DNA of 64,000 nt, from the NCBI GenBank assembly GCA_965203905.1, contig CBDBDQ010000005.1, positions 7,040,001 to 7,104,000 of the forward strand, read 5' to 3'. The number at the start of each line of letters is the position of its first letter. Within the stretch, counting starts at the first letter, position 1. The DNA is from Spirochaetia bacterium (GTDB lineage: Bacteria; Spirochaetota; Spirochaetia; SZUA-6; Bin103). The notes beneath the pieces were generated by a model. The model saw only the letters and a program-made list of their open reading frames with translations, ran no database searches and was not told where the DNA came from. The position numbers and the translations under genes are program-made. This document shows, piece after piece, positions 1-64,000 of the stretch.

Positions 1-446
1 TCCCAGAAGCAGTTGTAGCCACGGTTCGGATTGACCGCCACCGGCAGCGAATTGATCTGCCGGAACACCCCCCACCCCGACGCGAAGAAGTCGGCCACCG
101 GGCACTCCACCGACGGCGTCTCCTGGTGGTCCCAGTAGATGCGCAGGATGTAGAACCGCGCCCGCGGCCCCTGGCGGGAGATATCCCCCGACAGCCACAT
201 CGACTGAATCGCCCCGGGCCCGTCGATGTCGGCGATCGTATAGGTGGTTCCCGGCTCGATGATCACGCTGGGAGAGACCTTCCAGCCCTGACCGAGCTCA
301 CGCGCCGCCCGCGCGCCGGTCCCCTCGGTCGCCCTGCCGCCCTTCCCCTTCTCGCCGGTGGGGTTCTCCGCGGTGATCGACCGCGTCCTGGCCGCCGACA
401 GGCGCGGCAACGTTCCAAGACTCATTCCCAGGCCGCTGAAGCTCAT
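1..446 (-). CDS. DUF2961 / glycoside hydrolase family 172 protein (5' part; runs off the left window edge; absent from the ORF track)
   Basis: Manual translation MSFSGLGMSLGTLPRLSAARTRSITAENPTGEKGKGG...GWKVSPSV...GPGAIQSMW...LRIYWD...PSVECPVADFF is typical of DUF2961; GAGGAGG RBS upstream of ATG 446. Confidence 0.85.
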   Translation of the reverse strand, partial: MSFSGLGMSLGTLPRLSAARTRSITAENPTGEKGKGGRATEGTGARAARELGQGWKVSPSVIIEPGTTYTIADIDGPGAIQSMWLSGDISRQGPRARFYILRIYWDHQETPSVECPVADFFASGWGVFRQINSLPVAVNPNRGYNCFW

Positions 447-508
447 ACTGAAGACCTCCTCAAGGTTCCGTTACTTGGATCTTCGGCGACTGCCGGCATG
501 GCGCACAG
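431..508. repeat. Copy A of an imperfect ~78-bp direct repeat (GH172 upstream region, RBS and first 5 codons)
   Basis: ggccgctgaagctcatactgaagacctcctc...tgccggcatggcgcacag aligns by eye with 4552-4626. Confidence 0.9.
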
Positions 509-609
509 GGCCAACTTCCGATTACGTGGAGGTAGCGTGTCCCGCCGCCACCGGCCGCAGCTCACTGAAAGTGCTCGGATCGTCACGCCATCCTCCCCAG
601 GAACGAACC

Positions 610-2823
610 TCAGGCAGGCGGATGCCGTGGAGGAGCGTCAGCCGACACCATCCTCGCATTGATTTGCTCGATGATATCGTCGGCGACTTCCATTACTTCG
701 ACCGGAGCCCGAACCGCCTCGCCCGCCCGTCTGCGCAGAGCAACCACCAGCGGTGACAGCTCATCGGATTTCTTCTCGTCACTCATCACGATCTCGAGGA
801 GTGCTCGTTCCCGGCAACCGGATGCCGTCAGATCGATCATAATCCCTATTATGTCCTCCAGCGTAGCCTCTGAGCCGTGAAGGTGGGCGGCGTAGAAGTT
901 GCGGAATGCTTCGATGGCATCGTTGCGCTTCCCCTGAAGAAGTAGTGCTTTCGTCCTCATCCACATTGCCCTCTGTCGGAACCTGACGTAGTGGTGGGAA
1001 TCAGGCGGCGACCTATATGCTCTTTCCAGTTCACCGCACGTGCGCAGAGCCTCTTCGGGCCGACCGAGGCGGATCAGTTCGATTCCTTTGTAGCTCAGAG
1101 CCATGGCCACGCGCTGTTGTAGTCCTGACGAGTCGCTGTCGCCGTAGCGGCTGACGAGTTGGTCATAGGTGGCGATTGCGGCCTCCGAGTCATCGAGTTG
1201 GCCTTGTCTGAATCCTTTGTTGACTAGAGCCTTGGCCACCGGCAGTTGGAGTTCTGGGGAGTCGCTGTCGCCATAGCGCGTGAGGAGTTGGTCATAGGTG
1301 GCGATTTCGGCGTTGATGTCGTCGAGTTGGCCTTGGGCCAAACCCTTGTTGAACAGAGCCTCGGCAACCATGGTCTGGGATTGCACCGAGTCGCTGGAAC
1401 CGAGCCTCTCGATCACTCTGTTGGCGGCTTCAAGAGCAGCTTTGAGATCGTCAGGTTTGTGACTCCTGGATTGTGGGTATTTGATTGCAGCCGCCTGATT
1501 GTGTGCCTGCTCGATAATCATAAGTGCCTCAGGCGAAATAACGCCGTCGCTCGGTGACACTTCAATCGCACGCTCCATTCCCTCGAGAATGGAAGGTGAC
1601 TGTGCAGCCTCCATACTCAGTTTTTTGGCCATCTGCGCCAGTTCCGATGCGCTGTAGAACACGGCCATGAAGCGAATCAGGTTGCTCACCACCGCGGCGG
1701 CGTCGCGTTCCCGCCTTAATTTGTAGTAGATGCCGTAGAGTCGCTCCGCTCCCGAATAGAGGCGCTTTCGGCCCCCGCCCTCCGCTATGACCGCACCGCG
1801 ATCGACAAGCCTTGAGAGCATGGTCGACACGGTTCGAACGTCAAGACGTGCGCGGGTGGTGATCTCCCTCGGTGTCGACGGCTGCCAGAGATCAAGGACG
1901 GCAAGATAAACGCGCCGCTCGGTCTTTGCGAAACCTTCGAGATGACTTCGAAAGTACTCGGTATGGTCGTCGATCAACCTCACCAGTTGTTCCATCAGTT
2001 GTCGCAGCGATCGACGTCGCGCGAAGTCGGCGACGAAGACGAGAAGCCGGGGACTGCCGCCGGTCAGGATCTGCAGAGGTCGTATCTCTCTCGCGGGCAC
2101 GTCGTCGCCGCTGACCACGCGCCACAGGCGTCGGGACTCCACGGTATCCAGGCGATCCAGGCGTTCGCTCCTGAACAGCTCGAAGAACGGCTGGTCCACG
2201 TCGTCCAATGCTTCGAAACGGCTGGTGGCGGTGGCCAGCAGCATGATTCGAGGTTCTGACTGGAGCGCCTCACGAAGCTTCCAGCCGAAATGATCGTCCA
2301 CGTCGGCGCACAGGTTCTGCAAGTTCTCGACCATGAACACTAGTTTCCTGCCCAATCGATCGGCCGCATCCAGTACGGCGGCTCGGGCTCGCGGTTCGGT
2401 CAATTCCTCGCCACGCATGCGAGCTGCGAGGGCGGCGTGCGTGTCCAGGAGTTCGCGACCGATCGGGGAGTCGCGTACCGCGCCCTCCCTCGCGAGATAG
2501 AACAGGCATTCCAGCCAGAAGTCCGTCATGTCGAAGATCTCGTGGCTGTCCTCCATGAAGCGAACGGGCAGCAAATGCTTGGCGAGACGAGCATTGGTCC
2601 GCAACTCCGCGGCAACGCGGGCCAGGAGCATTGTCTTCCCGCGGCCGCGAGGGGCGACGAGGAGCACGTGTTGGCAAGAGGAGGCTTCGACGTTCGTCTT
2701 CAAGACTTCGAGCACGATGGCCAGTTCTCGTTCCCTTACCACGAACTGCCGGATCACCTCGTCGTCGGATTGGAACGTTCCGGGATTGGCCTTGCGAATC
2801 GGGTGCTCGAACGAGTCACTCAT
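610..2823 (-). CDS. STAND-like AAA ATPase + winged-HTH + C-terminal TPR repeat protein
   Basis: Walker A APRGRGKT; Walker B-like LVFMVEN; wHTH-like PREITTRARLDVRTVSTMLSRLVDRGAV; 43-aa repeats VAxALxNKG..QGQLDD..A.IATYDQL..RYGDSDS. Confidence 0.85.
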   Translation of the reverse strand: MSDSFEHPIRKANPGTFQSDDEVIRQFVVRERELAIVLEVLKTNVEASSCQHVLLVAPRGRGKTMLLARVAAELRTNARLAKHLLPVRFMEDSHEIFDMTDFWLECLFYLAREGAVRDSPIGRELLDTHAALAARMRGEELTEPRARAAVLDAADRLGRKLVFMVENLQNLCADVDDHFGWKLREALQSEPRIMLLATATSRFEALDDVDQPFFELFRSERLDRLDTVESRRLWRVVSGDDVPAREIRPLQILTGGSPRLLVFVADFARRRSLRQLMEQLVRLIDDHTEYFRSHLEGFAKTERRVYLAVLDLWQPSTPREITTRARLDVRTVSTMLSRLVDRGAVIAEGGGRKRLYSGAERLYGIYYKLRRERDAAAVVSNLIRFMAVFYSASELAQMAKKLSMEAAQSPSILEGMERAIEVSPSDGVISPEALMIIEQAHNQAAAIKYPQSRSHKPDDLKAALEAANRVIERLGSSDSVQSQTMVAEALFNKGLAQGQLDDINAEIATYDQLLTRYGDSDSPELQLPVAKALVNKGFRQGQLDDSEAAIATYDQLVSRYGDSDSSGLQQRVAMALSYKGIELIRLGRPEEALRTCGELERAYRSPPDSHHYVRFRQRAMWMRTKALLLQGKRNDAIEAFRNFYAAHLHGSEATLEDIIGIMIDLTASGCRERALLEIVMSDEKKSDELSPLVVALRRRAGEAVRAPVEVMEVADDIIEQINARMVSADAPPRHPPA
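1100..1400 (-). repeat. Tandem 129-bp (43-aa) TPR-coding repeats
   Basis: Recurring DNA gagtcgctgtcgccrtagcg...gagttggtcataggtggcgat...tcgagttggccttg at about 1130-1206 and 1259-1335. Confidence 0.8.
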
Positions 2824-4058
2824 CGAGGCGCTCGCCGTTCGGCTGAAAAGGGCGGTGCGAGCGAAGCATGGTGATCACGATAGCGTGCAGACCACCAGTC
2901 CTTGAGCAATCGGGAGAGGAAGCGGTATCCGTCGTCGCACGCTTCCAGATAACCGTCGTGCATCAGGACGTCGAGCGCATCCGCGATACGGTCGCGCGCA
3001 TCGTCGACCAGAGTGGAGTGCCGGCGTTCGAGGTTGCGCCGCGCAGCCGCGGTGAATACCTCCTGGGTGGCGGCCTCGGCGAGGATCTCGACCGCGATGC
3101 GATGGGCCTCCTCTTCCAGTCCGTCGCGAAGGCGCGTTTCGTAATGCGCGAGATCGTTCGACCCGGAAGGACCGAGCAGTTCCTTGTGATATACCTCGTC
3201 TACGTCGCTTACGGAAAGCCGGTCGCGGCGCTGCATCGTCGCGAAGTCGCGGAGACGCGCGAAGAAAGACTGCAGATGTTGAGGAATCCCAAGTCCGAGG
3301 GCGTCGTATACCGCCTTGGGAACCGCTTCGTCGACGGCCAGGTCGTAGCTCTCTGCGAGGCGTTCGAAGCACGCGATGCAGGTGTCGTGGCTCCATGGGC
3401 CCAGACGAAAGGGATCGAGATGGTTGATGCGGTCAGGAGTGCCGAGCCGCGCTACCAGGGGTTGGAGGCCGATGCTGCCGGACACGATCAGAACCAGCGA
3501 GCCGTCGCCGAGGTCTTGCAGGACGCCGCGCAGCCAGCTCAGAAACCCGTCGACCTGGCGGGCGTGTGAGTCGCTCTTGAGTAGCCGGTTGAGGAAGATC
3601 GGCAGCTCGTCGATCACGAGGAGCACCGGCCTGTCGTAATGGGCGCAATCGTGGAGCAGTTGCTGTCCGTGACGCCGCCAGTTTCCGGGTTCCAAGCCTG
3701 ATCGGATCTTCACGCTGAAGTCGTAGGCAGTGATCTGCTCGATTCTGTCTTCCAGCCAGTGTCGCATCGTGGCGGCGAATCGGCGCGCGATCGGGCGAAT
3801 CGGATGTACCGCCTCCGCCATGCGGGCGATGACGTCTTCGGGAGAGATGGCGCCCTCGACGTTGACCGGGAGGAAGCCCCATCCCTGGGCTTCCAGTCTT
3901 CGGCCGAGCTCGCGGGCGAGGCTGGTCTTCTCCATGCGGCGCTGGCCGGTGAGCAGCGTATGGTTGAGGTCGCGGATACGGGTCTCCAGCGCCTTCAGTT
4001 CCTGCTCGCGGTCGAAGAAGTCGTCGCCGCTCACCCAGCGGCCTGTCGATGATTTCAC
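2820..4058 (-). CDS. P-loop AAA ATPase (ATPase_2/STAND-like) with a degenerate Walker A
   Basis: N-terminal FFDREQEL; Walker A GQRRMEKT (E where GKT expects G); Walker B LLVIDELP; SGS sensor; GTG 4058 with AGGAGG RBS; stop overlaps the next start (ATGA). Confidence 0.85.
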   Translation of the reverse strand: MKSSTGRWVSGDDFFDREQELKALETRIRDLNHTLLTGQRRMEKTSLARELGRRLEAQGWGFLPVNVEGAISPEDVIARMAEAVHPIRPIARRFAATMRHWLEDRIEQITAYDFSVKIRSGLEPGNWRRHGQQLLHDCAHYDRPVLLVIDELPIFLNRLLKSDSHARQVDGFLSWLRGVLQDLGDGSLVLIVSGSIGLQPLVARLGTPDRINHLDPFRLGPWSHDTCIACFERLAESYDLAVDEAVPKAVYDALGLGIPQHLQSFFARLRDFATMQRRDRLSVSDVDEVYHKELLGPSGSNDLAHYETRLRDGLEEEAHRIAVEILAEAATQEVFTAAARRNLERRHSTLVDDARDRIADALDVLMHDGYLEACDDGYRFLSRLLKDWWSARYRDHHASLAPPFSAERRAPR

Positions 4059-4135
4059 GGGATCCTCCTGAGAAACCACAGTTTCTTCCTTGATTGCGCC
4101 GGCCCGCGGGCCGGTAGGAAGCTCCTAACGGGCTG

Positions 4136-4165
4136 AGTATATTCATATTACAAAAACGTTGTCAA
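4136..4165 (-). promoter_or_regulatory. Sigma70-type promoter for the ATPase pair
   Basis: TTGACA-18 bp-TATACT on the minus strand in an AT-rich patch; nearby TACAA-N5-TTGTA palindrome at 4179-4193. Confidence 0.7.
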
Positions 4166-4387
4166 CGAATCTGTAGCTTACAAATCGGTTGTATCCGAGG
4201 GCCGACGACTTTCAGACTTCCAGACCTCAGGCAGAGTCAGGTGACACGTCGGGCCAGAGAGCAACCTGCCGGATGTCGCCGGTAGCCTCGAGGGTATGAA
4301 GTGCGCAGGCGTGGCGCAGGGCGTGTGGTGTGATGGCCTTGCGACCGAGTGCATCGCCGTGGGGCACCTCGTGGCGTTCGTCCTCGG

Positions 4388-4560
4388 CATGGTGCACCCC
4401 GTTTCGCGGCGCGCTGCTGACCGGACGCTACCCACACCAGACCGGGGTGGTGGCGAACGGGTGCCGGCTGGCGCCGGAGCTGCCCACGGTGGCCCACGCC
4501 TTCGCCGCCGCCGGCTACCACACCGCCTACGTCGGCAAGTGGAACCTGGACGGCCGCTGA
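4388..4560 (+). pseudogene. Internal fragment of a sulfatase gene (paralog of 25719-27152)
   Basis: WCTPFRGALLTGRYPHQTGVVANGC..PELPTVAHAF..AGYHTAYVGKWNLDG nearly matches the intact sulfatase; both termini missing. Confidence 0.9.
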
Positions 4561-4626
4561 AGCTCATGCTGAAGACCTCCTCGAAGATCCGTTACTTTAT
4601 TCGGCGGCTGCCGGCGTGGCGCACAG
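4552..4626. repeat. Copy B of the direct repeat; orphan GH172 start (MSFSG) plus RBS
   Basis: ggccgctgaagctcatgctgaagacctcctc...tgccggcgtggcgcacag. Confidence 0.9.
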
Positions 4627-4876
4627 CGCGCCTTCGGAATAAACAGGATTGCGCGATGTCGGTAAGAAAGTAGGCGCATACTTCCGGCCTCCAGCCATGG
4701 TGCTCCCGCTAACCGCATCTGTTCTCTTCGCGTTCGGTCCGTACGGTCAGTCGTGATGAGATCCGACGATGATGTGCTCACGCCGGTGCATGTGAGTCAG
4801 CACCGGCACTCCGTAAACGGAAGACCATGAAAGTCGATGCACGGGCATCGGCTGCTGGCCGGCATTTTCCGACCAG

Positions 4877-5961
4877 TCACGCCTTACTCTCCCGTTGTCC
4901 GGAAGTGTAGCGGTAGTCGAACACCGACGACGACCCACGCATCTCGCGAAACCACAATGTGGCGCTGGCGCCCATCGAGTCGGTCAGGCGGACCGCTTCG
5001 TCGATTTTGAGCTGCACCGGCTGCTGGAGCCCGTCGTTGATTGCCACGTTGTCAGCGGAGAGGTACGTACGGTCCAGGCTGTCCAGCAGGGGATTCAGGC
5101 GTCCGCGGATACCCGGCAGGTGCCCCGAGCGGTTGGCGATGATAAACGAGCCGCCGTCAGCCGCGGGTTTCATGCGCAGCTCAAGCGGTTCATCCGGCAG
5201 GTAGTCGTTCACCACCCGAGCCCGGTAGCCCGGTGCGGCGCACAGCATGGTCACCGGCAGCCGTGCGTACAGCTCGAAGTCCGCATGTCCGAACGCATCG
5301 GTGCGTACAGCACATGTATGCCCTGCAGAGGCTCGCCGGTTTCGTCATGAAGAATCTTGACGCGTGCCGCGATACCATCCGGCAAGGGCGGACTCGCCGC
5401 CGGCAGGACGAGGTTCGTCAGAATAATCTCGGCGGGATCGTTGGTACGCGAACTCGCGTAGCGCTGCCACAACTCCGGGCGCAAGCTGTTGACGCCGGTG
5501 TTGCCGACCACCTGCGTATCGGTGGCCCGACGGATTTCGTCGGGCTGCATTTGGCGCTTGCTATCGCCGCGCCGCCGGAAATAACCGCCGGGCGAACGAT
5601 GAACGGTGTCGCCGGCGGGTACCTCGACGAGCAGCACGCCCCCGCCGCCCGGTGGCAGGGCCGGCACCCGGTACAAGCTGAACTCCAGTGGCGGTTCGAC
5701 GCTGTCCGAACATACTTCGGTCACAAGACTCGCCAGCGCGTTCAGCCGCTCCGGTTCAAGCGACTGGCGCTCGCGATCGTTCGTGACGCCCAGGACGAGA
5801 CGGCCGCCACCGGAGTTGGCGAATGCCGCAAGCCCGTCCGCGAGTCCGTCCCGGTGAGGGGCAGAGACCTGTTTGCCGGGAAACCGAGCTTCCTTGAGCT
5901 CGAGACCGGTGTCTTCACCGAGCCGGACCTCTTCCCAGAACCGCTGGGCATCGATTGCCAT
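4877..5961 (-). pseudogene. Schlafen/AlbA_2 (RecG-like ATP-binding family) gene with internal deletion and frameshift
   Basis: LGEDTGLELKE...LADGLAAFANSGGGRLVLGVTND is the AlbA_2 motif; no HATPase-like middle domain follows; at ~5305 the frame shifts and VRTDAFGHADFELYARLPVTMLCAAPG continues into ORF 4877-5254. Confidence 0.75.
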
Positions 5962-6061
5962 CGCTTCTATCCTACCTGGCAGTCAGTCGGCTGACAGCCG
6001 GCCTCGCTCGGCATCGGTAGCCACGCAAGCGCCATGACACGGGAGGCGCCTGCAGCAGGCG

Positions 6062-7495
6062 TCAGCGCCAAGCGTAGCCGTACAGGTAGGCACCGCGCAT
6101 GGTGAGTCGGAGGGCGACGTTGGCGGCGGGACAGCGCGTGCCTCCGGCCCACTTGACCACAGCGCAGGTGTGGTCGCCGGTCAGCGGCGTGCACTCCTCG
6201 CGCCGGTATCCCTCCAGCGGCCGGCCGTCGCGCAGCAACTCGCAGGTGACCTGCCCGCCGGGCTTGGTTACCGCGTTGATGACCAGCTCGCGTCCGCGTA
6301 CGTCGGCCAGCGGCCTGGTGGTGAGCACGCCCTCGTGGCCGCCGCCCGCCGCCGACACCGCCGCCCACATGCGCCCCTTGCGCCAGGACGCGCGGCAGAA
6401 GGCGCCGTGGAACAGGTAGGCGGTCTCGTCGACGGAGTAGGTATCGCCATGCAGCCCCTCCAGCGCGCCGTAGAACAGCACCAGGTCGTCGCCATCCTCC
6501 ACCAGGGTCCGCGTGGGCCACAGCATGCCGCCGCCATAGTCGCCCAGGGGGGCCAGCGGCAGGCACGGGCGCCGTGCCGGACGCCACCAGCTCAGCGGCT
6601 CGCCGCTGGCCGATGCCGCAAACTGCAGGTCCATCTCCTGCAGGCGGCTGTGGTACACCGCCGTGAGGCCGATGAAGCCGTCCCCATACGGCTGTCTCCC
6701 CACCTCCATGATCTGGTCACCCTGGCTGTCGAGCCAGTCCGGCACCATGTTCAAGGCCGATGGCGTCCATACCCGCCCGTCCGCGCTGCGGCACTGAAAG
6801 GAGGCGCGACAGCCGCGTGGATCGACGTCATAGGGCGCCCAACCGCCCGGGTAGTTGGGTATGGAGGTCTTGTGATGGCTCACGTAGCTGCCATCCGGGT
6901 CCTTGTGCACCTGCAGGGTGTCGTCGCTGCGGATGTCGATCGGCCCGTGGTCCGGGCGCCAGTGGATGCCGTCGCGGGAACGGTAGCGGTACAGGCCGTA
7001 GCCGGCCGCGGCGCCGAACCCCGCCACCCGTCTCGCGGGGCACTTCCAGCTCGCATCGCGCAGGCAGAACATCTCGTAGGGTTCCTCGGGATGCGCCTCC
7101 GGATCGACGAACACCGAGGCGTACGTGGTGCGTCCGCCGGATTCGTAGTCGAAGACGATATTGGTACGCGGATAGCCCTCGTACGGGCACAGGTCCAGTT
7201 CCGGCCGGGTCCACTCTCGGCCATCCTCCGAGACCACGTGCACCAGGCGGAAATCGTGCTTGCCACGGGCATGATGCAGGTTCTCCTGCACCGCCACGAA
7301 CCAGCCTTTCCAGCGGCCGTCGATGGGGTCGCGGAGCACGGTGCCGTGGCCGGTGCAGGTAGACGCACTGTCCCAGGGGTAGCGCGGCTCCAGCAACACC
7401 TGGCAGTCACGGGCCTGCTCGATACGCCACGCAACGTTGCGACGCTGCTCGAAATCGTCGGCGTAAATGATCGGCGGATAGGTTTGGTAGTCCAT
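6062..7495 (-). CDS. Uncharacterised beta-propeller glycoside-hydrolase-like protein (GH32/GH-J-like), paralog 1
   Basis: EPRYPWD, GTVLRDP, S.DG..W.RPEL, SRDGIHW Asp-box-like motifs; C-terminal beta-sandwich-like GVLTTRP...L.INA...Y.F.W. Confidence 0.65.
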   Translation of the reverse strand: MDYQTYPPIIYADDFEQRRNVAWRIEQARDCQVLLEPRYPWDSASTCTGHGTVLRDPIDGRWKGWFVAVQENLHHARGKHDFRLVHVVSEDGREWTRPELDLCPYEGYPRTNIVFDYESGGRTTYASVFVDPEAHPEEPYEMFCLRDASWKCPARRVAGFGAAAGYGLYRYRSRDGIHWRPDHGPIDIRSDDTLQVHKDPDGSYVSHHKTSIPNYPGGWAPYDVDPRGCRASFQCRSADGRVWTPSALNMVPDWLDSQGDQIMEVGRQPYGDGFIGLTAVYHSRLQEMDLQFAASASGEPLSWWRPARRPCLPLAPLGDYGGGMLWPTRTLVEDGDDLVLFYGALEGLHGDTYSVDETAYLFHGAFCRASWRKGRMWAAVSAAGGGHEGVLTTRPLADVRGRELVINAVTKPGGQVTCELLRDGRPLEGYRREECTPLTGDHTCAVVKWAGGTRCPAANVALRLTMRGAYLYGYAWR

Positions 7496-7528
7496 CAGTC
7501 ACCTCTCGGCGGTGGATTCGGCGCAACG

Positions 7529-7599
7529 GATGTCGTGACATCGTAGCAGAGCCGGGCCCGGTCCGCATCCTTGACGGCGTACGGGGCCGGAGCTAATCT
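7529..7599 (+). promoter_or_regulatory. Sigma70 promoter of ABC operon 1 with an upstream palindrome
   Basis: TTGACG(7571-7576)-17 bp-TAATCT(7594-7599); GATGTC-GT-GACATC palindrome at 7529-7542. Confidence 0.6.
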
Positions 7600-7667
7600 G
7601 TCCTATTCACGGCCCGGGAGTGCGCGCCGTGTCTCCCGGGCTGGTACTACCGACCGAGGAGGTTGCC

Positions 7668-9551
7668 ATGCGAAACGCAGTGTTCGTGGCGTTGGGGCTT
7701 TGGCTCCTGGCGAGTTCGGCTGCAATGGCCGAAGGGAGCGGTGAGCGGAGCGAGGGAGCGGGCCGTGCCGCCTCCGTTGGGCAGATGGAAGCGCCGATGC
7801 TCCAGGCCAAGGTGGCGCGTGGAGAGCTTCCACCTCTGGAGCAGCGCATTCCGAAAGAACCCTACGTCTATACGATGGCGGCGGAAATCGGCTTCTACCA
7901 GCCGGGGCCGCTGACCGTTGCCGAGGCGAACGTCGACACCCCGTTCTGGCCGGCCGGCGAGCCCTGGGGATACGTACGATTCAAACGCGACTACAGCGAA
8001 GTGGAGCCGTATTTCGGCAAGGGCTGGAGCTGGAACGACGACTTCACCGAGCTCACCATCTTCCTGCGCGAGGGGTTGAAGTGGTCCGACGGTGACGACT
8101 ACACCGCGGACGACGCCGAGTTCTACTACAACGGCATCCAGCAGCATCCGGAGGGCTTCCGCACTCCCATCGGCAATCTGCTCAGGGTGGAGAAGATCGA
8201 CACCTGGAGCTTCAAGTACGTCCTGGAGCAGCCCGATCCCACCTTCCTGCAGCGCATCGCCGTCAACTGGGGACCGCTGCGCGCTCCGCGCCACCGGTTG
8301 GAGCAGTTCCATCCGGACTACAACCAGATCGAGGGCATGACCCGGGCGCAGCAGTGGGAGAAGCTGCAGACCGAGTTCAACTGGAGCACCCACTTCGGCG
8401 ATCCCGAGTGGCCGGTGCTGTGGCCCTGGGTGCTGCACGAAGTACGTCCCGGAATCGGCGTGCGGATGGAGCGCAACCCCTACTACTGGTGGGTAGACCG
8501 GGAAGGCAGACAGCTACCGTACATCGACGAAGTGCGCAGCGTGGTGGCGCGCAGCTCCGAGGTCCTGGCGTTGAAGCTGCTGGCCGGCGAGGTGGACGAG
8601 GCGCACCGCAACACCAACATCGAGATGGTGCCGGTGATGCTCGACGAGGGCAGCAGGCGCGGTCTGGAAGTGAAGCTCTATCCCACCGAGTACGGCAGTC
8701 CGTGGGCGGTCGGCTTCAACTACATGAACTCGGATCCGACCAAGCGTGAGTTGTTTCGTACCGCGGAGTTCCGCCAGGCGCTGTCGCTGGCGATCAACCG
8801 CAAGCTGATCAACCGCGTCGGGCTGCTCGGTCTGGGCAAGCCCACCCAGGGGTACCTGATCCCCAACTCCCCCTGGTATACCGAAGAGGTGAATACGGCG
8901 TTCGTCGAGCACGATCCCGAGCGCGCAAACGAGATGCTCGACGCGCTCGGATTGGGACCGCGCGACGGTGAAGGGTTCCGGCTCGGCCCGGCAGGGGAGC
9001 CGCTCAGCCTCGTCTACTATGTGGCCGTGCGGGGTGAGCTGGACGTCCCGATTGCGCAGTACGTGGTGGACGGCTGGCGTTCGGTCGGCGTGCGCACCCT
9101 GCTGCGCACCATTCCCCAGGAACAGCTCACCAACGCCATCAGGACCGCGGACTTCGACACCGTGCAGACCGGCTTGCGCGGCTCGATGTACCCCATCGAG
9201 CTGTTCCGGCGTGGTGGCGGCGGGATCATTCCCGGCGGCGGCTGGGGCCTGCAGGAGGAGCACCTCTACTGGCAGAGCAACGGCCAGCAGGGGCGGGCAC
9301 CCGATGCCGACGTGGCGGCGCTGTTCGCGCTGATCGACGAAGCCCGCTACGGGCTAGACGAAGCCAAGCGCGCGGCGGCGTACCGGCGCTACATCGAGTG
9401 GATGACGGACAACATTCCGGTCATCGGCCTGGCCGGGCCGAGCAAGGAACTGTTGGTCCACAAGAGCTCGCTGCGCAACGTGCCCGAGGACGTCCTGGTG
9501 GGCGGTGGGCGCTGGGACCGCGGTTCACCGTCGTGGTTCTTCGAGGAGTAA
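7668..9551 (+). CDS. ABC transporter substrate-binding protein, family 5 (OppA/DppA-like)
   Basis: Signal peptide; EAPMLQAKVARGELPPLEQRIP; LREGLKWSDG..YTADD; RNPYYW.VD..G.QLPYID; GAGGAGG RBS before ATG 7668. Confidence 0.92.
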   Translation: MRNAVFVALGLWLLASSAAMAEGSGERSEGAGRAASVGQMEAPMLQAKVARGELPPLEQRIPKEPYVYTMAAEIGFYQPGPLTVAEANVDTPFWPAGEPWGYVRFKRDYSEVEPYFGKGWSWNDDFTELTIFLREGLKWSDGDDYTADDAEFYYNGIQQHPEGFRTPIGNLLRVEKIDTWSFKYVLEQPDPTFLQRIAVNWGPLRAPRHRLEQFHPDYNQIEGMTRAQQWEKLQTEFNWSTHFGDPEWPVLWPWVLHEVRPGIGVRMERNPYYWWVDREGRQLPYIDEVRSVVARSSEVLALKLLAGEVDEAHRNTNIEMVPVMLDEGSRRGLEVKLYPTEYGSPWAVGFNYMNSDPTKRELFRTAEFRQALSLAINRKLINRVGLLGLGKPTQGYLIPNSPWYTEEVNTAFVEHDPERANEMLDALGLGPRDGEGFRLGPAGEPLSLVYYVAVRGELDVPIAQYVVDGWRSVGVRTLLRTIPQEQLTNAIRTADFDTVQTGLRGSMYPIELFRRGGGGIIPGGGWGLQEEHLYWQSNGQQGRAPDADVAALFALIDEARYGLDEAKRAAAYRRYIEWMTDNIPVIGLAGPSKELLVHKSSLRNVPEDVLVGGGRWDRGSPSWFFEE

Positions 9552-9595
9552 GCACAATCACAGGAGCCCACGTGCACGCGGCGGCACCCTGAGCG

Positions 9596-10717
9596 GTGCC
9601 GCCCGCTGCTCCGAACACCAGCATGCAGCAGGTGATGCTGCGGACCGAGCATCTCAAGACCTGGTTCCCGGTGCGGCGCGGGCTGTTCCAGCGGGTGGTC
9701 GCCCAGATCAGGGCGGTCGACGACGTGAACCTGACCGTATACCGCGGCGAGACGCTGGGAGTCGTAGGCGAGAGCGGCTGCGGCAAGACCACCCTGGGGC
9801 GCACCATCGTCCGGCTCCTGGAGCCGACCGCGGGCCGCGTTCTGTTTCGTACGGGCGAGGGGCTGCAGGATCTGGCGGAGTGCTCCGCGCAGGAGTTGAG
9901 ACAGGTGCGCCGATCCCTGCAGATGGTGTTCCAGGACCCCTACTCCTCGCTCAACCCGCGCATGACGGTGAAGCAGGTCGTGGGTGAGCCGTTGCGGGTG
10001 CAGGGGCTGGCCAGCCGCGACAGCCTCGACCACCGGGTCAGCCGCATGCTGCGCCTGGTGGGGCTGAGCAGCGAGCACCTGGAACGGTTTCCCCACGCCT
10101 TCAGCGGTGGCCAGCGGCAACGGATCGCCATTGCGCGCGCCATGGTGCTGGAGCCAGAGTTCCTGGTGGCCGACGAGCCGGTGTCCGCACTGGACGTCTC
10201 CGTGCAGGCGCAGATCCTGAACCTGCTGCTGGACCTGCAGACCCGCTTTCACCTCACGCTGCTGTTCATCGCCCATGACATAGACCTGATCCGTCACCTC
10301 AGCGATCGCATCGCGGTGATGTACTTGGGGCAGGTGGTGGAAGTCGGCGCCGCCGGGGAGGTGTGCAGCCGGCCGGCGCATCCCTACACCGAGACGCTGC
10401 TTGCATCGGTACCGCTGCCGCTGCCGGGGCGGCAACAACAGCGGCCGTCGAGCGCCGAGGAGCTGCCCGACCCCGCGGATCCACCAGCCGGCTGCTACTT
10501 CCACCAGCGCTGCGGCTACGCCCAGGAGGTGTGCCGGCACGAGTCCCCGGCGCTCGGCGCCGCCGGCACCGGCTCCTCCCAGGTTGCCCGCTGCCACTTC
10601 AGCGACCAACTGCACCTGGATGGTTTGAGCAGCGAGGTGGACGTGGCCCGGGCGGTGGAGCGCAGCAGGCGTGACCTCGAAACACGACTCGCGGGGACCG
10701 GCAGGGAACCACCGTGA
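9596..10717 (+). CDS. Oligopeptide ABC transporter ATP-binding protein (OppF-like)
   Basis: GESGCGKT, FQDPYSSLNP, FSGGQRQR, DEPVSALD, C-terminal oligo_HPY with Cys cluster. Confidence 0.93.
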   Translation: MPPAAPNTSMQQVMLRTEHLKTWFPVRRGLFQRVVAQIRAVDDVNLTVYRGETLGVVGESGCGKTTLGRTIVRLLEPTAGRVLFRTGEGLQDLAECSAQELRQVRRSLQMVFQDPYSSLNPRMTVKQVVGEPLRVQGLASRDSLDHRVSRMLRLVGLSSEHLERFPHAFSGGQRQRIAIARAMVLEPEFLVADEPVSALDVSVQAQILNLLLDLQTRFHLTLLFIAHDIDLIRHLSDRIAVMYLGQVVEVGAAGEVCSRPAHPYTETLLASVPLPLPGRQQQRPSSAEELPDPADPPAGCYFHQRCGYAQEVCRHESPALGAAGTGSSQVARCHFSDQLHLDGLSSEVDVARAVERSRRDLETRLAGTGREPP

Positions 10718-11700
10718 CCCAGTACGTGCTGCGGCGGGTGATCCATGTCATCCCGCTACTGATCCTGGTCTCGATCATTTCCTTTCTCCTCATCCAACTG
10801 CCGCCCGGCGACATTGCCGAGACCTTCATCCTGCAGCGGATTCAGCTCGGCGACTATCCGGACGAAACGGAGATACGGAAGATCCGCGAACGCTACCTGC
10901 TGGACCGCCCCATCTACGAGCAATACCTGAGATGGGTGGTGGGGTTCACCCGTGGCGACTGGGGGTACTCCTACCTCAGGGGCAAGTCGGTGCGCGAGCT
11001 GATCGGCGAACGGATCGTGCTCAGCATCGTGATCTCGGTAGCCGGCATCCTGTTTGCCTACCTGGTGGCAATCCCCTTCGGCATCTACTCGGCCACGCAC
11101 CAGTATTCGGTGGGCGACACCGCGGTCTCGTTCGCCGCCTTCATCGGCATGGCCACTCCCAACTTCCTGCTGGCGCTGGTACTCATGTTCATCAGCGTGA
11201 TGGTGTTCGGGGCCTCTTCGGTCGGTGGCCTGTTCTCGCCGCAGTACATCATGGAGCCGTGGAGCCTGGGCAAGGTGGTCGACTTCCTGAAGCACCTGTG
11301 GATGCCCATGATCATCGTGGGAACGGCCGGCGCCGCCAGCAAGACCCGCATCATGCGCGGCAACCTGCTCGACAACCTGGAGCAGCCGTTCGTCGACACC
11401 GCGCGCATGAAGGGGCTCACCGAGCGGGCCGTGGTCAACAAACACGCCGTACGCGCGTCCATCAACCCGCTGATCAGCATCTTGGGGCTCACGTTCCCCG
11501 CGATGATTTCCGGGGAGGTGATCGTCGGCGAGGTGATGGGGCTGCCCACCATCGGTCCGATGCTGCTGGAGGCGTTGCGGGCGCAGGACATGTACCTGGC
11601 GGGGGCGGTGATCATGATTCTTTCAGTCGCCCTGATCGCCGGCAATCTGCTCGCCGACATCGCCCTGGCCTGGCTGGATCCGCGGATCCGCTACCGCTAG
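10714..11700 (+). CDS. ABC permease (OppB/DppB-like)
   Basis: Hydrophobic; LPPGD; TARMKGL EAA loop; LDPRIR C-terminus. Confidence 0.93.
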   Translation: MTQYVLRRVIHVIPLLILVSIISFLLIQLPPGDIAETFILQRIQLGDYPDETEIRKIRERYLLDRPIYEQYLRWVVGFTRGDWGYSYLRGKSVRELIGERIVLSIVISVAGILFAYLVAIPFGIYSATHQYSVGDTAVSFAAFIGMATPNFLLALVLMFISVMVFGASSVGGLFSPQYIMEPWSLGKVVDFLKHLWMPMIIVGTAGAASKTRIMRGNLLDNLEQPFVDTARMKGLTERAVVNKHAVRASINPLISILGLTFPAMISGEVIVGEVMGLPTIGPMLLEALRAQDMYLAGAVIMILSVALIAGNLLADIALAWLDPRIRYR

Positions 11701-11702
11701 GG

Positions 11703-12845
11703 ATGGATCTCGCGCGCGAGCCGGTGGAACCAGCACCGGAAACAGACGCCACGGCCGGGACCTCCCGCGCCGCCCTGCCGCTGCGCGCCCTGATCTGGCA
11801 GCGGTTTCGGCGCAACCGGATCGGCATGCTCGGGCTGGTATTGGTGGGGGGCCTGTACCTGGCGGTGCTGCCGGCGGAGTTCCTGGCCCCCTATACCCTC
11901 GCCTCGCAGTTCTCCGAGCTCACCTTCGCCCCGCCGCAGCGGATCCACTTCGTCGACCAGCACGGCAGATTTTCGCTGCGCCCCTTCGTGTACGGACTGC
12001 ACAGCGAACGCGATCCGCGGACGCTCAGACTCATCACCACCCCCAATATGGACCAGAAGTTCCCGCTGCGCCTCTTGGTGCGGGGCGAGGAAGAATACCG
12101 CTGGCTGCTGTTTCGCAGCCGGGTGCACCTGTTCGGGGTGGAGGAGGGGTACTTCTTCCTGCTCGGAACCGATCGGGTGGGACGTGACCTGTTCACGCGG
12201 ATCCTCTACGGCGGGCGCATCTCGATGACCGTGGGCCTGATCGGCGTACTGGTTTCGGTGGCGCTCGGTTCGTTTCTCGGCATTCTCTCCGGCTACTTCG
12301 GGGGCCTGCTCGATGACTTGATGCAGCGCGGCGTCGAGCTGCTGATCAGCATCCCAACCCTGCCGCTGTGGCTGGTGCTGGCGGCGGCGGTGCCCCCGGA
12401 ATGGTCGCCGCTGGTGGTGTTCTTCATGATCACCCTGATCCTCTCCCTGGCAAGCTGGGGCGGGCTGGCGCGGGAGGTGCGCGGGCTGGCGCTGTCGCTG
12501 CGCTCCCGCGAGTTCGTGCTCGCCGCCAGAACGGCGGGGGCGCGCAACGGCTGGATCCTCCTCCACCACCTCCTTCCCAGTTGCTCCAGCCACATCATCG
12601 TGCGTGCCACCCTGGCGATTCCCGGCATGATCCTCGGCGAGACCTCGCTCAGCTTTCTCGGACTCGGCATCCGCCCACCGATGACCAGTTGGGGCGTGTT
12701 GCTGCAGGAGGCGCAGCGGGTCTCGGTGCTGGCGCACCACCCGTGGCTGGTGCTGCCGGTGTTCCTGGTCATCATGGCGATCCTGGGATGGAACTTCCTG
12801 GGCGACGGCATCCGTGACGCAGCCGATCCCTACGCCGAGAACTGA
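11703..12845 (+). CDS. ABC permease (OppC/DppC-like)
   Basis: LGTDRVGRDLFTR; ETSLSFLGLG..PP..SWG; GDGIRDAADPY; start set to ATG 11703. Confidence 0.93.
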   Translation: MDLAREPVEPAPETDATAGTSRAALPLRALIWQRFRRNRIGMLGLVLVGGLYLAVLPAEFLAPYTLASQFSELTFAPPQRIHFVDQHGRFSLRPFVYGLHSERDPRTLRLITTPNMDQKFPLRLLVRGEEEYRWLLFRSRVHLFGVEEGYFFLLGTDRVGRDLFTRILYGGRISMTVGLIGVLVSVALGSFLGILSGYFGGLLDDLMQRGVELLISIPTLPLWLVLAAAVPPEWSPLVVFFMITLILSLASWGGLAREVRGLALSLRSREFVLAARTAGARNGWILLHHLLPSCSSHIIVRATLAIPGMILGETSLSFLGLGIRPPMTSWGVLLQEAQRVSVLAHHPWLVLPVFLVIMAILGWNFLGDGIRDAADPYAEN

Positions 12846-12846
12846 C

Positions 12847-13848
12847 GTGGAAGCCGACACGATCCTCGACATCACGGACCTGCACGTACACTTCCTGCTC
12901 GGCGCTGGGAGCGTGCGGGCCGTCAACGGCGTGAGCCTGCGCGTGCTGCGGCAGCGCACGTTCGGAATCGTCGGCGAAAGCGGCTGCGGCAAGAGCGTCA
13001 CTGCTCTTTCCACCGTGCAGTTGATCAAGATGCCTCCCGGCAAGATCGTGGCGGGAAGCATTCTCCTGCATCGGGATGGCACCACCCTGGACCTCGCCAG
13101 GCTACCACGCAACGGGAGGGAGTTGCGCCGGATCCGCGGCAACGAGATTGCCGTGATCTTTCAGGATCCGATGAGCGCGCTCCATCCGATGTACAGCATC
13201 GGCGACCAGATCGCCGAGGGGCTGCGCCGCCATCGCCCGGAGCTCGGGCGCGCCGAGCAGAACGAAATCGTGCTGCAGATGCTGGCCAGCGTGGGTCTGC
13301 CCAACCCCGGCCGGCTGGCGCTGGACTACCCGCACAACCTGAGCGGTGGCATGCGCCAACGGGCGATGATTGCATTGGCGCTGGCATGCAACCCGCGCCT
13401 GTTGATCGCCGATGAACCCACCACCGCGCTTGATGTGACCGTACAAGCCCGCATTCTGAGTCTGATCGACCGACTGCAGGAGCAGCTCGGCATGGCGGTG
13501 GTACTGATCTCGCACGACCTCGCGGTGATCGCCGAGAACGCCGACGAGGTGGCGGTGATGTACCTCGGAGAAGTCGTGGAGTCAGGCAGCGTCGACGCGG
13601 TGTTCTCGTCACCGTTACACCCCTACACGCTCGGGTTGTTCCAATCGATACCGGCGTTGCAGCGGCAACGGCGCGCACCGCTGAACGCATTGCGTGGATC
13701 CGTGCCCGGGCCGTATCAGGTGCCGCAGGGTTGCGTGTTCAAGGATCGCTGCCCATTCCGCCATGCCGCGTGCGAGCGCGAGCCGCCGGTGCTGGAACCG
13801 GAGCCGGGACACGCGGTGAAATGCTGGCTGTTCGATCCCCCGCCATGA
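12847..13848 (+). CDS. Oligopeptide ABC transporter ATP-binding protein (OppD-like)
   Basis: GESGCGKS, LSGGMRQR, ADEPTTALDVT, HPYT. Confidence 0.93.
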   Translation: MEADTILDITDLHVHFLLGAGSVRAVNGVSLRVLRQRTFGIVGESGCGKSVTALSTVQLIKMPPGKIVAGSILLHRDGTTLDLARLPRNGRELRRIRGNEIAVIFQDPMSALHPMYSIGDQIAEGLRRHRPELGRAEQNEIVLQMLASVGLPNPGRLALDYPHNLSGGMRQRAMIALALACNPRLLIADEPTTALDVTVQARILSLIDRLQEQLGMAVVLISHDLAVIAENADEVAVMYLGEVVESGSVDAVFSSPLHPYTLGLFQSIPALQRQRRAPLNALRGSVPGPYQVPQGCVFKDRCPFRHAACEREPPVLEPEPGHAVKCWLFDPPP

Positions 13849-15287
13849 CCGATTACCGCGTCAACCCGCCGGTCCTCTTTGCCGACGACTTTGTCGAACG
13901 CCACAACATAGCGTGGCGCGTCGAGCCCGCGCACGATCGCACCGTGTTGCTGGAACCGGCCTTCCCGTGGGACGGAGCCCTGGTCTGCAAGGGACACGGG
14001 ACCGTGCTGAAGGACCCGCGCGACGGCTTGTTCAAGGGCTGGTTCGTCGCGGTGGAAGAGGATCTGGGCTACCGGCGCGGTCGTCAGGAGTACCGCCTGG
14101 TGTACGTGGAGTCGCGCGACGGGTGGCAGTGGGAGCGGCCGCCGCTGGACCTGTGCCCCTACCCCGGACATCCGCACACAAACATCCTGTTCGACTACGA
14201 CTCGGGAGGCCGCACTTCCTACGCCTCGGTACTGGTGGACGAGGACGACGTCGCCGAGCCGTACCAGATGTTCTGTTTCCGTGATCCGAGCTGGAAATGT
14301 CCGGGCGGCGTGGTGCCGGGGTTCGGGCACGAAGCCGGCTACGGCCTGTACCGCTATCGGTCTGCCGACGGCATCCACTGGCGGCCCCAGCACGGCCCGC
14401 TGGACATCGCCAGCGACGATACGCTGTACGTTCACCGGGACCCTGACGGAACCTACGTCTCCCACCACAAGAAGTCGATTCCCAACTATCCGGGCGGGCA
14501 CACCCCGTACGACGTCGACCCCGCGGGGTCGCGCAACGCCTTTGCCGCCACCAGCGCGGACGGCGTGCACTGGCAGCCCTCCACCATCGCCATGACACCG
14601 GACCGGCTCGACCGGCAGGGCGATCAGATCATGGAGCTGGGCCGCCACCCGTACAACGGCGGCTTCGTCGGGATCACCGCGGTGTACCACAGCCGGCATC
14701 AGGAGATGGACCTGCAGGTGGCGGCGTCACCCGACGGCCGGCCGCTGAGCTGGTGGCGGCCGTCGCGGCGGCCGTGCCTGCCGCTGGCGCCGCTGGGAGA
14801 GTATGGCGGCGGGCTGATCTGGCCCACCCGTACCCTGGTTGAGGATGGCGATCAGTGGGTGCTGTACCACGGCGCCACCGAGGGCCTGCACGGCGACGCC
14901 TACGCGCGCGATGAGAGTGTGCTGCTGTTTCACGGCGCGTTCTGCCGGGCGTCATGGCGCAAGGGCCGCATGTGGGCCGCGGTGCCGGCGGCCGGCGGTG
15001 GGCAGGAAGCAAGCTTGACCAGCAATCCGGCCCCGAAGGCGCGCGGCCGGCAATTGATCGCGAACGTCGTCACCCGGCCCGGCGGCCGGCTCCTCTGCGA
15101 GCTGTTGCGCGATGGCAGCCCGGTCGCCGGCTACGGCCGAGCCGACTGCGTGCCGGTGTCCGGTGACGAGACCTGCGCACTGGTCCGCTGGCGCGCAGGC
15201 GCGCACTGCCCGGCGGATGGACTGGCGCTGCGCCTGTATCTGCGCGGAGCCTGCCTCTACGGCTTCGGCTGGCAGGAGGACGCCTGA
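13845..15287 (+). CDS. Uncharacterised beta-propeller glycoside-hydrolase-like protein, paralog 2
   Basis: Colinear and highly similar to 6062-7495 (shared GHGTVL.DP, FDY.SGGRT.YASV, SIPNYPGG, QGDQIME.GR, FHGAFCRASWRKGRMWAAV); ATGA overlap with the OppD-like gene. Confidence 0.7.
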   Translation: MTDYRVNPPVLFADDFVERHNIAWRVEPAHDRTVLLEPAFPWDGALVCKGHGTVLKDPRDGLFKGWFVAVEEDLGYRRGRQEYRLVYVESRDGWQWERPPLDLCPYPGHPHTNILFDYDSGGRTSYASVLVDEDDVAEPYQMFCFRDPSWKCPGGVVPGFGHEAGYGLYRYRSADGIHWRPQHGPLDIASDDTLYVHRDPDGTYVSHHKKSIPNYPGGHTPYDVDPAGSRNAFAATSADGVHWQPSTIAMTPDRLDRQGDQIMELGRHPYNGGFVGITAVYHSRHQEMDLQVAASPDGRPLSWWRPSRRPCLPLAPLGEYGGGLIWPTRTLVEDGDQWVLYHGATEGLHGDAYARDESVLLFHGAFCRASWRKGRMWAAVPAAGGGQEASLTSNPAPKARGRQLIANVVTRPGGRLLCELLRDGSPVAGYGRADCVPVSGDETCALVRWRAGAHCPADGLALRLYLRGACLYGFGWQEDA

Positions 15288-15323
15288 GCTGCGTCGAGCG
15301 CTCGACCTGCGGCGCGACCGTTG

Positions 15324-15614
15324 CTACGCCCGCAATGCCTTTTCGACTGCTTCGGGCTCCTCGGCGGCGACCTTCAGCAAGGCTCGAGCCGGGCCCTCGG
15401 GACGGCGTCGTCCCTGCTCCCAATTCCGGAGCGTAGCCACGCTGACTCCGATCATGAGAGCGAACTCGGATTGCGACCGTCGCAGTCTCTGCCGCACCGC
15501 CTTGATATCAACCGGGCCGATCTCGAAGACGCGTGAGGGCGCCCGACTTCCGCGTTTGATGTCGCCCGCTTCCTTGATGCTTGTCACCAATTCACTGAAA
15601 TCGTCTTCCTTCAC
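15324..15614 (-). CDS. XRE-family HTH antitoxin (HigA/NadS-like)
   Basis: DIKAVRQRLRRSQSEFALMIGVSVATLRNWEQGRRRPEGPARALL. Confidence 0.88.
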   Translation of the reverse strand: MKEDDFSELVTSIKEAGDIKRGSRAPSRVFEIGPVDIKAVRQRLRRSQSEFALMIGVSVATLRNWEQGRRRPEGPARALLKVAAEEPEAVEKALRA

Positions 15615-15697
15615 GTCAACTCCTCTCGGATCAGCCTCGACAGTGTCTTCAACTGCTGAGGGCTCAGATCTTCCCGATCACTCTTGGGGTAGAGGGC
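15611..15697 (-). pseudogene. C-terminal remnant of a RelE/HigB-family toxin
   Basis: ALYPKSDREDLSPQQLKTLSRLIREELT*, stop overlapping the antitoxin GTG (GTGA); N-terminal part absent. Confidence 0.8.
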
Positions 15698-15948
15698 GCA
15701 TGACCGTCAACCGTTCCCGCAGCGGCCGAGGCGCAAGCCGCTGGCTGATCGTGCCTCCTGCTCGGCGGTTGGTTGATCGGTCCGCCACGGTCCCGGCGAC
15801 GGGACCTGCGCGGTGGGGGCGGGCGACGGCCACGCGTCGCCCTGGCGACAGGACTATCCCACGCTACGCGACAGGCCGGCTGCAATCGTTACTCCCGCTG
15901 CCCTCGGACCGACGCCCGGCCGCCCAACGCGCCCCCGGGGAGCGCCGA

Positions 15949-17520
15949 TCACGTGGCCCCGTCTGACGACGATCCGTACTCCCGATGCCGCAAGCGGTGG
16001 TGGGCGGCACACGACAAGGACAAGTTCCCTGGCTCGGCGCTGCCGCCGAGCGCGAAGGGAACGATGTGGTCGAGCTCCAGCAGGAAGCGGGAGCCGCAGC
16101 GCCGCCCACTGTGCGGATCGACGTAACTGCAGCGGGCGCCGTCGCGGCGCCACACCTCGCGCCGCACGGCTGCGGGAATGTAGCGGGATCGGCGCGCCCG
16201 GTGGGGCGGCTGCGCGCTGCCCCCGGAGGGGCCGTCAGCCGCCGGCTGCGGCCGCGAACGGCCATCGAGCTGCGCCGTCCCTGCCCGCTTCGCTGGCGAA
16301 GGAGCGTGGCGACCGCGATCCGCCGCTGCCGGCGCGGTCGGCCTGCTCTGGTCTGCCGGTGGCGTCGGTACGGTGCCGTGGGACCCACGATCGGCCACCG
16401 ACTTCGCCGACGAAGTAGCGGTACCGGTCGCCACCGCCGCTGGCTTGGCACACACCGGCGTGCTGCACCGGCAAGTCTCGCGCCCCGACGGCGGCGCGGA
16501 CAGCGCGCCCACCGCCGAGGTGCCGGCGTCGCCAATCCCGCGCGCGGGTTCCTCTGCGGACAGCGCTGCGGGCGCCGGGGTGCTGCCACCGGCGCTCGTG
16601 CCCTCCGACGGCGGCGGCACTCCGGGTTGCTCTTGCGCGCCCCGCTTCGCCGGCGAAGTCGCCCCGCCCGCCGGCTCTTCCTGCGTCTTCGGCTCCAGCG
16701 CCTGGCCCGCGCTTGCCTCCCGGCGCCCACCTCTGCGCCCGCGCGGCGGCCGCCCCGGGTCGTAACGCTGCAGGCCGTCCTGCACCAGCCGCTCCACCAA
16801 CTGCCCCAGCGTCAAGTGCGGGTCCACGTGCGACAGCAGACCCCGTAGCTGCTCGATCCCGCACTGACAGGCAGCGTCGATCACCACCTTCAGCTCCCAG
16901 CGGCCCTCGCCCAGCGCCCGCATGCGATCAGCCGGCCGCGCCAGCTCGGGAGCCACCCCGGCCAACAACTGCTTCACCTCGCGGGTGCTCTTGCCGCTCG
17001 CCTGCTCCACCAGTTCCTGCCGCTGCGCCGCGTCCAACGCCGGCACCGCTCGCGCCGACGCCGCTGCCACGGCCCCCGAAGCCCCCGCCTCCAGCGCCGT
17101 CCCCGTGCCGCCCGGCAGCAGCTCCGGTGCCGCGGGTGCGGAGCCGCAGTCCACGGCGGTGGTGGCAGTGCGCTGCAGGAGATCGAAGGTGTTCTGCAAC
17201 TGCGCCGCCGCGCTCAGGGTGAGCGAGCCGTCCTGCAGCCGCTCGCGGGTCCCGGCGGTATCGGAGCACAGGCGCATGGCTTTGATACGGCGCCAGGCGG
17301 CGCCTTCGCTGTAGCCCAGTTCGCGCACCGCGTAGTCGAACAGGCTGCAGAACCCGAGGCGCAGGTGGAGGTGGCGGGCGTGGATCTCGCGCAGGTGGTC
17401 GAGGACGGCGAGCTGCAGCGCCTGCTCGTGCAGGACGAGGGACCTGGTGTGCGCCAGCAGCACCTGGTCGGGGAGTCCGGAGAGCGAGGAGGAGAAGCCG
17501 GTGGCGGTCGCGGTAGCCAT
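15949..17520 (-). CDS. HNH endonuclease with DUF222-like helical N-terminus and long Ala/Pro linker
   Basis: N-terminal GFCSLFDYAVRELGYSEGAAWRRI; C-terminal SRYIPAAVRREVWRRDG.RCSY...RC.....LELDHIVP...GG.....NL...C..HH. Confidence 0.85.
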   Translation of the reverse strand: MATATATGFSSSLSGLPDQVLLAHTRSLVLHEQALQLAVLDHLREIHARHLHLRLGFCSLFDYAVRELGYSEGAAWRRIKAMRLCSDTAGTRERLQDGSLTLSAAAQLQNTFDLLQRTATTAVDCGSAPAAPELLPGGTGTALEAGASGAVAAASARAVPALDAAQRQELVEQASGKSTREVKQLLAGVAPELARPADRMRALGEGRWELKVVIDAACQCGIEQLRGLLSHVDPHLTLGQLVERLVQDGLQRYDPGRPPRGRRGGRREASAGQALEPKTQEEPAGGATSPAKRGAQEQPGVPPPSEGTSAGGSTPAPAALSAEEPARGIGDAGTSAVGALSAPPSGRETCRCSTPVCAKPAAVATGTATSSAKSVADRGSHGTVPTPPADQSRPTAPAAADRGRHAPSPAKRAGTAQLDGRSRPQPAADGPSGGSAQPPHRARRSRYIPAAVRREVWRRDGARCSYVDPHSGRRCGSRFLLELDHIVPFALGGSAEPGNLSLSCAAHHRLRHREYGSSSDGAT

Positions 17521-18016
17521 GGCGTAAATATAATCATGACTGAGAAATGGACGGTTTAGGAAAGTCCCGGACCGGCACCTGGAAGGGCTCAGGCCGGCGC
17601 TTGTGGGGTGCTGACGGGCCTGGAGGGCATGGCGGGATGTTCGAAGGGTCGGAGGGGCCGGAACGTGCGGCAGCGGGCCGTCACGAGCAGCGCCAAACCC
17701 GTCAAGTGCTCAGCGTACTTTTTTTGGCACTTTTCGCAGAATCCTGCACCGCGGTGCCGACGTGGCAGCAACGCAGCGGCGGAGACCGGCGTTGCGGGCG
17801 GGCGGCAACGGCTCATACTTGGACACATAGTACAGCGAACGACCCACGTACCCTGAGGCGGCGATCTGGCAGAGGCCGGCCATCACCGCAGCTCGGCCAC
17901 ACACGGGATTCAGACGTCGTTCAGCATGGGATGGCCCTGGCCTGGCGACGGTCCGCGCTGCGCGTGTATCTTAGGCAGCCTACCTTAACGGCTTCGCGTG
18001 GCGCGGCGCGCTACCG

Positions 18017-19111
18017 TCACTGGCCGTAGAACCACTGCAGGCCGATACGGGCTACACGTATTCCATTCAAGGCGTGGAAGTTGACCAACGCAACGCGGTC
18101 GTCATCGATCCAGGTGATCCCCGGATAGCCGTAGTCCCCGTAACCGCCCTCCGGATCCGCGGCTATACAGCGAAACCTGCCCCAGGTCCGGCCCTCATCC
18201 GTGGAGATGGCCGAGGTGAGGGGCGAGCGTACCTTGCCGCGGGCGATCTCAAGCTCGCCTACCCGAACCACCTGCTGCTTCTCGCCGCGATAGAACGCGG
18301 GCGCGAGCGGGTTGTTGCAGTAGATGACCAGCAGGTCTCCGGTAGCCGGGATACGCGTCGCAAGAAACCCGGCACACGGATCGGTAAGCTCCGGGATCAA
18401 CTCCGGCTCGGACCACGTGAGCCCATCGTCCTGCGAATGGGAGCGGGCGAGATACCCGCGCCGCGTGCGACACACCATGAGCAGCCGGCCGCCGTCCAGC
18501 TCGACCACGCTCGGCTCCTCGGTAGCCCCACCGAGATCGACGAAGTTGCTGCTCGGCCACCACGAATACCCGCCGTCGTCCGAGAAGAAACACAGCGCAA
18601 CGCAGTGCTCGCCTCCGGTCAGCCAGAATCCTGCACACGGGATGATGATGCGGCCCGATGACAGCCTGGTGACCTTGTCGGCCTGACTCTGGCACGACGC
18701 CGGGTAGTGGGCCGCGCACACCGGCGAGCTCCAGGTGGCTGCGTCGTCAGACGAGCGCCGCACATAGGCATGCTGGTCCAGAGTGGGCGTGTGATCGCCC
18801 CACCCCTGGGGTCGCGCACTGAGCACCTCGAGCGTGTAGAACAGCAGCACCTCGCCATTGTCGAGGCGCAGCAGGGTCGGCGCGATCGTCTCGAAGTTGC
18901 GCTCCCACGGCAGCGGCGAGAACGGCTCTCCCCAGGTGCGGCCGTCATCCTCGGAGCGGTGCGCCTGGAGCCAGCATTCACCCTTCAGCGGGTTGGTCTC
19001 GATCGCATGAACGAACAACAACGAGCCGTCGTTCAGACGAAGTATGCTGCCGGAAATACCACGGTGGGTACGTTCGGGCGACAGCGCTACTACCACGTTA
19101 TCTTCGAACAT
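18017..19111 (-). CDS. BNR/Asp-box exo-alpha-sialidase-like protein
   Basis: Five Asp-boxes (SEDDGRTW, SSDDAATW, SDDGGYSW, SQDDGLTW, STDEGRTW); TEEPSVVEL; RSPL; YGYP; start set to 19111 downstream of TTGACG-17-TACCAT. Confidence 0.82.
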   Translation of the reverse strand: MFEDNVVVALSPERTHRGISGSILRLNDGSLLFVHAIETNPLKGECWLQAHRSEDDGRTWGEPFSPLPWERNFETIAPTLLRLDNGEVLLFYTLEVLSARPQGWGDHTPTLDQHAYVRRSSDDAATWSSPVCAAHYPASCQSQADKVTRLSSGRIIIPCAGFWLTGGEHCVALCFFSDDGGYSWWPSSNFVDLGGATEEPSVVELDGGRLLMVCRTRRGYLARSHSQDDGLTWSEPELIPELTDPCAGFLATRIPATGDLLVIYCNNPLAPAFYRGEKQQVVRVGELEIARGKVRSPLTSAISTDEGRTWGRFRCIAADPEGGYGDYGYPGITWIDDDRVALVNFHALNGIRVARIGLQWFYGQ

Positions 19112-19192
19112 ACGGCTGCGCATGGTAGAATTTTCTCACTGTCTCGTCAACCGCCCGTGGCACCTCCATGTCGGCCTTGACCGCGCTCCAGA

Positions 19193-19221
19193 TTGACACC
19201 ACATCGGACTTGGTGTATGAT
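19193..19221 (+). promoter_or_regulatory. Sigma70 promoter of ABC operon 2 with an overlapping palindrome
   Basis: TTGACA-17 bp-TATGAT; ACACCA-N9-TGGTGT inverted repeat across the spacer. Confidence 0.72.
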
Positions 19222-19250
19222 CGCGACACCCTACAACCAGGAGGGCAAAA

Positions 19251-21227
19251 ATGAATCGCTCTCGAAATTTGGTTCGCTTGCTGCGGCAGTCGCTCTGCTG
19301 CAGCACATTGCTGCTTCTTGTCCCGGCATTTGTCGGCGCACAGGACACCGGCCGCTGGGCTACTCCCGCCGATTTTACGAAGGCCACCGGCAACACGATA
19401 GCGGCGTTCGGCGAAGCTCCCATGCTGCAGGAGATGGTAGCGCAGGGTTTGCTGCCACCTGTTGCCGAGCGCCTGCCTGACGAGCCGCTGGTGGTCAGGG
19501 GAGCCGACGGCATCGGCACCTACGGTGGTAGATTGCGGCTCGTCGCTCAGGGTCCGGTGCCGCCACCCTTCAACCCCGGAATGGTCGACACGATGATGGC
19601 GGAACACGACTTTGGCGTCGGTCTGCATCCCAACGTCGGCTGGATCGAGATGATGGATGACATGGGCAAGGAGTGGCTAATCCGTCTGCGGCCGGGCATG
19701 AAGTGGTCCAACGGCGATCCATTCACCGCCGATGACGCCCTGTTCTGGTATCAAGACATCGCTCTCAATACCGACTTGACGCCGGCTCTCGGCGGCTATC
19801 TGAAGGTCGCCGGCGAAGTCATGCAGTTGGAGAAGCTGGACGACCACTCCTACAAGCTGAGCGCCTCGCAGCCGTTCGATTACGCCAGGCCCAGGAGCGC
19901 CATCTGGTACTTTTCCAACGTATTCCCAAGCAACTACCTGAAGCAGTTTCATCCTGCTTACAAAGATTCCGGAGAACTGGACAAGAGTGTGCAGGAAGCC
20001 GGCTTCGACACCTGGACGCAACTGTTCCTCGACCGCGCCGACCGGCATCAGGTACGCAACCCGGACTTCCCCACGATCATGCCATGGAAGATCAAGAGTC
20101 CGGCTCCGGCTACGCCCGTGGTCTACACCAGAAATCCCTATTACCATGTCGTCGATGAAGTCGGCAACCAGCTCCCCTACATTGACGAGTTGCACACCAC
20201 GATCGTGCAGAACGCCGAGACCGTCAATCTGAAGATCCTGGCGGGAGAGGTCGATTGGGCGTACGCCGGCAGTGCCGGATCGCTGTATCCGTTGCTGAAG
20301 GAGGCCGAAGCCAGAGACCAGAAGATAACGGTCGCCCGCTGGCGCGAAGCGGAGACCAACGCGGCCACGATCTACTTCAACATGAACCACAAGGATCCCG
20401 TGCTCAAGGAGATTTTCCAGGACAAGCGGTTCCGGTTCGCGGTTTCCTACAGTCTCGATCGGGAAACCATAAACGAGCTCATCTACCTGGGGGTGCTGGA
20501 GCCGTATCAGGTAGCCCCGCTGCAGGGCGGACGCTTCTATCATGACCGCCTCGCGCACACGGCGGTGGAGTACGACGTGGACCGTGCCAACCGCCTGCTC
20601 GACGAGATGGGCCTGGACCAGAAGGACGACGAGGGTATCCGGCTGCGCCCCGACGGCAAGAAACTGTTCATCACCATGATCACGTTTCCGATGTGGGGGA
20701 GCTTTCCGGAGGCAGCCGAGTTGGGTGAGATCCTTGCCGACAACCTCAAGGAGGTCGGCATCGAGATCAACCTCAGGATAATGGACCACGCGCTGTGGGA
20801 CGAGCGCACCAAGGCGAATGACTTCGATGCCTTCTACGGTGGCGGCACCTGGGGGCTGTTGGAGGGCACCTACCTGAGTGGCACCGGACTGCCGCATTGG
20901 ACCACGACCCACCTCAGTTTCCACGCGCTGCAGTGGAACCTGTGGAAGGACAGCGACGGCGCCATGGGGGAGCAGCCGCCGCCGGCCATGGTGGACGCGT
21001 ATGCCGCCTATGACGCCGCCAAGAACTCCTTCGACGCCGCGGAGCAGGAGCGCTACATGAAGCAGGTTCTCGACATAGCCGCCGACAACCTGTGGACCGT
21101 CGGACTGCTCACCAAGTTCGGTCGGGTGATGGTGTTCAACGCCAAGCTGGCCAATGTTCCCACCGTAAACCGCAACTGGTGGCGTGGTGACAAGGGGCGC
21201 CCCGAGCTCTACTACTGGAAGGAATAG
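19251..21227 (+). CDS. ABC substrate-binding protein, family 5
   Basis: Signal peptide; FGEAPML...LPPVAERLP.EP; LRPGMKWSNGDPFTADD; RNPYY.VVD..GNQLPYID. Confidence 0.92.
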   Translation: MNRSRNLVRLLRQSLCCSTLLLLVPAFVGAQDTGRWATPADFTKATGNTIAAFGEAPMLQEMVAQGLLPPVAERLPDEPLVVRGADGIGTYGGRLRLVAQGPVPPPFNPGMVDTMMAEHDFGVGLHPNVGWIEMMDDMGKEWLIRLRPGMKWSNGDPFTADDALFWYQDIALNTDLTPALGGYLKVAGEVMQLEKLDDHSYKLSASQPFDYARPRSAIWYFSNVFPSNYLKQFHPAYKDSGELDKSVQEAGFDTWTQLFLDRADRHQVRNPDFPTIMPWKIKSPAPATPVVYTRNPYYHVVDEVGNQLPYIDELHTTIVQNAETVNLKILAGEVDWAYAGSAGSLYPLLKEAEARDQKITVARWREAETNAATIYFNMNHKDPVLKEIFQDKRFRFAVSYSLDRETINELIYLGVLEPYQVAPLQGGRFYHDRLAHTAVEYDVDRANRLLDEMGLDQKDDEGIRLRPDGKKLFITMITFPMWGSFPEAAELGEILADNLKEVGIEINLRIMDHALWDERTKANDFDAFYGGGTWGLLEGTYLSGTGLPHWTTTHLSFHALQWNLWKDSDGAMGEQPPPAMVDAYAAYDAAKNSFDAAEQERYMKQVLDIAADNLWTVGLLTKFGRVMVFNAKLANVPTVNRNWWRGDKGRPELYYWKE

Positions 21228-21326
21228 CGGCGGGCAATCGAGCTTCACGATACGCTCGTGCGGGGCATCGGCCGGCCATAGCCGATACCCCGCACGGCTC
21301 CAGCACACAGTCAACAGCGATCGGAC

Positions 21327-22310
21327 ATGGCAACCTACATCAGTCGCCGTCTCTTGTTGATGGTCCCTACCCTGCTGCTCATTTCGGTGATCGCCTACGG
21401 CGTCATCGAGCTACCGCCCGGGGACTTCGTCACCACCCGGATCGGACAATTGATCGAGCAGGGCGAGTATTCGGAGGAGGCCTTGCAGAACCTCCGCCAC
21501 CGTTACGGTCTGGATCGGCCCCTGTACTATCGCTATTTCAAATGGCTGAGCCGGTTCCTGATCGGAGATCTCGGCTATTCTCTGTCCTGGAACAAACCGG
21601 TACGGGAGCTGCTCCTGGCTCGCTTCGTGCTTACCGCACTGGTTGCCCTGCTGTCCCTGCTGTTCACCTGGGTGGTGGCGTTTCCCATCGGCATCTACTC
21701 GGCAATCAACAAGTACTCCGTCACCGACTTCCTGTGGACCATCGTCGGCTTCGTGGGCCTGGCCATCCCCAATTTCCTGTTCGCCCTGATCCTCATGTAC
21801 CTCTCCTACAAGTATCTGCCGACGGTGGGGATCGGAGGACTGTTCTCGGAACGTTACCTGACGGAGCCGTGGAGCTTTGCCAAGTTGCTCGATCTGCTGG
21901 CTCATCTGTGGATACCGGTCGTAGTAATCGGTACGGCGGGCACCGCCGGACTCATTCGCATCGTCCGTGCCAACCTCATCGACGAACTGAAGAAGCCGTA
22001 TGTCAGCATGGCGCGCTCGCGCGGAATCAGTGAGGCCCGGGTCATCCTCAAGTATCCGGTGCGCATTGCCATCAATCCGTTCCTGTCGACCGTGGGCTGG
22101 GTACTGCCCAGTCTGATTGCCGGTGAGACCATCACCTCGGTGGTGCTCGGGCTGCCCACCGCCGGCCCCCTGTTTCTGGAATCATTGCGGCGCCAGGACA
22201 TGCAACTGGCCGGCGCATTCGTCATGTTGAGCGCCATTCTTACCGTTGTCGGCACGTTGCTTTCCGATATCCTGTTGGCCATCGTCGACCCTCGAATCCG
22301 GTATCGCTGA
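21327..22310 (+). CDS. ABC permease (OppB-like)
   Basis: LPPGDF; MARSRG EAA loop; VDPRIR. Confidence 0.93.
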   Translation: MATYISRRLLLMVPTLLLISVIAYGVIELPPGDFVTTRIGQLIEQGEYSEEALQNLRHRYGLDRPLYYRYFKWLSRFLIGDLGYSLSWNKPVRELLLARFVLTALVALLSLLFTWVVAFPIGIYSAINKYSVTDFLWTIVGFVGLAIPNFLFALILMYLSYKYLPTVGIGGLFSERYLTEPWSFAKLLDLLAHLWIPVVVIGTAGTAGLIRIVRANLIDELKKPYVSMARSRGISEARVILKYPVRIAINPFLSTVGWVLPSLIAGETITSVVLGLPTAGPLFLESLRRQDMQLAGAFVMLSAILTVVGTLLSDILLAIVDPRIRYR

Positions 22311-22321
22311 GAGGCCGGCAA

Positions 22322-23434
22322 GTGGCTACCGCATTGCTTCACAACGAACCCGGAATGAAAGAAACCGCCGGCCAATGGCAACTCATTTGGGGCAAGTTCA
22401 GCAATCATCGCCTGGCGGTGGCAGGTGGCATTGTAGTCTTTTTGCTCTATCTCACGGCACTGTTCGCGGAGTGGGTCGCGCCTTACGATCCCTATCATCG
22501 CACCGTCAAGCAGGCCAATGCACCGCCCACCAGGATCCGCATCTACGACGCCGAGGAGCACCGTGTAAGGTGGCCTTTCATCTACGCGTGGGACCAGCAC
22601 CGAGACCCGGAGACGCTCGGTCTGCGGTACCGTCTCAACACCGAGCAGCGCCATCCACTACGTGTCTTCGTACGCGGCGACTCGTACCAGTTATGGGGTT
22701 TGTTTCACAGCAATTACCACCTTCTGGGAGTCCAAGGGGAGCAGAAAATCTATCTTCTCGGTGCCGACCAGCAAGGCCGTGATCTCTTCTCTCGGGTTGT
22801 ATACGGAACCCGGATATCGTTGACCATCGGGCTCATCGGGGTAGCCATGAGTTTCACCCTCGGCATCGTATTGGGAGGCATATCGGGCTACTTTGGAGGC
22901 ATTGCGGACGTCATCATTCAGAGAGTCATCGAGGTGCTGATTTCGATTCCTTCTCTGCCGCTGTGGATGGCATTGAGTGCCGCCATACCGCTGGAGTGGA
23001 AGATCACCAAGGTGTTCTTTGGCATCACCATCATCCTGTCCCTGTTGGGATGGCCGGGAATGGCCCGCGAAGTCCGTGGCAAGCTCCTGTCGCTGCGCCA
23101 GGAGGATTTCGTGATTACCGCACGGCTCGATGGCGCGGGCAGGCTGAGGATCATCGTGCGCCACATGATCCCCTCATTCCTGAGTCACATCATCGCCACC
23201 GGGACGCTGGCGATCCCGGGGATGATCATCGGCGAAACCAGCCTGAGCTTCCTGGGAATCGGTCTGCGTCCTCCCGCCATCAGTTGGGGCGTGCTGCTGC
23301 AATCTGCGCAGAACATTCAGGCAGTGGCGGCAACGCCCTGGCTCCTGCTGCCGGCCGGGTTCGTGATCGTGGCGGTGCTGGCGTTCAATTTTCTGGGCGA
23401 CGGCTTGCGCGACGCCGCCGACCCCTACGAGTAA
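22322..23434 (+). CDS. ABC permease (OppC-like)
   Basis: LGADQQGRDLFSR; ETSLSFLG; GDGLRDAADPY. Confidence 0.93.
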   Translation: MATALLHNEPGMKETAGQWQLIWGKFSNHRLAVAGGIVVFLLYLTALFAEWVAPYDPYHRTVKQANAPPTRIRIYDAEEHRVRWPFIYAWDQHRDPETLGLRYRLNTEQRHPLRVFVRGDSYQLWGLFHSNYHLLGVQGEQKIYLLGADQQGRDLFSRVVYGTRISLTIGLIGVAMSFTLGIVLGGISGYFGGIADVIIQRVIEVLISIPSLPLWMALSAAIPLEWKITKVFFGITIILSLLGWPGMAREVRGKLLSLRQEDFVITARLDGAGRLRIIVRHMIPSFLSHIIATGTLAIPGMIIGETSLSFLGIGLRPPAISWGVLLQSAQNIQAVAATPWLLLPAGFVIVAVLAFNFLGDGLRDAADPYE

Positions 23435-23436
23435 TC

Positions 23437-24492
23437 ATGCGTAAGCAGCCGGCAGGACATGACGTATCACGAAAACTGCTTGAGATTGATCGGCTCAAAA
23501 TTGAATTCGCTACCGAACGGGGCATCGTCAAGGCGGTCGATGGCATCTCTTTCTCGGTCCGACGAGAGACCACCATCGGGCTCGTCGGTGAGAGTGGGTG
23601 CGGGAAGTCGGTAACCGCGCACTCGATCCTTCAGATCCTCACCCCACCGGGAAGAATCGTCGACGGCAGGATCCTCTACTATGACAACGACACGCCGGAC
23701 CCCGTGGACTTGGCTCGGCTCGATCCAAAGGGCCGGGAGATGCGCGCAATTCGCGGCAGCGCCATCTCCATCATCTTTCAGGAACCGATGACCTGCCTGA
23801 GCCCCGTGCATACCATCGGCAACCAGATCGTCGAGTCGCTGCGCGTCCACGAGAGAGGGATATCCCGATCCGCCGCGCGCGACCGGGCCGTGGAGCTGTT
23901 ACGGATGGTGGGCATGCCGGCGCCCGAGAGCCGCATCGACGCGCACAGCTTCGAGCTGAGTGGCGGCATGCGGCAGCGAGCCATGATCGCGGTTGCGATT
24001 TCCGCCGGTCCCGAGCTGCTGATAGCGGATGAGCCTACGACGGCGGTCGACGTCACCATCCAGGCCAAGGTCCTCGCCCTGCTCAAGCAGTTGCAGCGCG
24101 AGACTTCGATGTCGGTCCTCTTCATCACCCATGATCTGGGGATCATCGCCGACATGAGCGACGATGTGGTCGTGATGTACCTCGGCAAGATTCTCGAAGC
24201 AGGTACTCTTGAGCGGATCTTCAAGGCGCCCCTACACCCCTATACCCATGCGCTGCTGGGCTGTGTTCCACGCTTGAGTCATGTCCCCAAGGAGTTGCTC
24301 AGCGTGATCCCGGGGGCCGTTCCCGACCCTTCTGCGCGGCCGCCGGGGTGTCCGTTCAGCAGTCGCTGCGGCAGCTTCAAGGCAGGAGTCTGCGATCGGC
24401 ACATGCCCGCCCTGGTTGAAATCGAGGCTGATCATCGGGTCGCCTGTTTTCTGCATTCGGACCAGGTCGAGAATCCCGAGGGGCGGGCATGA
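23437..24492 (+). CDS. ABC ATP-binding protein (OppD-like)
   Basis: GESGCGKS, LSGGMRQR, ADEPTT; start ATG 23437. Confidence 0.93.
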   Translation: MRKQPAGHDVSRKLLEIDRLKIEFATERGIVKAVDGISFSVRRETTIGLVGESGCGKSVTAHSILQILTPPGRIVDGRILYYDNDTPDPVDLARLDPKGREMRAIRGSAISIIFQEPMTCLSPVHTIGNQIVESLRVHERGISRSAARDRAVELLRMVGMPAPESRIDAHSFELSGGMRQRAMIAVAISAGPELLIADEPTTAVDVTIQAKVLALLKQLQRETSMSVLFITHDLGIIADMSDDVVVMYLGKILEAGTLERIFKAPLHPYTHALLGCVPRLSHVPKELLSVIPGAVPDPSARPPGCPFSSRCGSFKAGVCDRHMPALVEIEADHRVACFLHSDQVENPEGRA

Positions 24493-25529
24493 CGGCGCCG
24501 TCCGCGAGCGCAGCCGTGCTCAAGGTTCGTGGTCTGAAAAAGTACTTTCCGCTGCAACGCGGGGTGTTCAAGCGCACCGTGGGATGGATTCCGGCGGTGG
24601 ACGACGTCAGCTTCACGCTGCATGAAGGCGAAACGCTGGGGGTGGTGGGGGAGAGCGGGTGTGGCAAGACCACCATGATCAAGAGCATCATCCGCGCCAC
24701 CGACCCGACCGCCGGCAGCGTACTGTTCAAGCACGATGATGGCTTCGTCGACATGGCGAGATTGCAGGGCGACGAGTTGAAACGGGCCTGGGAACGAATG
24801 CGGATGGTCTTTCAGGATCCCAACTCGTCGCTCAATCCGCGGATGACGGTAGGCGACATCATCGCCGAGCCGATCATCATGCACGGCATCCGCAAGTCCA
24901 AGCGGATGGCGTATGAGATGGCTCAGGAGCTGATGACGAAGGTGGGCCTGAACGCGCTCCACATACGGCACTACCCGCACGCGTTCAGCGGCGGTCAGCG
25001 GCAGCGCATAGTGATCGCACGGGCGCTCTCCTCCGGCCCCAAGCTGCTGCTCGCGGACGAGCCCACCTCGGCCTTGGATGTGTCGGTTCAGTCCCAGATC
25101 CTCAATCTCCTCATGACGCTGCAGAAGGAGATGCAGCTTGCGTTCATCTATGTCTCCCATGATCTGCGGGTGGTTCGTCTGGTGAGTGATTCGCTTGCGG
25201 TCATGTACCTCGGCAAGTTCGTGGAGTCCGGGCGTACCGGCGACGTGTACGAAGACGTGCTGCATCCCTACACGCAAGCGCTCATGTCGGCGATTCCCGA
25301 CCCCGACATCGGCAATCCGATGCAGCCGATTCTGCTGCAAGGGGAGATTCCGGACCCCTCGGCGCGGCCCGCGGGGTGTCCGTTCCATCCGCGCTGCGCC
25401 TACGCGGTGGCGAGTTGCCAGGCGAACGAGCCCCGGCTGGAGGCACTTGAAACCAAGGATCACCGAGTAGCCTGTTCGCTCGCCGCCGAGATTCGTGTGC
25501 AACGCCCGTCGCGGGCCAGGCGGGCGTAG
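24489..25529 (+). CDS. ABC ATP-binding protein (OppF-like)
   Basis: GESGCGKT, FSGGQRQR, DEPTSALD, HPYT. Confidence 0.93.
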   Translation: MTAPSASAAVLKVRGLKKYFPLQRGVFKRTVGWIPAVDDVSFTLHEGETLGVVGESGCGKTTMIKSIIRATDPTAGSVLFKHDDGFVDMARLQGDELKRAWERMRMVFQDPNSSLNPRMTVGDIIAEPIIMHGIRKSKRMAYEMAQELMTKVGLNALHIRHYPHAFSGGQRQRIVIARALSSGPKLLLADEPTSALDVSVQSQILNLLMTLQKEMQLAFIYVSHDLRVVRLVSDSLAVMYLGKFVESGRTGDVYEDVLHPYTQALMSAIPDPDIGNPMQPILLQGEIPDPSARPAGCPFHPRCAYAVASCQANEPRLEALETKDHRVACSLAAEIRVQRPSRARRA

Positions 25530-25718
25530 GGGCGTCGGCGACGCGGGGGAGCACGCGTCGGTGCGAGCACCACGCGTCCTCGACAGAGAACGTCCCCCAT
25601 GTCCCCGGTGGCACCCGCCTCCACCGCCAGACGGCGCGTCCCGCCGCCTCTGTCCACTGGCAAGTTGGCAACTCCGTGAAGATTGGCGTGCTGCAGTGCG
25701 TGTGGCAGGATGGCCGGC

Positions 25719-27152
25719 ATGAGTGAGCGGCTTACATTGCATGCCGCCCGGCGGCCCAACGTGGTGTGGGTGTTCGGCGACCAGCACCGCGCCCACGCCA
25801 CCAGCTACCGCGGCGACGGCAACGTGTTCACGCCCAACATCGACAACCTGGCGCGCGAGGGGATGCGCTTCGACTGCGCGGTGGCGGGTGCGCCGTGGTG
25901 CACGCCGTTTCGTGGCGCGCTGCTGACGGGACGCTACCCGCACCAGAGCGGCGTGGTGGCAAACGGGTGTCCTCTGTCACCGGAGCTGCCCACGGTGGCC
26001 CACGCCTTCGCCGACGCCGGCTATCACACCGCCTACGTCGGCAAGTGGCACCTGGACGGCACCAACGACCGCGACCACTACGTGCCGCCGGAGCGCCGTG
26101 GCGGCTTTCACTACTGGATGGGCAACGACGCCGCCAACAACCAGCACGAGTGCTACGCATTCGGCACCGACAGCGAGACGCCGGTGCGGCTGCCCGGCTA
26201 CGAGACCGATGCCTGGAGCGATCTCCTGCTCCAGCACCTGCGCGCTCACGTCGGCGCTACGGGACGGGGCGGCCCGCCCTGCCCCGCCGGAGGCGACAGC
26301 GCCGAAGCCGATTATCAGCCGTTCTTCGCGGTGCTCTCCGTGCAGCCGCCCCATGGACCCAACGTCCCCCCGACCAATCCCGCCTACGGCGCTCCCCGCA
26401 TCCACCCGGCGACGCTGCGCCTGCGACGTAACGTTCCCGACGTACCCTGGATCCGGGAGAAGACGCGCCTGGGGCTGGCCGGCTACTACGCCATGGTCGA
26501 GAACCTGGACTACAACATCGGCCGCATCCGCCACGCCCTCACCACGCTGGGAGTGGACCGCGACACCTACCTGGTCTTCTTTTCGGACCATGGCGACATG
26601 ATGGGCAGCCACGGCCAGTTCGGGAAATCCAGTCCCTGGGAGGAGTCGATCCGGATCCCGTTCCTGGTGCATCGCGCCGGCGGCTCCTACCACATGCGCA
26701 CCGGCGTCTGCGATGCACCGATCAATCACGTCGACATCGCCCCGACGACGCTCGGGCTCTGCGGCATCCCGGTTCCCGAAACGATGGTGGGCTACGACTA
26801 CTCCGCCCACTGCAATCGCCCCGACGCGCCCGAGTACACCGGGCCGCCGCGGCCGGAGCGCGAGCCGCAGAGCGCCTACCTGCAGCAGGTTACACCCAAG
26901 CTGATGCGCCACACGGTGAACCGGCCCTGGCGCGCGGTGGTGACCCGCGACGGCTGGAAGTACGCCTGCGCACCCGGCCACGACTGGCTCCTGTTCAACA
27001 CCGTCGAGGATCCCTGCGAGCAGGCCAACTACGTCTACGACCGGGCCTTTCAGTCGCAGAAGGAACGCTGCCACCGCCTCCTGGCCGACTGGATCGCCGC
27101 CACCGGCGACCGCTTCCCCCTACCGGAGATCGCCCTGGACCGGGACACCTGA
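25719..27152 (+). CDS. Cys-type (formylglycine-dependent) sulfatase
   Basis: RPNVVWVFGDQHR; CxPxR signature WCTPFRGALLTGRY; GKWHL; FSDHG. Confidence 0.93.
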   Translation: MSERLTLHAARRPNVVWVFGDQHRAHATSYRGDGNVFTPNIDNLAREGMRFDCAVAGAPWCTPFRGALLTGRYPHQSGVVANGCPLSPELPTVAHAFADAGYHTAYVGKWHLDGTNDRDHYVPPERRGGFHYWMGNDAANNQHECYAFGTDSETPVRLPGYETDAWSDLLLQHLRAHVGATGRGGPPCPAGGDSAEADYQPFFAVLSVQPPHGPNVPPTNPAYGAPRIHPATLRLRRNVPDVPWIREKTRLGLAGYYAMVENLDYNIGRIRHALTTLGVDRDTYLVFFSDHGDMMGSHGQFGKSSPWEESIRIPFLVHRAGGSYHMRTGVCDAPINHVDIAPTTLGLCGIPVPETMVGYDYSAHCNRPDAPEYTGPPRPEREPQSAYLQQVTPKLMRHTVNRPWRAVVTRDGWKYACAPGHDWLLFNTVEDPCEQANYVYDRAFQSQKERCHRLLADWIAATGDRFPLPEIALDRDT

Positions 27153-27168
27153 CAGGTCAGTCGATCCA

Positions 27169-27984
27169 TCAGGCCTTGGACGAGGCCCTCTGCGAGATGT
27201 GCCATGGGATCAGGATTCGTTCCAGACCCTCTACCGTGTAGTAGAGCGCAAGCCCGAGCACGGTGAGCACGGTGATGGCGGCGAACGAGTAGTCGGTCTG
27301 GAGATCCCCGTTGGCGGTGAGGATAATGTACCCGAGACCTGAATCGGAACCGATGAACTCGCCGATGATCGCTCCGATGGTGGCGGAGATCGCGGCCAGC
27401 CTGAAGCCGGCGAAGAAGGTCGGCAGCGCACTGGGCAGCCGCACCCTGAGGAAGACGTCGATAGCCCTCGCTCCTGTCGACCGGGTCAGGTTTATCACCT
27501 CCTGGTCGATGGAACGCAGGCCGACGATGCCGTTGATCACCACCGGAAAGAACGAGAGCAGGAACACGATCATGATCTTGGGCGGCAACCCGAAACCGAA
27601 CCAGATCACGAAGATCGGGGCCAGGGCGACCTTCGGAATGACCTGGAAGAAGAGTATCAGGGGGTACACCGAACGCTGCATGAACGTGGAGTAGGCGATC
27701 GGAAGAGACAACAGGATTCCGGATGCCACGGCAACGACGTAGCCGATCAGCAGACTGCGCATGGTGAACAACAGGGCGAAGAAGAGCTCGGAATGGTATT
27801 TCAACAGCGCCAGGAAAATTTCGCTTGGCGGTGGCAGGATGTAGGACCTGACCTCGAACACGACCACAGCCAGCTCCCAGAGCAGGAAGAACACCAGGAA
27901 CGAAACTGCCGTTTGCGTCTTCCGGTTCCAGATCAGCCGCAGGATCGTGCGCGGTTTTCTGTCGCCGACACTGGACGCGTTCAC
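27169..27984 (-). CDS. NitT/TauT family ABC permease
   Basis: LPPPSEI; IPKVALAPIF..WFG.G; GEFIGSDSGLG. Confidence 0.92.
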   Translation of the reverse strand: MNASSVGDRKPRTILRLIWNRKTQTAVSFLVFFLLWELAVVVFEVRSYILPPPSEIFLALLKYHSELFFALLFTMRSLLIGYVVAVASGILLSLPIAYSTFMQRSVYPLILFFQVIPKVALAPIFVIWFGFGLPPKIMIVFLLSFFPVVINGIVGLRSIDQEVINLTRSTGARAIDVFLRVRLPSALPTFFAGFRLAAISATIGAIIGEFIGSDSGLGYIILTANGDLQTDYSFAAITVLTVLGLALYYTVEGLERILIPWHISQRASSKA

Positions 27985-28769
27985 TTCCGCAACACGCCCT
28001 GTTTCAGGAACGCCCGCTTGATCTGTTCGACCAGACGGGTGAAGCGCTCACCTTCGACCGCGCCCTGGTACCGTGGGCGGGGCAGATCCACGGACAGTTC
28101 CTGGTAGATTCTGCCCGGTCGCGGAGTCATCACGATGATTCGGTCGGCGAGCTGAACCGCCTCCGCCACACTGTGGGTGATGAACAGCACGGTCTTCCTG
28201 GTGGTCAGCCAGATCTTTTCCAGATCGATACAGAGCTGATCGCGAGTGAGCGCGTCGAGCGCGCCGAACGGTTCGTCCATCAACAGCAATGGGGGATCGT
28301 GGAGCAGCGCGCGACAGATGGCACAGCGTTGCTTCATGCCCCCGGAGAGCTCGTAGGGATGTGCCCGTTCGAAGCCGTCCAGGGACACCATCGAAATCAG
28401 CTCGCGGGCGCGAGCTGCATAGCGGTTGCGGGGCAGGCGCCGCATGTCGATCTGGAACAGGATATTGTCCAGCGTGGTGAGCCAGTCCAGCAGCACGTGG
28501 TTCTGGAACACGATCCCCACATCGGTGAACGGCCCCTGGACCCGCTCGCCCCGTATGGTCACCGTGCCGGCACTGGCCGCAAGCAAGCCGGCCACAAGCA
28601 TCATCAAGGTGCTCTTGCCGCATCCGCTTGGGCCCACGACCGCAACGAACTCACCGTCCGGCACCGTCATGCTGAAGTCGTCGAGCGCGTGAACGCTGCC
28701 TTTGTCCGACTGAAAGGTTTTGCTCAGACGCTCGACGGAAAGGAACGGGTCAGGCCCCTCGCGACCCAC
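27981..28769 (-). CDS. NitT/TauT family ABC ATP-binding protein
   Basis: GPSGCGKST, LSGGMKQR, MDEPFGALD, FITH. Confidence 0.93.
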   Translation of the reverse strand: MGREGPDPFLSVERLSKTFQSDKGSVHALDDFSMTVPDGEFVAVVGPSGCGKSTLMMLVAGLLAASAGTVTIRGERVQGPFTDVGIVFQNHVLLDWLTTLDNILFQIDMRRLPRNRYAARARELISMVSLDGFERAHPYELSGGMKQRCAICRALLHDPPLLLMDEPFGALDALTRDQLCIDLEKIWLTTRKTVLFITHSVAEAVQLADRIIVMTPRPGRIYQELSVDLPRPRYQGAVEGERFTRLVEQIKRAFLKQGVLRK

Positions 28770-28784
28770 GGAAGTCTAGTTAGT

Positions 28785-29783
28785 TTACGGGAGGAATTCG
28801 TTGGTAAAGAATTCCTCCGCGTTGATCTCTCCCTCGAGGTCGCGGTACTTGGACATGATGTCGACCGTCATCTGCCAGTCGCCGGGGCAGTTGTAGAGGA
28901 TCGCCACGCCCTGGCAGTTGGGCGAGCCCATGCGCGAGTAGTACGCTTCTCCCTGCTGCTTGGCGACGTCGACCTTGAGCTCCTTCTTGATACCCACCAG
29001 CAGCTCCATGGCCTGATCGTAGTTGTCATCCAGGGCCTCGTGGCTGCGCTTGGTAGCGCGCAGGAAGCGTCGGATAAGGTCGGGGTTGTCCGTGACTGTG
29101 TCATGGTGAACGAAGATGCCCAGATTGAGAATGTTGACGCCGTAGTCGGCGAACTTCAGGCTCACCACCTCGAAACCGCGATCTTCCATGATCACGCTCT
29201 GGTCGCCGGCCGCTCCCAGCAGCGCGTCGGTCTTGCCCTCCAGGACGGTTGGAATCTTGGCCGCGGCATCGACATAGATCAGGTCGATCTTGGACTCGTC
29301 CAGGTTGTTGGCAGCCACCACCGCCGGAAAGATCTGCGTGAGTGCGTCACCCGCCGTCACCGCCAGCTTCTTGCCCTCCAGGTCCTGCATGTTGCGGATC
29401 CCGCTGTCCTTGCGCGCGACCACGGCCAGCGCCGAGGTCGGCGTAACCATCGCCACCGATATGATGGGCAGTCCCTGGGCCATGATCGGGACTAAGGCGG
29501 TCGCGTCTGCCAGTCCGAAGTCCTCCGACTTGTTGCCAACGAGTTGCCCCGTCGTCACCGAGCCGTTGCCTTCCAGGACCTGCAGATCGATGCCTTCTTC
29601 CTCGTAGAAGCCAAGTTCTTTTCCGAGCAGGTACACGGCATGGGGACCGGAGAACTTCCAGTTCATCCGGAACGTAACCGGAGTGAGTTCCTCGGTGGCG
29701 CCCTCGCTCTGCCCCTCGCCGAACATCGGCATTGCCGGCAGCAGCAGCGCCACCAGTACCAACGACACGCAGGTTCTCTTCAT
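28785..29783 (-). CDS. NMT1/THI5-like ABC substrate-binding protein
   Basis: Signal peptide MKRTCVSLVL; GFYEEEGIDL...EG.GS; DLEGKKL; AGGAGGAG RBS. Confidence 0.88.
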   Translation of the reverse strand: MKRTCVSLVLVALLLPAMPMFGEGQSEGATEELTPVTFRMNWKFSGPHAVYLLGKELGFYEEEGIDLQVLEGNGSVTTGQLVGNKSEDFGLADATALVPIMAQGLPIISVAMVTPTSALAVVARKDSGIRNMQDLEGKKLAVTAGDALTQIFPAVVAANNLDESKIDLIYVDAAAKIPTVLEGKTDALLGAAGDQSVIMEDRGFEVVSLKFADYGVNILNLGIFVHHDTVTDNPDLIRRFLRATKRSHEALDDNYDQAMELLVGIKKELKVDVAKQQGEAYYSRMGSPNCQGVAILYNCPGDWQMTVDIMSKYRDLEGEINAEEFFTNEFLP

Positions 29784-29866
29784 GAGTCGTCTCCTCCTGT
29801 CGCCGCCTGGCTCTCGACACCGGCGGCGAGATCCGCCGGACAGTAGATAATCCCGCCTCGCGCGTG

Positions 29867-30745
29867 TCAACCTTGCCCTTTGGTGACTCTGGTGACGCCG
29901 GCAGCGGGGCCATCTCCGGCTACCGTGTCCCGCTGCACTTCGGTCACCCTGCCAGGAAACGTGGTGCCGCGCACCCACATGACCGGCACGCCCGTGCCGG
30001 CGCGTTCCGGGTGTGTCCAGCGTGCCTGCGCGCTGAGGTAGTGGGACACGTAGCTGCGGCGAAAGCGGCCGCTGTGGTTGTCCGTGCTCTTGTGCAGCAG
30101 GTGGCTGTGGAACCAGATCACGGTTCCCGGCGCCGCCTCCAGGGCAACTCCCTCTTCGTCACGGGTGCCGCGGGCGAGCTTGAACTCCGACTGCTGGGAT
30201 CCGGCCAGCTCGTCATGATCGGCGATGGGCCGCCGGTGGCTGCCGGGAATCACGTAGAGGCAGCCGTTGCCGCGGTCGGCGGCATCGACCGCGGTCCAGG
30301 TGCCGACCGTGGTCTCGGTAACGAAGCGTTGGCGAAAGTAGAACATGTCCTGGTGCCACGGGAAGCCGAGCCCGATCTGCGGGGCCTTCCAGATGTAGAG
30401 GTTGTTGATGCCGAGGACGTCGGGACCGAGCAGATCGACGATGGGATCGGTCAGCCGCGGATCGCGCACCCGTTGCAGGAACTCGGCCACATAGCAGCTC
30501 GGGAAGTGGATCTTGTGCATGCCGTGGATCCCGGGACGCTGTTCCTTGCCGTCGCGCACCAGGGCGTTGCGGTCGATATGAGCCTCCGGAAACGCGCGCG
30601 CGCCGGCAACGATCTCCTCCGCCACCGTGTTCAGAAGATCGTTCTCCTCGCCGCTGAAGACATTCTCGCGCAGGAAGAATCCATCGCGCTGCCACGCCTC
30701 CCGCTCGTCTTCGGTCAGTCGGAACTGTCGCTCTGCCATTGTCAC
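29867..30745 (-). CDS. Phytanoyl-CoA dioxygenase (PhyH) family protein
   Basis: WHQD (HxD); W.AVD.A...NGCL.VIPGSH; LLHKS..N.S.RFRR. Confidence 0.92.
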   Translation of the reverse strand: MTMAERQFRLTEDEREAWQRDGFFLRENVFSGEENDLLNTVAEEIVAGARAFPEAHIDRNALVRDGKEQRPGIHGMHKIHFPSCYVAEFLQRVRDPRLTDPIVDLLGPDVLGINNLYIWKAPQIGLGFPWHQDMFYFRQRFVTETTVGTWTAVDAADRGNGCLYVIPGSHRRPIADHDELAGSQQSEFKLARGTRDEEGVALEAAPGTVIWFHSHLLHKSTDNHSGRFRRSYVSHYLSAQARWTHPERAGTGVPVMWVRGTTFPGRVTEVQRDTVAGDGPAAGVTRVTKGQG

Positions 30746-30900
30746 TCTCGAAACTACACCGGGTCGCCGCGGCTGCCAACTTCCGGCGCCGGAGCACTCA
30801 CCAGATAGATCGCGGTGCCCAGAGATTCAGCAACTCGACCACGGCGCGGCCGCCGCGATGGCCGCCGCCGCCTGCTCCAGGCACGCCTGCTTCTCAATCA

Positions 30901-31926
30901 TCACTCATTACTCGTGCCTCCTGTCGCGGCGGCAAACGGCAGCGTCTCCATCGCCGAGCGATGGGCCTTGAGCCATGTCGTCGAGTGGCGCATTTCCTCC
31001 ATACGCTCCGGACCAGGCCCCCGTCCTTCGGCGAGAGATCGTCCGTAGTGCCAGATCACGGAGACCGTGTCGCGCAGGATCGTGGCATCCACCAGCGCCG
31101 ATATCTCGCGCTCGGTGAGGGTCACGAAACGGGAGTAGCCGCGGCTGAAGCCGGCTCCGTTGATCCAGGAGTCCTCGTGCTCCCAGATGCGCATGCTGAA
31201 CTTCAGTCCCGAGGCGACATCCAGCACCCGGATCTCAGGGAGGGCGAACTCGAAGTCCAGGATGGCGCTGATGCAGCCCCGGTGACAGAGGGTGTTGCTC
31301 GGCGCGAAGTCGCCATGAATCACCTGCCGCGGCAGCAACGGACAGGTCTGTCTGATGAATCTGCTCGTCTCCCGATACTCGGCGCGCCACCAGGCGCACA
31401 GGTCCGCGAGCCACGGATGCGGCCGCCAGCCGAGGTCCGCCGGGGTGAGTGCTTCGGGGTGGGGGATGCGGGGGTGAACGTCGGCCAGGTCGCCAAAGCC
31501 GGGCATGCCGGGGCGCGGCGCCGTGGAACACGCGCGCAACGCGCGGTGCAACTCGCCGAGGGCGGCGCCAACGGCTTCCAGGTGCGTGGGGTTGCCGTGG
31601 TCGGGGCGCTCGCCGGCGAGCAGCGGCAGCAGCGCGCAGTAGCCGGTGCCGTCGTGCACCCAGGTCGCGCCCGCGGCGGACGCGACCGGCGCCGGCAGCG
31701 AGAAGGAGAGGCCGCGGCCCTGCAACCAGGTCAGCAGGTCATGCTGGTAGCGCAGCCCCGCCGCTCCGTGCGGTACGGCGTAGCGCTTGAGCACGTAGCG
31801 GCCGGCCCCGGTGCGCACCCCCAGCGTGGTGTTGTTGGTGCCCGCGGCGGGCAGCGCAAAGGTGGTGACGGGCGGGACCAGGTCGTAGTGCCGCAGCGCG
31901 CTCGCGCCCGGTGGGTTGACCGGCAT
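30901..31926 (-). CDS. Phosphotransferase (homoserine kinase type II / APH-like)
   Basis: GTNN; YVLKRY; LGELH; IHGDFAPSN; ILDFE. Confidence 0.85.
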   Translation of the reverse strand: MPVNPPGASALRHYDLVPPVTTFALPAAGTNNTTLGVRTGAGRYVLKRYAVPHGAAGLRYQHDLLTWLQGRGLSFSLPAPVASAAGATWVHDGTGYCALLPLLAGERPDHGNPTHLEAVGAALGELHRALRACSTAPRPGMPGFGDLADVHPRIPHPEALTPADLGWRPHPWLADLCAWWRAEYRETSRFIRQTCPLLPRQVIHGDFAPSNTLCHRGCISAILDFEFALPEIRVLDVASGLKFSMRIWEHEDSWINGAGFSRGYSRFVTLTEREISALVDATILRDTVSVIWHYGRSLAEGRGPGPERMEEMRHSTTWLKAHRSAMETLPFAAATGGTSNE

Positions 31927-31950
31927 GTCTCTATGGTGAGGATAGTCAGC

Positions 31951-32979
31951 ATGCCACGAGAACTGATAGCGCCCGAGCGCGAGCGGGTCGCGTTCCGCGA
32001 CTACGAGCGGGAGCCGCTGGCGTCCGACCAGGTTCGGGTCCGCAGCGAGTTCGGGGCCGCCAAGCACGGCACGGAGATGGCGCTGTACAAGGGCTACGGC
32101 AATCCACGCGGCCACTACGACGGGGAGCTGCGCATCTTCACCCACGACTTCGGCGGCCGCGGGCCCTACCCCTCCGTGCTGGGGAACCAATGCGTCGGCG
32201 AGGTGATCGAGATCGGTGCGGCGGTCACCGCGGTGCGACCCGGAGACCGGGTGTTCGCGCACGGCGGGTTCCGCCAGGAACACGTCTGGCCGGCCGAGCG
32301 GGTGCGGGTGCTCCCGGAGGGCGTCTCCTGGCAGGCCGCCATCTGCCTCGACCCCACCGACTTCGCGCTCGGGGCCGTGCGCGACGGCCACGTGCGCATC
32401 GGCGACGCGGTCGCCGTGTTCGGGATGGGCGCCATCGGCCTGCTGGCCCTGCAGCTCGCGCGGCTGGCGGGGGCGCACCCGGTGATCGCCGTGGACCCGA
32501 TCCCGTTACGCCGCGAGGTGGCGCGCGAGGTGGGTGCCGACCTGACGCTCGATCCCAGCGCCTGCGACGCCGGCAAGGAGATCCGCCTGGCGACGGCGCG
32601 TCGCGGAGCCGACGTCTGCATCGAGTACAGCGGCCATCACGCCGCGCTGCAGGCCGCCCTGCGCGGCGTCTGCTACCTGGGAACGGTGGTGGCCGGCGCC
32701 TTTCCCGGCGCCTATCCCGCGGGCCTCGATCTCGGCGCCGAGGCGCATTTCAACCGCCCCAGCATCGTGTTCTCGCGCGCCTGCTCGGAGCCCAATCCCG
32801 AGTACCCCAACTGGGACGAGCAGCGGCTGTTCGAGATAAGCTGGCGCCTGCTCAGCGACGGCAGTCTGAGCTGCGATCCGGTGGTGCAGCCGGTGGTCGC
32901 CTTCGACGACCTGCTCACCGAGTACCCCAAGATCGCTACCGCACCCGAGCAGAACGTGAAGCTCGGCGTGCGCTTCTGA
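31951..32979 (+). CDS. MDR-family (zinc-binding alcohol dehydrogenase-like) oxidoreductase
   Basis: AKHGTE; G...VGEV...G..V..V.PGDRV; Rossmann VFGMGAIG; start ATG 31951. Confidence 0.87.
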   Translation: MPRELIAPERERVAFRDYEREPLASDQVRVRSEFGAAKHGTEMALYKGYGNPRGHYDGELRIFTHDFGGRGPYPSVLGNQCVGEVIEIGAAVTAVRPGDRVFAHGGFRQEHVWPAERVRVLPEGVSWQAAICLDPTDFALGAVRDGHVRIGDAVAVFGMGAIGLLALQLARLAGAHPVIAVDPIPLRREVAREVGADLTLDPSACDAGKEIRLATARRGADVCIEYSGHHAALQAALRGVCYLGTVVAGAFPGAYPAGLDLGAEAHFNRPSIVFSRACSEPNPEYPNWDEQRLFEISWRLLSDGSLSCDPVVQPVVAFDDLLTEYPKIATAPEQNVKLGVRF

Positions 32980-32992
32980 CCCGGAGGTTGCC

Positions 32993-34171
32993 ATGGATAG
33001 AACGACTCGCACCTGCACTGCGACCGTCGTCATTTTCGTCTTTTGTGCCGCGGCCCTCGCCGCGGAGCCGATCAAGGTCGGCGTGCTGCTGCCCTCCTCG
33101 GGCGTGTACGCCGGCCTCGGCAATGACCAGACCCTGGCCCTGGAGATGGGCTTCGACCAGTTCGGCCGCGAGGTGGCGGGGCGCCCGATCGAACTGATCC
33201 ACGCCGATACCGAGTCCAAGCCGGGCACCGGCTTGGCGCAGATCAAGAAGCTGGTGCTCAGGGACAGGGTCGACGTCGTGGTGGGCATCATCTCCTCTGC
33301 GGTCGCGGGGGCGGTACGCGACTTCGTGCACAACGCCCAATTACCACTGATCGTGTCCAACGCCGGCAACGACGACCTCACCGGCCCCCAGTGCAGTCCC
33401 TGGATCCTGCGCAGCTCCTTCTCCAACGCCCAGATCAGCCGCGAGATGGGTCCCTGGATGGCGGCCCAGGGCTTCAGGAACGTGTTTCTGATGGCGTTCG
33501 ACTACGCCGCCGGCCACCAGGCGATGGAGGCGTTCCGCGGCGGCTTCGTGGCCGCGGGCGGCACCGTGATCGGCGAGGAGTATCCCCCACTGGGGGAGAC
33601 CGAGGACTTCGGACCCTACCTCGCCAAGGTGAAGGCCGCCGATCCCGACGCGGTGTACGTGTTCTTCGCCGGCGGACCGGCGATCAAGTTCGTCAAGGAG
33701 TGGGCCGCGTTCGGCCTCAAGGGCGAGATCCAGCTCGCCGGCGCCGGCTGGCTCAACTCGGCGCTGTACATCAACGCCCAGGGCATGGACGCGGAGGGCG
33801 CCCTCGGCATCCTCAACTACGTGCCCTCCATCGACACGCCGGAGAATCACACGTTCCAGGAGCAGTTCCGCGCCGCGCACGGCCGTGACGCGTCGGAATT
33901 CGGGGTGGCCGCCTACGACAGCGCCCGGCTCATCGTCGACGCGCTCAAGGCCACCGGCGGCAACACCGCCGACAAGGAGGCGCTGGTCGCCGCCATGCGG
34001 GCGACCCGCTTCGACGGTCCCCGCGGCCCGTTCCGGATCGATCCCCGGACCAACAACGTGATCCAGAACCTCTACATCTTCGAGGTGCAGGCGCAGGGCG
34101 ACGGCGTTGCCGCGGTGGTGCAGGAGGTGATCGCCGACGTCCAGGACCCACCCAACGGCTGCACCCTGTAA
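32993..34171 (+). CDS. Branched-chain/aromatic-type ABC substrate-binding protein (LivJ-like)
   Basis: IKVGVLLPSSGVYAGLG; DYAAG; GPRGPF. Confidence 0.9.
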   Translation: MDRTTRTCTATVVIFVFCAAALAAEPIKVGVLLPSSGVYAGLGNDQTLALEMGFDQFGREVAGRPIELIHADTESKPGTGLAQIKKLVLRDRVDVVVGIISSAVAGAVRDFVHNAQLPLIVSNAGNDDLTGPQCSPWILRSSFSNAQISREMGPWMAAQGFRNVFLMAFDYAAGHQAMEAFRGGFVAAGGTVIGEEYPPLGETEDFGPYLAKVKAADPDAVYVFFAGGPAIKFVKEWAAFGLKGEIQLAGAGWLNSALYINAQGMDAEGALGILNYVPSIDTPENHTFQEQFRAAHGRDASEFGVAAYDSARLIVDALKATGGNTADKEALVAAMRATRFDGPRGPFRIDPRTNNVIQNLYIFEVQAQGDGVAAVVQEVIADVQDPPNGCTL

Positions 34172-34175
34172 CTGC

Positions 34176-34217
34176 CGCCCTGCCCCGCTCCCGGCCACGC
34201 GGAGCGGGCGCAGGGCG
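34176..34217 (+). terminator. GC-rich stem-loop after the SBP gene (terminator or mRNA stabiliser)
   Basis: cgccctgc.ccgctcc ... ggagcgg.gcagggcg; no U-tract. Confidence 0.45.
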
Positions 34218-34288
34218 ACGCCAGGTTTGCGTGCCCCGCGGCAGGTCGGTAGCCTGATCAGTGACAACCAGGGGGAGAAATTGATCCC

Positions 34289-34531
34289 ATGCAGTATTCA
34301 GTGATGCTAGATGCCATCGACGAACCGGGGTTCGAGGGCTACTACTACGCTCACATTCCAGCGTTGGATCTGACGACGCAAGGTAAGGGGATCGAAGGAG
34401 CGGTAGCGGCTGCCACAGATCTGGCGGAATTGTGGGTAGCCGAAAAATTCTCCCGCGGAGAACCCATTCCAAAGGAATCACGTTCCGTGATCGCCCGCAT
34501 CGAAATCTCCGATGCCGTTCTCAGCCCGTGA
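34289..34531 (+). CDS. hicB: HicB-family antitoxin
   Basis: [30 protein letters not shown]......GEPIP. Confidence 0.85.
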
Positions 34532-34625
34532 GGTTCTCACGAAGCTGCATCGGGCCGGCTTCGCGGAAGTTCGACAGTCGGGATCGCACACCCCCTTGAC
34601 GCTTGCCGAGTTTCGCAAGCTGTAA
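34512..34625 (+). pseudogene. hicA: HicA toxin with in-frame internal deletion (37 aa)
   Basis: [26 protein letters not shown] joined via TP to LTLAEFRKL*; the central beta-strands and helix are missing. Confidence 0.82.
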
Positions 34626-34664
34626 CCGAGGACGCGGCCTGGCCCTGCCCCGAGAGGCGCTACC

Positions 34665-35543
34665 GTGTTGCTTGATCCGCAGTTCCTGATCGTGCAGACC
34701 CTCAATGGGCTGCAGCTCTCGGCCCTGCTGTTCCTGCTGTCGATCGGGCTTTCGGTGGTGTTCGGATTGATGAACTTCATCAATCTCGCACACGGCACGC
34801 TGTACATGATCGGCGCCTACCTGGCCCTGAGCGCGGTGCGCGCCTTCGCTTCGTTCTGGCTGGCCCTGCTGCTGGCGCCCCTCGGCGTCGCCCTGCTCGG
34901 CGGCCTGCTCTACGTGGTGCTGCTGCGCCACCTGCAGCGCGCCGATCCGATGCGGCAGGTGCTGGTGACCTTCGGCCTGATCTTCGTCGGTTTCGAGGCC
35001 ACGGACATCATCTGGGGCTCGCTGCCGCACGTGATCGAGGTGCCGGAGATACTGGCGGGCCGCAGCAGCGTGCTCGGGCAGGTGTATCCCACTTACCGCC
35101 TGTTCATCATCGCCCTGGGTGCCGCGGTGTTCCTGCTGCTGTACCTGGGCCTGGAGCGCACCCGCCTCGGCGCCATCGTGCGCGCGGGGGTGGACAACCG
35201 CACCATGGTGGCGGCGCTCGGCATCGACATCGGCCGCGTCTTCTTCCTGGTCTTCTGCCTGGGATGCCTGCTCGCCGGGCTCGCCGGGGTGGTGGCGGCG
35301 CCGGTGTTCTCGATCTACCCGGGCATGGACATGTCGGTGCTGATCCTGGCCCTGATCGTGGTGGTGCTGGGCGGCCCCGGCAGCCTCAAGGGGGTGGCGC
35401 TCGGCTCGCTCATCATCGGCATCGCGGACACCTACGGCCAGGTGGTGGTGCCCCAGTTGGCGCGGGTGACGATCTACGCCCTGATGGCGCTGATCCTGCT
35501 GCTCAAGCCGGCCGGCCTGGTGCCGGTCCGCAGCGGACACTGA
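34665..35543 (+). CDS. Branched-chain amino acid ABC permease (LivH-like)
   Basis: GLSVVFGLMNFINLAHG; VVVLGG.GSL.G. Confidence 0.92.
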   Translation: MLLDPQFLIVQTLNGLQLSALLFLLSIGLSVVFGLMNFINLAHGTLYMIGAYLALSAVRAFASFWLALLLAPLGVALLGGLLYVVLLRHLQRADPMRQVLVTFGLIFVGFEATDIIWGSLPHVIEVPEILAGRSSVLGQVYPTYRLFIIALGAAVFLLLYLGLERTRLGAIVRAGVDNRTMVAALGIDIGRVFFLVFCLGCLLAGLAGVVAAPVFSIYPGMDMSVLILALIVVVLGGPGSLKGVALGSLIIGIADTYGQVVVPQLARVTIYALMALILLLKPAGLVPVRSGH

Positions 35544-36559
35544 TGCGCAGCGCCGATCCGCTGCAACTGCCGGTCGCGGGGCTGCTCGCCGCCGTCGCGG
35601 TGGCGGTGTGGTTCGGCTCCGGCTACTTCGGCAAGGAGCTGCTTGCCGAGGTCGCGATCCTGGCGATCTTTGCCATGAGCCTCGACCTCCTGGTGGGCGT
35701 CACCGGGATGGTATCGCTTGGTCACGCCGGCTTCCTGGCGCTCGGAGCGTATACCACCGCCGGGGCCACGATGCTGTGGGGCTGGCCACCGGCCGCGGCG
35801 CTGGCGCTGTCGGTAGCGGTGGCGGTGCTGATCGCCATCGGCGTCGGCGTGTTCGTGATTCGCCTGAGCGGCGTGTTTTTCATCATGATCACCCTCGCCA
35901 TCGGCCAGATGTTCCACGCCTACTTCTTCAAGGCGCGCGCCTTCGGCGGTGACAACGGGATGGCCGGCACCCCGCGCTTCGATCTCACCTGGCTCGGCCT
36001 CGAAAGCGGCGATCCGGCCGTGTTCTCCGCCCTGGCGGTGGTGGTCGCGGCACTCGTGTACCTCGTGCTGCTGCTGTTGCGGCGCTCGCCCTTCGGCACG
36101 ATGCTCGCTGCCATCCACCAGAACGAGAGCCGCCTCGCCGCGCTGGGCTGTCCGGTGCGGCGTTACAAGCTGGCCGCGTTCGCCACCGGCGGCGGGGTTG
36201 CCGGCCTCGCCGGTGCCCTTACCGCGCAGCACACCGGCTTCGTATCGCCCGACCTCGCCTTCTGGACGCTGTCGGGTGAGGCCCTGATCATCGTCATCCT
36301 GGGCGGCAGCGGCAGCCTGATCGGGGCCGCGGGCGGGGCGGCCCTGTTCATTCTGCTGCGCGACCAACTCAGCGACGGCTCCTTCTGGAGCCGCCTGGCG
36401 CTGCCGGCGGAGCTGGCCAGCCACTGGCAACTGGTCATGGGCCTGTTCTTCATCGCGGTGGTGCTGCTGGCGCGCGACGGCGTGTACGGGCGCCTCACCT
36501 GGCTCATCAGGGGCCTGGCGCGAACGGTGATGCGGGCACGGCGCGGAGGCGGAACGTGA
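35543..36559 (+). CDS. Branched-chain amino acid ABC permease (LivM-like)
   Basis: G.TGMVSLGHAGF; SPFG..L.AI.QNE.R...LG; TGATG coupling. Confidence 0.92.
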   Translation: MRSADPLQLPVAGLLAAVAVAVWFGSGYFGKELLAEVAILAIFAMSLDLLVGVTGMVSLGHAGFLALGAYTTAGATMLWGWPPAAALALSVAVAVLIAIGVGVFVIRLSGVFFIMITLAIGQMFHAYFFKARAFGGDNGMAGTPRFDLTWLGLESGDPAVFSALAVVVAALVYLVLLLLRRSPFGTMLAAIHQNESRLAALGCPVRRYKLAAFATGGGVAGLAGALTAQHTGFVSPDLAFWTLSGEALIIVILGGSGSLIGAAGGAALFILLRDQLSDGSFWSRLALPAELASHWQLVMGLFFIAVVLLARDGVYGRLTWLIRGLARTVMRARRGGGT

Positions 36560-37323
36560 CCGACGCCGTGTTTCACGCGGCCGGACTGCGCAAGTCGTTC
36601 GGCTCGCTGCTGGTGACCGACGACGTCTCGCTGCAACTCCCCGCCGGCCGGCGCCACGGCCTGATCGGTCCCAACGGCGCCGGCAAGACCACCCTGTTCA
36701 ACCTGATCACCGGCGAGACCAGGGCCGACGCCGGCTGCGTATCGGTCGGCGGACGCGACCTGAGCGGCGCCAGGCCGGAGGTCAGGGCGCGCGCCGGGCT
36801 GGCGCGCAGCTTCCAGCGCAACAACCTGTTTCCCGGCCTCACCGTGCGCGAGAACCTGTTTCTCGCGTGCGCCCTGAAGCACCGCGTCGGCCACGTGTTC
36901 TGGCGGCCGGCGGCGCGCTTCGCGGCGCTGCGCGCGGAGGCGGAGGCGAGCGCGGAGCGGCTGGGACTGGCGGACCATCTCGGGGAGCGGGTCGACACTC
37001 TCGGCTACGGCACCCAGCGCCAGCTCGAGATCGGGCTCGCGCTGGTGCAGGAACCGCTGGTGCTGCTGCTCGACGAGCCGACCGCGGGGATGAGCCCGGA
37101 GGAGACCGCCACCATCCTGGAGCTGCTGTCGGCCCTGCCCGCGACGCTGACACTGCTGATCGTCGAGCACGACATGGACGTGATCTTCGGGCTGGCCGAG
37201 CGCATCACGGTGCTCGACTACGGCCGCGTGATCCTGGAGGGCACCCCGGCCGAGGTGCGCGCCTCGCCGGAGGTGCGCAGCCGCTACCTGGGCGGCGCCC
37301 GGCACGCTCCAGCAGCCTCGTGA
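36556..37323 (+). CDS. ABC ATP-binding protein (LivG-like)
   Basis: GPNGAGKTT; LGYGTQRQLEI; LLDEPTAG; VEHD. Confidence 0.92.
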   Translation: MTDAVFHAAGLRKSFGSLLVTDDVSLQLPAGRRHGLIGPNGAGKTTLFNLITGETRADAGCVSVGGRDLSGARPEVRARAGLARSFQRNNLFPGLTVRENLFLACALKHRVGHVFWRPAARFAALRAEAEASAERLGLADHLGERVDTLGYGTQRQLEIGLALVQEPLVLLLDEPTAGMSPEETATILELLSALPATLTLLIVEHDMDVIFGLAERITVLDYGRVILEGTPAEVRASPEVRSRYLGGARHAPAAS

Positions 37324-38042
37324 TGGCGACCCGGACGACGCCGCTGCTCCATATGGAGAACGTCGACACCTACTATGGCCACAGCCATGTCCTGCAGGGC
37401 CTCTCCCTGAATGTCGACCAGGGCAGCGTGGTGGGCCTGCTGGGACGCAACGGCGCCGGCAAGTCCACCGCCCTGAAGTCGATCATGGGCATCGTCGCCG
37501 CGGCCCGCGGCAGCATCCGCTTCGCCGGCGAGGCGATCCACCACCTGTCGCCGCACCGCATCGCCCGCCGCGGCATCGCCTACGTGCCGGAGGATCGCGG
37601 CATCTTCGCCTCGCTCACGGTGGACGAGCACCTGGGCCTGAATCGGCCGCGGAGCGCAGGCGGTCGCCGGGTCACCGCAGCCCAACTGTACGAGGATTTT
37701 CCCCTGCTGGCGGAGCGCCGCCGCCACCGCGGCAACCAGTTGAGCGGCGGCGAGCAGCAGATGCTGGCGATCGCACGCGCCCTCACCCTGGCTCCACGTC
37801 TGCTGGTCCTCGACGAGCCGACCGAGGGCCTGGCCCCGGTGGTGGTCGAGCGCATCGCCGCCATCGTCCACCGCCTCAAGACCACGGGAATGACCATGCT
37901 GATCGTGGAGCAGAACTACCCGTTCGCCACCGATCTGGCCGACGGCGTCTACGTCCTCGGCAAGGGCCGCATCCGCTGGCAGGGTACCGCCACGGAGCTG
38001 GAGGACAGTCCCGAGATCCGCGCCACCTGGCTGGGCGTCTGA
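37323..38042 (+). CDS. ABC ATP-binding protein (LivF-like)
   Basis: GRNGAGKST; LSGGEQQML; LDEPTEGLAP; VEQN. Confidence 0.92.
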   Translation: MATRTTPLLHMENVDTYYGHSHVLQGLSLNVDQGSVVGLLGRNGAGKSTALKSIMGIVAAARGSIRFAGEAIHHLSPHRIARRGIAYVPEDRGIFASLTVDEHLGLNRPRSAGGRRVTAAQLYEDFPLLAERRRHRGNQLSGGEQQMLAIARALTLAPRLLVLDEPTEGLAPVVVERIAAIVHRLKTTGMTMLIVEQNYPFATDLADGVYVLGKGRIRWQGTATELEDSPEIRATWLGV

Positions 38043-38092
38043 GCGGCGCCGCACCCGTTGCGCACCCGGCCCGGCCGGATGATAATCCGCAG

Positions 38093-38605
38093 ATGGAGAT
38101 CAGGGCCGCCGTCGGAGCTGACGCGAGGGGCATCGCCGAGGTGCACGTGCGCTCGTGGCAGGCCGCGTATCGGGGCCAGATCCCCGACTCCGTCCTGGCC
38201 GCACTCTCGGTCGACGCCAGGGCGAAATGGTGGGAGCAGACCCTCGGCAACCCGGCCAACCGGGTCCTGGTGGCGGACGCGGCTCCGAAGATCGTTGCCT
38301 TCGTCAACTTCGGACCGTTGCGCGACGACGATGCCGACCGCGATTCGGTCGGCGAAGTCTACGCCATCTACTGCCTAACCGAGTTCTGGGACCGCGGGAT
38401 CGGCCGCAAGTTGATGGAGGCCGCCGTCGTATCGCTGTGCGACCTGAATTACGCGGCGGTCAAGGTCTGGGTCCTGGACACCAACCGCCGGGCGATTGCC
38501 TTCTACCGGAAACTGGGCTTCGCCGTCGACGGCGCCGAGAAGGTGGAGCAACGGGAGGACTATCAGATCCGCGAACTTCGCTACAGCCGCAACCTGCGCG
38601 TGTGA
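38093..38605 (+). CDS. GNAT family N-acetyltransferase
   Basis: IAEVHVRSWQAAY; GEVYAIY....WDRGIGRKL; WVLDTN.RA..FY.KLGF. Confidence 0.92.
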   Translation: MEIRAAVGADARGIAEVHVRSWQAAYRGQIPDSVLAALSVDARAKWWEQTLGNPANRVLVADAAPKIVAFVNFGPLRDDDADRDSVGEVYAIYCLTEFWDRGIGRKLMEAAVVSLCDLNYAAVKVWVLDTNRRAIAFYRKLGFAVDGAEKVEQREDYQIRELRYSRNLRV

Positions 38606-38976
38606 ACGACGGCTACGACGTCTACTGCGGTCTGCTACGCCTGTACGACGAATTCTCGGCAGCACCGGACGCCGACGTTCCCAGGAAGTGGCGTTCGATA
38701 ACGGCCTACGTTCAGCGCCGCCGACGGCCGTCTGACCGAGATCCGGACCGTGCGGACCGTGCCTCACGGTTGTGCTGGAGAAAGTACCCGCGCCGACATT
38801 CACCTGCACCCAACGGACGCCTCGTGTTCGGAAGTGGCCCGCCGGTGACGGAGGCGCCAGCGATTGATTGACGGCTGGCGCGCCGTGCGGCACACTCCCC
38901 AGATGGCCCCGACACGGTCTCTCCAGACCAGTAGCCTCTTGCGACTGCACCGTCGCGTCTCACCGCCGGCCGCATA

Positions 38977-39942
38977 GTGAGGCTTCCGTCGCTCTCGTCG
39001 CACAGGAGCCTCACGGGAGGTGCCGCTACCCGCTTTGCGGGCGGGGTCAGGGTCTATCTGCGCAAGTACCACGAGTTCTATCTGATGCTCGTGCCGGTGC
39101 TCGCGTTCTATTTCATCTTCAAGTACCTGCCAATGTACGGCGTGGTCATCGCGTTCCAGGATTACAGCATCTTCCGGGGCGTGGCCGGCAGCCGTTGGGT
39201 CGGGTTCGAGAACTTCGCCTGGGCGTTCGAGCAGCCGACGTTCTGGCTGGCCACCGCCAACACCATCAAGCTCAACCTGCTCTCCCTCATCTTCGGGTTC
39301 CCGGCGCCGATCATCCTCGCCCTGCTGCTCAACGAGGTGCGGCGGCGGTCGTTCAAGGCGGTGGTGCAGTCGATCTCCTACCTGCCGCATTTCTTCTCGT
39401 GGGTGGTGGTGTACGGCATCGTGCTGGCGTTCTTCAGCCCGTTCAACGGCATGCTGCCGAAGCTGTTGCACAACCTGGGGCTGGAATCGGTTGGGTTCCT
39501 GACCCGGATCAACTGGTGGTTGTCGATCTTCATCGGCTCCGGGATCTGGAAGGGCGCCGGCTGGGCGGCGATCATCTATATCTCGGCGCTCAGCGCCATC
39601 GACCCGGACCTGTATGACGCCGCCTACGTCGACGGCGCTGGACTGCTGCGCTCCACCTGGCACGTCACGCTGCCGGGGATCCGGCCGACCATCATCATCA
39701 TCTTCATCATCAACCTGGGCCAGCTCCTGAACATCGGCTTCGAGCAGCCGTTCCTGCTCGGCAACGCCCACGTCAGCGACGTCGCCGAGGTGCTGAGCAC
39801 CTATATCTACCGCTTCGGCCTGCTGCAGCAGGAGTTCAGCCTGACCGCCGCCGTCGGGCTGATGCAGTCGCTGATCAACTTCGGGCTGCTGATCCTGGCC
39901 AACTACGTCATCCGCCTCACCGGGCAGCGCGGCATCTGGTAG
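38977..39942 (+). CDS. Carbohydrate ABC permease (LplB-like)
   Basis: YLPMYGVVIAFQDY; YLPHFFSWV; YDAAYVDGA. Confidence 0.92.
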   Translation: MRLPSLSSHRSLTGGAATRFAGGVRVYLRKYHEFYLMLVPVLAFYFIFKYLPMYGVVIAFQDYSIFRGVAGSRWVGFENFAWAFEQPTFWLATANTIKLNLLSLIFGFPAPIILALLLNEVRRRSFKAVVQSISYLPHFFSWVVVYGIVLAFFSPFNGMLPKLLHNLGLESVGFLTRINWWLSIFIGSGIWKGAGWAAIIYISALSAIDPDLYDAAYVDGAGLLRSTWHVTLPGIRPTIIIIFIINLGQLLNIGFEQPFLLGNAHVSDVAEVLSTYIYRFGLLQQEFSLTAAVGLMQSLINFGLLILANYVIRLTGQRGIW

Positions 39943-39946
39943 GCAC

Positions 39947-40834
39947 ATGGTAAACGCCGGCCGCATCACCAACGCGTACCGGGTGTTCACGGTCTGCAAC
40001 ACCGTGCTGCTGGTAGTGTTGAGCTTCGCCTTCCTGTTCCCGTTCGTGTTCGTGATAGCGCGCTCGCTCAGCGACGGCTACTACGTGCTGAGCGGACAGG
40101 TGTTCCTCTATCCGCGCGGCTTCACCCTGCAGGCGTACGAGGTGATGATTACCGACCCGCGCATGCTCAAGGCGCTGTGGTTCACCACCCAGTTGGCGGT
40201 GCTCGGCACCGTGCTGAACCTGCTGTTCACGATCCTCGCCGCCTATCCGCTGTCGCGCAGCCGGCTGGCGGGCGTGGCGTTCATCCTGGGTCTCGTCTTC
40301 GTGAGCTGGTACTTCAACCCGGGGCTGATCCCCACCTATCTGGTGGTGCGCGGGATGGGGTTGATCGATACCATCTGGGCGCTGATCTTTCCCGACGTGA
40401 TCCAGCCGTTCCTGCTGATCATCCTCATCACCTACATCCGCGGCATCCCGCACGAGATGGAGGAGGCGGCGGTGGTGGAGGGCAGCTCCTACTGGGGCAT
40501 CCTGCGCCGCATCGTGATTCCGATGTGCCGGCCGGTCATCGCCACCTTGATCATCTTCTACGCGGTCGGGCACTGGAACCAGTTCTTTCAGGGCCTGCTC
40601 TACATCAACGACGGCGACAAGTACACCCTGCAGATGCGCTTGCGCATCATCATCGACCTGTTCTCGGAACGGCTCGAAAACGTCGCCGTCACCACGGAGA
40701 ACGACGGGTCGATGGTCGCCGAGACAGCGCAGGCGGCGGCCATCATCATCGCCACCGTTCCCATCGTGTTGATCTATCCGTTTCTGCAGCGTCATTTCAT
40801 CAAGGGGGTGACCCTGGGCGCAATCAAAGGCTGA
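39947..40834 (+). CDS. Carbohydrate ABC permease (LplC-like)
   Basis: EMEEAAVVEG; YPFLQRHFIKGVTLGAIKG. Confidence 0.92.
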   Translation: MVNAGRITNAYRVFTVCNTVLLVVLSFAFLFPFVFVIARSLSDGYYVLSGQVFLYPRGFTLQAYEVMITDPRMLKALWFTTQLAVLGTVLNLLFTILAAYPLSRSRLAGVAFILGLVFVSWYFNPGLIPTYLVVRGMGLIDTIWALIFPDVIQPFLLIILITYIRGIPHEMEEAAVVEGSSYWGILRRIVIPMCRPVIATLIIFYAVGHWNQFFQGLLYINDGDKYTLQMRLRIIIDLFSERLENVAVTTENDGSMVAETAQAAAIIIATVPIVLIYPFLQRHFIKGVTLGAIKG

Positions 40835-40933
40835 GGCAGTAAGGAGACAAGGAAGGACGACGACCGAGGGTGCGCCGGCGCGGCGCATTTCGCATCCGGA
40901 ACAACAAGAAACCTCAAATGGGGAGGAGATGTT

Positions 40934-42493
40934 GTGAAAAATCTATTGATCGTGTTGCTGGCCCTGGGGCTGGCAACGACCGCGTTCGCCACCGGCGAGG
41001 GCGAGGCCGCCGGCGCGATGGCCGTGGTCACCCACATGGTGGCCGACCGCAACATCGTGCCGCCGGAGGTGGGTACCATCGACGACAACTGGTACACGCA
41101 GCTCGTCGACGAGCACCTGGCGCCGCTGGGGATCGACGTGGATATCGTCGTGTTTCCGCGCGCCGAGTACGACTCCAAGGTGGTAACGCTGCTCGCCGCG
41201 GGCGACGCCCCCGACGTGATGTGGACTTGGAAATTCCCGCCGTACGGCAGCCAGGCCGGCGAGTGGACACTGGAGGGCGGGCTGCTCGACTACGGCCCCT
41301 ACCTGGAGGAATTCGGACCCAACCTGCTCAAGCTCTACTCGGAGAAGGACCTGAAGGCGGGGTCGTTCTACGGCCAGCAGGTCGGCTTCAGGCGCCTGCA
41401 GACCACCAATCAGTGGTCCGTCCAGACGTTCATCCGGCAGGACTACCTCGATGTCCTGGGGCTGGAACAACCGCGCACCATCGATGAGGTGTACGAGCTC
41501 GCGGTCACCCTGAAAGCGAACGCCGACAAGCTCGGGCAGGATCCGGAGACCTTCTTTCCCATCCAACCTCGGAGTCTGCAGTGGATTCCGCATCGATATT
41601 TGCTGTCCGCGTTTCTGGACGAGACGCCGGGGCCGGAGCGGATGGTGGTGCCGTGGCAGATGTGGCCGGAAAGCAAGGAGGCGGCGCGCTGGCTCAACAA
41701 GCTCTACAACGAAGGGCTGGCCGCCGACCTGACGGTGGATCGCACCATGCACGGCCAGATGGTGATCAACGGTCAGACCGCGATCATCCCGTGGGTAATG
41801 CACAGCCCGATCTTCGTCGGCTACGGCGACTTCTACAACAAGATGGTGCAGAACAATCCGGACGCCAAGCTGGAGCCGATCTACCCGTGGACCAAGGATA
41901 CCAGTCTACCCTACTGGAACGAGCTCTTTGGCAATCCGGGCTACGGGCTCGGCTTCATCACCCCCTCCTACACCAAGCATCCCCAGCAGGTGGTGCAGTA
42001 CCTCGACTACCTGGCCTCCGACCTGGGCCGGCAGACGATGATCCTCGGCGTCGAAGGCCAGGATTGGGAGAAGACCGCGGACGGTGGCTTCCGGCGGCTG
42101 ATCAGCCCGCAGGAAGTGACCGACCGCATCGCCTGGATCCAGCCGCAGTGGGAAGTGCTGAGTCTGGCGTTTCCCGACAGCGCGGCACTCAATGGGCAGG
42201 CGCTGTACGGAACCCAGTTCCGCGGCGCCGAGTACGTGGAATGGGTACGCTACGCGGAGCAGAACTACCCCGTGCATCCGGCGCCGGTGGTGAGCCTGCC
42301 GGTTCCGGAACGGAACCGTTCGTGGGGCGCGATCAACGGCGACTGGAACAACGCGCTGCCGAAGATCCTGGTCGCTCCACCGGAGGAGTTCGACGCGCTC
42401 TGGGACGCCGCCGTCAAGGCGTTCCGCGACAACGGCGGCGACGCCATCGCGGAGGAGGCGGTCGCCAACTACGAGCAGTGGGTGTCGCAATAG
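40934..42493 (+). CDS. Extracellular solute-binding protein (LplA-like)
   Basis: Signal peptide MKNLLIVLLALGLATTAFA; LLAAGDAPDV; IRQDYLDVLGL..P.TIDE; WLNKLYNEGL. Confidence 0.88.
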   Translation: MKNLLIVLLALGLATTAFATGEGEAAGAMAVVTHMVADRNIVPPEVGTIDDNWYTQLVDEHLAPLGIDVDIVVFPRAEYDSKVVTLLAAGDAPDVMWTWKFPPYGSQAGEWTLEGGLLDYGPYLEEFGPNLLKLYSEKDLKAGSFYGQQVGFRRLQTTNQWSVQTFIRQDYLDVLGLEQPRTIDEVYELAVTLKANADKLGQDPETFFPIQPRSLQWIPHRYLLSAFLDETPGPERMVVPWQMWPESKEAARWLNKLYNEGLAADLTVDRTMHGQMVINGQTAIIPWVMHSPIFVGYGDFYNKMVQNNPDAKLEPIYPWTKDTSLPYWNELFGNPGYGLGFITPSYTKHPQQVVQYLDYLASDLGRQTMILGVEGQDWEKTADGGFRRLISPQEVTDRIAWIQPQWEVLSLAFPDSAALNGQALYGTQFRGAEYVEWVRYAEQNYPVHPAPVVSLPVPERNRSWGAINGDWNNALPKILVAPPEEFDALWDAAVKAFRDNGGDAIAEEAVANYEQWVSQ

Positions 42494-42550
42494 CGCGACG
42501 CAACAACGAATGCAGTAACGCGCGGGTAACGACCGACGAACTGCGCCGGC

Positions 42551-42594
42551 GCGCCGGCGGCGGTGGCGGAACCGTTCCACCGCCGCCCCGGCGC
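42551..42594. terminator. Strong stem-loop between convergent genes
   Basis: ggcggcggtgg-N10-ccaccgccgcc perfect 11-bp stem. Confidence 0.55.
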
Positions 42595-42631
42595 GGCCCG
42601 GACTCCGATCGACACTGCGGAACGACCACGT

Positions 42632-43240
42632 TCAGACTGGCGGGAAACGCCGGTCATCCTGCGGTGGGTCCTGTCGGGTACGCAGGACATCGGTGGTGTT
42701 TGCGATCGGTGCAGCCTCAATCGTGCGCAACCACGCGAGCACCGGCGTACAGGCGCTGCCCTGTCCCAGGCCGCGCTTGAGCAGGGGGAAGAACTGGCCG
42801 CCGGTGACGGCGGCGGCGAGGCCGGCGAGTCCCCGCTTCCCCCAGCGTCGGGTACACTCTTCAATGATTCCCGGCAGGGCCGGATCGTGCTCCGAAACGG
42901 CGCTGGCGTAGCGGGCCGCCAGACGCATTTCCGATGGCGCCTCCCCTTCCGAGTCGACCAGCAATCGCCGAATGTCCGGCAGCGGGACGCCGGCCTCGGC
43001 GGCCATGTTGATCGCCAGCTTCAGACACGAGCCGCAGTCGGCATACCGGGTGGCGACGATCTTGGCTGCGAAGTAGGGCGCCGGAGGCAGTCCGAAACGA
43101 TGGCGCGTGAACGAGGAAGCCAACACCAGCTTGAGCGCTCCGTTCCGGTCGGTGTCCACCAACTCCTGCAGGTAGCTGGCGTCGTAGCCGTATCGGGAGC
43201 CGAATCTTGCGAACGATCTCTTCAAGGTGCGGGCGATCAT
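42632..43240 (-). CDS. AhpD/CMD-like protein with CxxC motif
   Basis: YGYDASY; AAKIVA...ADCGSCL.L...MA.EAGV; F.P.LKR.LG....C. Confidence 0.65.
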   Translation of the reverse strand: MIARTLKRSFARFGSRYGYDASYLQELVDTDRNGALKLVLASSFTRHRFGLPPAPYFAAKIVATRYADCGSCLKLAINMAAEAGVPLPDIRRLLVDSEGEAPSEMRLAARYASAVSEHDPALPGIIEECTRRWGKRGLAGLAAAVTGGQFFPLLKRGLGQGSACTPVLAWLRTIEAAPIANTTDVLRTRQDPPQDDRRFPPV

Positions 43241-43336
43241 GACACACCTACCGGCGCGCAACAGTTACGTCCAGAGGCGGCCAGCTTGGGCGTCACGCAA
43301 TTCACTGCGGCGAACTGCGAGCCGCTACGTAAGGGG

Positions 43337-43978
43337 CTACAGCGTGAGCGCATGTACTTGCTCTCGGAAGTACCGGAAGCTCGGCGAGGCGTTTCGGGCC
43401 ACGTCGATGTGCGGAGCTATGTGTTCAGCCCACGAGGCCTTCTCTCTGCCTATCGCTTGCCACCCCTCGCGTGCCAAGGCCTCTGCGCCGCCACGGTACA
43501 GTGCGTCCGCAAGCCGTTCCCAGGTTCCGCATATGTCGTCGTTGCGGTAGCGCCTAAGCACACTTGTGTCGACACGGGGATAGGCGGCCACGACTGCGCA
43601 ATAATCGCCAAGCAACCAAGCCTCACCCTCCTCGACAGCAATGCAGAACCGTGTCTCGGGCCTCGGCTTGCACGTTGCCAGGATCTCCATCAGCTCGCGA
43701 CGAAACTCTCTCAGGCACCTACGGTCAAGGTCACATACCACAATCACGGCTGCCGGGTAGTTCACGACAGTCCGTCCGTATCCTCGTAGCAATCTCGCAA
43801 GCTGGTCGAGCAACAACCGTTTGCTCGGATCAGAATTGCTCCTGAGGTTGCGCGGAATGTGTCCGATTCCCCGGTCGGCGATAACTCTGAATGTGTGCCG
43901 CTCACCGATGATCTTTGGCATAAGAATATCGAGAGATCGCTTGCCAGACGCATCTTCGACCAGTACCTCAAAGTGCAT
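43337..43978 (-). CDS. DUF4276-like (TOPRIM-related) protein
   Basis: MHFEVLVED.SG; VIVVCDLD; CIAVEEGEAWLLGD; N.SPSF. Confidence 0.78.
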   Translation of the reverse strand: MHFEVLVEDASGKRSLDILMPKIIGERHTFRVIADRGIGHIPRNLRSNSDPSKRLLLDQLARLLRGYGRTVVNYPAAVIVVCDLDRRCLREFRRELMEILATCKPRPETRFCIAVEEGEAWLLGDYCAVVAAYPRVDTSVLRRYRNDDICGTWERLADALYRGGAEALAREGWQAIGREKASWAEHIAPHIDVARNASPSFRYFREQVHALTL

Positions 43979-43982
43979 GCCT

Positions 43983-45256
43983 TTACCTGGCGTCAAGATA
44001 GTCGCTGTACCAAAGATTTCCGAGCGGCAACCCCTCGGCCACCATATTGGTGACAATTGGATCATCGCTAGCCCGACGTGCCATCGACATCCCGTCGGCT
44101 CCCTTGTCCAGGATCCACACTTCCGCTGGCTCCAACGAGTTGACGAAGTATGGCTGGTGCGTGGTTACAAACACCTGCGAGCCACGTCTATGCGTCGCAG
44201 CATGTTCGCGGAACTCGGTCGCCAGAGTTTCCAGCAACTTGTGGTATAAGCCATTCTCCGGCTCCTCGATGCACAGGAACGGAGGAGGCGTCGGATCTTC
44301 GAGCAGCAAAAGATAGCAGAAGACCTTGAGCGTTCCGTCCGACATCTGCTGGGCGTAGAACGGATCCGTGAAACCTTGGTCGTTGAACCTGAGCAGAAGC
44401 CGGCCATCGCTGGTCCGCTCCGTTTCGATCTTGTCTACCCCCGGAATCTTGGATGTGATTCTGTCGAGCACCCGCCTGAATCGCTCTGGATGATCCCGTT
44501 CCATGAACTGGACGACGTTACCCAGATTGTCGCCGTGTACATTGAGGTGTTTCTGGGGACCGGCCAAGGGCAAGCTACGTGCAGCGTCGGGGCTGAAGTA
44601 GCTCAGGTACCATGCCTGTACAAAGCGTCGAAACTCGGCAATCCGCGGGTGCTGTTTCAATGCCCCAAGCGTTGCGATTCCCAGTTGACTTGAGTCCGTC
44701 AACTCCACCCACTCCCGATCCCAGGACTCCTCTTGGTGTTCCAGCGTTTCCAGGTAGTCCTGAAAATCGTCCGGCTCCTCGGCGACACCAGCATCCTGCT
44801 CTCCCTTCCATGCTATTCCTTCGCCATTATTGAGCCAGAGGAAGGTAAACGGACGTCCGTGTTTTTGGCCACGCCGCCGCTGGCGAAGCCGTTCGTATGT
44901 GACGCGCGGCCTCCCACTCAAGTCCTGCTCAATCTCGACCTCGTAAGTTATTGGACGATCCCGTTGACGTTCCCGATAGTACAACTCGAACTCGATTGGT
45001 CCGTGCGTTCCCTGTGTATGCAGACGTATGAATCCGCCTCGGCCACGCGCGTCACAAGCGTACTCGACGCCATCGCTGAGCGCATCAGCAAGGAACCCGA
45101 ATGCATCGAACAGCGCACTCTTGCCCACTCCGTTCTTGCCAATCACCGCCGAAATCGGCGTAAGCGGCGTGCGGTCCTGCTGATTCCACAGTCGACCAAG
45201 AGTCACTTCCTTCAGTACTTTGAAGTTTTTACCCTAAAGCCTTCGATCCTCGCCAT
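43983..45256 (-). pseudogene. ABC-type AAA_21 ATPase, frameshifted near its N-terminus (or restarting at GTG 45206)
   Basis: GKNGVGKS; MSDGTLK; IEEPENGL; VTTHQP; ATG 45256 gives MARIEGFRVK, and one extra A in the A5 run (45226-45230) would join it to NFKVLKEVTLG. Confidence 0.75.
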
Positions 45257-45686
45257 TACCATGTCCCCGCGCGTCATTCGTCAAACGCGATCTATTATAC
45301 CTGAGACTCCGGCTCACGGGCACCTACCGAGCCTGACTCGAATCAACCGTCATCGGCGTAGTGGCCGGACAGGTCGGAGCCATACGTCTCGACCAAGGGT
45401 TCCACAACGGACAAGGCGACTCACACTCGCCTACCTCGTGGCAGACCGGCACGCGACGCTCATGGGTGTAGTCCATCTGCCACTGTCGGGGTTCGTGCAC
45501 GTCTGGTCCGAAAATGGCAGCCACCGTGCACTGCCCCATGCGCCGTTCTCATGGTCCTCGGTGTCACGGAGTGACCGTGCTGGCTCTCAGAGAATCGACC
45601 TGGCGAGCAGTTTTGACGACCCCTCCCTCGTAGGGTATGCTGTCCCGCATCACGGGGGGCGCAGAGTTGCCCAGCGGAGGTAAGCG

Positions 45687-46979
45687 ATGGCCGATTCACC
45701 AGGCAGGATCAAGCGCGGCCCGTTGTCCGGCAAGAGCGTCGGACTGCTGGCGGGACCGGAGTTCAGCGACTTTCAGGCGTACTATCTCAACCTTTACCTG
45801 AGCGAGCTTGGCGCGCGGGTCACCAATCTGGTGATCGGCTGGCCGGAGGTGGGGTGGAAGATGACCCGCCCGGCTACCTCGGACACGGTGCAGGGCACCT
45901 TCGGGCTGCGCCTCGACCCGATCCCGACGATGGCCCCCGGCGACCGCTACACCTCACGCGTGTTCCGCAGCCAGGCGGAGCTCACCCCGGCCGCCGCCGA
46001 GGAGCTGGACGCGCTGATCGTGCTCGGCGGCCACTCCGCCGACGTGCTGCGCGTCGACCCCGCGGTGACCGGCTTCGTGTCCGCGGCCTGGAACGACGGG
46101 GTGCTGGTCGGCGCCCTGGAGTGCGGCCAGATGGTGCTGATGAGCGCCGGCGTGGTCTCCGGCCAGCGCGTCACCGGCTACCGCGTCGTGCGGCCGTTCC
46201 TGTCCCGTCTCGGCAGCTTCGTGGATCAGCCGGTGGTGGTCGACGGCAACCTGATCACCGCCCGCGACAGCGACGCCACGCCCGAGTTCCTGCGCGCCCT
46301 GGCGCGCTGGTTCCAGCCCGACTGGGAGGACCCCACGGCGGACCTGCTGGACGGCAAGCGCATCCTGATCATCGCCGGGCAGGACTTCGAGGACGTGGAG
46401 CTGTGCGTGCCGGCAATGGAGTTCGACCAGCGCGGCGCGCAGGTGGTCCTGGGCACCTTCCCCGCGCCGGTGGTGTCGCGTCCCCCGATGCGAGGACTGG
46501 ACGTGGTCATGGGCAACTTCGGCATGTCGGTGCCGTTCCAGGAGCTGGACGATACCCGCTATCCGGTGGCGCCGCTCGCCGACCTGAGCCTCGACGACTT
46601 CGACGCGGTGATGATTCCGGGCGCCTTCTGTCCCTGGAACTGTCTCGACGAGGGTTCGCCCGTGGAGCTGTGCCGGCGTGCGGCCGCGGCCGGCAAGGTG
46701 GTGGCGGCGATCTGCCACGGGCCCCTGGTGCTGGCCGCCGCCGACCTGGTGGACGGGCGCCGCATCGCCGGCTTCACCGCCTGCCGCGACGACGTGATCA
46801 CCATGGGCGCCCACTACGACTTCGGTTGGCCGGCGATGATCGACGGCAACATCGTCACCGGCCGCATCCCCGACGACGTCCCCGAGTTCATCGACGCCAT
46901 CACCGACGCCCTGTGCGGCACCTGTCTCCTGGAGGCCGCCACCCCGGCACCCGCGGAGGTTGCGAGCACTGCGCCGTGA
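45687..46979 (+). CDS. Two-domain DJ-1/PfpI family protein
   Basis: Domain 2 has DFEDVE, IPG, AICHGP, DGNIVTGR; domain 1 has EFSDFQ, ALECG, VVVDGNLITAR. Confidence 0.88.
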   Translation: MADSPGRIKRGPLSGKSVGLLAGPEFSDFQAYYLNLYLSELGARVTNLVIGWPEVGWKMTRPATSDTVQGTFGLRLDPIPTMAPGDRYTSRVFRSQAELTPAAAEELDALIVLGGHSADVLRVDPAVTGFVSAAWNDGVLVGALECGQMVLMSAGVVSGQRVTGYRVVRPFLSRLGSFVDQPVVVDGNLITARDSDATPEFLRALARWFQPDWEDPTADLLDGKRILIIAGQDFEDVELCVPAMEFDQRGAQVVLGTFPAPVVSRPPMRGLDVVMGNFGMSVPFQELDDTRYPVAPLADLSLDDFDAVMIPGAFCPWNCLDEGSPVELCRRAAAAGKVVAAICHGPLVLAAADLVDGRRIAGFTACRDDVITMGAHYDFGWPAMIDGNIVTGRIPDDVPEFIDAITDALCGTCLLEAATPAPAEVASTAP

Positions 46980-46999
46980 ACACCTGCCTTGGAGCCGGA

Positions 47000-47344
47000 C
47001 TACAGACCGATGCGTTGGATCTCCTTGGCGACGAACGGAAATAGCTCCTCCACGATTTCCAGTATCCTGTGTTGGCGGTAATACTCAACGTGCCGGCGGC
47101 GTGTCTCGCACCAATCGAGGTCGTTCAGTCCCAAGCGGGTGATGGTAGCCGCGACGCTCTGCTTCCGGGATGCGTCCAGTGACGGGGCAGCGTATACACG
47201 GCACTCCACGATATCCATCACGAACCGGCGGCCGGGCGGACGAGGCGACGGTTGGCCAACCAGTTCCGCGATTGCCCATGACCCCGGCTTCCGGACCCTC
47301 TGGTCAAAGTGGTCCGGTTCCGGTCGTGGCGCAACTCGTACCAC
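47000..47344 (-). pseudogene. HNH-type partner of the upstream ATPase (Septu PtuB-like), internally deleted
   Basis: N-terminal RVAPRPEPDHFDQRVRKPG and C-terminal TITRLGLND..WC..R...FPFVAKE kept; no CAY/DH/N nuclease core between them (junction ~47223). Confidence 0.65.
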
Positions 47345-47346
47345 GA

Positions 47347-48659
47347 CTATTCGGTGGCTCGTTTCTTCTTCAGCAACTCCCGAAAGTGGCCCCATCCGGC
47401 AAGAAAGGGGTCGCAATCGGAAAGGACCCTGCCGAGTTCCCGGCCTACTTCTTCCACCTCTTCGAGCGAAGGTTGCTCGCCACTGAGAGCAACTCCCGGG
47501 CCCGCAGGACAACCCGCTCCGCCTCGATGCTGCCACGGTCGGTGAGCAGGTCGAACGCGTCGCTCGTGAGCCAGTGCCCGACCGCTCCTCGCCGTTCATA
47601 TGGCCTGCGTCTGAGCACCACTCCCGACTCGGTCTCCAGGTCAAGGTCGAACCAGGCGTCCCGCTCTTCATCGAACCAGACTTCGGCGGAGGACAGCACC
47701 AACGGGGAGTGAGTGGTGACTACCATTTGCACGGTGTCCGGTGTGCCCAGTTCTCGCATGGCGCCTGTAAGGCAGCTCAGAATCGATCGTTGCCAGCGGG
47801 GGTGCAGGTGGCTCTCCACCTCGTCTATCAGCAGCGCGACGCGATCGCACGGTAGTTCGCCGAGTTGTTCGGCAGCGAGCCGGTGTTCACGCCACGCCAA
47901 CGTGAGCATGTAGGCCAGCGCGACGACACGGCGGATCCCGGCGGAGGCGTGCAGGATGGAAATCGCTTCAGCGTAGCCGGTGCGGATGGTGGGGATGTCC
48001 CTGGGGTCGTCGATGGAGATGCGCGACAGACCGCCCGGCTGGACGCGGACACCCGTCCCATCGGACGCGAGCGTCTCGATCACCGCCTTCATGGTGGCGT
48101 GACTGTCATTCTGCGCGCTGATCCAGGCAGCCCAGTCGATGATCAGCCCGTTGCAGATCGGTACGCGCCGGCCGTTTTCCTGCACAAACGCGCCGTTCCA
48201 CACCTCGTCCTGAGTAAACACCTGCGCCGGACGGCGCTCGGAGAAGTCGGCGTCGCCACGGCGCCGCCAGTAATTCCGAGCCGGGTCCCAGTACGAGAAC
48301 GACCCATCCGTGTGAGCGTAGATCACCAAGCCCGGCAGCAACGGCCTTCCGGGGCCCCCCTTCCACGCTTGATCCCTTGCTACATACCGAGCCTCGTACT
48401 CGGCGCTGGTGCTCCTTCCGCGCGCTCGAAACCGGATGCTCGCATCCTCGCCGGCCGCCGCCGGTCGAGCCGCATACCCGGCGTTCACGTGCGGGTTCAC
48501 TTCCTGCGGCCATCTGCGCGTCAGCGCCCACCAGACCACGTCCAGCAGGAAGCTCTTGCCCAGTCCGTTGTCGCCGGTAATGACGTTGAGCCGCGGGGCG
48601 AGCTCCATATCCATCCCGAGCGCGGGACCGACGTTGCGGAGGCGCAGGTACTCAATCAT
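47347..48659 (-). CDS. ABC-type AAA ATPase (Septu PtuA-like) with a frameshift close to the C-terminus
   Basis: TGDNGLGKS; HASAG; LLIDEVESHLHPRWQR; VTTHSP; ORF stops at 47445, but a shifted frame from ~47485 gives GEQPSLEEVEEVGRELGRVLSDCDPF...* ending at 47347, 2 nt before the next start. Confidence 0.8.
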
Positions 48660-49455
48660 GGCGCCAGTTCAGATTAGCAGAATGTGGGGATCGGGTATGC
48701 TGGCTCTCATGGTGAACGGCTACGAGGTTCTGGCCCAGCTCGCCGGTCTGAAGCAGCACCCTGAAGCCGTGGGATTCGACCTCGGCGCGTAGCCGGGCCG
48801 CGGTGCGATAGCGGCGGAACGGGTAGTACCATGACCCGTTGATGCAGATCGAGCCGTCGACCTGCTCCTTGCCGTCGTAAGGCTCGTAGTAGACGTCGGT
48901 GTCCGGGTCGAACAGGCTCGCCTTGTCGTAGCGGTCGAACACCCGGCTCGAGCGTCGATCGACCACCTGCCGGTCGCTGCGGTGCCGGGCGGCGGCGTAC
49001 ATGGCGCTGCTCACCAGGTAGTAGCCGCGCGGATCGAGCCGTGCCTTGACGGCACGGAACACCGCCTCCCGGTCCGCGTCGAGCACGATCCCCTGCAGGC
49101 AGTAGCTGTCTACGATCAGGTCGTAGGCCGGCCCGTGACGCGGAATCCGGGTAACGTCCATCACCTCGAAGCGCACCGCCTGGCCGCGCTCCGAGGCGAT
49201 GCACCGTGCCTCCGCTATGGCTTCCGGTATCACGTCGATGGCGTGGACATCGAATCCGCGTTCGGCCAGGTAGATCGCGCCAGGCCCGGTCCCGGTGCCC
49301 AGTTCCAGGACCCGCGGGCGGTCCCGCTGCAGGCGGAGCCGCGGAATCGCCTCTTCGAGAAACCCACGCGACGAGAAGTCTGCGTACTTGGCAGGAGCTC
49401 CCGTGCCCGCGACGCTTCGATAGCGCTCGATGTTCTCGCGCAGGTAGTTTCTCAT
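48652..49455 (-). CDS. Class I SAM-dependent methyltransferase
   Basis: VLELGTGTG; AIDV; YDLIVDSYCL; L.P.GY. Confidence 0.88.
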   Translation of the reverse strand: MRNYLRENIERYRSVAGTGAPAKYADFSSRGFLEEAIPRLRLQRDRPRVLELGTGTGPGAIYLAERGFDVHAIDVIPEAIAEARCIASERGQAVRFEVMDVTRIPRHGPAYDLIVDSYCLQGIVLDADREAVFRAVKARLDPRGYYLVSSAMYAAARHRSDRQVVDRRSSRVFDRYDKASLFDPDTDVYYEPYDGKEQVDGSICINGSWYYPFRRYRTAARLRAEVESHGFRVLLQTGELGQNLVAVHHESQHTRSPHSANLNWRHD

Positions 49456-49524
49456 CCTCGCAGGCTCCGCGCCGACCCTACCGGCGGCACCTCGGCTGCG
49501 CAACTCACGCGGACAAGTCGCCGA

Positions 49525-49552
49525 TTGACACTATTGGAAAAAAAATTATCTT
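49525..49552 (+). promoter_or_regulatory. Sigma70 promoter with an A8 tract in its spacer (probably leaderless)
   Basis: TTGACA-16 bp-TATCTT, 6 nt before GTG 49559. Confidence 0.68.
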
Positions 49553-49558
49553 AATCTC

Positions 49559-51127
49559 GTGACCGCCCCCTGGTCCTTCTACGGACGCCGCGAGGAACTC
49601 GGCAGTCTCCTGGAAATCATGCGCCGGCCGCGCTGGTTCTTCGGGGCGATCCGTGGACGCCGCCGGATCGGCAAGACCGCGCTCATCCAACAGGCACTGA
49701 AGACCATCTCCGAAGATGGCCCGGCCGGCCAACCCGTCCTGCTGGTGCGCATCCCGGACAGCAGTCCCGCCGACTTTGCCTCGGTATTCCGGAGCGCGCT
49801 GGGGGAAGCAGGGCTGGCGCCGGACACCGGGACGGGAGAGCTGATCCGTGACTTGCCGCAAATAGCCACTACGGTGGGTTCGCTGTGCTCCCGTGGCGCG
49901 ATCGTGATCCTCGACGAGTTCCAGGTCTGCCATCGTGGCCCGCTGAGCGGTCTCCCCTCTCTGCTGCAGGCGCAGGTGGATCGGCTTCAGGACCGCGACG
50001 CAGCGGGCGGCCTGATCGTCCTCGGTTCCGTGCAGGCGGAGATGGAGGCGCTGCTGCACGACCGACGGGCACCGCTGTTCGGACGCGCGACGTTCGAGCT
50101 GACTCTCGGACCGTGGGATCTGGCCACCATCTTCGAGGTGTGCCGCGCACATGGCGCCGCCGACCCCGCCCGTTCCCTGACGCTGTACACCCTGTTCGGC
50201 GGCGTGCCCAAGTATTGGCGACACTACGCCGAAACCGACGGCCTGGATGCCATCGGGGAATGGGAACCGTGGGCGCAGCAGGTGTGCGAACGGCTGTTTC
50301 TGCGCAACGACTCGCCCTTGCGGGAGGAGGGAGACGGGTTGCTCGCTCGTGAACTGCGGCGCAACTACCTCGCCATTCTGAGGACGCTGGCCGAACGTCC
50401 AAGCTGTACCCACGCCGAGCTGAAGGATGCGTTGCCGGAACTCTCGCTGGGACCGTACCTGCACGCCGTGACCAGCGACCTGCGGCTGGTCGAGAGGAGA
50501 CTTCCGATCTTCGCGGGTGAGCGACAGCGCCGCGCGCGCTATACGATTTCCGACCCGTTCCTCTGCGCCTGGCTGCGCGTGATGCAACCCGCGAGTCAGG
50601 CCGCGCGCGTGTTGCCGTCGCAGCAGGTGGCGCTCCGGTTGCTGTCCCGGCTGCGCACGCTGGAGGGACATGCGTTCGAACGCATGGTGCGGGACGCCAC
50701 CGAGACGGCATCGCGCGCGGGCGCCGCGGACTTCCCGATCACCGATCGTGTTGCCGGCTACTGGAGCCGGTCCCGGCCGCAGCCCGGATCCGTGGAGATC
50801 GACCTCATTGCGTGGAACGAAGAAGACAGATGCGTGCGCTTCGGCTCGTGCAAGCGCAATCCCGAGCGCCACGATGCCGCGTCGCTGCGCGGATTTCGCG
50901 ACCATGTCAATCGTTTCCTCGCAACCGCTGTCGGCAAGCGCTTCACCGGTTGGCGCCACCAGTTCGCTCTGCTTTCGCCACGGTTCTCCGAGCAGCAGCG
51001 AGCCCGGCTGGAGGCGGAGGACTGGATCTGCCGCGACCTCGTCGACTTCCAACGCATGCTGCGCAGCGTTCAAAACGGTGCGGCCGGTGTGTTGCCCCCA
51101 TCCCCGAAGCTGAACGGTATGGAGTGA
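49559..51127 (+). CDS. Archaeal-type ATPase (ATPase_2) with DUF234 / PD-(D/E)xK-like C-terminus
   Basis: FYGRREEL; GRRRIGKT; ILDEFQ; FGGVPKY; Y.ISDPFL..W; G..FE; EIDLIA...FGSCK. Confidence 0.85.
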   Translation: MTAPWSFYGRREELGSLLEIMRRPRWFFGAIRGRRRIGKTALIQQALKTISEDGPAGQPVLLVRIPDSSPADFASVFRSALGEAGLAPDTGTGELIRDLPQIATTVGSLCSRGAIVILDEFQVCHRGPLSGLPSLLQAQVDRLQDRDAAGGLIVLGSVQAEMEALLHDRRAPLFGRATFELTLGPWDLATIFEVCRAHGAADPARSLTLYTLFGGVPKYWRHYAETDGLDAIGEWEPWAQQVCERLFLRNDSPLREEGDGLLARELRRNYLAILRTLAERPSCTHAELKDALPELSLGPYLHAVTSDLRLVERRLPIFAGERQRRARYTISDPFLCAWLRVMQPASQAARVLPSQQVALRLLSRLRTLEGHAFERMVRDATETASRAGAADFPITDRVAGYWSRSRPQPGSVEIDLIAWNEEDRCVRFGSCKRNPERHDAASLRGFRDHVNRFLATAVGKRFTGWRHQFALLSPRFSEQQRARLEAEDWICRDLVDFQRMLRSVQNGAAGVLPPSPKLNGME

Positions 51128-51888
51128 TGGAAACCGAGAGTCCTTCTCCTTTTATCATCGAAAACGGCAACTGGGGTGCGACCAGCCTGCGGGCGATTCG
51201 CGGCGTGCTCAACTCGGCGTCCGACGTTCTGCTGGCGGCCTTTGGAAAAAGGCCGGACGCGGCCATTCACGTGGCGCCCTGGCGCCGGGCCCCGCAAGTG
51301 TCGTACGACCTGCGCCCCTACCGGATGTGGCTCAGCGCGCGCGACACCTACTGGTGCCAGTACGTGTACCAGTTCGCGCACGAGCTGTGCCACGTCATGA
51401 CCCACTTCGACCGCTACCGGGACCACAGGCACCGCTGGTTCGCCGAGGCGCTGTGCGAACTGGCCTCTCTCTTCGTTCTCCAGCGCCTCGCGACGGTGTG
51501 GGCGGAGCATCCTCCGGACGGCGTTGCGGAAGCGGCAGCGTACGCACCCCACTTCGCCACCTACGCGGTGCAGGTCGCGGACCGGTACTCTTGCCCCAGC
51601 GATCTACCGCAATGGCTGGCGGACCACCTCCCGGAGATGGAAGCGGATCCCTACGTGCGGGCTCTCAACGGCGTGGTGGCCGTCAGCCTGCTGCAACGGT
51701 TCCTTGCCGCCCCCTCTCTGTGGCGCGACTGCAGCCGGCTGAACTGCTGGGATCCGTCCGCGAACCGGACCTTCGAGGATTACCTCGATGCCTGGGCTCA
51801 CGATCTCCGTCGCGCGGGCTCGACACCGCGCGTGCCGCTGCTGATCCAGGAATCGTTTTACCGTCCTACGGGCCAGCTCCCGATCTGA
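51127..51888 (+). CDS. Hypothetical zincin-like (HExxH) protein
   Basis: YQFAHELCH...WFAEALCE; TGATG coupling to the ATPase. Confidence 0.7.
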   Translation: METESPSPFIIENGNWGATSLRAIRGVLNSASDVLLAAFGKRPDAAIHVAPWRRAPQVSYDLRPYRMWLSARDTYWCQYVYQFAHELCHVMTHFDRYRDHRHRWFAEALCELASLFVLQRLATVWAEHPPDGVAEAAAYAPHFATYAVQVADRYSCPSDLPQWLADHLPEMEADPYVRALNGVVAVSLLQRFLAAPSLWRDCSRLNCWDPSANRTFEDYLDAWAHDLRRAGSTPRVPLLIQESFYRPTGQLPI

Positions 51889-53836
51889 CGCGGCGCCAGA
51901 GATTCTCGATCGGGACCGGCTCGATGGCGTCGGCGAGGTCGAAGCCGAGGATGCGGGAGTAGAAGTAGAGCTCGGCTTCGAGGGCGCGCCTGGCGTTCTC
52001 GGCCTTGCGGAAGCCGTGCTGCTCGCCGGGGAACGGCACGTAGGCGACCGGCAGCCCCTTGCGGCGCAGCGCCTCGACCATCAGCTCGGCCTGGTTCGGC
52101 GGCACGATTCGGTCCTCCAGCCCCTGCAACAGGATGATCGGACAGGAGAGCCGCTCGGTGTGGTGGAGCGGCGAGCGCTCCAGGTAGCGGTCGCGGCGTT
52201 CCGGATAGGGGCCGACCAGCGAGTCCAGGTAACGCGACTCGAACTTGTGGGTCTCCTTGGCGAGGGCTTCGAGGTCGCTCACCCCGAAGTGGCTGGCGCC
52301 GGCGCGGAACACGTCGCGGAAGGTGAGCGCGGCCAGCGTGGTGTAGCCGCCGGCGCTGCCGCCGGTCACCAGCAACCGGTCGCCGTCCACCTCGCCGGTG
52401 CGCACCAGGTGCAGCGCGGCGTTGATGCAGTCGTCCACGTCCACGATTCCCCAGCGGCCGTTGAGCCGGCGCCGGTAGGCGGTGCCGTAGCCGGTGCTGC
52501 CGCCGTAGTTCACGTCCACCACCGCGATGCCGCGGCTGGTCCAGAACTGGTTGCCCAGGCTCAGCGCCGCGGAGGTGGAGCCGGTAGGCCCGCCGTGGCT
52601 CTTGACCAGCAGCGGCGGGCGCTCCCCCGGCGCAGCTTCGTAGTCGCGGTTGCAGGGCGGGTAGTAGAAGGCGTGCGCGGTCTCCCCGCCCGTGGTCTCG
52701 AACGCGATCGGCCGCGGCACCGAGAGGTAACCGGCGTCCACCGTGAGCTCCCGCGACTGCCGCAACCGGGTGACCTCGCCGCTGGCCGGATCCAGCGACA
52801 GGAGACATGCGGGAAGGTCGTGCGCGGCGGCCACCATCACCACCCGGCCGGGGGCAGCCCTGATGTCGCCGCGATCCGCCTCCGTGTAGTCGGTATCGAT
52901 CGGCCTCAACCGCTTGCTCCGGGTGTCCAGCGCCGCCAGCCGCGAGCGGCCCTCCTCCAGGTAGCGGCAGAAGAGCCGGTCGGCCGACTCGAAGGCGTAG
53001 GTCCGCGTCCCCAGGGTCCATGCCGGCACCGCGAACTCGGCCTGCATCGGCGCCAGCGCCTCATGCGGTCCGTCACGCCAGCGGTACAGGTTCCACCAGC
53101 CGCTGCGGTCGGAGACGAAGTACAGCGCCCCGTCCGGCGACCACTCCGGCTGGAACACCGACTCGCCGCGGTCGCCGGCTACCTTGTTCGCCGCGCCCAC
53201 GGCGCCATCCTCATCCAGGTCCGCCACCCACAGCTCGGTCTCGTCCCAGGGCATGTGCGGGTGGTCCCACGCCAGCCAGGCCAGCCGGGTGCCGTCCGGG
53301 CTGACCGACGGATAGCCGTAGAAGTCGCTGCCGGACACCAGCAGCTCGCCGGCGCCTCCGGCCGCCAGGTCCAGCGCTACCACGGCGTTGACCGCCTCGC
53401 GCCCGGGCTCGCGATGGTCCTCGCGCACGCACACCAGGCGGCCCCGGCGGAGGTCCACCATGCCGTCGCCAAAGCGCAGGTCCACCCCCTCCGGAGTGAT
53501 CGCCACCGGCGCCGCGCCCGGCTCCTGCCGGTACACCCGCTGGTCGGCGAAGTTGGCGAACCACACCACGCCGTCCACCACCCAGAAGCAGAGCCCGCCG
53601 TACTCGTGCACCCGGGTACGCACGTTGAACGGCGGCGGGGTCACGTCGCCCGTCGCGCCGTCGGGCGTGCGGCGCACCACCACGTTGCGGCCGCCGTCGG
53701 AGGCCCGCGTCTCCACCCAGTACACGTCGTCGCCGTCGAGCTGGATCGCCCCCAGCCGCACCGCGTCCTGCACGATCAGGTCGCTGGTGATGGGCGATCT
53801 CCACGAGCCACACGGTGCGATGGTCGGCATCTTCAT
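51866..53836 (-). CDS. S9 family peptidase (acylaminoacyl/dipeptidyl aminopeptidase-like)
   Basis: GSWRSPI; HGGPT; NYGGSTGYG; GGSAGG nucleophile; QGLED..VPP; EQHGF. Confidence 0.93.
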   Translation of the reverse strand: MKMPTIAPCGSWRSPITSDLIVQDAVRLGAIQLDGDDVYWVETRASDGGRNVVVRRTPDGATGDVTPPPFNVRTRVHEYGGLCFWVVDGVVWFANFADQRVYRQEPGAAPVAITPEGVDLRFGDGMVDLRRGRLVCVREDHREPGREAVNAVVALDLAAGGAGELLVSGSDFYGYPSVSPDGTRLAWLAWDHPHMPWDETELWVADLDEDGAVGAANKVAGDRGESVFQPEWSPDGALYFVSDRSGWWNLYRWRDGPHEALAPMQAEFAVPAWTLGTRTYAFESADRLFCRYLEEGRSRLAALDTRSKRLRPIDTDYTEADRGDIRAAPGRVVMVAAAHDLPACLLSLDPASGEVTRLRQSRELTVDAGYLSVPRPIAFETTGGETAHAFYYPPCNRDYEAAPGERPPLLVKSHGGPTGSTSAALSLGNQFWTSRGIAVVDVNYGGSTGYGTAYRRRLNGRWGIVDVDDCINAALHLVRTGEVDGDRLLVTGGSAGGYTTLAALTFRDVFRAGASHFGVSDLEALAKETHKFESRYLDSLVGPYPERRDRYLERSPLHHTERLSCPIILLQGLEDRIVPPNQAELMVEALRRKGLPVAYVPFPGEQHGFRKAENARRALEAELYFYSRILGFDLADAIEPVPIENLWRRVRSGAGP

Positions 53837-54975
53837 GCTCCCGTTACCTGCCGCAGCAGGTCGAAGAACGCGCGCTTGCGCGGCGTGTTGATGCTCCAGT
53901 CTATCGGCACGCTCTGGAAGCCGTCGCCGTAGTTGCCGGGGGCCAGCCCGCCGCCAGCACCGGGTCCCGGATCGAAGTACCCCCACCCCGCCCGCCGCGA
54001 CAGCGCCGCGGTGAAGTTGTTCTGTGCCCGGTCGAAGTCGAAGTGGTCGTCCTCGGTGAACATGATCGGCTGCCCGGCATAGGCCGGCAGGGCGCGGGTG
54101 TCGTCCACCATGGCCGCAATGCGCCGCGGCTCGGTCACGCCGTTGCCGTGCAGCAGGATGAAGTCGGAGGTGGCGCACACCGCGTCGCCCGGGATCCGGC
54201 CGCCGCCGTAGCTGGTGCCCACCAGCAGCCTGTCACCGTTCCGCGTCACCCGCTGCGCGCGTGCGATCAACTCGTGCACGCGGCGCGGCTGCAGGATCTC
54301 GTGTTCGTAGCGCGGCACGTCGCACTCGTTGTTGACCTCGATCACCACGTTGCGCCAGCCCCGCTGCAGCACCCAGCCGCAGGTCTCCTCCAGCGCGCGG
54401 CACACCGCGGCCTCGTCGCGCAGCCGCTCGTCCTGGCCGAAGTAGAAGATGCCCAGCACCACCACCATGCCGAGCTCGTCGGTACGCTGCAGGATCCGGT
54501 CCAGTCGCGCGAGATGGCCGCCGGGCTCCTCCAGCAAAGCGCCGTCGGCCGCGAACGGCGAATTGTGCCACGGCTGGGAGTCGGGCCCCGGCAGGCCGCG
54601 CCACAGCTCGGCGTCGGTGTACGCCACCTGCCGCTCGGCGAGCAGTTGCCGAAACGGCTCGGCGCGGTAGTAGCCGAACGGCGCTCCACCCTGCAGGTTC
54701 ACGGTGACCGCGGTCAGGCCGTGCTCACGGTAGAGCGGCAGGCAGCGTACGAACTCGTCGCTGTTGCGCTCCGCGTCCCAGCGGGCAGTATCGGGGTACT
54801 GCCACAGGAAGCGGGTCGCGGGATTGGCGTCATCGAAGACCGCGTTGGCCATGCGACTGTTCAGCAACAGGCCCTCGATCTGCCAGCCCCGGTACTCCCG
54901 CCCGCGATAAGTCGGTTTGCCGTTGATACGCCACGCGTCGCCGTCGATCGTGACGTGGGTCCTTCTACGCGTCAT
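53833..54975 (-). CDS. Hypothetical TIM-barrel glycoside-hydrolase-like protein
   Basis: W.INGKPTY; EGLLLNSRM; clan GH-A-like EVNNEC and MFTED; HGNG. Confidence 0.55.
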   Translation of the reverse strand: MTRRRTHVTIDGDAWRINGKPTYRGREYRGWQIEGLLLNSRMANAVFDDANPATRFLWQYPDTARWDAERNSDEFVRCLPLYREHGLTAVTVNLQGGAPFGYYRAEPFRQLLAERQVAYTDAELWRGLPGPDSQPWHNSPFAADGALLEEPGGHLARLDRILQRTDELGMVVVLGIFYFGQDERLRDEAAVCRALEETCGWVLQRGWRNVVIEVNNECDVPRYEHEILQPRRVHELIARAQRVTRNGDRLLVGTSYGGGRIPGDAVCATSDFILLHGNGVTEPRRIAAMVDDTRALPAYAGQPIMFTEDDHFDFDRAQNNFTAALSRRAGWGYFDPGPGAGGGLAPGNYGDGFQSVPIDWSINTPRKRAFFDLLRQVTGA

Positions 54976-55423
54976 TCAGCCGCTCGCCCGCGATGCGGGT
55001 TTCCGCCACGTCACGTGCCATTTGCCGGAGGTGGTCGTGCGCTCCGTCAGCCGGCGGGTACAGCACGATCCCGGTCCTGAGCGCGAGGGCGGCGATGGGG
55101 ATGTTCCCCGCGGCCACCTCCCGCTCGGTGTAGACGAAGAGATCGACACCCACTCCGAGGTCCAGGAAGTAATCGCGAAACAGGGCAGCGCGATCCAGGA
55201 ACGGTGTGTGGCAGGCATGCACCACCACCAGGAGATCCACATCGCTCGAGGGAACGGCGCGGTCGCTGGCCAACGAGCCGAACAGGACGACGCGTACTAC
55301 CTCTTCATGCCGGCGGCCCAGGTTCCTCGCCGCTTGGGTGATCCGGCTCATCAGCAGGTTTCGGTCGAGCCAGAACACCTTCACAGAACCGTAGGATCGC
55401 TTCTGAATGACCGATCGCGACAT
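54965..55423 (-). CDS. Minimal nucleotidyltransferase (MNT) antitoxin; exact start uncertain
   Basis: VVLFGSLA......SDVDLLVV; VDLFVYT..E. Confidence 0.85.
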   Translation of the reverse strand: MSRSVIQKRSYGSVKVFWLDRNLLMSRITQAARNLGRRHEEVVRVVLFGSLASDRAVPSSDVDLLVVVHACHTPFLDRAALFRDYFLDLGVGVDLFVYTEREVAAGNIPIAALALRTGIVLYPPADGAHDHLRQMARDVAETRIAGERLNDA

Positions 55424-55498
55424 TGGCATCCTCATCGCGCGCGCACTTTCCAGGTCGCGCCGCGCCTGCCTGAGCCAGTCGCCGCTACGCTCGGCCAT
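55305..55498 (-). pseudogene. HEPN toxin with central deletion
   Basis: N-terminal MAERSGDWLRQARRDLESARA; after ~55436 another frame reads DEDANVAIGHSEAILRFCEGVLAR (HEPN last helix); the middle is absent. Confidence 0.75.
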
Positions 55499-55548
55499 AG
55501 CCTATCATACGTCCCTCGCGCGGCACCGCTCAACGGCGTTCACTCCGT

Positions 55549-56451
55549 TCACTCCCCCTTTGCGCCGGGCACGTCCCTGCGCTGGAAGATCCAGAACGCT
55601 GCGCCAAGCAAGACCGCCGTGTATGCCAGCATGACGACGAACGCCCGCGCGTGGTCCGCCGGGAACGCCGCGCTCATCCATTCGGAAACGTTCGAGCCCA
55701 GGAGAGTTACGTCCAGGACGTTCCCCAACCATCCGGCTATCCCGGCGAGCGCGGGAGCGATCAACAGCTCGAAGAGGAAGTAGCCCATCGACAGCGCCAC
55801 GCCCTGTGCGTTGGACCGGGTCGCCACCGTCAGGAACACCGCCAACGCGACGTACGGCGCCAGGGCGTACGCCGCCTTGCCCAGCGCTGTTGCCACGGCC
55901 TTCCACGCCGCCGCGTTGCCAGCCACGAGCGGTCCCTCCCCGGCGGGCGGCAAGATTCCCGCGACGAGGCTGGCAATTCCGACGAGCGCGGCAATGGCGA
56001 TGATCCCGGCGCTACCCGCAACCATGAGCATGGCGTACTTCGCGCTGAGCAGCTGCCAGCGTCCGGCCCCTCGGGTCAACGTCGCCCTCAGCGTGCCCAG
56101 ACCGTACTCCACGCCGATGACCGTAGCCGCAAGGATCATGATGGGTATGACGAAGATCATGGGGAGTTGCCCGGTCGTGCGATTGAGGCTGAACGGCAGG
56201 GTGAACCCGCCCGTTCCTGCGCCGCCTGCGTCCAGACCGACGCTTACCGAGAGACCTTCGCCGCTCTCAAGAGCGGCGGCGCCGGTCTCCGCTGCCGCTA
56301 CGGAATCGGCGCCAAGGTGGTAGCTGACATAGCCCATCCAGAAGGCGCCCTGCGTGATGGCGGCGACGATGCCCAGCAGTATCCAGGGAATCCGCCGTCG
56401 GCGCAGCTTGTACCACTCTCCTCTCGTCAGTGTCAGAACGTGGGTCATCAT
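55549..56451 (-). CDS. ABC-2 type transporter permease
   Basis: EWYKL; EYGLGTLR..LT....R...L.AK; FQRRDV. Confidence 0.88.
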   Translation of the reverse strand: MMTHVLTLTRGEWYKLRRRRIPWILLGIVAAITQGAFWMGYVSYHLGADSVAAAETGAAALESGEGLSVSVGLDAGGAGTGGFTLPFSLNRTTGQLPMIFVIPIMILAATVIGVEYGLGTLRATLTRGAGRWQLLSAKYAMLMVAGSAGIIAIAALVGIASLVAGILPPAGEGPLVAGNAAAWKAVATALGKAAYALAPYVALAVFLTVATRSNAQGVALSMGYFLFELLIAPALAGIAGWLGNVLDVTLLGSNVSEWMSAAFPADHARAFVVMLAYTAVLLGAAFWIFQRRDVPGAKGE

Positions 56452-57374
56452 GGTGTCGTCTCCTTCAAGTCGCTGCCGGTTACTTCCAGGAAGTACTGTT
56501 CGAGGGACCTCCCGAAGGGCGCCATCTCGGTGACGTAGACCTCGGAGCGGCTCATGGCCGCCACCAACTCCCCCGACCTCTCGATAGGCGCCGCCACGGA
56601 AAGTGCGCCATCCTCCGTCGTTCCCACCTCCCCGACCCAGTCCAGCGCCGACAGAATCGCGCGCGCCTTACGGTCGTCGGTGGTCTTCACGCGGACCAGT
56701 TCGTCCCGGTCCGCACGGACCAGTTCGGCGACCTCGCCCTGCACTACCAGCTTTCCCTTCGAGATGATGGTGACGCGGTCGCAGACCTGTTCGATCTCGT
56801 GCAGCAGGTGGCTCGACACCAGCACGGTCCTGCTGCCGTCGCCGAGGCTCCGTATCAGTTCGCGCACCTGGATCACGCCCTCGGGGTCCAGGCCGTTGGT
56901 GGGCTCGTCCAGGCACACCAGCTCCGGGTCGCCCAGCAGGGCGTAGCCTATCCCCAGCCGCTGCTTCATCCCGAGCGAGTAGGTGTGGAAGCGGTCGTCG
57001 CCCCGGCCCGCCAGTCCCACCTGTTCGAGCAGGTCGCCGACCTCGGCCGTCGAACCGCGGCCGGAGATGAGACGGAAGTACTCGAGATTCTCCCGCCCCG
57101 ACAGGTTCGGATAGAAGGCCGGGCTCTCGATGACGGCCCCGATGCGGCGCAGCGCCTCCCGGTGTGGCCCGGTCGAGCCAAACAGTCGAAAGCTGCCCGA
57201 CGTCGGCCTCAGCACGCCGAGCAGCATCCCCATCGTCGTAGTCTTGCCGGACCCGTTGGGTCCCAGCAATCCGTAGATATGGCCGCGCCGCACCTCCATC
57301 GAGAGGTCGTCCACCGCCGTGATCTCTCCGAAACGCTTGGTCAGACCGTCGGTCTGAATTACCGGTTCATCCAT
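56448..57374 (-). CDS. ABC-2 type ATP-binding protein (BcrA-like)
   Basis: GPNGSGKTT; YSLGMKQRL; LDEPTNGLDP; SSHLL.E. Confidence 0.93.
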   Translation of the reverse strand: MDEPVIQTDGLTKRFGEITAVDDLSMEVRRGHIYGLLGPNGSGKTTTMGMLLGVLRPTSGSFRLFGSTGPHREALRRIGAVIESPAFYPNLSGRENLEYFRLISGRGSTAEVGDLLEQVGLAGRGDDRFHTYSLGMKQRLGIGYALLGDPELVCLDEPTNGLDPEGVIQVRELIRSLGDGSRTVLVSSHLLHEIEQVCDRVTIISKGKLVVQGEVAELVRADRDELVRVKTTDDRKARAILSALDWVGEVGTTEDGALSVAAPIERSGELVAAMSRSEVYVTEMAPFGRSLEQYFLEVTGSDLKETTP

Positions 57375-57401
57375 TCGAACCTCCACGGTGATTGATTGTT
57401 C

Positions 57402-57431
57402 CAGTGTACTACTTATCTAATACACTGTCAA
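57402..57431 (-). promoter_or_regulatory. Sigma70 promoter overlapped by a GntR/YtrA-like operator
   Basis: TTGACA-17 bp-TACACT on the minus strand; palindrome CAGTGTA-N12-TACACTG. Confidence 0.75.
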
Positions 57432-57589
57432 CCGCTCTCGCCTGGCCCGCTCCGACCCGCCCTCCGCTCGGCTCACCTACTCGCCCGCGATCCGCCGAGG
57501 CGCCAGGCACCGGGGTATCGCGAGCGAGCTCCGGCCCGGGACCAGCGGCCTCGGTTGCGGGCCGCGCGGCTGGCCGCTACCGTGAGCCC

Positions 57590-58885
57590 ATGGAAAGCCG
57601 CGTCGACACCCAGGTATACCGCCAGCGCCGCGAGCGCCCCGACCTGCTCGGCGAGCAGTCACCTCAGGGAATGCGGGTCACCCAGATCAGTGCCGAGGCC
57701 GAGCACCCGCACAGCAACATCTACATGGAGGCGCGGGTGTTCACGCCCGACTCCAAGCGCTTCGTGTTCCAGCGTTTCCCCGACCCCGCCGACATCGATG
57801 CCCGCGGCAGCCGGCGCGAATACCTGCTGTGCGATGTCGAGGACGGCTACTCGTTCATCCAGTTGACCGACGAGGAGGGCGCCATCGGCCCGAGCGTGTC
57901 GCCGGACGGACGCTACCTGTACTACTTCATCGACCGCACCGTGGCCGGCGGCGGCTGGTGGGCGATCAAGCGCGTGGACCTCGACACCTTCCAGCGCGAG
58001 ACGCTCGCGAAGTTCGAACGCCCGCTGCCGGAGGCCGGCCGCCACCTGAGTAATCTCTACGTGCTCAGCAGCATCTCCTCCGACGGCGCCCGCCTGTGCA
58101 TGTCCGGCTACCTTGGCGACGGCCGCAGCCACAACGCACCGTGGGGCCTGGTGGTGTTCGACATCGAACGCGCCGCCGCCTCGCTGATCCTGGAGGGCCA
58201 GAGCTTCTGCAACACCCATCACCAGTACTCCCGCTCGACCGACCCGGCGGATAGCCACGACATCCTGGTTCAGGACAACCACGGCTGCGACATCGACGAG
58301 CTGGGCAACATCGTCACCCTCGCCGGCGGCAACGGCGCCGACGTGCACGTGATCCGCGACGACGGCAGCGACTTCCGCTGCTACGGATTCGGCCGCGACG
58401 GCGTCGAGCGGTGCCAGGGGCATCAGGCATGGCGCGGCGAGCAGACGTCGGTGGTGGCGAGCGTCGCCATCGAGGGTGAGGAGCGGTATCCGCTGCTGGA
58501 GGGTAGGCCGGTCCGTGCCGAGCCCGGGACCATGCACCACGGACGCCTGATTGCGGGGGCCACGCGCAACCGCATCAGCCGCTCGATGGAGCGCGAGGAT
58601 TCCTGCCACTTCGCCTTCGACCCGAGCGGAACCAGGTTCGTCTCCGACACCTTCGGCTACCGCGGCCGCAACGCGGAGTGCGTCATCTACGTCGGAACGC
58701 TGCCGGACGAGCCCGATGCGGGCCTGCAGACGCGTTACCTGCTCCACCCCCGCACCTCGTTCGGCCGCTCGCAGCACACCCACCCGCATCCGTTTCAGTC
58801 ACCGGACGGCAAGGTGGTGCTGTTCAACTCCGACGAATCGGGACTGCCGCAGGTCTACGCCGTCGAGGGCTTCGAGTACCCCTGA
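57590..58885 (+). CDS. Oligogalacturonate lyase (PL22)/TolB-like beta-propeller protein
   Basis: VTQI; IY.E..VFTPDSKR.VF; QLTD; HPHP..SPDG..VLFNSD..G..QVY. Confidence 0.65.
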   Translation: MESRVDTQVYRQRRERPDLLGEQSPQGMRVTQISAEAEHPHSNIYMEARVFTPDSKRFVFQRFPDPADIDARGSRREYLLCDVEDGYSFIQLTDEEGAIGPSVSPDGRYLYYFIDRTVAGGGWWAIKRVDLDTFQRETLAKFERPLPEAGRHLSNLYVLSSISSDGARLCMSGYLGDGRSHNAPWGLVVFDIERAAASLILEGQSFCNTHHQYSRSTDPADSHDILVQDNHGCDIDELGNIVTLAGGNGADVHVIRDDGSDFRCYGFGRDGVERCQGHQAWRGEQTSVVASVAIEGEERYPLLEGRPVRAEPGTMHHGRLIAGATRNRISRSMEREDSCHFAFDPSGTRFVSDTFGYRGRNAECVIYVGTLPDEPDAGLQTRYLLHPRTSFGRSQHTHPHPFQSPDGKVVLFNSDESGLPQVYAVEGFEYP

Positions 58886-58915
58886 GCGCCGACGGGACCC
58901 AGGTAGTCCGGGGCT

Positions 58916-59695
58916 CTATCCGGCGCGCAGCGTGATGCTGGTGCGGCCCTCCAGTCCGGCCACCACCCGGTACTGCCGCTCCCGCGGCTGACGGTCCGCG
59001 GGCACGTAGCGCACGTTCGGCGGAAAGTAAGCGTACAGCGCCGTGTGACGCGGACGGTCCGAGCGGTTGGGCCCCGACCCATGCACGATGTTGCTGTGGA
59101 ACAGCACCGCGCTGCCCGCCGCCAGCGGCACGTCGCGCAACTCCGAGACATCCACGTCGGTGCGGTCGGTCATCGCGGCCGCGCCGTCGCGGGCGATGTT
59201 GCCCCATTCGCCGACCGGCCAGCGGTGGCTGCCGGGGATCACCTGGATGCAGCCGTTCTCGCTGTCGCTGGCGGACAGGGCGATACTGACGGTCACCAGC
59301 GTGGGTGGTTCCAGCGGCCAGTAGGCGACGTCCTGGTGCAGCGCATGGCGGGAGCCATGACGGGCGGGCTTGAGCATCAGGGTGGAGCGGAACAGCAGCA
59401 GATCCGGCCCCAGCAGCTCCCGCACCACCTCCAGCACCCGCGGGTTGGCGCCCATGCCGGCGAACAGCTCCGAGATCCGGTCACTGCCTTCGATCTTGCG
59501 CAGCACCGGCCGCCCCTGCTCCGCACGCGTGTCGGTGAACGGCTCGAACTGAAACGCCGCCGCCTCCGGATCGGCGGCCGCCACCTGGTGCAGGCGTTCG
59601 ATCTCCGTCGCGGCAGCCGCCACCTCGTCGGGCCGCAGGACCTCGGGCAGGACCAGGTAGCCCTCTTCCTCGTACTGGCTCAGACTCACCCCCAC
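58916..59695 (-). CDS. PhyH family dioxygenase
   Basis: LHQDVAYW; ENGCIQVIPGSH; HGSGPN.S.RPR; GAGGAGG RBS. Confidence 0.92.
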   Translation of the reverse strand: MGVSLSQYEEEGYLVLPEVLRPDEVAAAATEIERLHQVAAADPEAAAFQFEPFTDTRAEQGRPVLRKIEGSDRISELFAGMGANPRVLEVVRELLGPDLLLFRSTLMLKPARHGSRHALHQDVAYWPLEPPTLVTVSIALSASDSENGCIQVIPGSHRWPVGEWGNIARDGAAAMTDRTDVDVSELRDVPLAAGSAVLFHSNIVHGSGPNRSDRPRHTALYAYFPPNVRYVPADRQPRERQYRVVAGLEGRTSITLRAG

Positions 59696-60009
59696 GGTCG
59701 ACCTCCTCGGCTCTACGAAGTCTATCTCGGGAACGGGCGACGTTTGTACCTTCTCGCGTTCGCCACGTTAATGCAGCAGCAACGCCCGGGCGCAAAGGGT
59801 CGAGCACGTGCGCCGTCAAGAGCCAAGAGCGCAAGCAGGCGATCCTTGATAAGATGGCGTCCGAGGCCGGCCGTATTGACCGTGATCGTCCAAGAGTTGG
59901 GCAAGGATCTCGCCTTCTTAGTCTGTCACTGTCACATCACCTTGGAGGGCTGCTGCTGCGGTGTGGTCCACGTTCCGCCCAGCCGGGACGGTGCTGATAG
60001 GATATGGCC

Positions 60010-61209
60010 ATGACCCGTGTCCCAGTGCCCCCCGAGATGCTTGGCTGGGCCTGTGAACGTGCCGGCATCGACGTGGAGCACCTTGCGAAGCGCATACCGC
60101 AGCTCCCGGCCTGGGTCCGGAGCGAGAGGCAGCCGACGCTGAAGCAGCTGGAGAAGCTGGCCAAACTCACCCATACGCCGCTTGGTTACCTGTTCCTCCC
60201 CGAGCCTCCCGGCGAGCGCCTACCGGTGCCGGACTATCGCACCGTGACTGACACTGCCCGAGGGGGCAGGCCGAGCCCTGATTTGCTCGACACGCTCTAC
60301 ACGATGCAACGCCGACAGGAGTGGCTGCGGGAGTCCCTCGTCGAGAACGACGTGGAACCACTTGCCTTCGTGGCAAGCGCCAGTCTTGCCGATGAGCCGG
60401 ACGTTGTAGGTCGCGAGATGCGACGGACTCTCGGCCTTGATGGGGGATGGGCGACGAAAGTCTCGTCTTGGCAAGTCGCAGTGAGCGAGTTGCGTCGCGA
60501 GATCGAGCAACTCGGCGTGATGGCGGTGATCAATGGTGTGGTGGGTAACAACACCTCTCGCCGACTGAGTGTGGAGGAGTTCCGCGGCTTTGCGCTCACG
60601 GATCCCTATTCGCCGCTGATCTTCGTGAACGGTGCGGACGCGAAGTCGGCGCAGATGTTCACGCTCGCTCACGAGTTGGCGCACGTATGGCTCGGCTCGG
60701 AGGGGGTCTCCGGCTTTGATGGTCTACACCCCGGCGGTACGGAGGTGGAGGACTGGTGCAACCGAACGGCGGCGGAGTTCCTCGCGCCCGCAGAGGAGAT
60801 CAGAGCGCGTTGGGCGATAGTCAGGCGGCGAGAGAGTCCCTTCGAGGCACTCGCACGGACGTTCAAAGTGAGCCCCGTGGTGGCCGCCCGCCGTGCTCTC
60901 GACCTGAATCTCGTTGAACGCAGCACCTTCTTCGACTTCTACAAGCGTTACGTGAAGCGGGATCGCGAGAGTGGCACCGAGCCGAGTGGGGGCGACTTCT
61001 ACAAGAACCAGAACACGCGTATCGGAGAGCTGTTTGCGACCCAGGTGGTGCGCGCGGCGATGGAGGGCCGCATAGGATTCAAGGAAGCCTATGACCTGAC
61101 AGGGCTGCGCGGAGGGACCTTTCAGAAGTACGCAGCCTCGCTGAACATCTGTTTCGATTGGACGGGAGACGGGCACGCAGGAGGGAGCACGCCACCCCCA
61201 TCACCTTGA
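60010..61209 (+). CDS. XRE-HTH-like + ImmA/IrrE (M78) metallopeptidase
   Basis: W..SE.QPT.KQL..LA; NGVVGNNT.R.L.VEEFRGFAL.D...PLIFVNGAD...AQ.FTLAHELAH; E.WCN..AAEFL. Confidence 0.88.
   Translation: MTRVPVPPEMLGWACERAGIDVEHLAKRIPQLPAWVRSERQPTLKQLEKLAKLTHTPLGYLFLPEPPGERLPVPDYRTVTDTARGGRPSPDLLDTLYTMQRRQEWLRESLVENDVEPLAFVASASLADEPDVVGREMRRTLGLDGGWATKVSSWQVAVSELRREIEQLGVMAVINGVVGNNTSRRLSVEEFRGFALTDPYSPLIFVNGADAKSAQMFTLAHELAHVWLGSEGVSGFDGLHPGGTEVEDWCNRTAAEFLAPAEEIRARWAIVRRRESPFEALARTFKVSPVVAARRALDLNLVERSTFFDFYKRYVKRDRESGTEPSGGDFYKNQNTRIGELFATQVVRAAMEGRIGFKEAYDLTGLRGGTFQKYAASLNICFDWTGDGHAGGSTPPPSP
61138..61209 (+). pseudogene. Possible last codons of a deleted DUF4411 (PIN-like) gene fused to the ImmA C-terminus
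   Basis: SLNICFDW tail resembles DUF4411 C-termini as I recall them; the usual downstream DUF4411 partner is absent. Confidence 0.4.
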
Positions 61210-61286
61210 TCACGTCGCACAGCGAGCCAATCCAGGCCACCAATTGGGGGACTTGCGCGGCTCCCGGCGTGGTATATCCTGGGCCC

Positions 61287-62114
61287 ATGGCGAGCCCGAT
61301 CCTGAAGGGCGAGCGGTTCTCTGCACAGGAGACCGCGCGCATCGGCGAACGCATCAGCCGCGACGGCTACTGCTCGCTGGGAACGGTGCTGGAGCCGGAA
61401 GAGGTCGCGGCGCTGCGCGAGGCGATGGAGCGCAAGCTGGCCGACCCCGCGATGCAGGAGGGTCAGCCCGGCGACCACCGCCGCGGCTTCTCGCTGATGC
61501 GCATGTTCGAGTACGACCACGCGTTCCGCGACCTGATCGTGCGCGAGCCGTTCGCCAGCCTGGCGGAGGCGATGCTGGGCGACGACTGCCACTGCATGTC
61601 GCAGAACGCGCTGTTCACCGACCCCAAGCCCGACGTGGTGGCGGACGGTCCCGGCGGCTGGCACGTCGACGACCTGGTGCAGTTCCCGTTGCCCCCGGAC
61701 GTCCCCCGCCACGACCCGCGCGTGCCGCTGCCCTGCCTCGCCTTGCAGCTGTTCACTCCGCTTACCTCGATCGAGACGGTGGAGTTCGGCCCGACGCAGG
61801 TGGTGCCGGGCAGCCACTACGCGGGACGCCGCCCGGCGGATCAGGATCGGCCGCACTTCGCCGGCAACGGTCCGGTGTCGATGCTGGCCCGGCCCGGCGA
61901 CGCCTACCTGTTCAACAACCAGGTGTGGCACCGCGGCGCTCCCAACGTGTCGCAGCGGCGCCGGCTGCTGGCGGGGGTCACCTACAGCCGCCGCTACGTC
62001 GCCCAGCGCTTCTATCCCTTCATCGACTACCGCATGCCGGAACACGTCTGGGAGGGCGCCGGGCCGCGCCTGCAACGCATGCTCGGGCGCCACCGCAAGG
62101 GCCCCTACGGCTGA
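61287..62114 (+). CDS. PhyH family dioxygenase
   Basis: WHVDD; GPTQVVPGSH; WHRG.PN.S...R. Confidence 0.9.
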   Translation: MASPILKGERFSAQETARIGERISRDGYCSLGTVLEPEEVAALREAMERKLADPAMQEGQPGDHRRGFSLMRMFEYDHAFRDLIVREPFASLAEAMLGDDCHCMSQNALFTDPKPDVVADGPGGWHVDDLVQFPLPPDVPRHDPRVPLPCLALQLFTPLTSIETVEFGPTQVVPGSHYAGRRPADQDRPHFAGNGPVSMLARPGDAYLFNNQVWHRGAPNVSQRRRLLAGVTYSRRYVAQRFYPFIDYRMPEHVWEGAGPRLQRMLGRHRKGPYG

Positions 62115-62239
62115 GCCCGGTTGCCGATTGCGGCGGCGCGGGTATCATGTGACCGGCTCAAGCGGCTCGGCCGGCGAGCGATGCGCGTCCGCCGCCCCTG
62201 CCGACTCATTCCAAACGCTCTCTCAAGGAGGAGTACCAC

Positions 62240-63499
62240 ATGACACGGGCATCCATCGTTCGACTTCTTACCGGCGCCGCGATCGCGCTGTGCGCCTGCG
62301 GCGTGCTGTATGCCGACGACGTGACCATCGAGGTGGTCGGCTGGGGATCCGGACAGGCGGTCGTCTACGAGACCTTCATGGAAGAGAACCCCGATATCAC
62401 CGTGACCGAGCAGATGCTGCCGTTCGGCGATCTGATCGTGTTCCTGAAGACGCGGTTCCTCGCCGGCGAGGCTCCCGACATCGTCCAACTCCAGCCCGGC
62501 AACCTGATCGAGTTCAAGGACAGCCTGCTGCCGCTCGACGACCTGATCGCGAGCGATCCAGAACTCGACCTGGACAAGTTCGTGCAGCCGGTTCTCGGCA
62601 CTACCATCGTCGACGGCGTGCTGCTGGGAATCCCCCAGCATCCCATGGTGAGCGGCATGATCTGGTACAACCAGGACGTCTTCGACCGCCTCGGCCTCGA
62701 GGTTCCCACCGACTACGACGAGCTGAAGCAGGTGGCACAGGCGTGCCGCGACGCCGGCCTGCTGCCGCTGATCGTGAATGCCGGCGACGCCTGGAATCGC
62801 CTGATCGTCACCGAGCAACTGTTCGCCTACTTTGCGCCGGGTAAGATGGCGCAGGCGGTGGCCGGCGACATCCCCTGGACCGATCCCGACCTGGTGGCCG
62901 GCATGGCGTTCTGGAAGACCATGGTCGACGACGGAGTATTTCAGGACGGCGTGATGGGCGCGGACTGGCAGACCTTCACGCCATTCGACGAGGGCAACGG
63001 CTGCATGGCGGTGCAAGGAAGCTGGGCCAAGGGAGGTCGCCTGATCGGCATTCGCGGCGAGGGCGTCATGGGGGTTTCACTGCCGATGCAGTTCCCTGAC
63101 CTGACCAACTCCGGCGCCGCCTGGATGCCCGCAATTTCGTCGGGCCACGCGTTCGCAATCAACAAGGACAGCCCCAACATCGACGCGGCATGGGAGGTAA
63201 TGAAACAGATCATTCGCCTCGGCGACCCGCTCGCGAACTACCCCGTGCTGATCCCGGTGTACGAGTCCGACATGGCGTCCCCGGTGCTGGCGAACGCCAC
63301 CAATGCCGAGCAGCTGGCCGCGGTGAAGGAGTTCGAGTTGGGCGCCTGGGAGATGCCCTACTTCCTGGACGACTGGTTGTACGCGGAGGTGCGTGACGCC
63401 ATCGCCGAGGCTGCCTCCGGCGTCGCTACCGGACAGGTCAGCGCAGAGGTCGCCATGCGGGAGGTCAATCGGGTCGCGCAGCGCGTTCTGCGGCGTTAA
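62240..63499 (+). CDS. Sugar ABC substrate-binding protein (family 1)
   Basis: Signal peptide; F..ENPDI.V; AGEAPDI; WYNQD.F..LGL..P....EL; AAGGAGG RBS. Confidence 0.9.
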   Translation: MTRASIVRLLTGAAIALCACGVLYADDVTIEVVGWGSGQAVVYETFMEENPDITVTEQMLPFGDLIVFLKTRFLAGEAPDIVQLQPGNLIEFKDSLLPLDDLIASDPELDLDKFVQPVLGTTIVDGVLLGIPQHPMVSGMIWYNQDVFDRLGLEVPTDYDELKQVAQACRDAGLLPLIVNAGDAWNRLIVTEQLFAYFAPGKMAQAVAGDIPWTDPDLVAGMAFWKTMVDDGVFQDGVMGADWQTFTPFDEGNGCMAVQGSWAKGGRLIGIRGEGVMGVSLPMQFPDLTNSGAAWMPAISSGHAFAINKDSPNIDAAWEVMKQIIRLGDPLANYPVLIPVYESDMASPVLANATNAEQLAAVKEFELGAWEMPYFLDDWLYAEVRDAIAEAASGVATGQVSAEVAMREVNRVAQRVLRR

Positions 63500-63543
63500 G
63501 GAGCGTGTCGGGTCCGCCCGACGACGTCCCGGCGCAGGACACC

Positions 63544-64000
63544 ATGGCCGTCTCGAGGTCGGCGCCGCTACGGCAGGGACGGCGCCCCAGAGTCAACTGG
63601 GGCGCCTACCTGTTCCTGCTTCCCGCGTTCGTCCTGTTCGCGGTGTTCGTAGCCTACCCGATCGGCTTCAACACCTACCTGAGCCTACACAACTGGAACG
63701 GGGTATCGGATGTCTGGGAGTGGGTGGGGCTGGAGCACTTCGGGCGGCTGCCCGAGGAGCGCACGATCCGGCTGTCGCTGCGCAACTCCGGCTTCTTCTT
63801 CGCCGGCCACCTGGTCAACATGGCGATCGCGCTGCTGCTCGCCGTGCTGCTCAACAACCGCATCCCCGGCCGCAACCTGGCGCGCACGCTGATCTTCGTG
63901 CCGTTCGTGGTGGCCGGGTCGATCGTCGCGGTAACCTGGCAGACGATCTACGACCCCAACACCGGGGCCCTCAACAACAGTCTGCGCCGGCTGGGGCTGG
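63544..64000 (+). CDS. Sugar ABC permease (partial; runs off the right edge; absent from the ORF track)
   Basis: AYLFLLPAFVLFAVFVAYP...WVGLEHF...RTLIFVP...IYDPNTGALN. Confidence 0.88.
   Translation, partial: MAVSRSAPLRQGRRPRVNWGAYLFLLPAFVLFAVFVAYPIGFNTYLSLHNWNGVSDVWEWVGLEHFGRLPEERTIRLSLRNSGFFFAGHLVNMAIALLLAVLLNNRIPGRNLARTLIFVPFVVAGSIVAVTWQTIYDPNTGALNNSLRRLGL

Follow-up and report, generated by a model that had tools for sequence, protein, structure and literature searches.

A horizontally spread two-gene module pairing a STAND-like TPR protein with a small AAA+ ATPase in a Spirochaetia bacterium

The locus at positions 610 to 4165 of the window (the whole 64,000-nucleotide stretch of Spirochaetia DNA analysed) is one copy of a large, uncharacterised and horizontally spread two-gene module, in which a gene for a small AAA+ ATPase (gene A) is followed by a gene for a larger STAND-like ATPase with a TPR-like repeat array (gene B); the features are listed in Table 1. 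The initial annotation had described two P-loop ATPases encoded by overlapping genes, and both points were confirmed: each protein matches Pfam AAA_16, B over the Pfam cutoff (1.1e-7) and A under it (2.1e-6), and the plus strand reads tcat at 2820-2823, which is an ATGA overlap on the minus strand. At the sequence level, the shorter form of A is more likely than the longest open reading frame, because the start of the family aligns with the GTG at 4055, which is preceded by an AGGAGG 5 nt upstream.

Table 1. Positions of the module genes and associated features in the window
Feature	Positions	Strand	Details
Gene A	2820..4055	-	AAA+ ATPase, 411 aa from GTG at 4055
Gene A, longest ORF	2820..4079	-	419 aa from GTG at 4079
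Gene B	610..2823	-	737 aa from ATG; STAND-like NTPase, TPR-like array, C-terminal helical domain
P-loop codon GAG (Glu) of A	3930..3932	-	Glycine position, GQRRMEKTS
B winged helix-turn-helix	1756..1935	-	Residues 297-356; Pfam TrmB
B 43-residue TPR-like units	1027..1452	-	Residues 458-599; 129-nt repeat, unit HMM, TPR_6
B conserved C-terminal helical domain	613..996	-	Residues ~610-737; invariant alignment columns
Promoter-like site	4136..4165	-	-35 TTGACA 4165-4160, 18-nt spacer, -10 TATACT 4141-4136
Palindrome GTTGNCAAC (GTTGACAAC on the minus strand)	4158..4166		Contains the -35 box; candidate operator
Leader, ~74-80 nt	4056..4135	-	Perfect 16-nt palindrome CCGGCCCGCGGGCCGG at 4099-4114
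Left copy of imperfect ~80 bp direct repeat	431..511		Brackets the inserted segment
Right copy of flanking direct repeat	4552..4629		Brackets the inserted segment
Sulfatase gene fragment, 76 aa	4330..4557	+	Inside the inserted segment; ends at the right repeat; Pfam Sulfatase 2e-10

The AlphaFold2 model of A (pLDDT 94.2, pTM 0.92) comprises an AAA+ core, a lid, a helical domain and a C-terminal winged helix. Its best Foldseek matches were 2fna and 2qen (E 1e-10, target-normalised TM 0.67), followed by archaeal Orc1/Cdc6, and a profile match to 2qen was also obtained (2.9e-6). The protein scores 16.5 bits against Pfam PF01637, short of the cutoff of 33.2, and many of its relatives carry a precomputed PF01637 match. 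A is not an NLR: it belongs with the small AAA+ proteins of Orc1/Cdc6-like or PF01637-like type, carries a winged helix and lacks a sensor. With the PF01637 family (SSO1545, 2fna; PABY2304, 2qen) and archaeal Orc1/Cdc6 it shares the AAA+ base, the lid and the C-terminal winged helix, but unlike the PF01637 proteins it is in every case coupled to a STAND-TPR gene. The earlier proposal of a sensor/helper pair as in paired NLRs is therefore best kept as an analogy. Plant paired NLRs likewise consist of two linked NTPase genes that apparently cooperate, one of them with a variable sensor; however, the plant genes lie head-to-head whereas A and B form a co-directional overlapping operon, and A has neither a sensor nor the NLR architecture. 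The family alignment of A contains a canonical hhhhDE Walker B within the motif hhhhDE[LV]P. The Walker A defect implied at the outset proved real: the window reads GQRRMEKTS where 13/13 aligned relatives read GQRRMGKTS, and this P-loop position is Gly in 82 of 84 alignment rows and Asp in one, with Glu found in the window only.

The predicted structure of B (AlphaFold2; pLDDT 81.5, pTM 0.54) supports an NLR-like architecture, with an alpha/beta core, helices and a winged helix in the layout of a NOD module. The P-loop fold starts at about residue 25, and there is no other N-terminal domain by Pfam or in the model. The best Foldseek matches (the STAND-TPR protein 6mfv, Avs3 at rank 2, Apaf-1, CED-4 and NLRP9) agree with the initial view that B is built like a STAND/NLR receptor. 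The multi-domain nature of the model keeps the whole-protein TM-scores of these matches low (0.2-0.3), and as Orc1/Cdc6 also matches the B model at similar E-values, the placement of B in STAND as against the sister group Orc/Cdc6 is not sharp; one B paralog gives a Pfam ORC-CDC6-like match (4.8e-8). The Walker A ([AG]xRGxGK[ST]) and Walker B (hhhV[E/D]N) motifs are present in 38/38 rows, the window reading APRGRGKT and hhhVEN.

The winged helix-turn-helix and the tandem 43-residue TPR units of B, both reported initially, were recovered, the former as a Pfam TrmB match at residues 297-356 (6.8e-7; 29.5 bits, the cutoff being 25.6) with a beta hairpin at 345-358 in the model, and the latter by Pfam TPR_6, by a direct repeat of 129 nt in the DNA (1081-1209 and 1210-1338, 79% identical) and by a unit HMM, which finds two full units (485-526 and 527-569) and two partial ones in the window protein. 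Across 121 proteins, the number of units ranges from 2 to 16 with a median of 12. The repeats vary in a patterned manner: within a protein, unit positions 2, 5, 8, 12 and 13 have entropies of 1.07-1.5 bits, compared with 0.17-0.28 at the framework positions 3, 4, 6, 7, 10 and 11, and the variable positions cluster on one face of helix A. The C-terminal domain, all-helical in the AlphaFold2 model, carries the motif PLVVALR..GE.VRAP.EV, which is retained in relatives at 23-25% identity; a search of the Atlas returned no informative relative of this domain.

The pairing of A and B is near-obligate. B lies directly downstream of A in 33 of 36 A loci within the bacterium's own family and follows A in 8/8 loci outside the genus, at 63-65% and at about 30% identity, and the pair is conserved, in support of the coupled module proposed initially. 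The two genes diverge in step (A/B identities of 65/57, 63/55, 39/41 and 30/28%). The same pair occurs at 63-65% identity in Defluviicoccus and Gemmatimonadota, and named relatives were found in Nitrospinota and Chloroflexota. Counted at 50% identity, the A family comprises 3371 clusters at E<=1e-3, of which 562 remain at E<=1e-30; in a phylum-wide sample of 301 genomes it was found in one, whereas 16 of 23 genomes of the bacterium's own family have it, some with as many as 7 matches. In the databases and literature consulted, its proteins are named no more specifically than "ATP-binding protein" or "tetratricopeptide repeat protein".

This distribution bears on the suggestion that B is a "eukaryotic-like" TPR protein through which a symbiont interacts with an animal host. 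Sponge and coral metagenomes are among the sources of contigs covering portions of the stretch, and close relatives are found in bins of host-associated samples. However, B is a cytoplasmic-type ATPase whose P-loop fold has no other domain N-terminal to it, it is obligately paired with another ATPase, and the family also occurs in non-symbiont lineages such as Dechloromonas/Azonexus and in a soil Proteobacteria bin. The role in host interaction raised initially is thus without support, and we consider it very improbable.

The module is mobile. Since a congener has an empty site where the window carries the module, the latter represents an insertion of 4.1 kb, and the genome contains just two copies, 87% alike, of the flanking repeat of about 80 bp. 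The module at another locus, L024, is likewise an insertion bracketed by duplicated target DNA. The sulfatase fragment within the inserted segment aligns at 91% nucleotide identity with a portion of a sulfatase gene at window 25896-26060, and the G + C content is 0.56-0.65 over the module (windows in 751-4000) compared with 0.65-0.72 in most flanking windows. In the neighbourhoods of the loci, no transposase, integrase or replication genes accompany the module and no neighbouring genes are conserved, the context differing from locus to locus. No module match was found in phage records, a search of viral contigs with one peptide pattern gave nothing, and plasmids yielded only four weak matches. 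Identity between copies in the same genome is 40-65%, so no recent burst has taken place.

Where the module decays, it is mostly A that breaks. Among 33 adjacent pairs, A was broken with B open in 11 and intact with B truncated in 3, an excess over the expectation from gene length (binomial test, p=2.6e-4) in a tally of orthologous loci from related genomes, which are not independent. In addition, 11 of 45 B genes stand without A, while no full-length A was found without B, the only B-less A matches being two short, weak fragments. In two runs, metagenome contigs join across A (2848 to 3960) and across the B repeats (940 to 1632). That A is far more often broken than B suggests that it is the costly part of the pair. 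The copy in the window is itself probably crippled, judging by the Gly-to-Glu change in the P-loop of A and the reduction of B to two full units.

Such a pattern might be expected of a selfish addiction-type module, or of a relic of mobile-element maintenance, in which A would be a harmful DNA-binding AAA+ protein, similar to an Orc1/Cdc6 initiator, restrained by B, and the pair would persist and spread through the cost of losing B and not through any benefit to the host. The absence of full-length A without B, the preferential inactivation of A, the insertion between duplicated target DNA here and in L024, the Orc1/Cdc6-like fold with repeated palindromes beside its own gene and the consensus promoter of the module are all consistent with this explanation. 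However, it sits poorly with a module that carries no transposase, integrase or replication genes, whose copies show no recent burst, and that is missing from phage records and barely matched in plasmids; moreover, a partner of 1000 residues with a hypervariable sensor array far exceeds the needs of an antitoxin. We therefore regard it as improbable.

The module had been described as having its own promoter, and this description stands: TTGACA-18-TATACT ahead of A fits 11 of 12 consensus positions, and a homologous -35/-10 arrangement is found ahead of A in relatives. It is the only sigma-70-like site in 1-6000; because shuffled sequence yields a mean of 1.1 such sites, one site is no better than chance, and the promoter-like site is credible because of its position and its conservation in relatives. 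An exact GTTGNCAAC site at window 4158 lies around the -35 box, and each of the three modules in the genome has one exact site upstream. Genome-wide, GTTGNCAAC is not enriched (88 sites versus 78 expected), and no other cluster of it was linked to any gene set in this count. Of 14 further loci, 9 have a GTTGNCAAC-like site with at most one mismatch; over 14 loci, the 100 bp ahead of A contain 48 GTTG/CAAC tetramers versus 11.7 expected, and a palindrome around the -35 box recurs ahead of A in every subfamily examined. This recurrence suggests self-repression, that is, the module may repress itself through GTTGNCAAC as a candidate operator. The leader is much shorter in close relatives than in the window, where its predicted RNA fold is no better than those of shuffles (z = -1.04).

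These upstream features are also what would be expected of a self-regulating signal-transduction regulator, the main rival to a conflict or immune role. In such a STAND-class pair, comparable to MalT, the LAL family and AfsR, B would sense a metabolite or protein with its TPR array and, together with A, would bind DNA by the winged helices and control transcription, at least that of its own operon, without any part in conflict. The module resembles these regulators in its ATP-dependent switch, helical-repeat sensor, DNA-binding potential and repeated promoter sites. The winged helix of B exceeds the Pfam cutoff for TrmB DNA-binding regulators and relatives match HTH_20, MarR and HVO_A0114, palindromic operator-like repeats overlie the promoter in every subfamily, neither protein has an effector domain, and defence genes are not in excess among the neighbours (see below). 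On the other hand, Pfam shows no LuxR-type or SARP output domain as in those proteins, only the TrmB-like winged helix within the NOD module, and the module is a two-protein system without a conserved regulon: contexts vary by locus with no conserved target genes nearby, and GTTGNCAAC shows neither genome-wide enrichment nor a gene-set cluster. Up to seven copies per genome, frequent pseudogenes, insertion polymorphism and cross-phylum transfer at 63-65% identity would be unusual for a housekeeping regulator, and the variation of the B repeats on one helix face also argues against it. Overall, we judge a regulator pair rather unlikely.

As for defence, a search of PADLOC-DB v2.0.0 gave no matching model (the best E-values being 2.5e-4 for A, with mad8, and 0.0066 for B), in line with the initial statement that the module could not be assigned to a named system. 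Neither protein has a recognisable nuclease, TIR or SIR2 domain by Pfam, PADLOC, NCBIfam or predicted folds, again as first stated. The association with defence genes, put forward as a means of judging the immune reading, did not rise above background: in 13-kb neighbourhoods, a flanking protein matching a PADLOC-DB model (known or candidate systems, E<=1e-20) was found at 14 of the 26 module loci, compared with 14 of 32 loci drawn at random from the same genomes (Fisher p=0.31), a test of low power because the background in this lineage is very high. An apparent enrichment in the first batch (9/11 versus 4/12, p=0.026) was not replicated in the second (5/14), and none of the 12 proteins flanking the module in the window gives such a match. 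Since PADLOC-type genes turn up in 14 of 32 random neighbourhoods with so permissive a cutoff, guilt by association carries almost no weight in this lineage.

Among known systems, Avs/AVAST proteins (Avs3, PDB 8dgc) resemble B in the order of NTPase, helical domain, winged helix and TPR-like sensor, and resemble the module in their patchy, horizontal spread. However, they carry a fused effector (nuclease, protease, SIR2 or others) whereas B opens directly with the NTPase, and the module adds a second, separate AAA+ gene. The PH0952-type archaeal protein 6mfv, the best structural match of B, is likewise an effector-less STAND NTPase with TPRs, but a PDB profile search detected no sequence similarity between them and the whole-chain TM is 0.27-0.30; we know of no partner gene for it. 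The module also resembles the defence-linked BrxC and BrxD of BREX, which are reported (PMC12839542) to be winged-helix AAA+ proteins of the ORC/Cdc6-STAND type and to serve as DNA-binding scaffolds rather than as nucleases. No PglZ, methyltransferase or other BREX genes lie near the module, and the match to NCBIfam BrxC is negligible (0.038; 12 bits versus a cutoff of 400).

The pair is an uncharacterised STAND-type sensor with an AAA+ partner, and our leading, still tentative, reading is that it forms a conflict or immune module. B would be a STAND-type (NLR-like) switch whose nucleotide-binding domain probably binds ATP and hydrolyses it poorly, with the 43-residue TPR-like array as the ligand sensor, and A, the obligate, translationally coupled AAA+ partner, is taken to be the output or executor. 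Once B is triggered, A would act on DNA or another universal cell component and would be harmful if unchecked, while the operon is probably repressed via GTTGNCAAC over the -35 box by one or other of the two winged helices. The most likely role would be in intracellular conflict, as a defence against phages or mobile elements by sensing a foreign protein. Because neither protein has an effector domain, the output step is a guess. A more specific form of the conflict reading is an effector-less NLR-like immunity, in which B would hand its activated state to a hydrolysis-competent A, which as executioner would load on DNA by its winged helix and arrest replication or transcription, the module being silenced at its own GTTGNCAAC; we consider this possible but doubtful.

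New here are the near-obligate pairing, the recurrent palindrome, the one-face variation of the units, the insertion, the Glu in the P-loop and the A-biased breakage. To our knowledge, the bacterial NLR-like proteins studied so far carry the effector on the same chain, whereas this very large cross-phylum family has a STAND-TPR sensor obligately paired with a second AAA+ protein and no recognisable effector. If the module is immune, it would represent a new route from recognition to growth arrest, and if the effector-less reading is true, the A family (at least 562 clusters) would constitute a widespread immunity without nuclease, NADase, protease or pore. If the module is instead a regulator, its conserved operator and variable array would offer a tractable system in which to study the evolution of new ligands in STAND switches.

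The module is a mobile, multi-copy, near-obligate pair of a STAND-TPR and an AAA+ protein without an effector domain; it has its own promoter and operator-like element, a sensor array variable on one face, and a frequently lost AAA+ component. It consists of an AAA+ ATPase gene (A) and, 3' of it, a larger gene for an ATPase with a winged helix and TPR units (B). The two overlapping P-loop ATPases of the initial annotation were recovered, and both matched AAA_16 in Pfam (A at 2.1e-6, below the cutoff, with AAA_22, nSTAND6 and ATPase_2 also weakly hit; B at 1.1e-7). Because the family N-terminus, M-K/R/N-S-S/A-T-G-R-W, aligns to a GTG at 4055 with AGGAGG 5 nt upstream, and close relatives have an identical GGAGGATCC-start layout, A is most likely 411 aa long.

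Features of the module and its surroundings (window positions)
Feature	Position	Strand	Remark
ORF A	2820..4079	-	419 aa from GTG
ORF B	610..2823	-	737 aa
A/B overlap	2820-2823		ATGA
Sigma-70-like site TTGACA-18-TATACT	4165-4136	-	upstream of A; sole such site in 1-6000
Palindrome GTTGACAAC	4158-4166		encloses -35 hexamer
Palindrome CCGGCCCGCGGGCCGG	4099-4114		perfect, 16 nt, in leader; 16-mer twice in genome
Tandem repeat in B	1081-1338		129-nt repeat, 43-residue unit
Imperfect ~80-bp direct repeat	431-511 and 4552-4629		brackets segment; 87% alike; only these two copies in genome
Sulfatase fragment	4330-4557	+	76 aa; Pfam Sulfatase 2e-10
Schlafen/AlbA_2-domain gene, broken	4877-5961	-	5251-5961, Pfam 3.4e-13
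477-aa ORF	6062-7495		72% nucleotide paralog in window
ABC-transporter genes	9.6-11.7 kb		dozens of paralogs across genus

The model of A, built from an 84-row alignment (pLDDT 94.2, pTM 0.92), comprises an AAA+ core of five strands, a lid, a helical domain and, at its C-terminus, a winged helix. Foldseek ranked 2fna and 2qen first, both archaeal ATPases of the PF01637 type (E 1e-10, target-normalised TM 0.67), followed by archaeal Orc1/Cdc6 and RuvB, with neither a nuclease nor any other enzyme fold among the matches. As modelled, A is a small Orc/Cdc6-like AAA+ protein that fits the PF01637/Orc1-Cdc6 fold, the Pfam cutoff not being reached. The model of B (pLDDT 81.5, pTM 0.54) runs from an NTPase through helices and a winged helix to further helices up to the C-terminus, and its top matches were the STAND-TPR protein 6mfv, Avs3, Orc1/Cdc6, Apaf-1, SAMD9, NLRP9, Avs5 and CED-4; the predicted build of B is thus that of a STAND/NLR receptor from which the N-terminal effector is missing. 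The earlier proposal of an NLR-like pair therefore stands for B, whereas A is better described by its predicted Orc/Cdc6-like form. The other domain claims agree with our results: B carries a TrmB-type winged helix (residues 297-356) and tandem 43-residue TPR units (TPR_6 and the 129-nt repeat), and no recognisable effector was found in Pfam, PADLOC or NCBIfam, the latter two giving no significant match for A or B. A recent common origin of A and B as paralogs was rejected, as profile-profile comparison aligned only 48 columns near the P-loop (probability 35%). Complex prediction for A with the NTPase module (1-440) and the C-terminal domain (600-737) of B gave a score of 0.00 and a mark of 0.32, which speaks neither for nor against binding.

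Of 8000 candidates scored, 1568 were relatives of A at E<=1e-3, and the exhaustive library yielded 3371 clusters at 50% identity, 562 of them at E<=1e-30; among the best 150 of the 3371 clusters, 81 were 380-445 aa long and the rest mostly shorter, apparently fragments. Relatives of B numbered 2783, mostly of 950-1280 aa. Pairing was tallied in the bacterial family of the window (24 genomes), where 45 A matches were merged into 36 loci. The two genes are conserved as a pair, as had been expected: a B NTPase match lay within 100 bp downstream of A in 33 of the 36 loci and 2.7 kb off in one, the two loci without a nearby B were short, weak A matches, and a full-length A without B was found at none of them. 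B occurred without A in 11 of the 45 B matches of the family. Outside the genus, B was directly 3' of A in 8/8 loci (L009, with only 52 residues matched, was left out of this count), at 63-65% identity in Defluviicoccus and Gemmatimonadota and at about 30% in Dechloromonas/Azonexus, a soil Proteobacteria bin and Acidobacteriota. The identities of A and B drop in step (65/57, 63/55, 39/41 and 30/28%). The A gene is concentrated in the window's own family (16 of 23 genomes, at most seven matches per genome); in the order it turned up in 20 of 92 genomes, and in a phylum-wide sample in 1 of 301. The source genome carries three A-B pairs, one of them at C5:1.668 Mb. The 30%-identity pairs of Dechloromonas/Azonexus and the soil Proteobacteria bin (L003, L005, L006 and L007) adjoin cobalamin genes, namely a CobT-type DBI_PRT gene in L003, L005 and L007 and CobS in L006; this adjacency is probably the shared synteny of close relatives, with no functional link.

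The TTGACA/TATACT promoter suggested earlier is present ahead of A in a conserved, palindrome-bearing upstream region; because shuffled sequences yield as many sigma-70-like sites (mean 1.1), the weight of this site lies in its conservation. The conserved operator-like element around the A promoter is new here. Related palindromes upstream of A recur in every subfamily examined: often as two copies 15 bp apart in the window-like subfamily (e.g., GTTGTCAAC-N6-GTTGACAAC), as GTTGGCAAC and GTAGCCAAC in the 40%-identity subfamily, as TTGCCAAAA and TTGGCAAAA in a 30%-identity subfamily of the same bacterial family, as TTTACAAC in Betaproteobacteria, and as three overlapping ACAAC..GTTGT palindromes in an Acidobacteriota locus. 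At 14 loci, the 100 bp preceding A contained 48 GTTG/CAAC tetramers against 11.7 expected (Poisson 2e-15), the window's own palindrome lying just beyond this zone because its leader is long (about 55 extra nt relative to close relatives). Among 14 further loci, nine had a palindrome with at most one mismatch within 100 bp upstream of A, the background being 3.2e-4 per bp. Since the palindromes occur in all subfamilies examined and vary by subfamily, the module brings its own promoter and candidate operator, both changing along with the proteins, and one of the winged helices presumably represses the operon. A self-regulating signal-transduction regulator would accommodate such repression; however, no regulon for GTTGACAAC is visible in the source genome, where 88 exact sites compare with 78 expected, each of the three modules having one upstream and only one other pair lying within 80 bp, and we consider this explanation rather unlikely.

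The leader RNA (4050-4130) folds at -28.1 kcal/mol, no better than shuffled sequences (z = -1.04; 31 of 200 shuffles fold equally well), and an anti-Shine-Dalgarno pairing present in one fold is unsupported. Rfam gave no match at E<=0.1 and no RNA gene in window 1-7000, and a tRNA scan of 1-15000 found no genes and no tRNA integration site.

Across 121 B proteins, an HMM of the 43-residue unit counted 2-16 units each, with a median of 12; the window's B has two full and two partial ones. Within-protein entropy is maximal at unit positions 2, 5, 8, 12 and 13 (1.07-1.5 bits) and minimal at positions 3, 4, 6, 7, 10 and 11 (0.17-0.28 bits), which form the VA.AL..KG framework. The variable positions fall, according to the model, in each unit's first helix, and their i, i+3/4 spacing places them on one face, a pattern that fits a diversifying binding surface. 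The helical domain of about 130 residues C-terminal to the array keeps the motif PLVVALR..GE.VRAP.EV even at 23-25% identity, and an Atlas comparison of this domain gave scores of at most 0.88 and no informative family.

The Walker A motif of B is kept, and its Walker B motif is hhhV[E/D]N in 38/38 aligned members, with Asn as the second acidic residue, suggesting nucleotide binding with slow hydrolysis. The Walker B motif of the A family, hhhhDE[LV]P, is of the usual hydrolytic form. In the window's A, Glu replaces the glycine preceding the P-loop lysine; this residue is Gly in 13/13 close relatives, and the 84-row alignment has Gly in 82, Asp in one and Glu in the window alone. The ATPase of this A is presumably impaired and, with the short array in B, so probably is the window copy as a whole. 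A contig of the metagenome run X1 that spans 3660-3961, and with it the P-loop codon, is identical to the window, but X1 may be the source sample. None of the 23 sequencing runs listed with parts of the window was of RNA.

In 13 of the bacterial family's 33 adjacent pairs, A was split, truncated or stopped, and in 11 of these 13 the open frame of B still reached 800 aa or more; the opposite state, an intact A with a B below 700 aa, was seen in three of the 33. This bias (11/14) gives p=2.6e-4 against gene length, a value that overstates it because the counts include orthologous loci of related genomes, which are not independent. In two further metagenome runs, X2 and X8, from two studies, contigs link 2848 to 3960, skipping most of A, and 940 to 1632, skipping the B repeats (88% likeness; the sides measure 70 and 163 letters in one run, 30-31 in the other). 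Thus, natural variants without the array or without A exist, in other strains or close relatives at 88%. Because A decays more often, is removed in contig joins and never occurs at full length without B, these patterns suggest that A is the costly component.

On contig 44 of the congener genome G303 (L019), the matches to window 1-501 and 4875-5416 lie just ~245 bp apart; thus, the module and a sulfatase fragment form a ~4.1-kb segment present here and absent in G303. The GC content is 0.56-0.65 in the module (windows within 751-4000) versus 0.65-0.72 in most flanking windows. In the related genome G305 (L024; C3, 5749-6482 and 10578-12251), a module with a frameshifted A sits between direct duplications of ~730 bp, which consist of neighbouring gene sequence, 95-99% alike, with the right copy interrupted. 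Of 12 loci examined, just the window and L024 have flanking direct repeats and the other ten show none; such repeats are therefore no general feature of the module. The diverged target duplication could have been left by a circular donor fragment that integrated through a single crossover. No module match came from phage records, nor from viral contigs searched with one peptide pattern, and plasmids gave only four weak matches (21-25% identity). An addiction module or a mobile-element relic, an explanation to be set beside this insertion and the frequent loss of A, is in our judgement improbable.

The ~80-bp repeat is a duplicate of the DUF2961 gene's start and of the sequence preceding it; in the congener the site is uninterrupted. 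The sulfatase fragment, inside the insert, ends exactly at the right repeat and shares 91% nucleotide identity with part of a sulfatase gene at 25896-26060. In the Schlafen/AlbA_2-domain gene, G303 has ~620 bp extra between the parts matching window 4875-5416 and 5414-6041. The paralog of the 477-aa ORF lies on the opposite strand at ~13866-15286 (G000:C5:7053866-7055286, source genome; matching part 6056-7477).

The initial annotation regarded the module as a candidate for anti-phage defence, and the defence association this implied did not emerge from a neighbourhood survey. Open reading frames up to 6.5 kb on each side were compared with PADLOC-DB models of known or candidate defence systems, and a locus was counted if any protein reached E<=1e-20. 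Matches were found at 9 of 11 module loci in a first batch (none at L001 and L024), 0 of 1 for the window itself and 5 of 14 in a second batch, and at 4 of 12 random loci of the source genome (L029-L040) and 10 of 20 of relatives' genomes (L070-L089), giving no enrichment in total (14/26 versus 14/32; Fisher one-sided p=0.31). The early signal of 9/11 versus 4/12 (p=0.026) failed to replicate with more loci and controls and was dropped as support. The test is weak in power because PADLOC-type genes are so abundant in these genomes; random 13-kb neighbourhoods matched models for HEC-01, PDC-S01/S02, type I and IIG restriction-modification, HmaC, AbiU, PD-T4-4 and others. By a different, stricter criterion, a random gene is given a 1.5% chance of lying within 5 kb of a DefenseFinder system in PMC12803255. 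Host interaction, the other role first put forward, is very improbable.

The module resembles Avs/NLR receptors in architecture, but it lacks the fused effector of Avs, has no curated-model match and shows no defence-island enrichment. The lack of an assignment to a named system is in line with PADLOC, which returned nothing significant, and no description of the A-B pair was found in the literature searched. Of the 589 STAND clades reported in PMC13581612, one may include B; the accession of one B relative is absent from seven supplementary files of that paper. Taken together, we tentatively read the pair as a conflict or immune module, which it quite possibly is. In such a module, B would sense a ligand and then switch, A would turn this switch into an output, probably on DNA, that would be harmful if unchecked, and the operon would repress itself.
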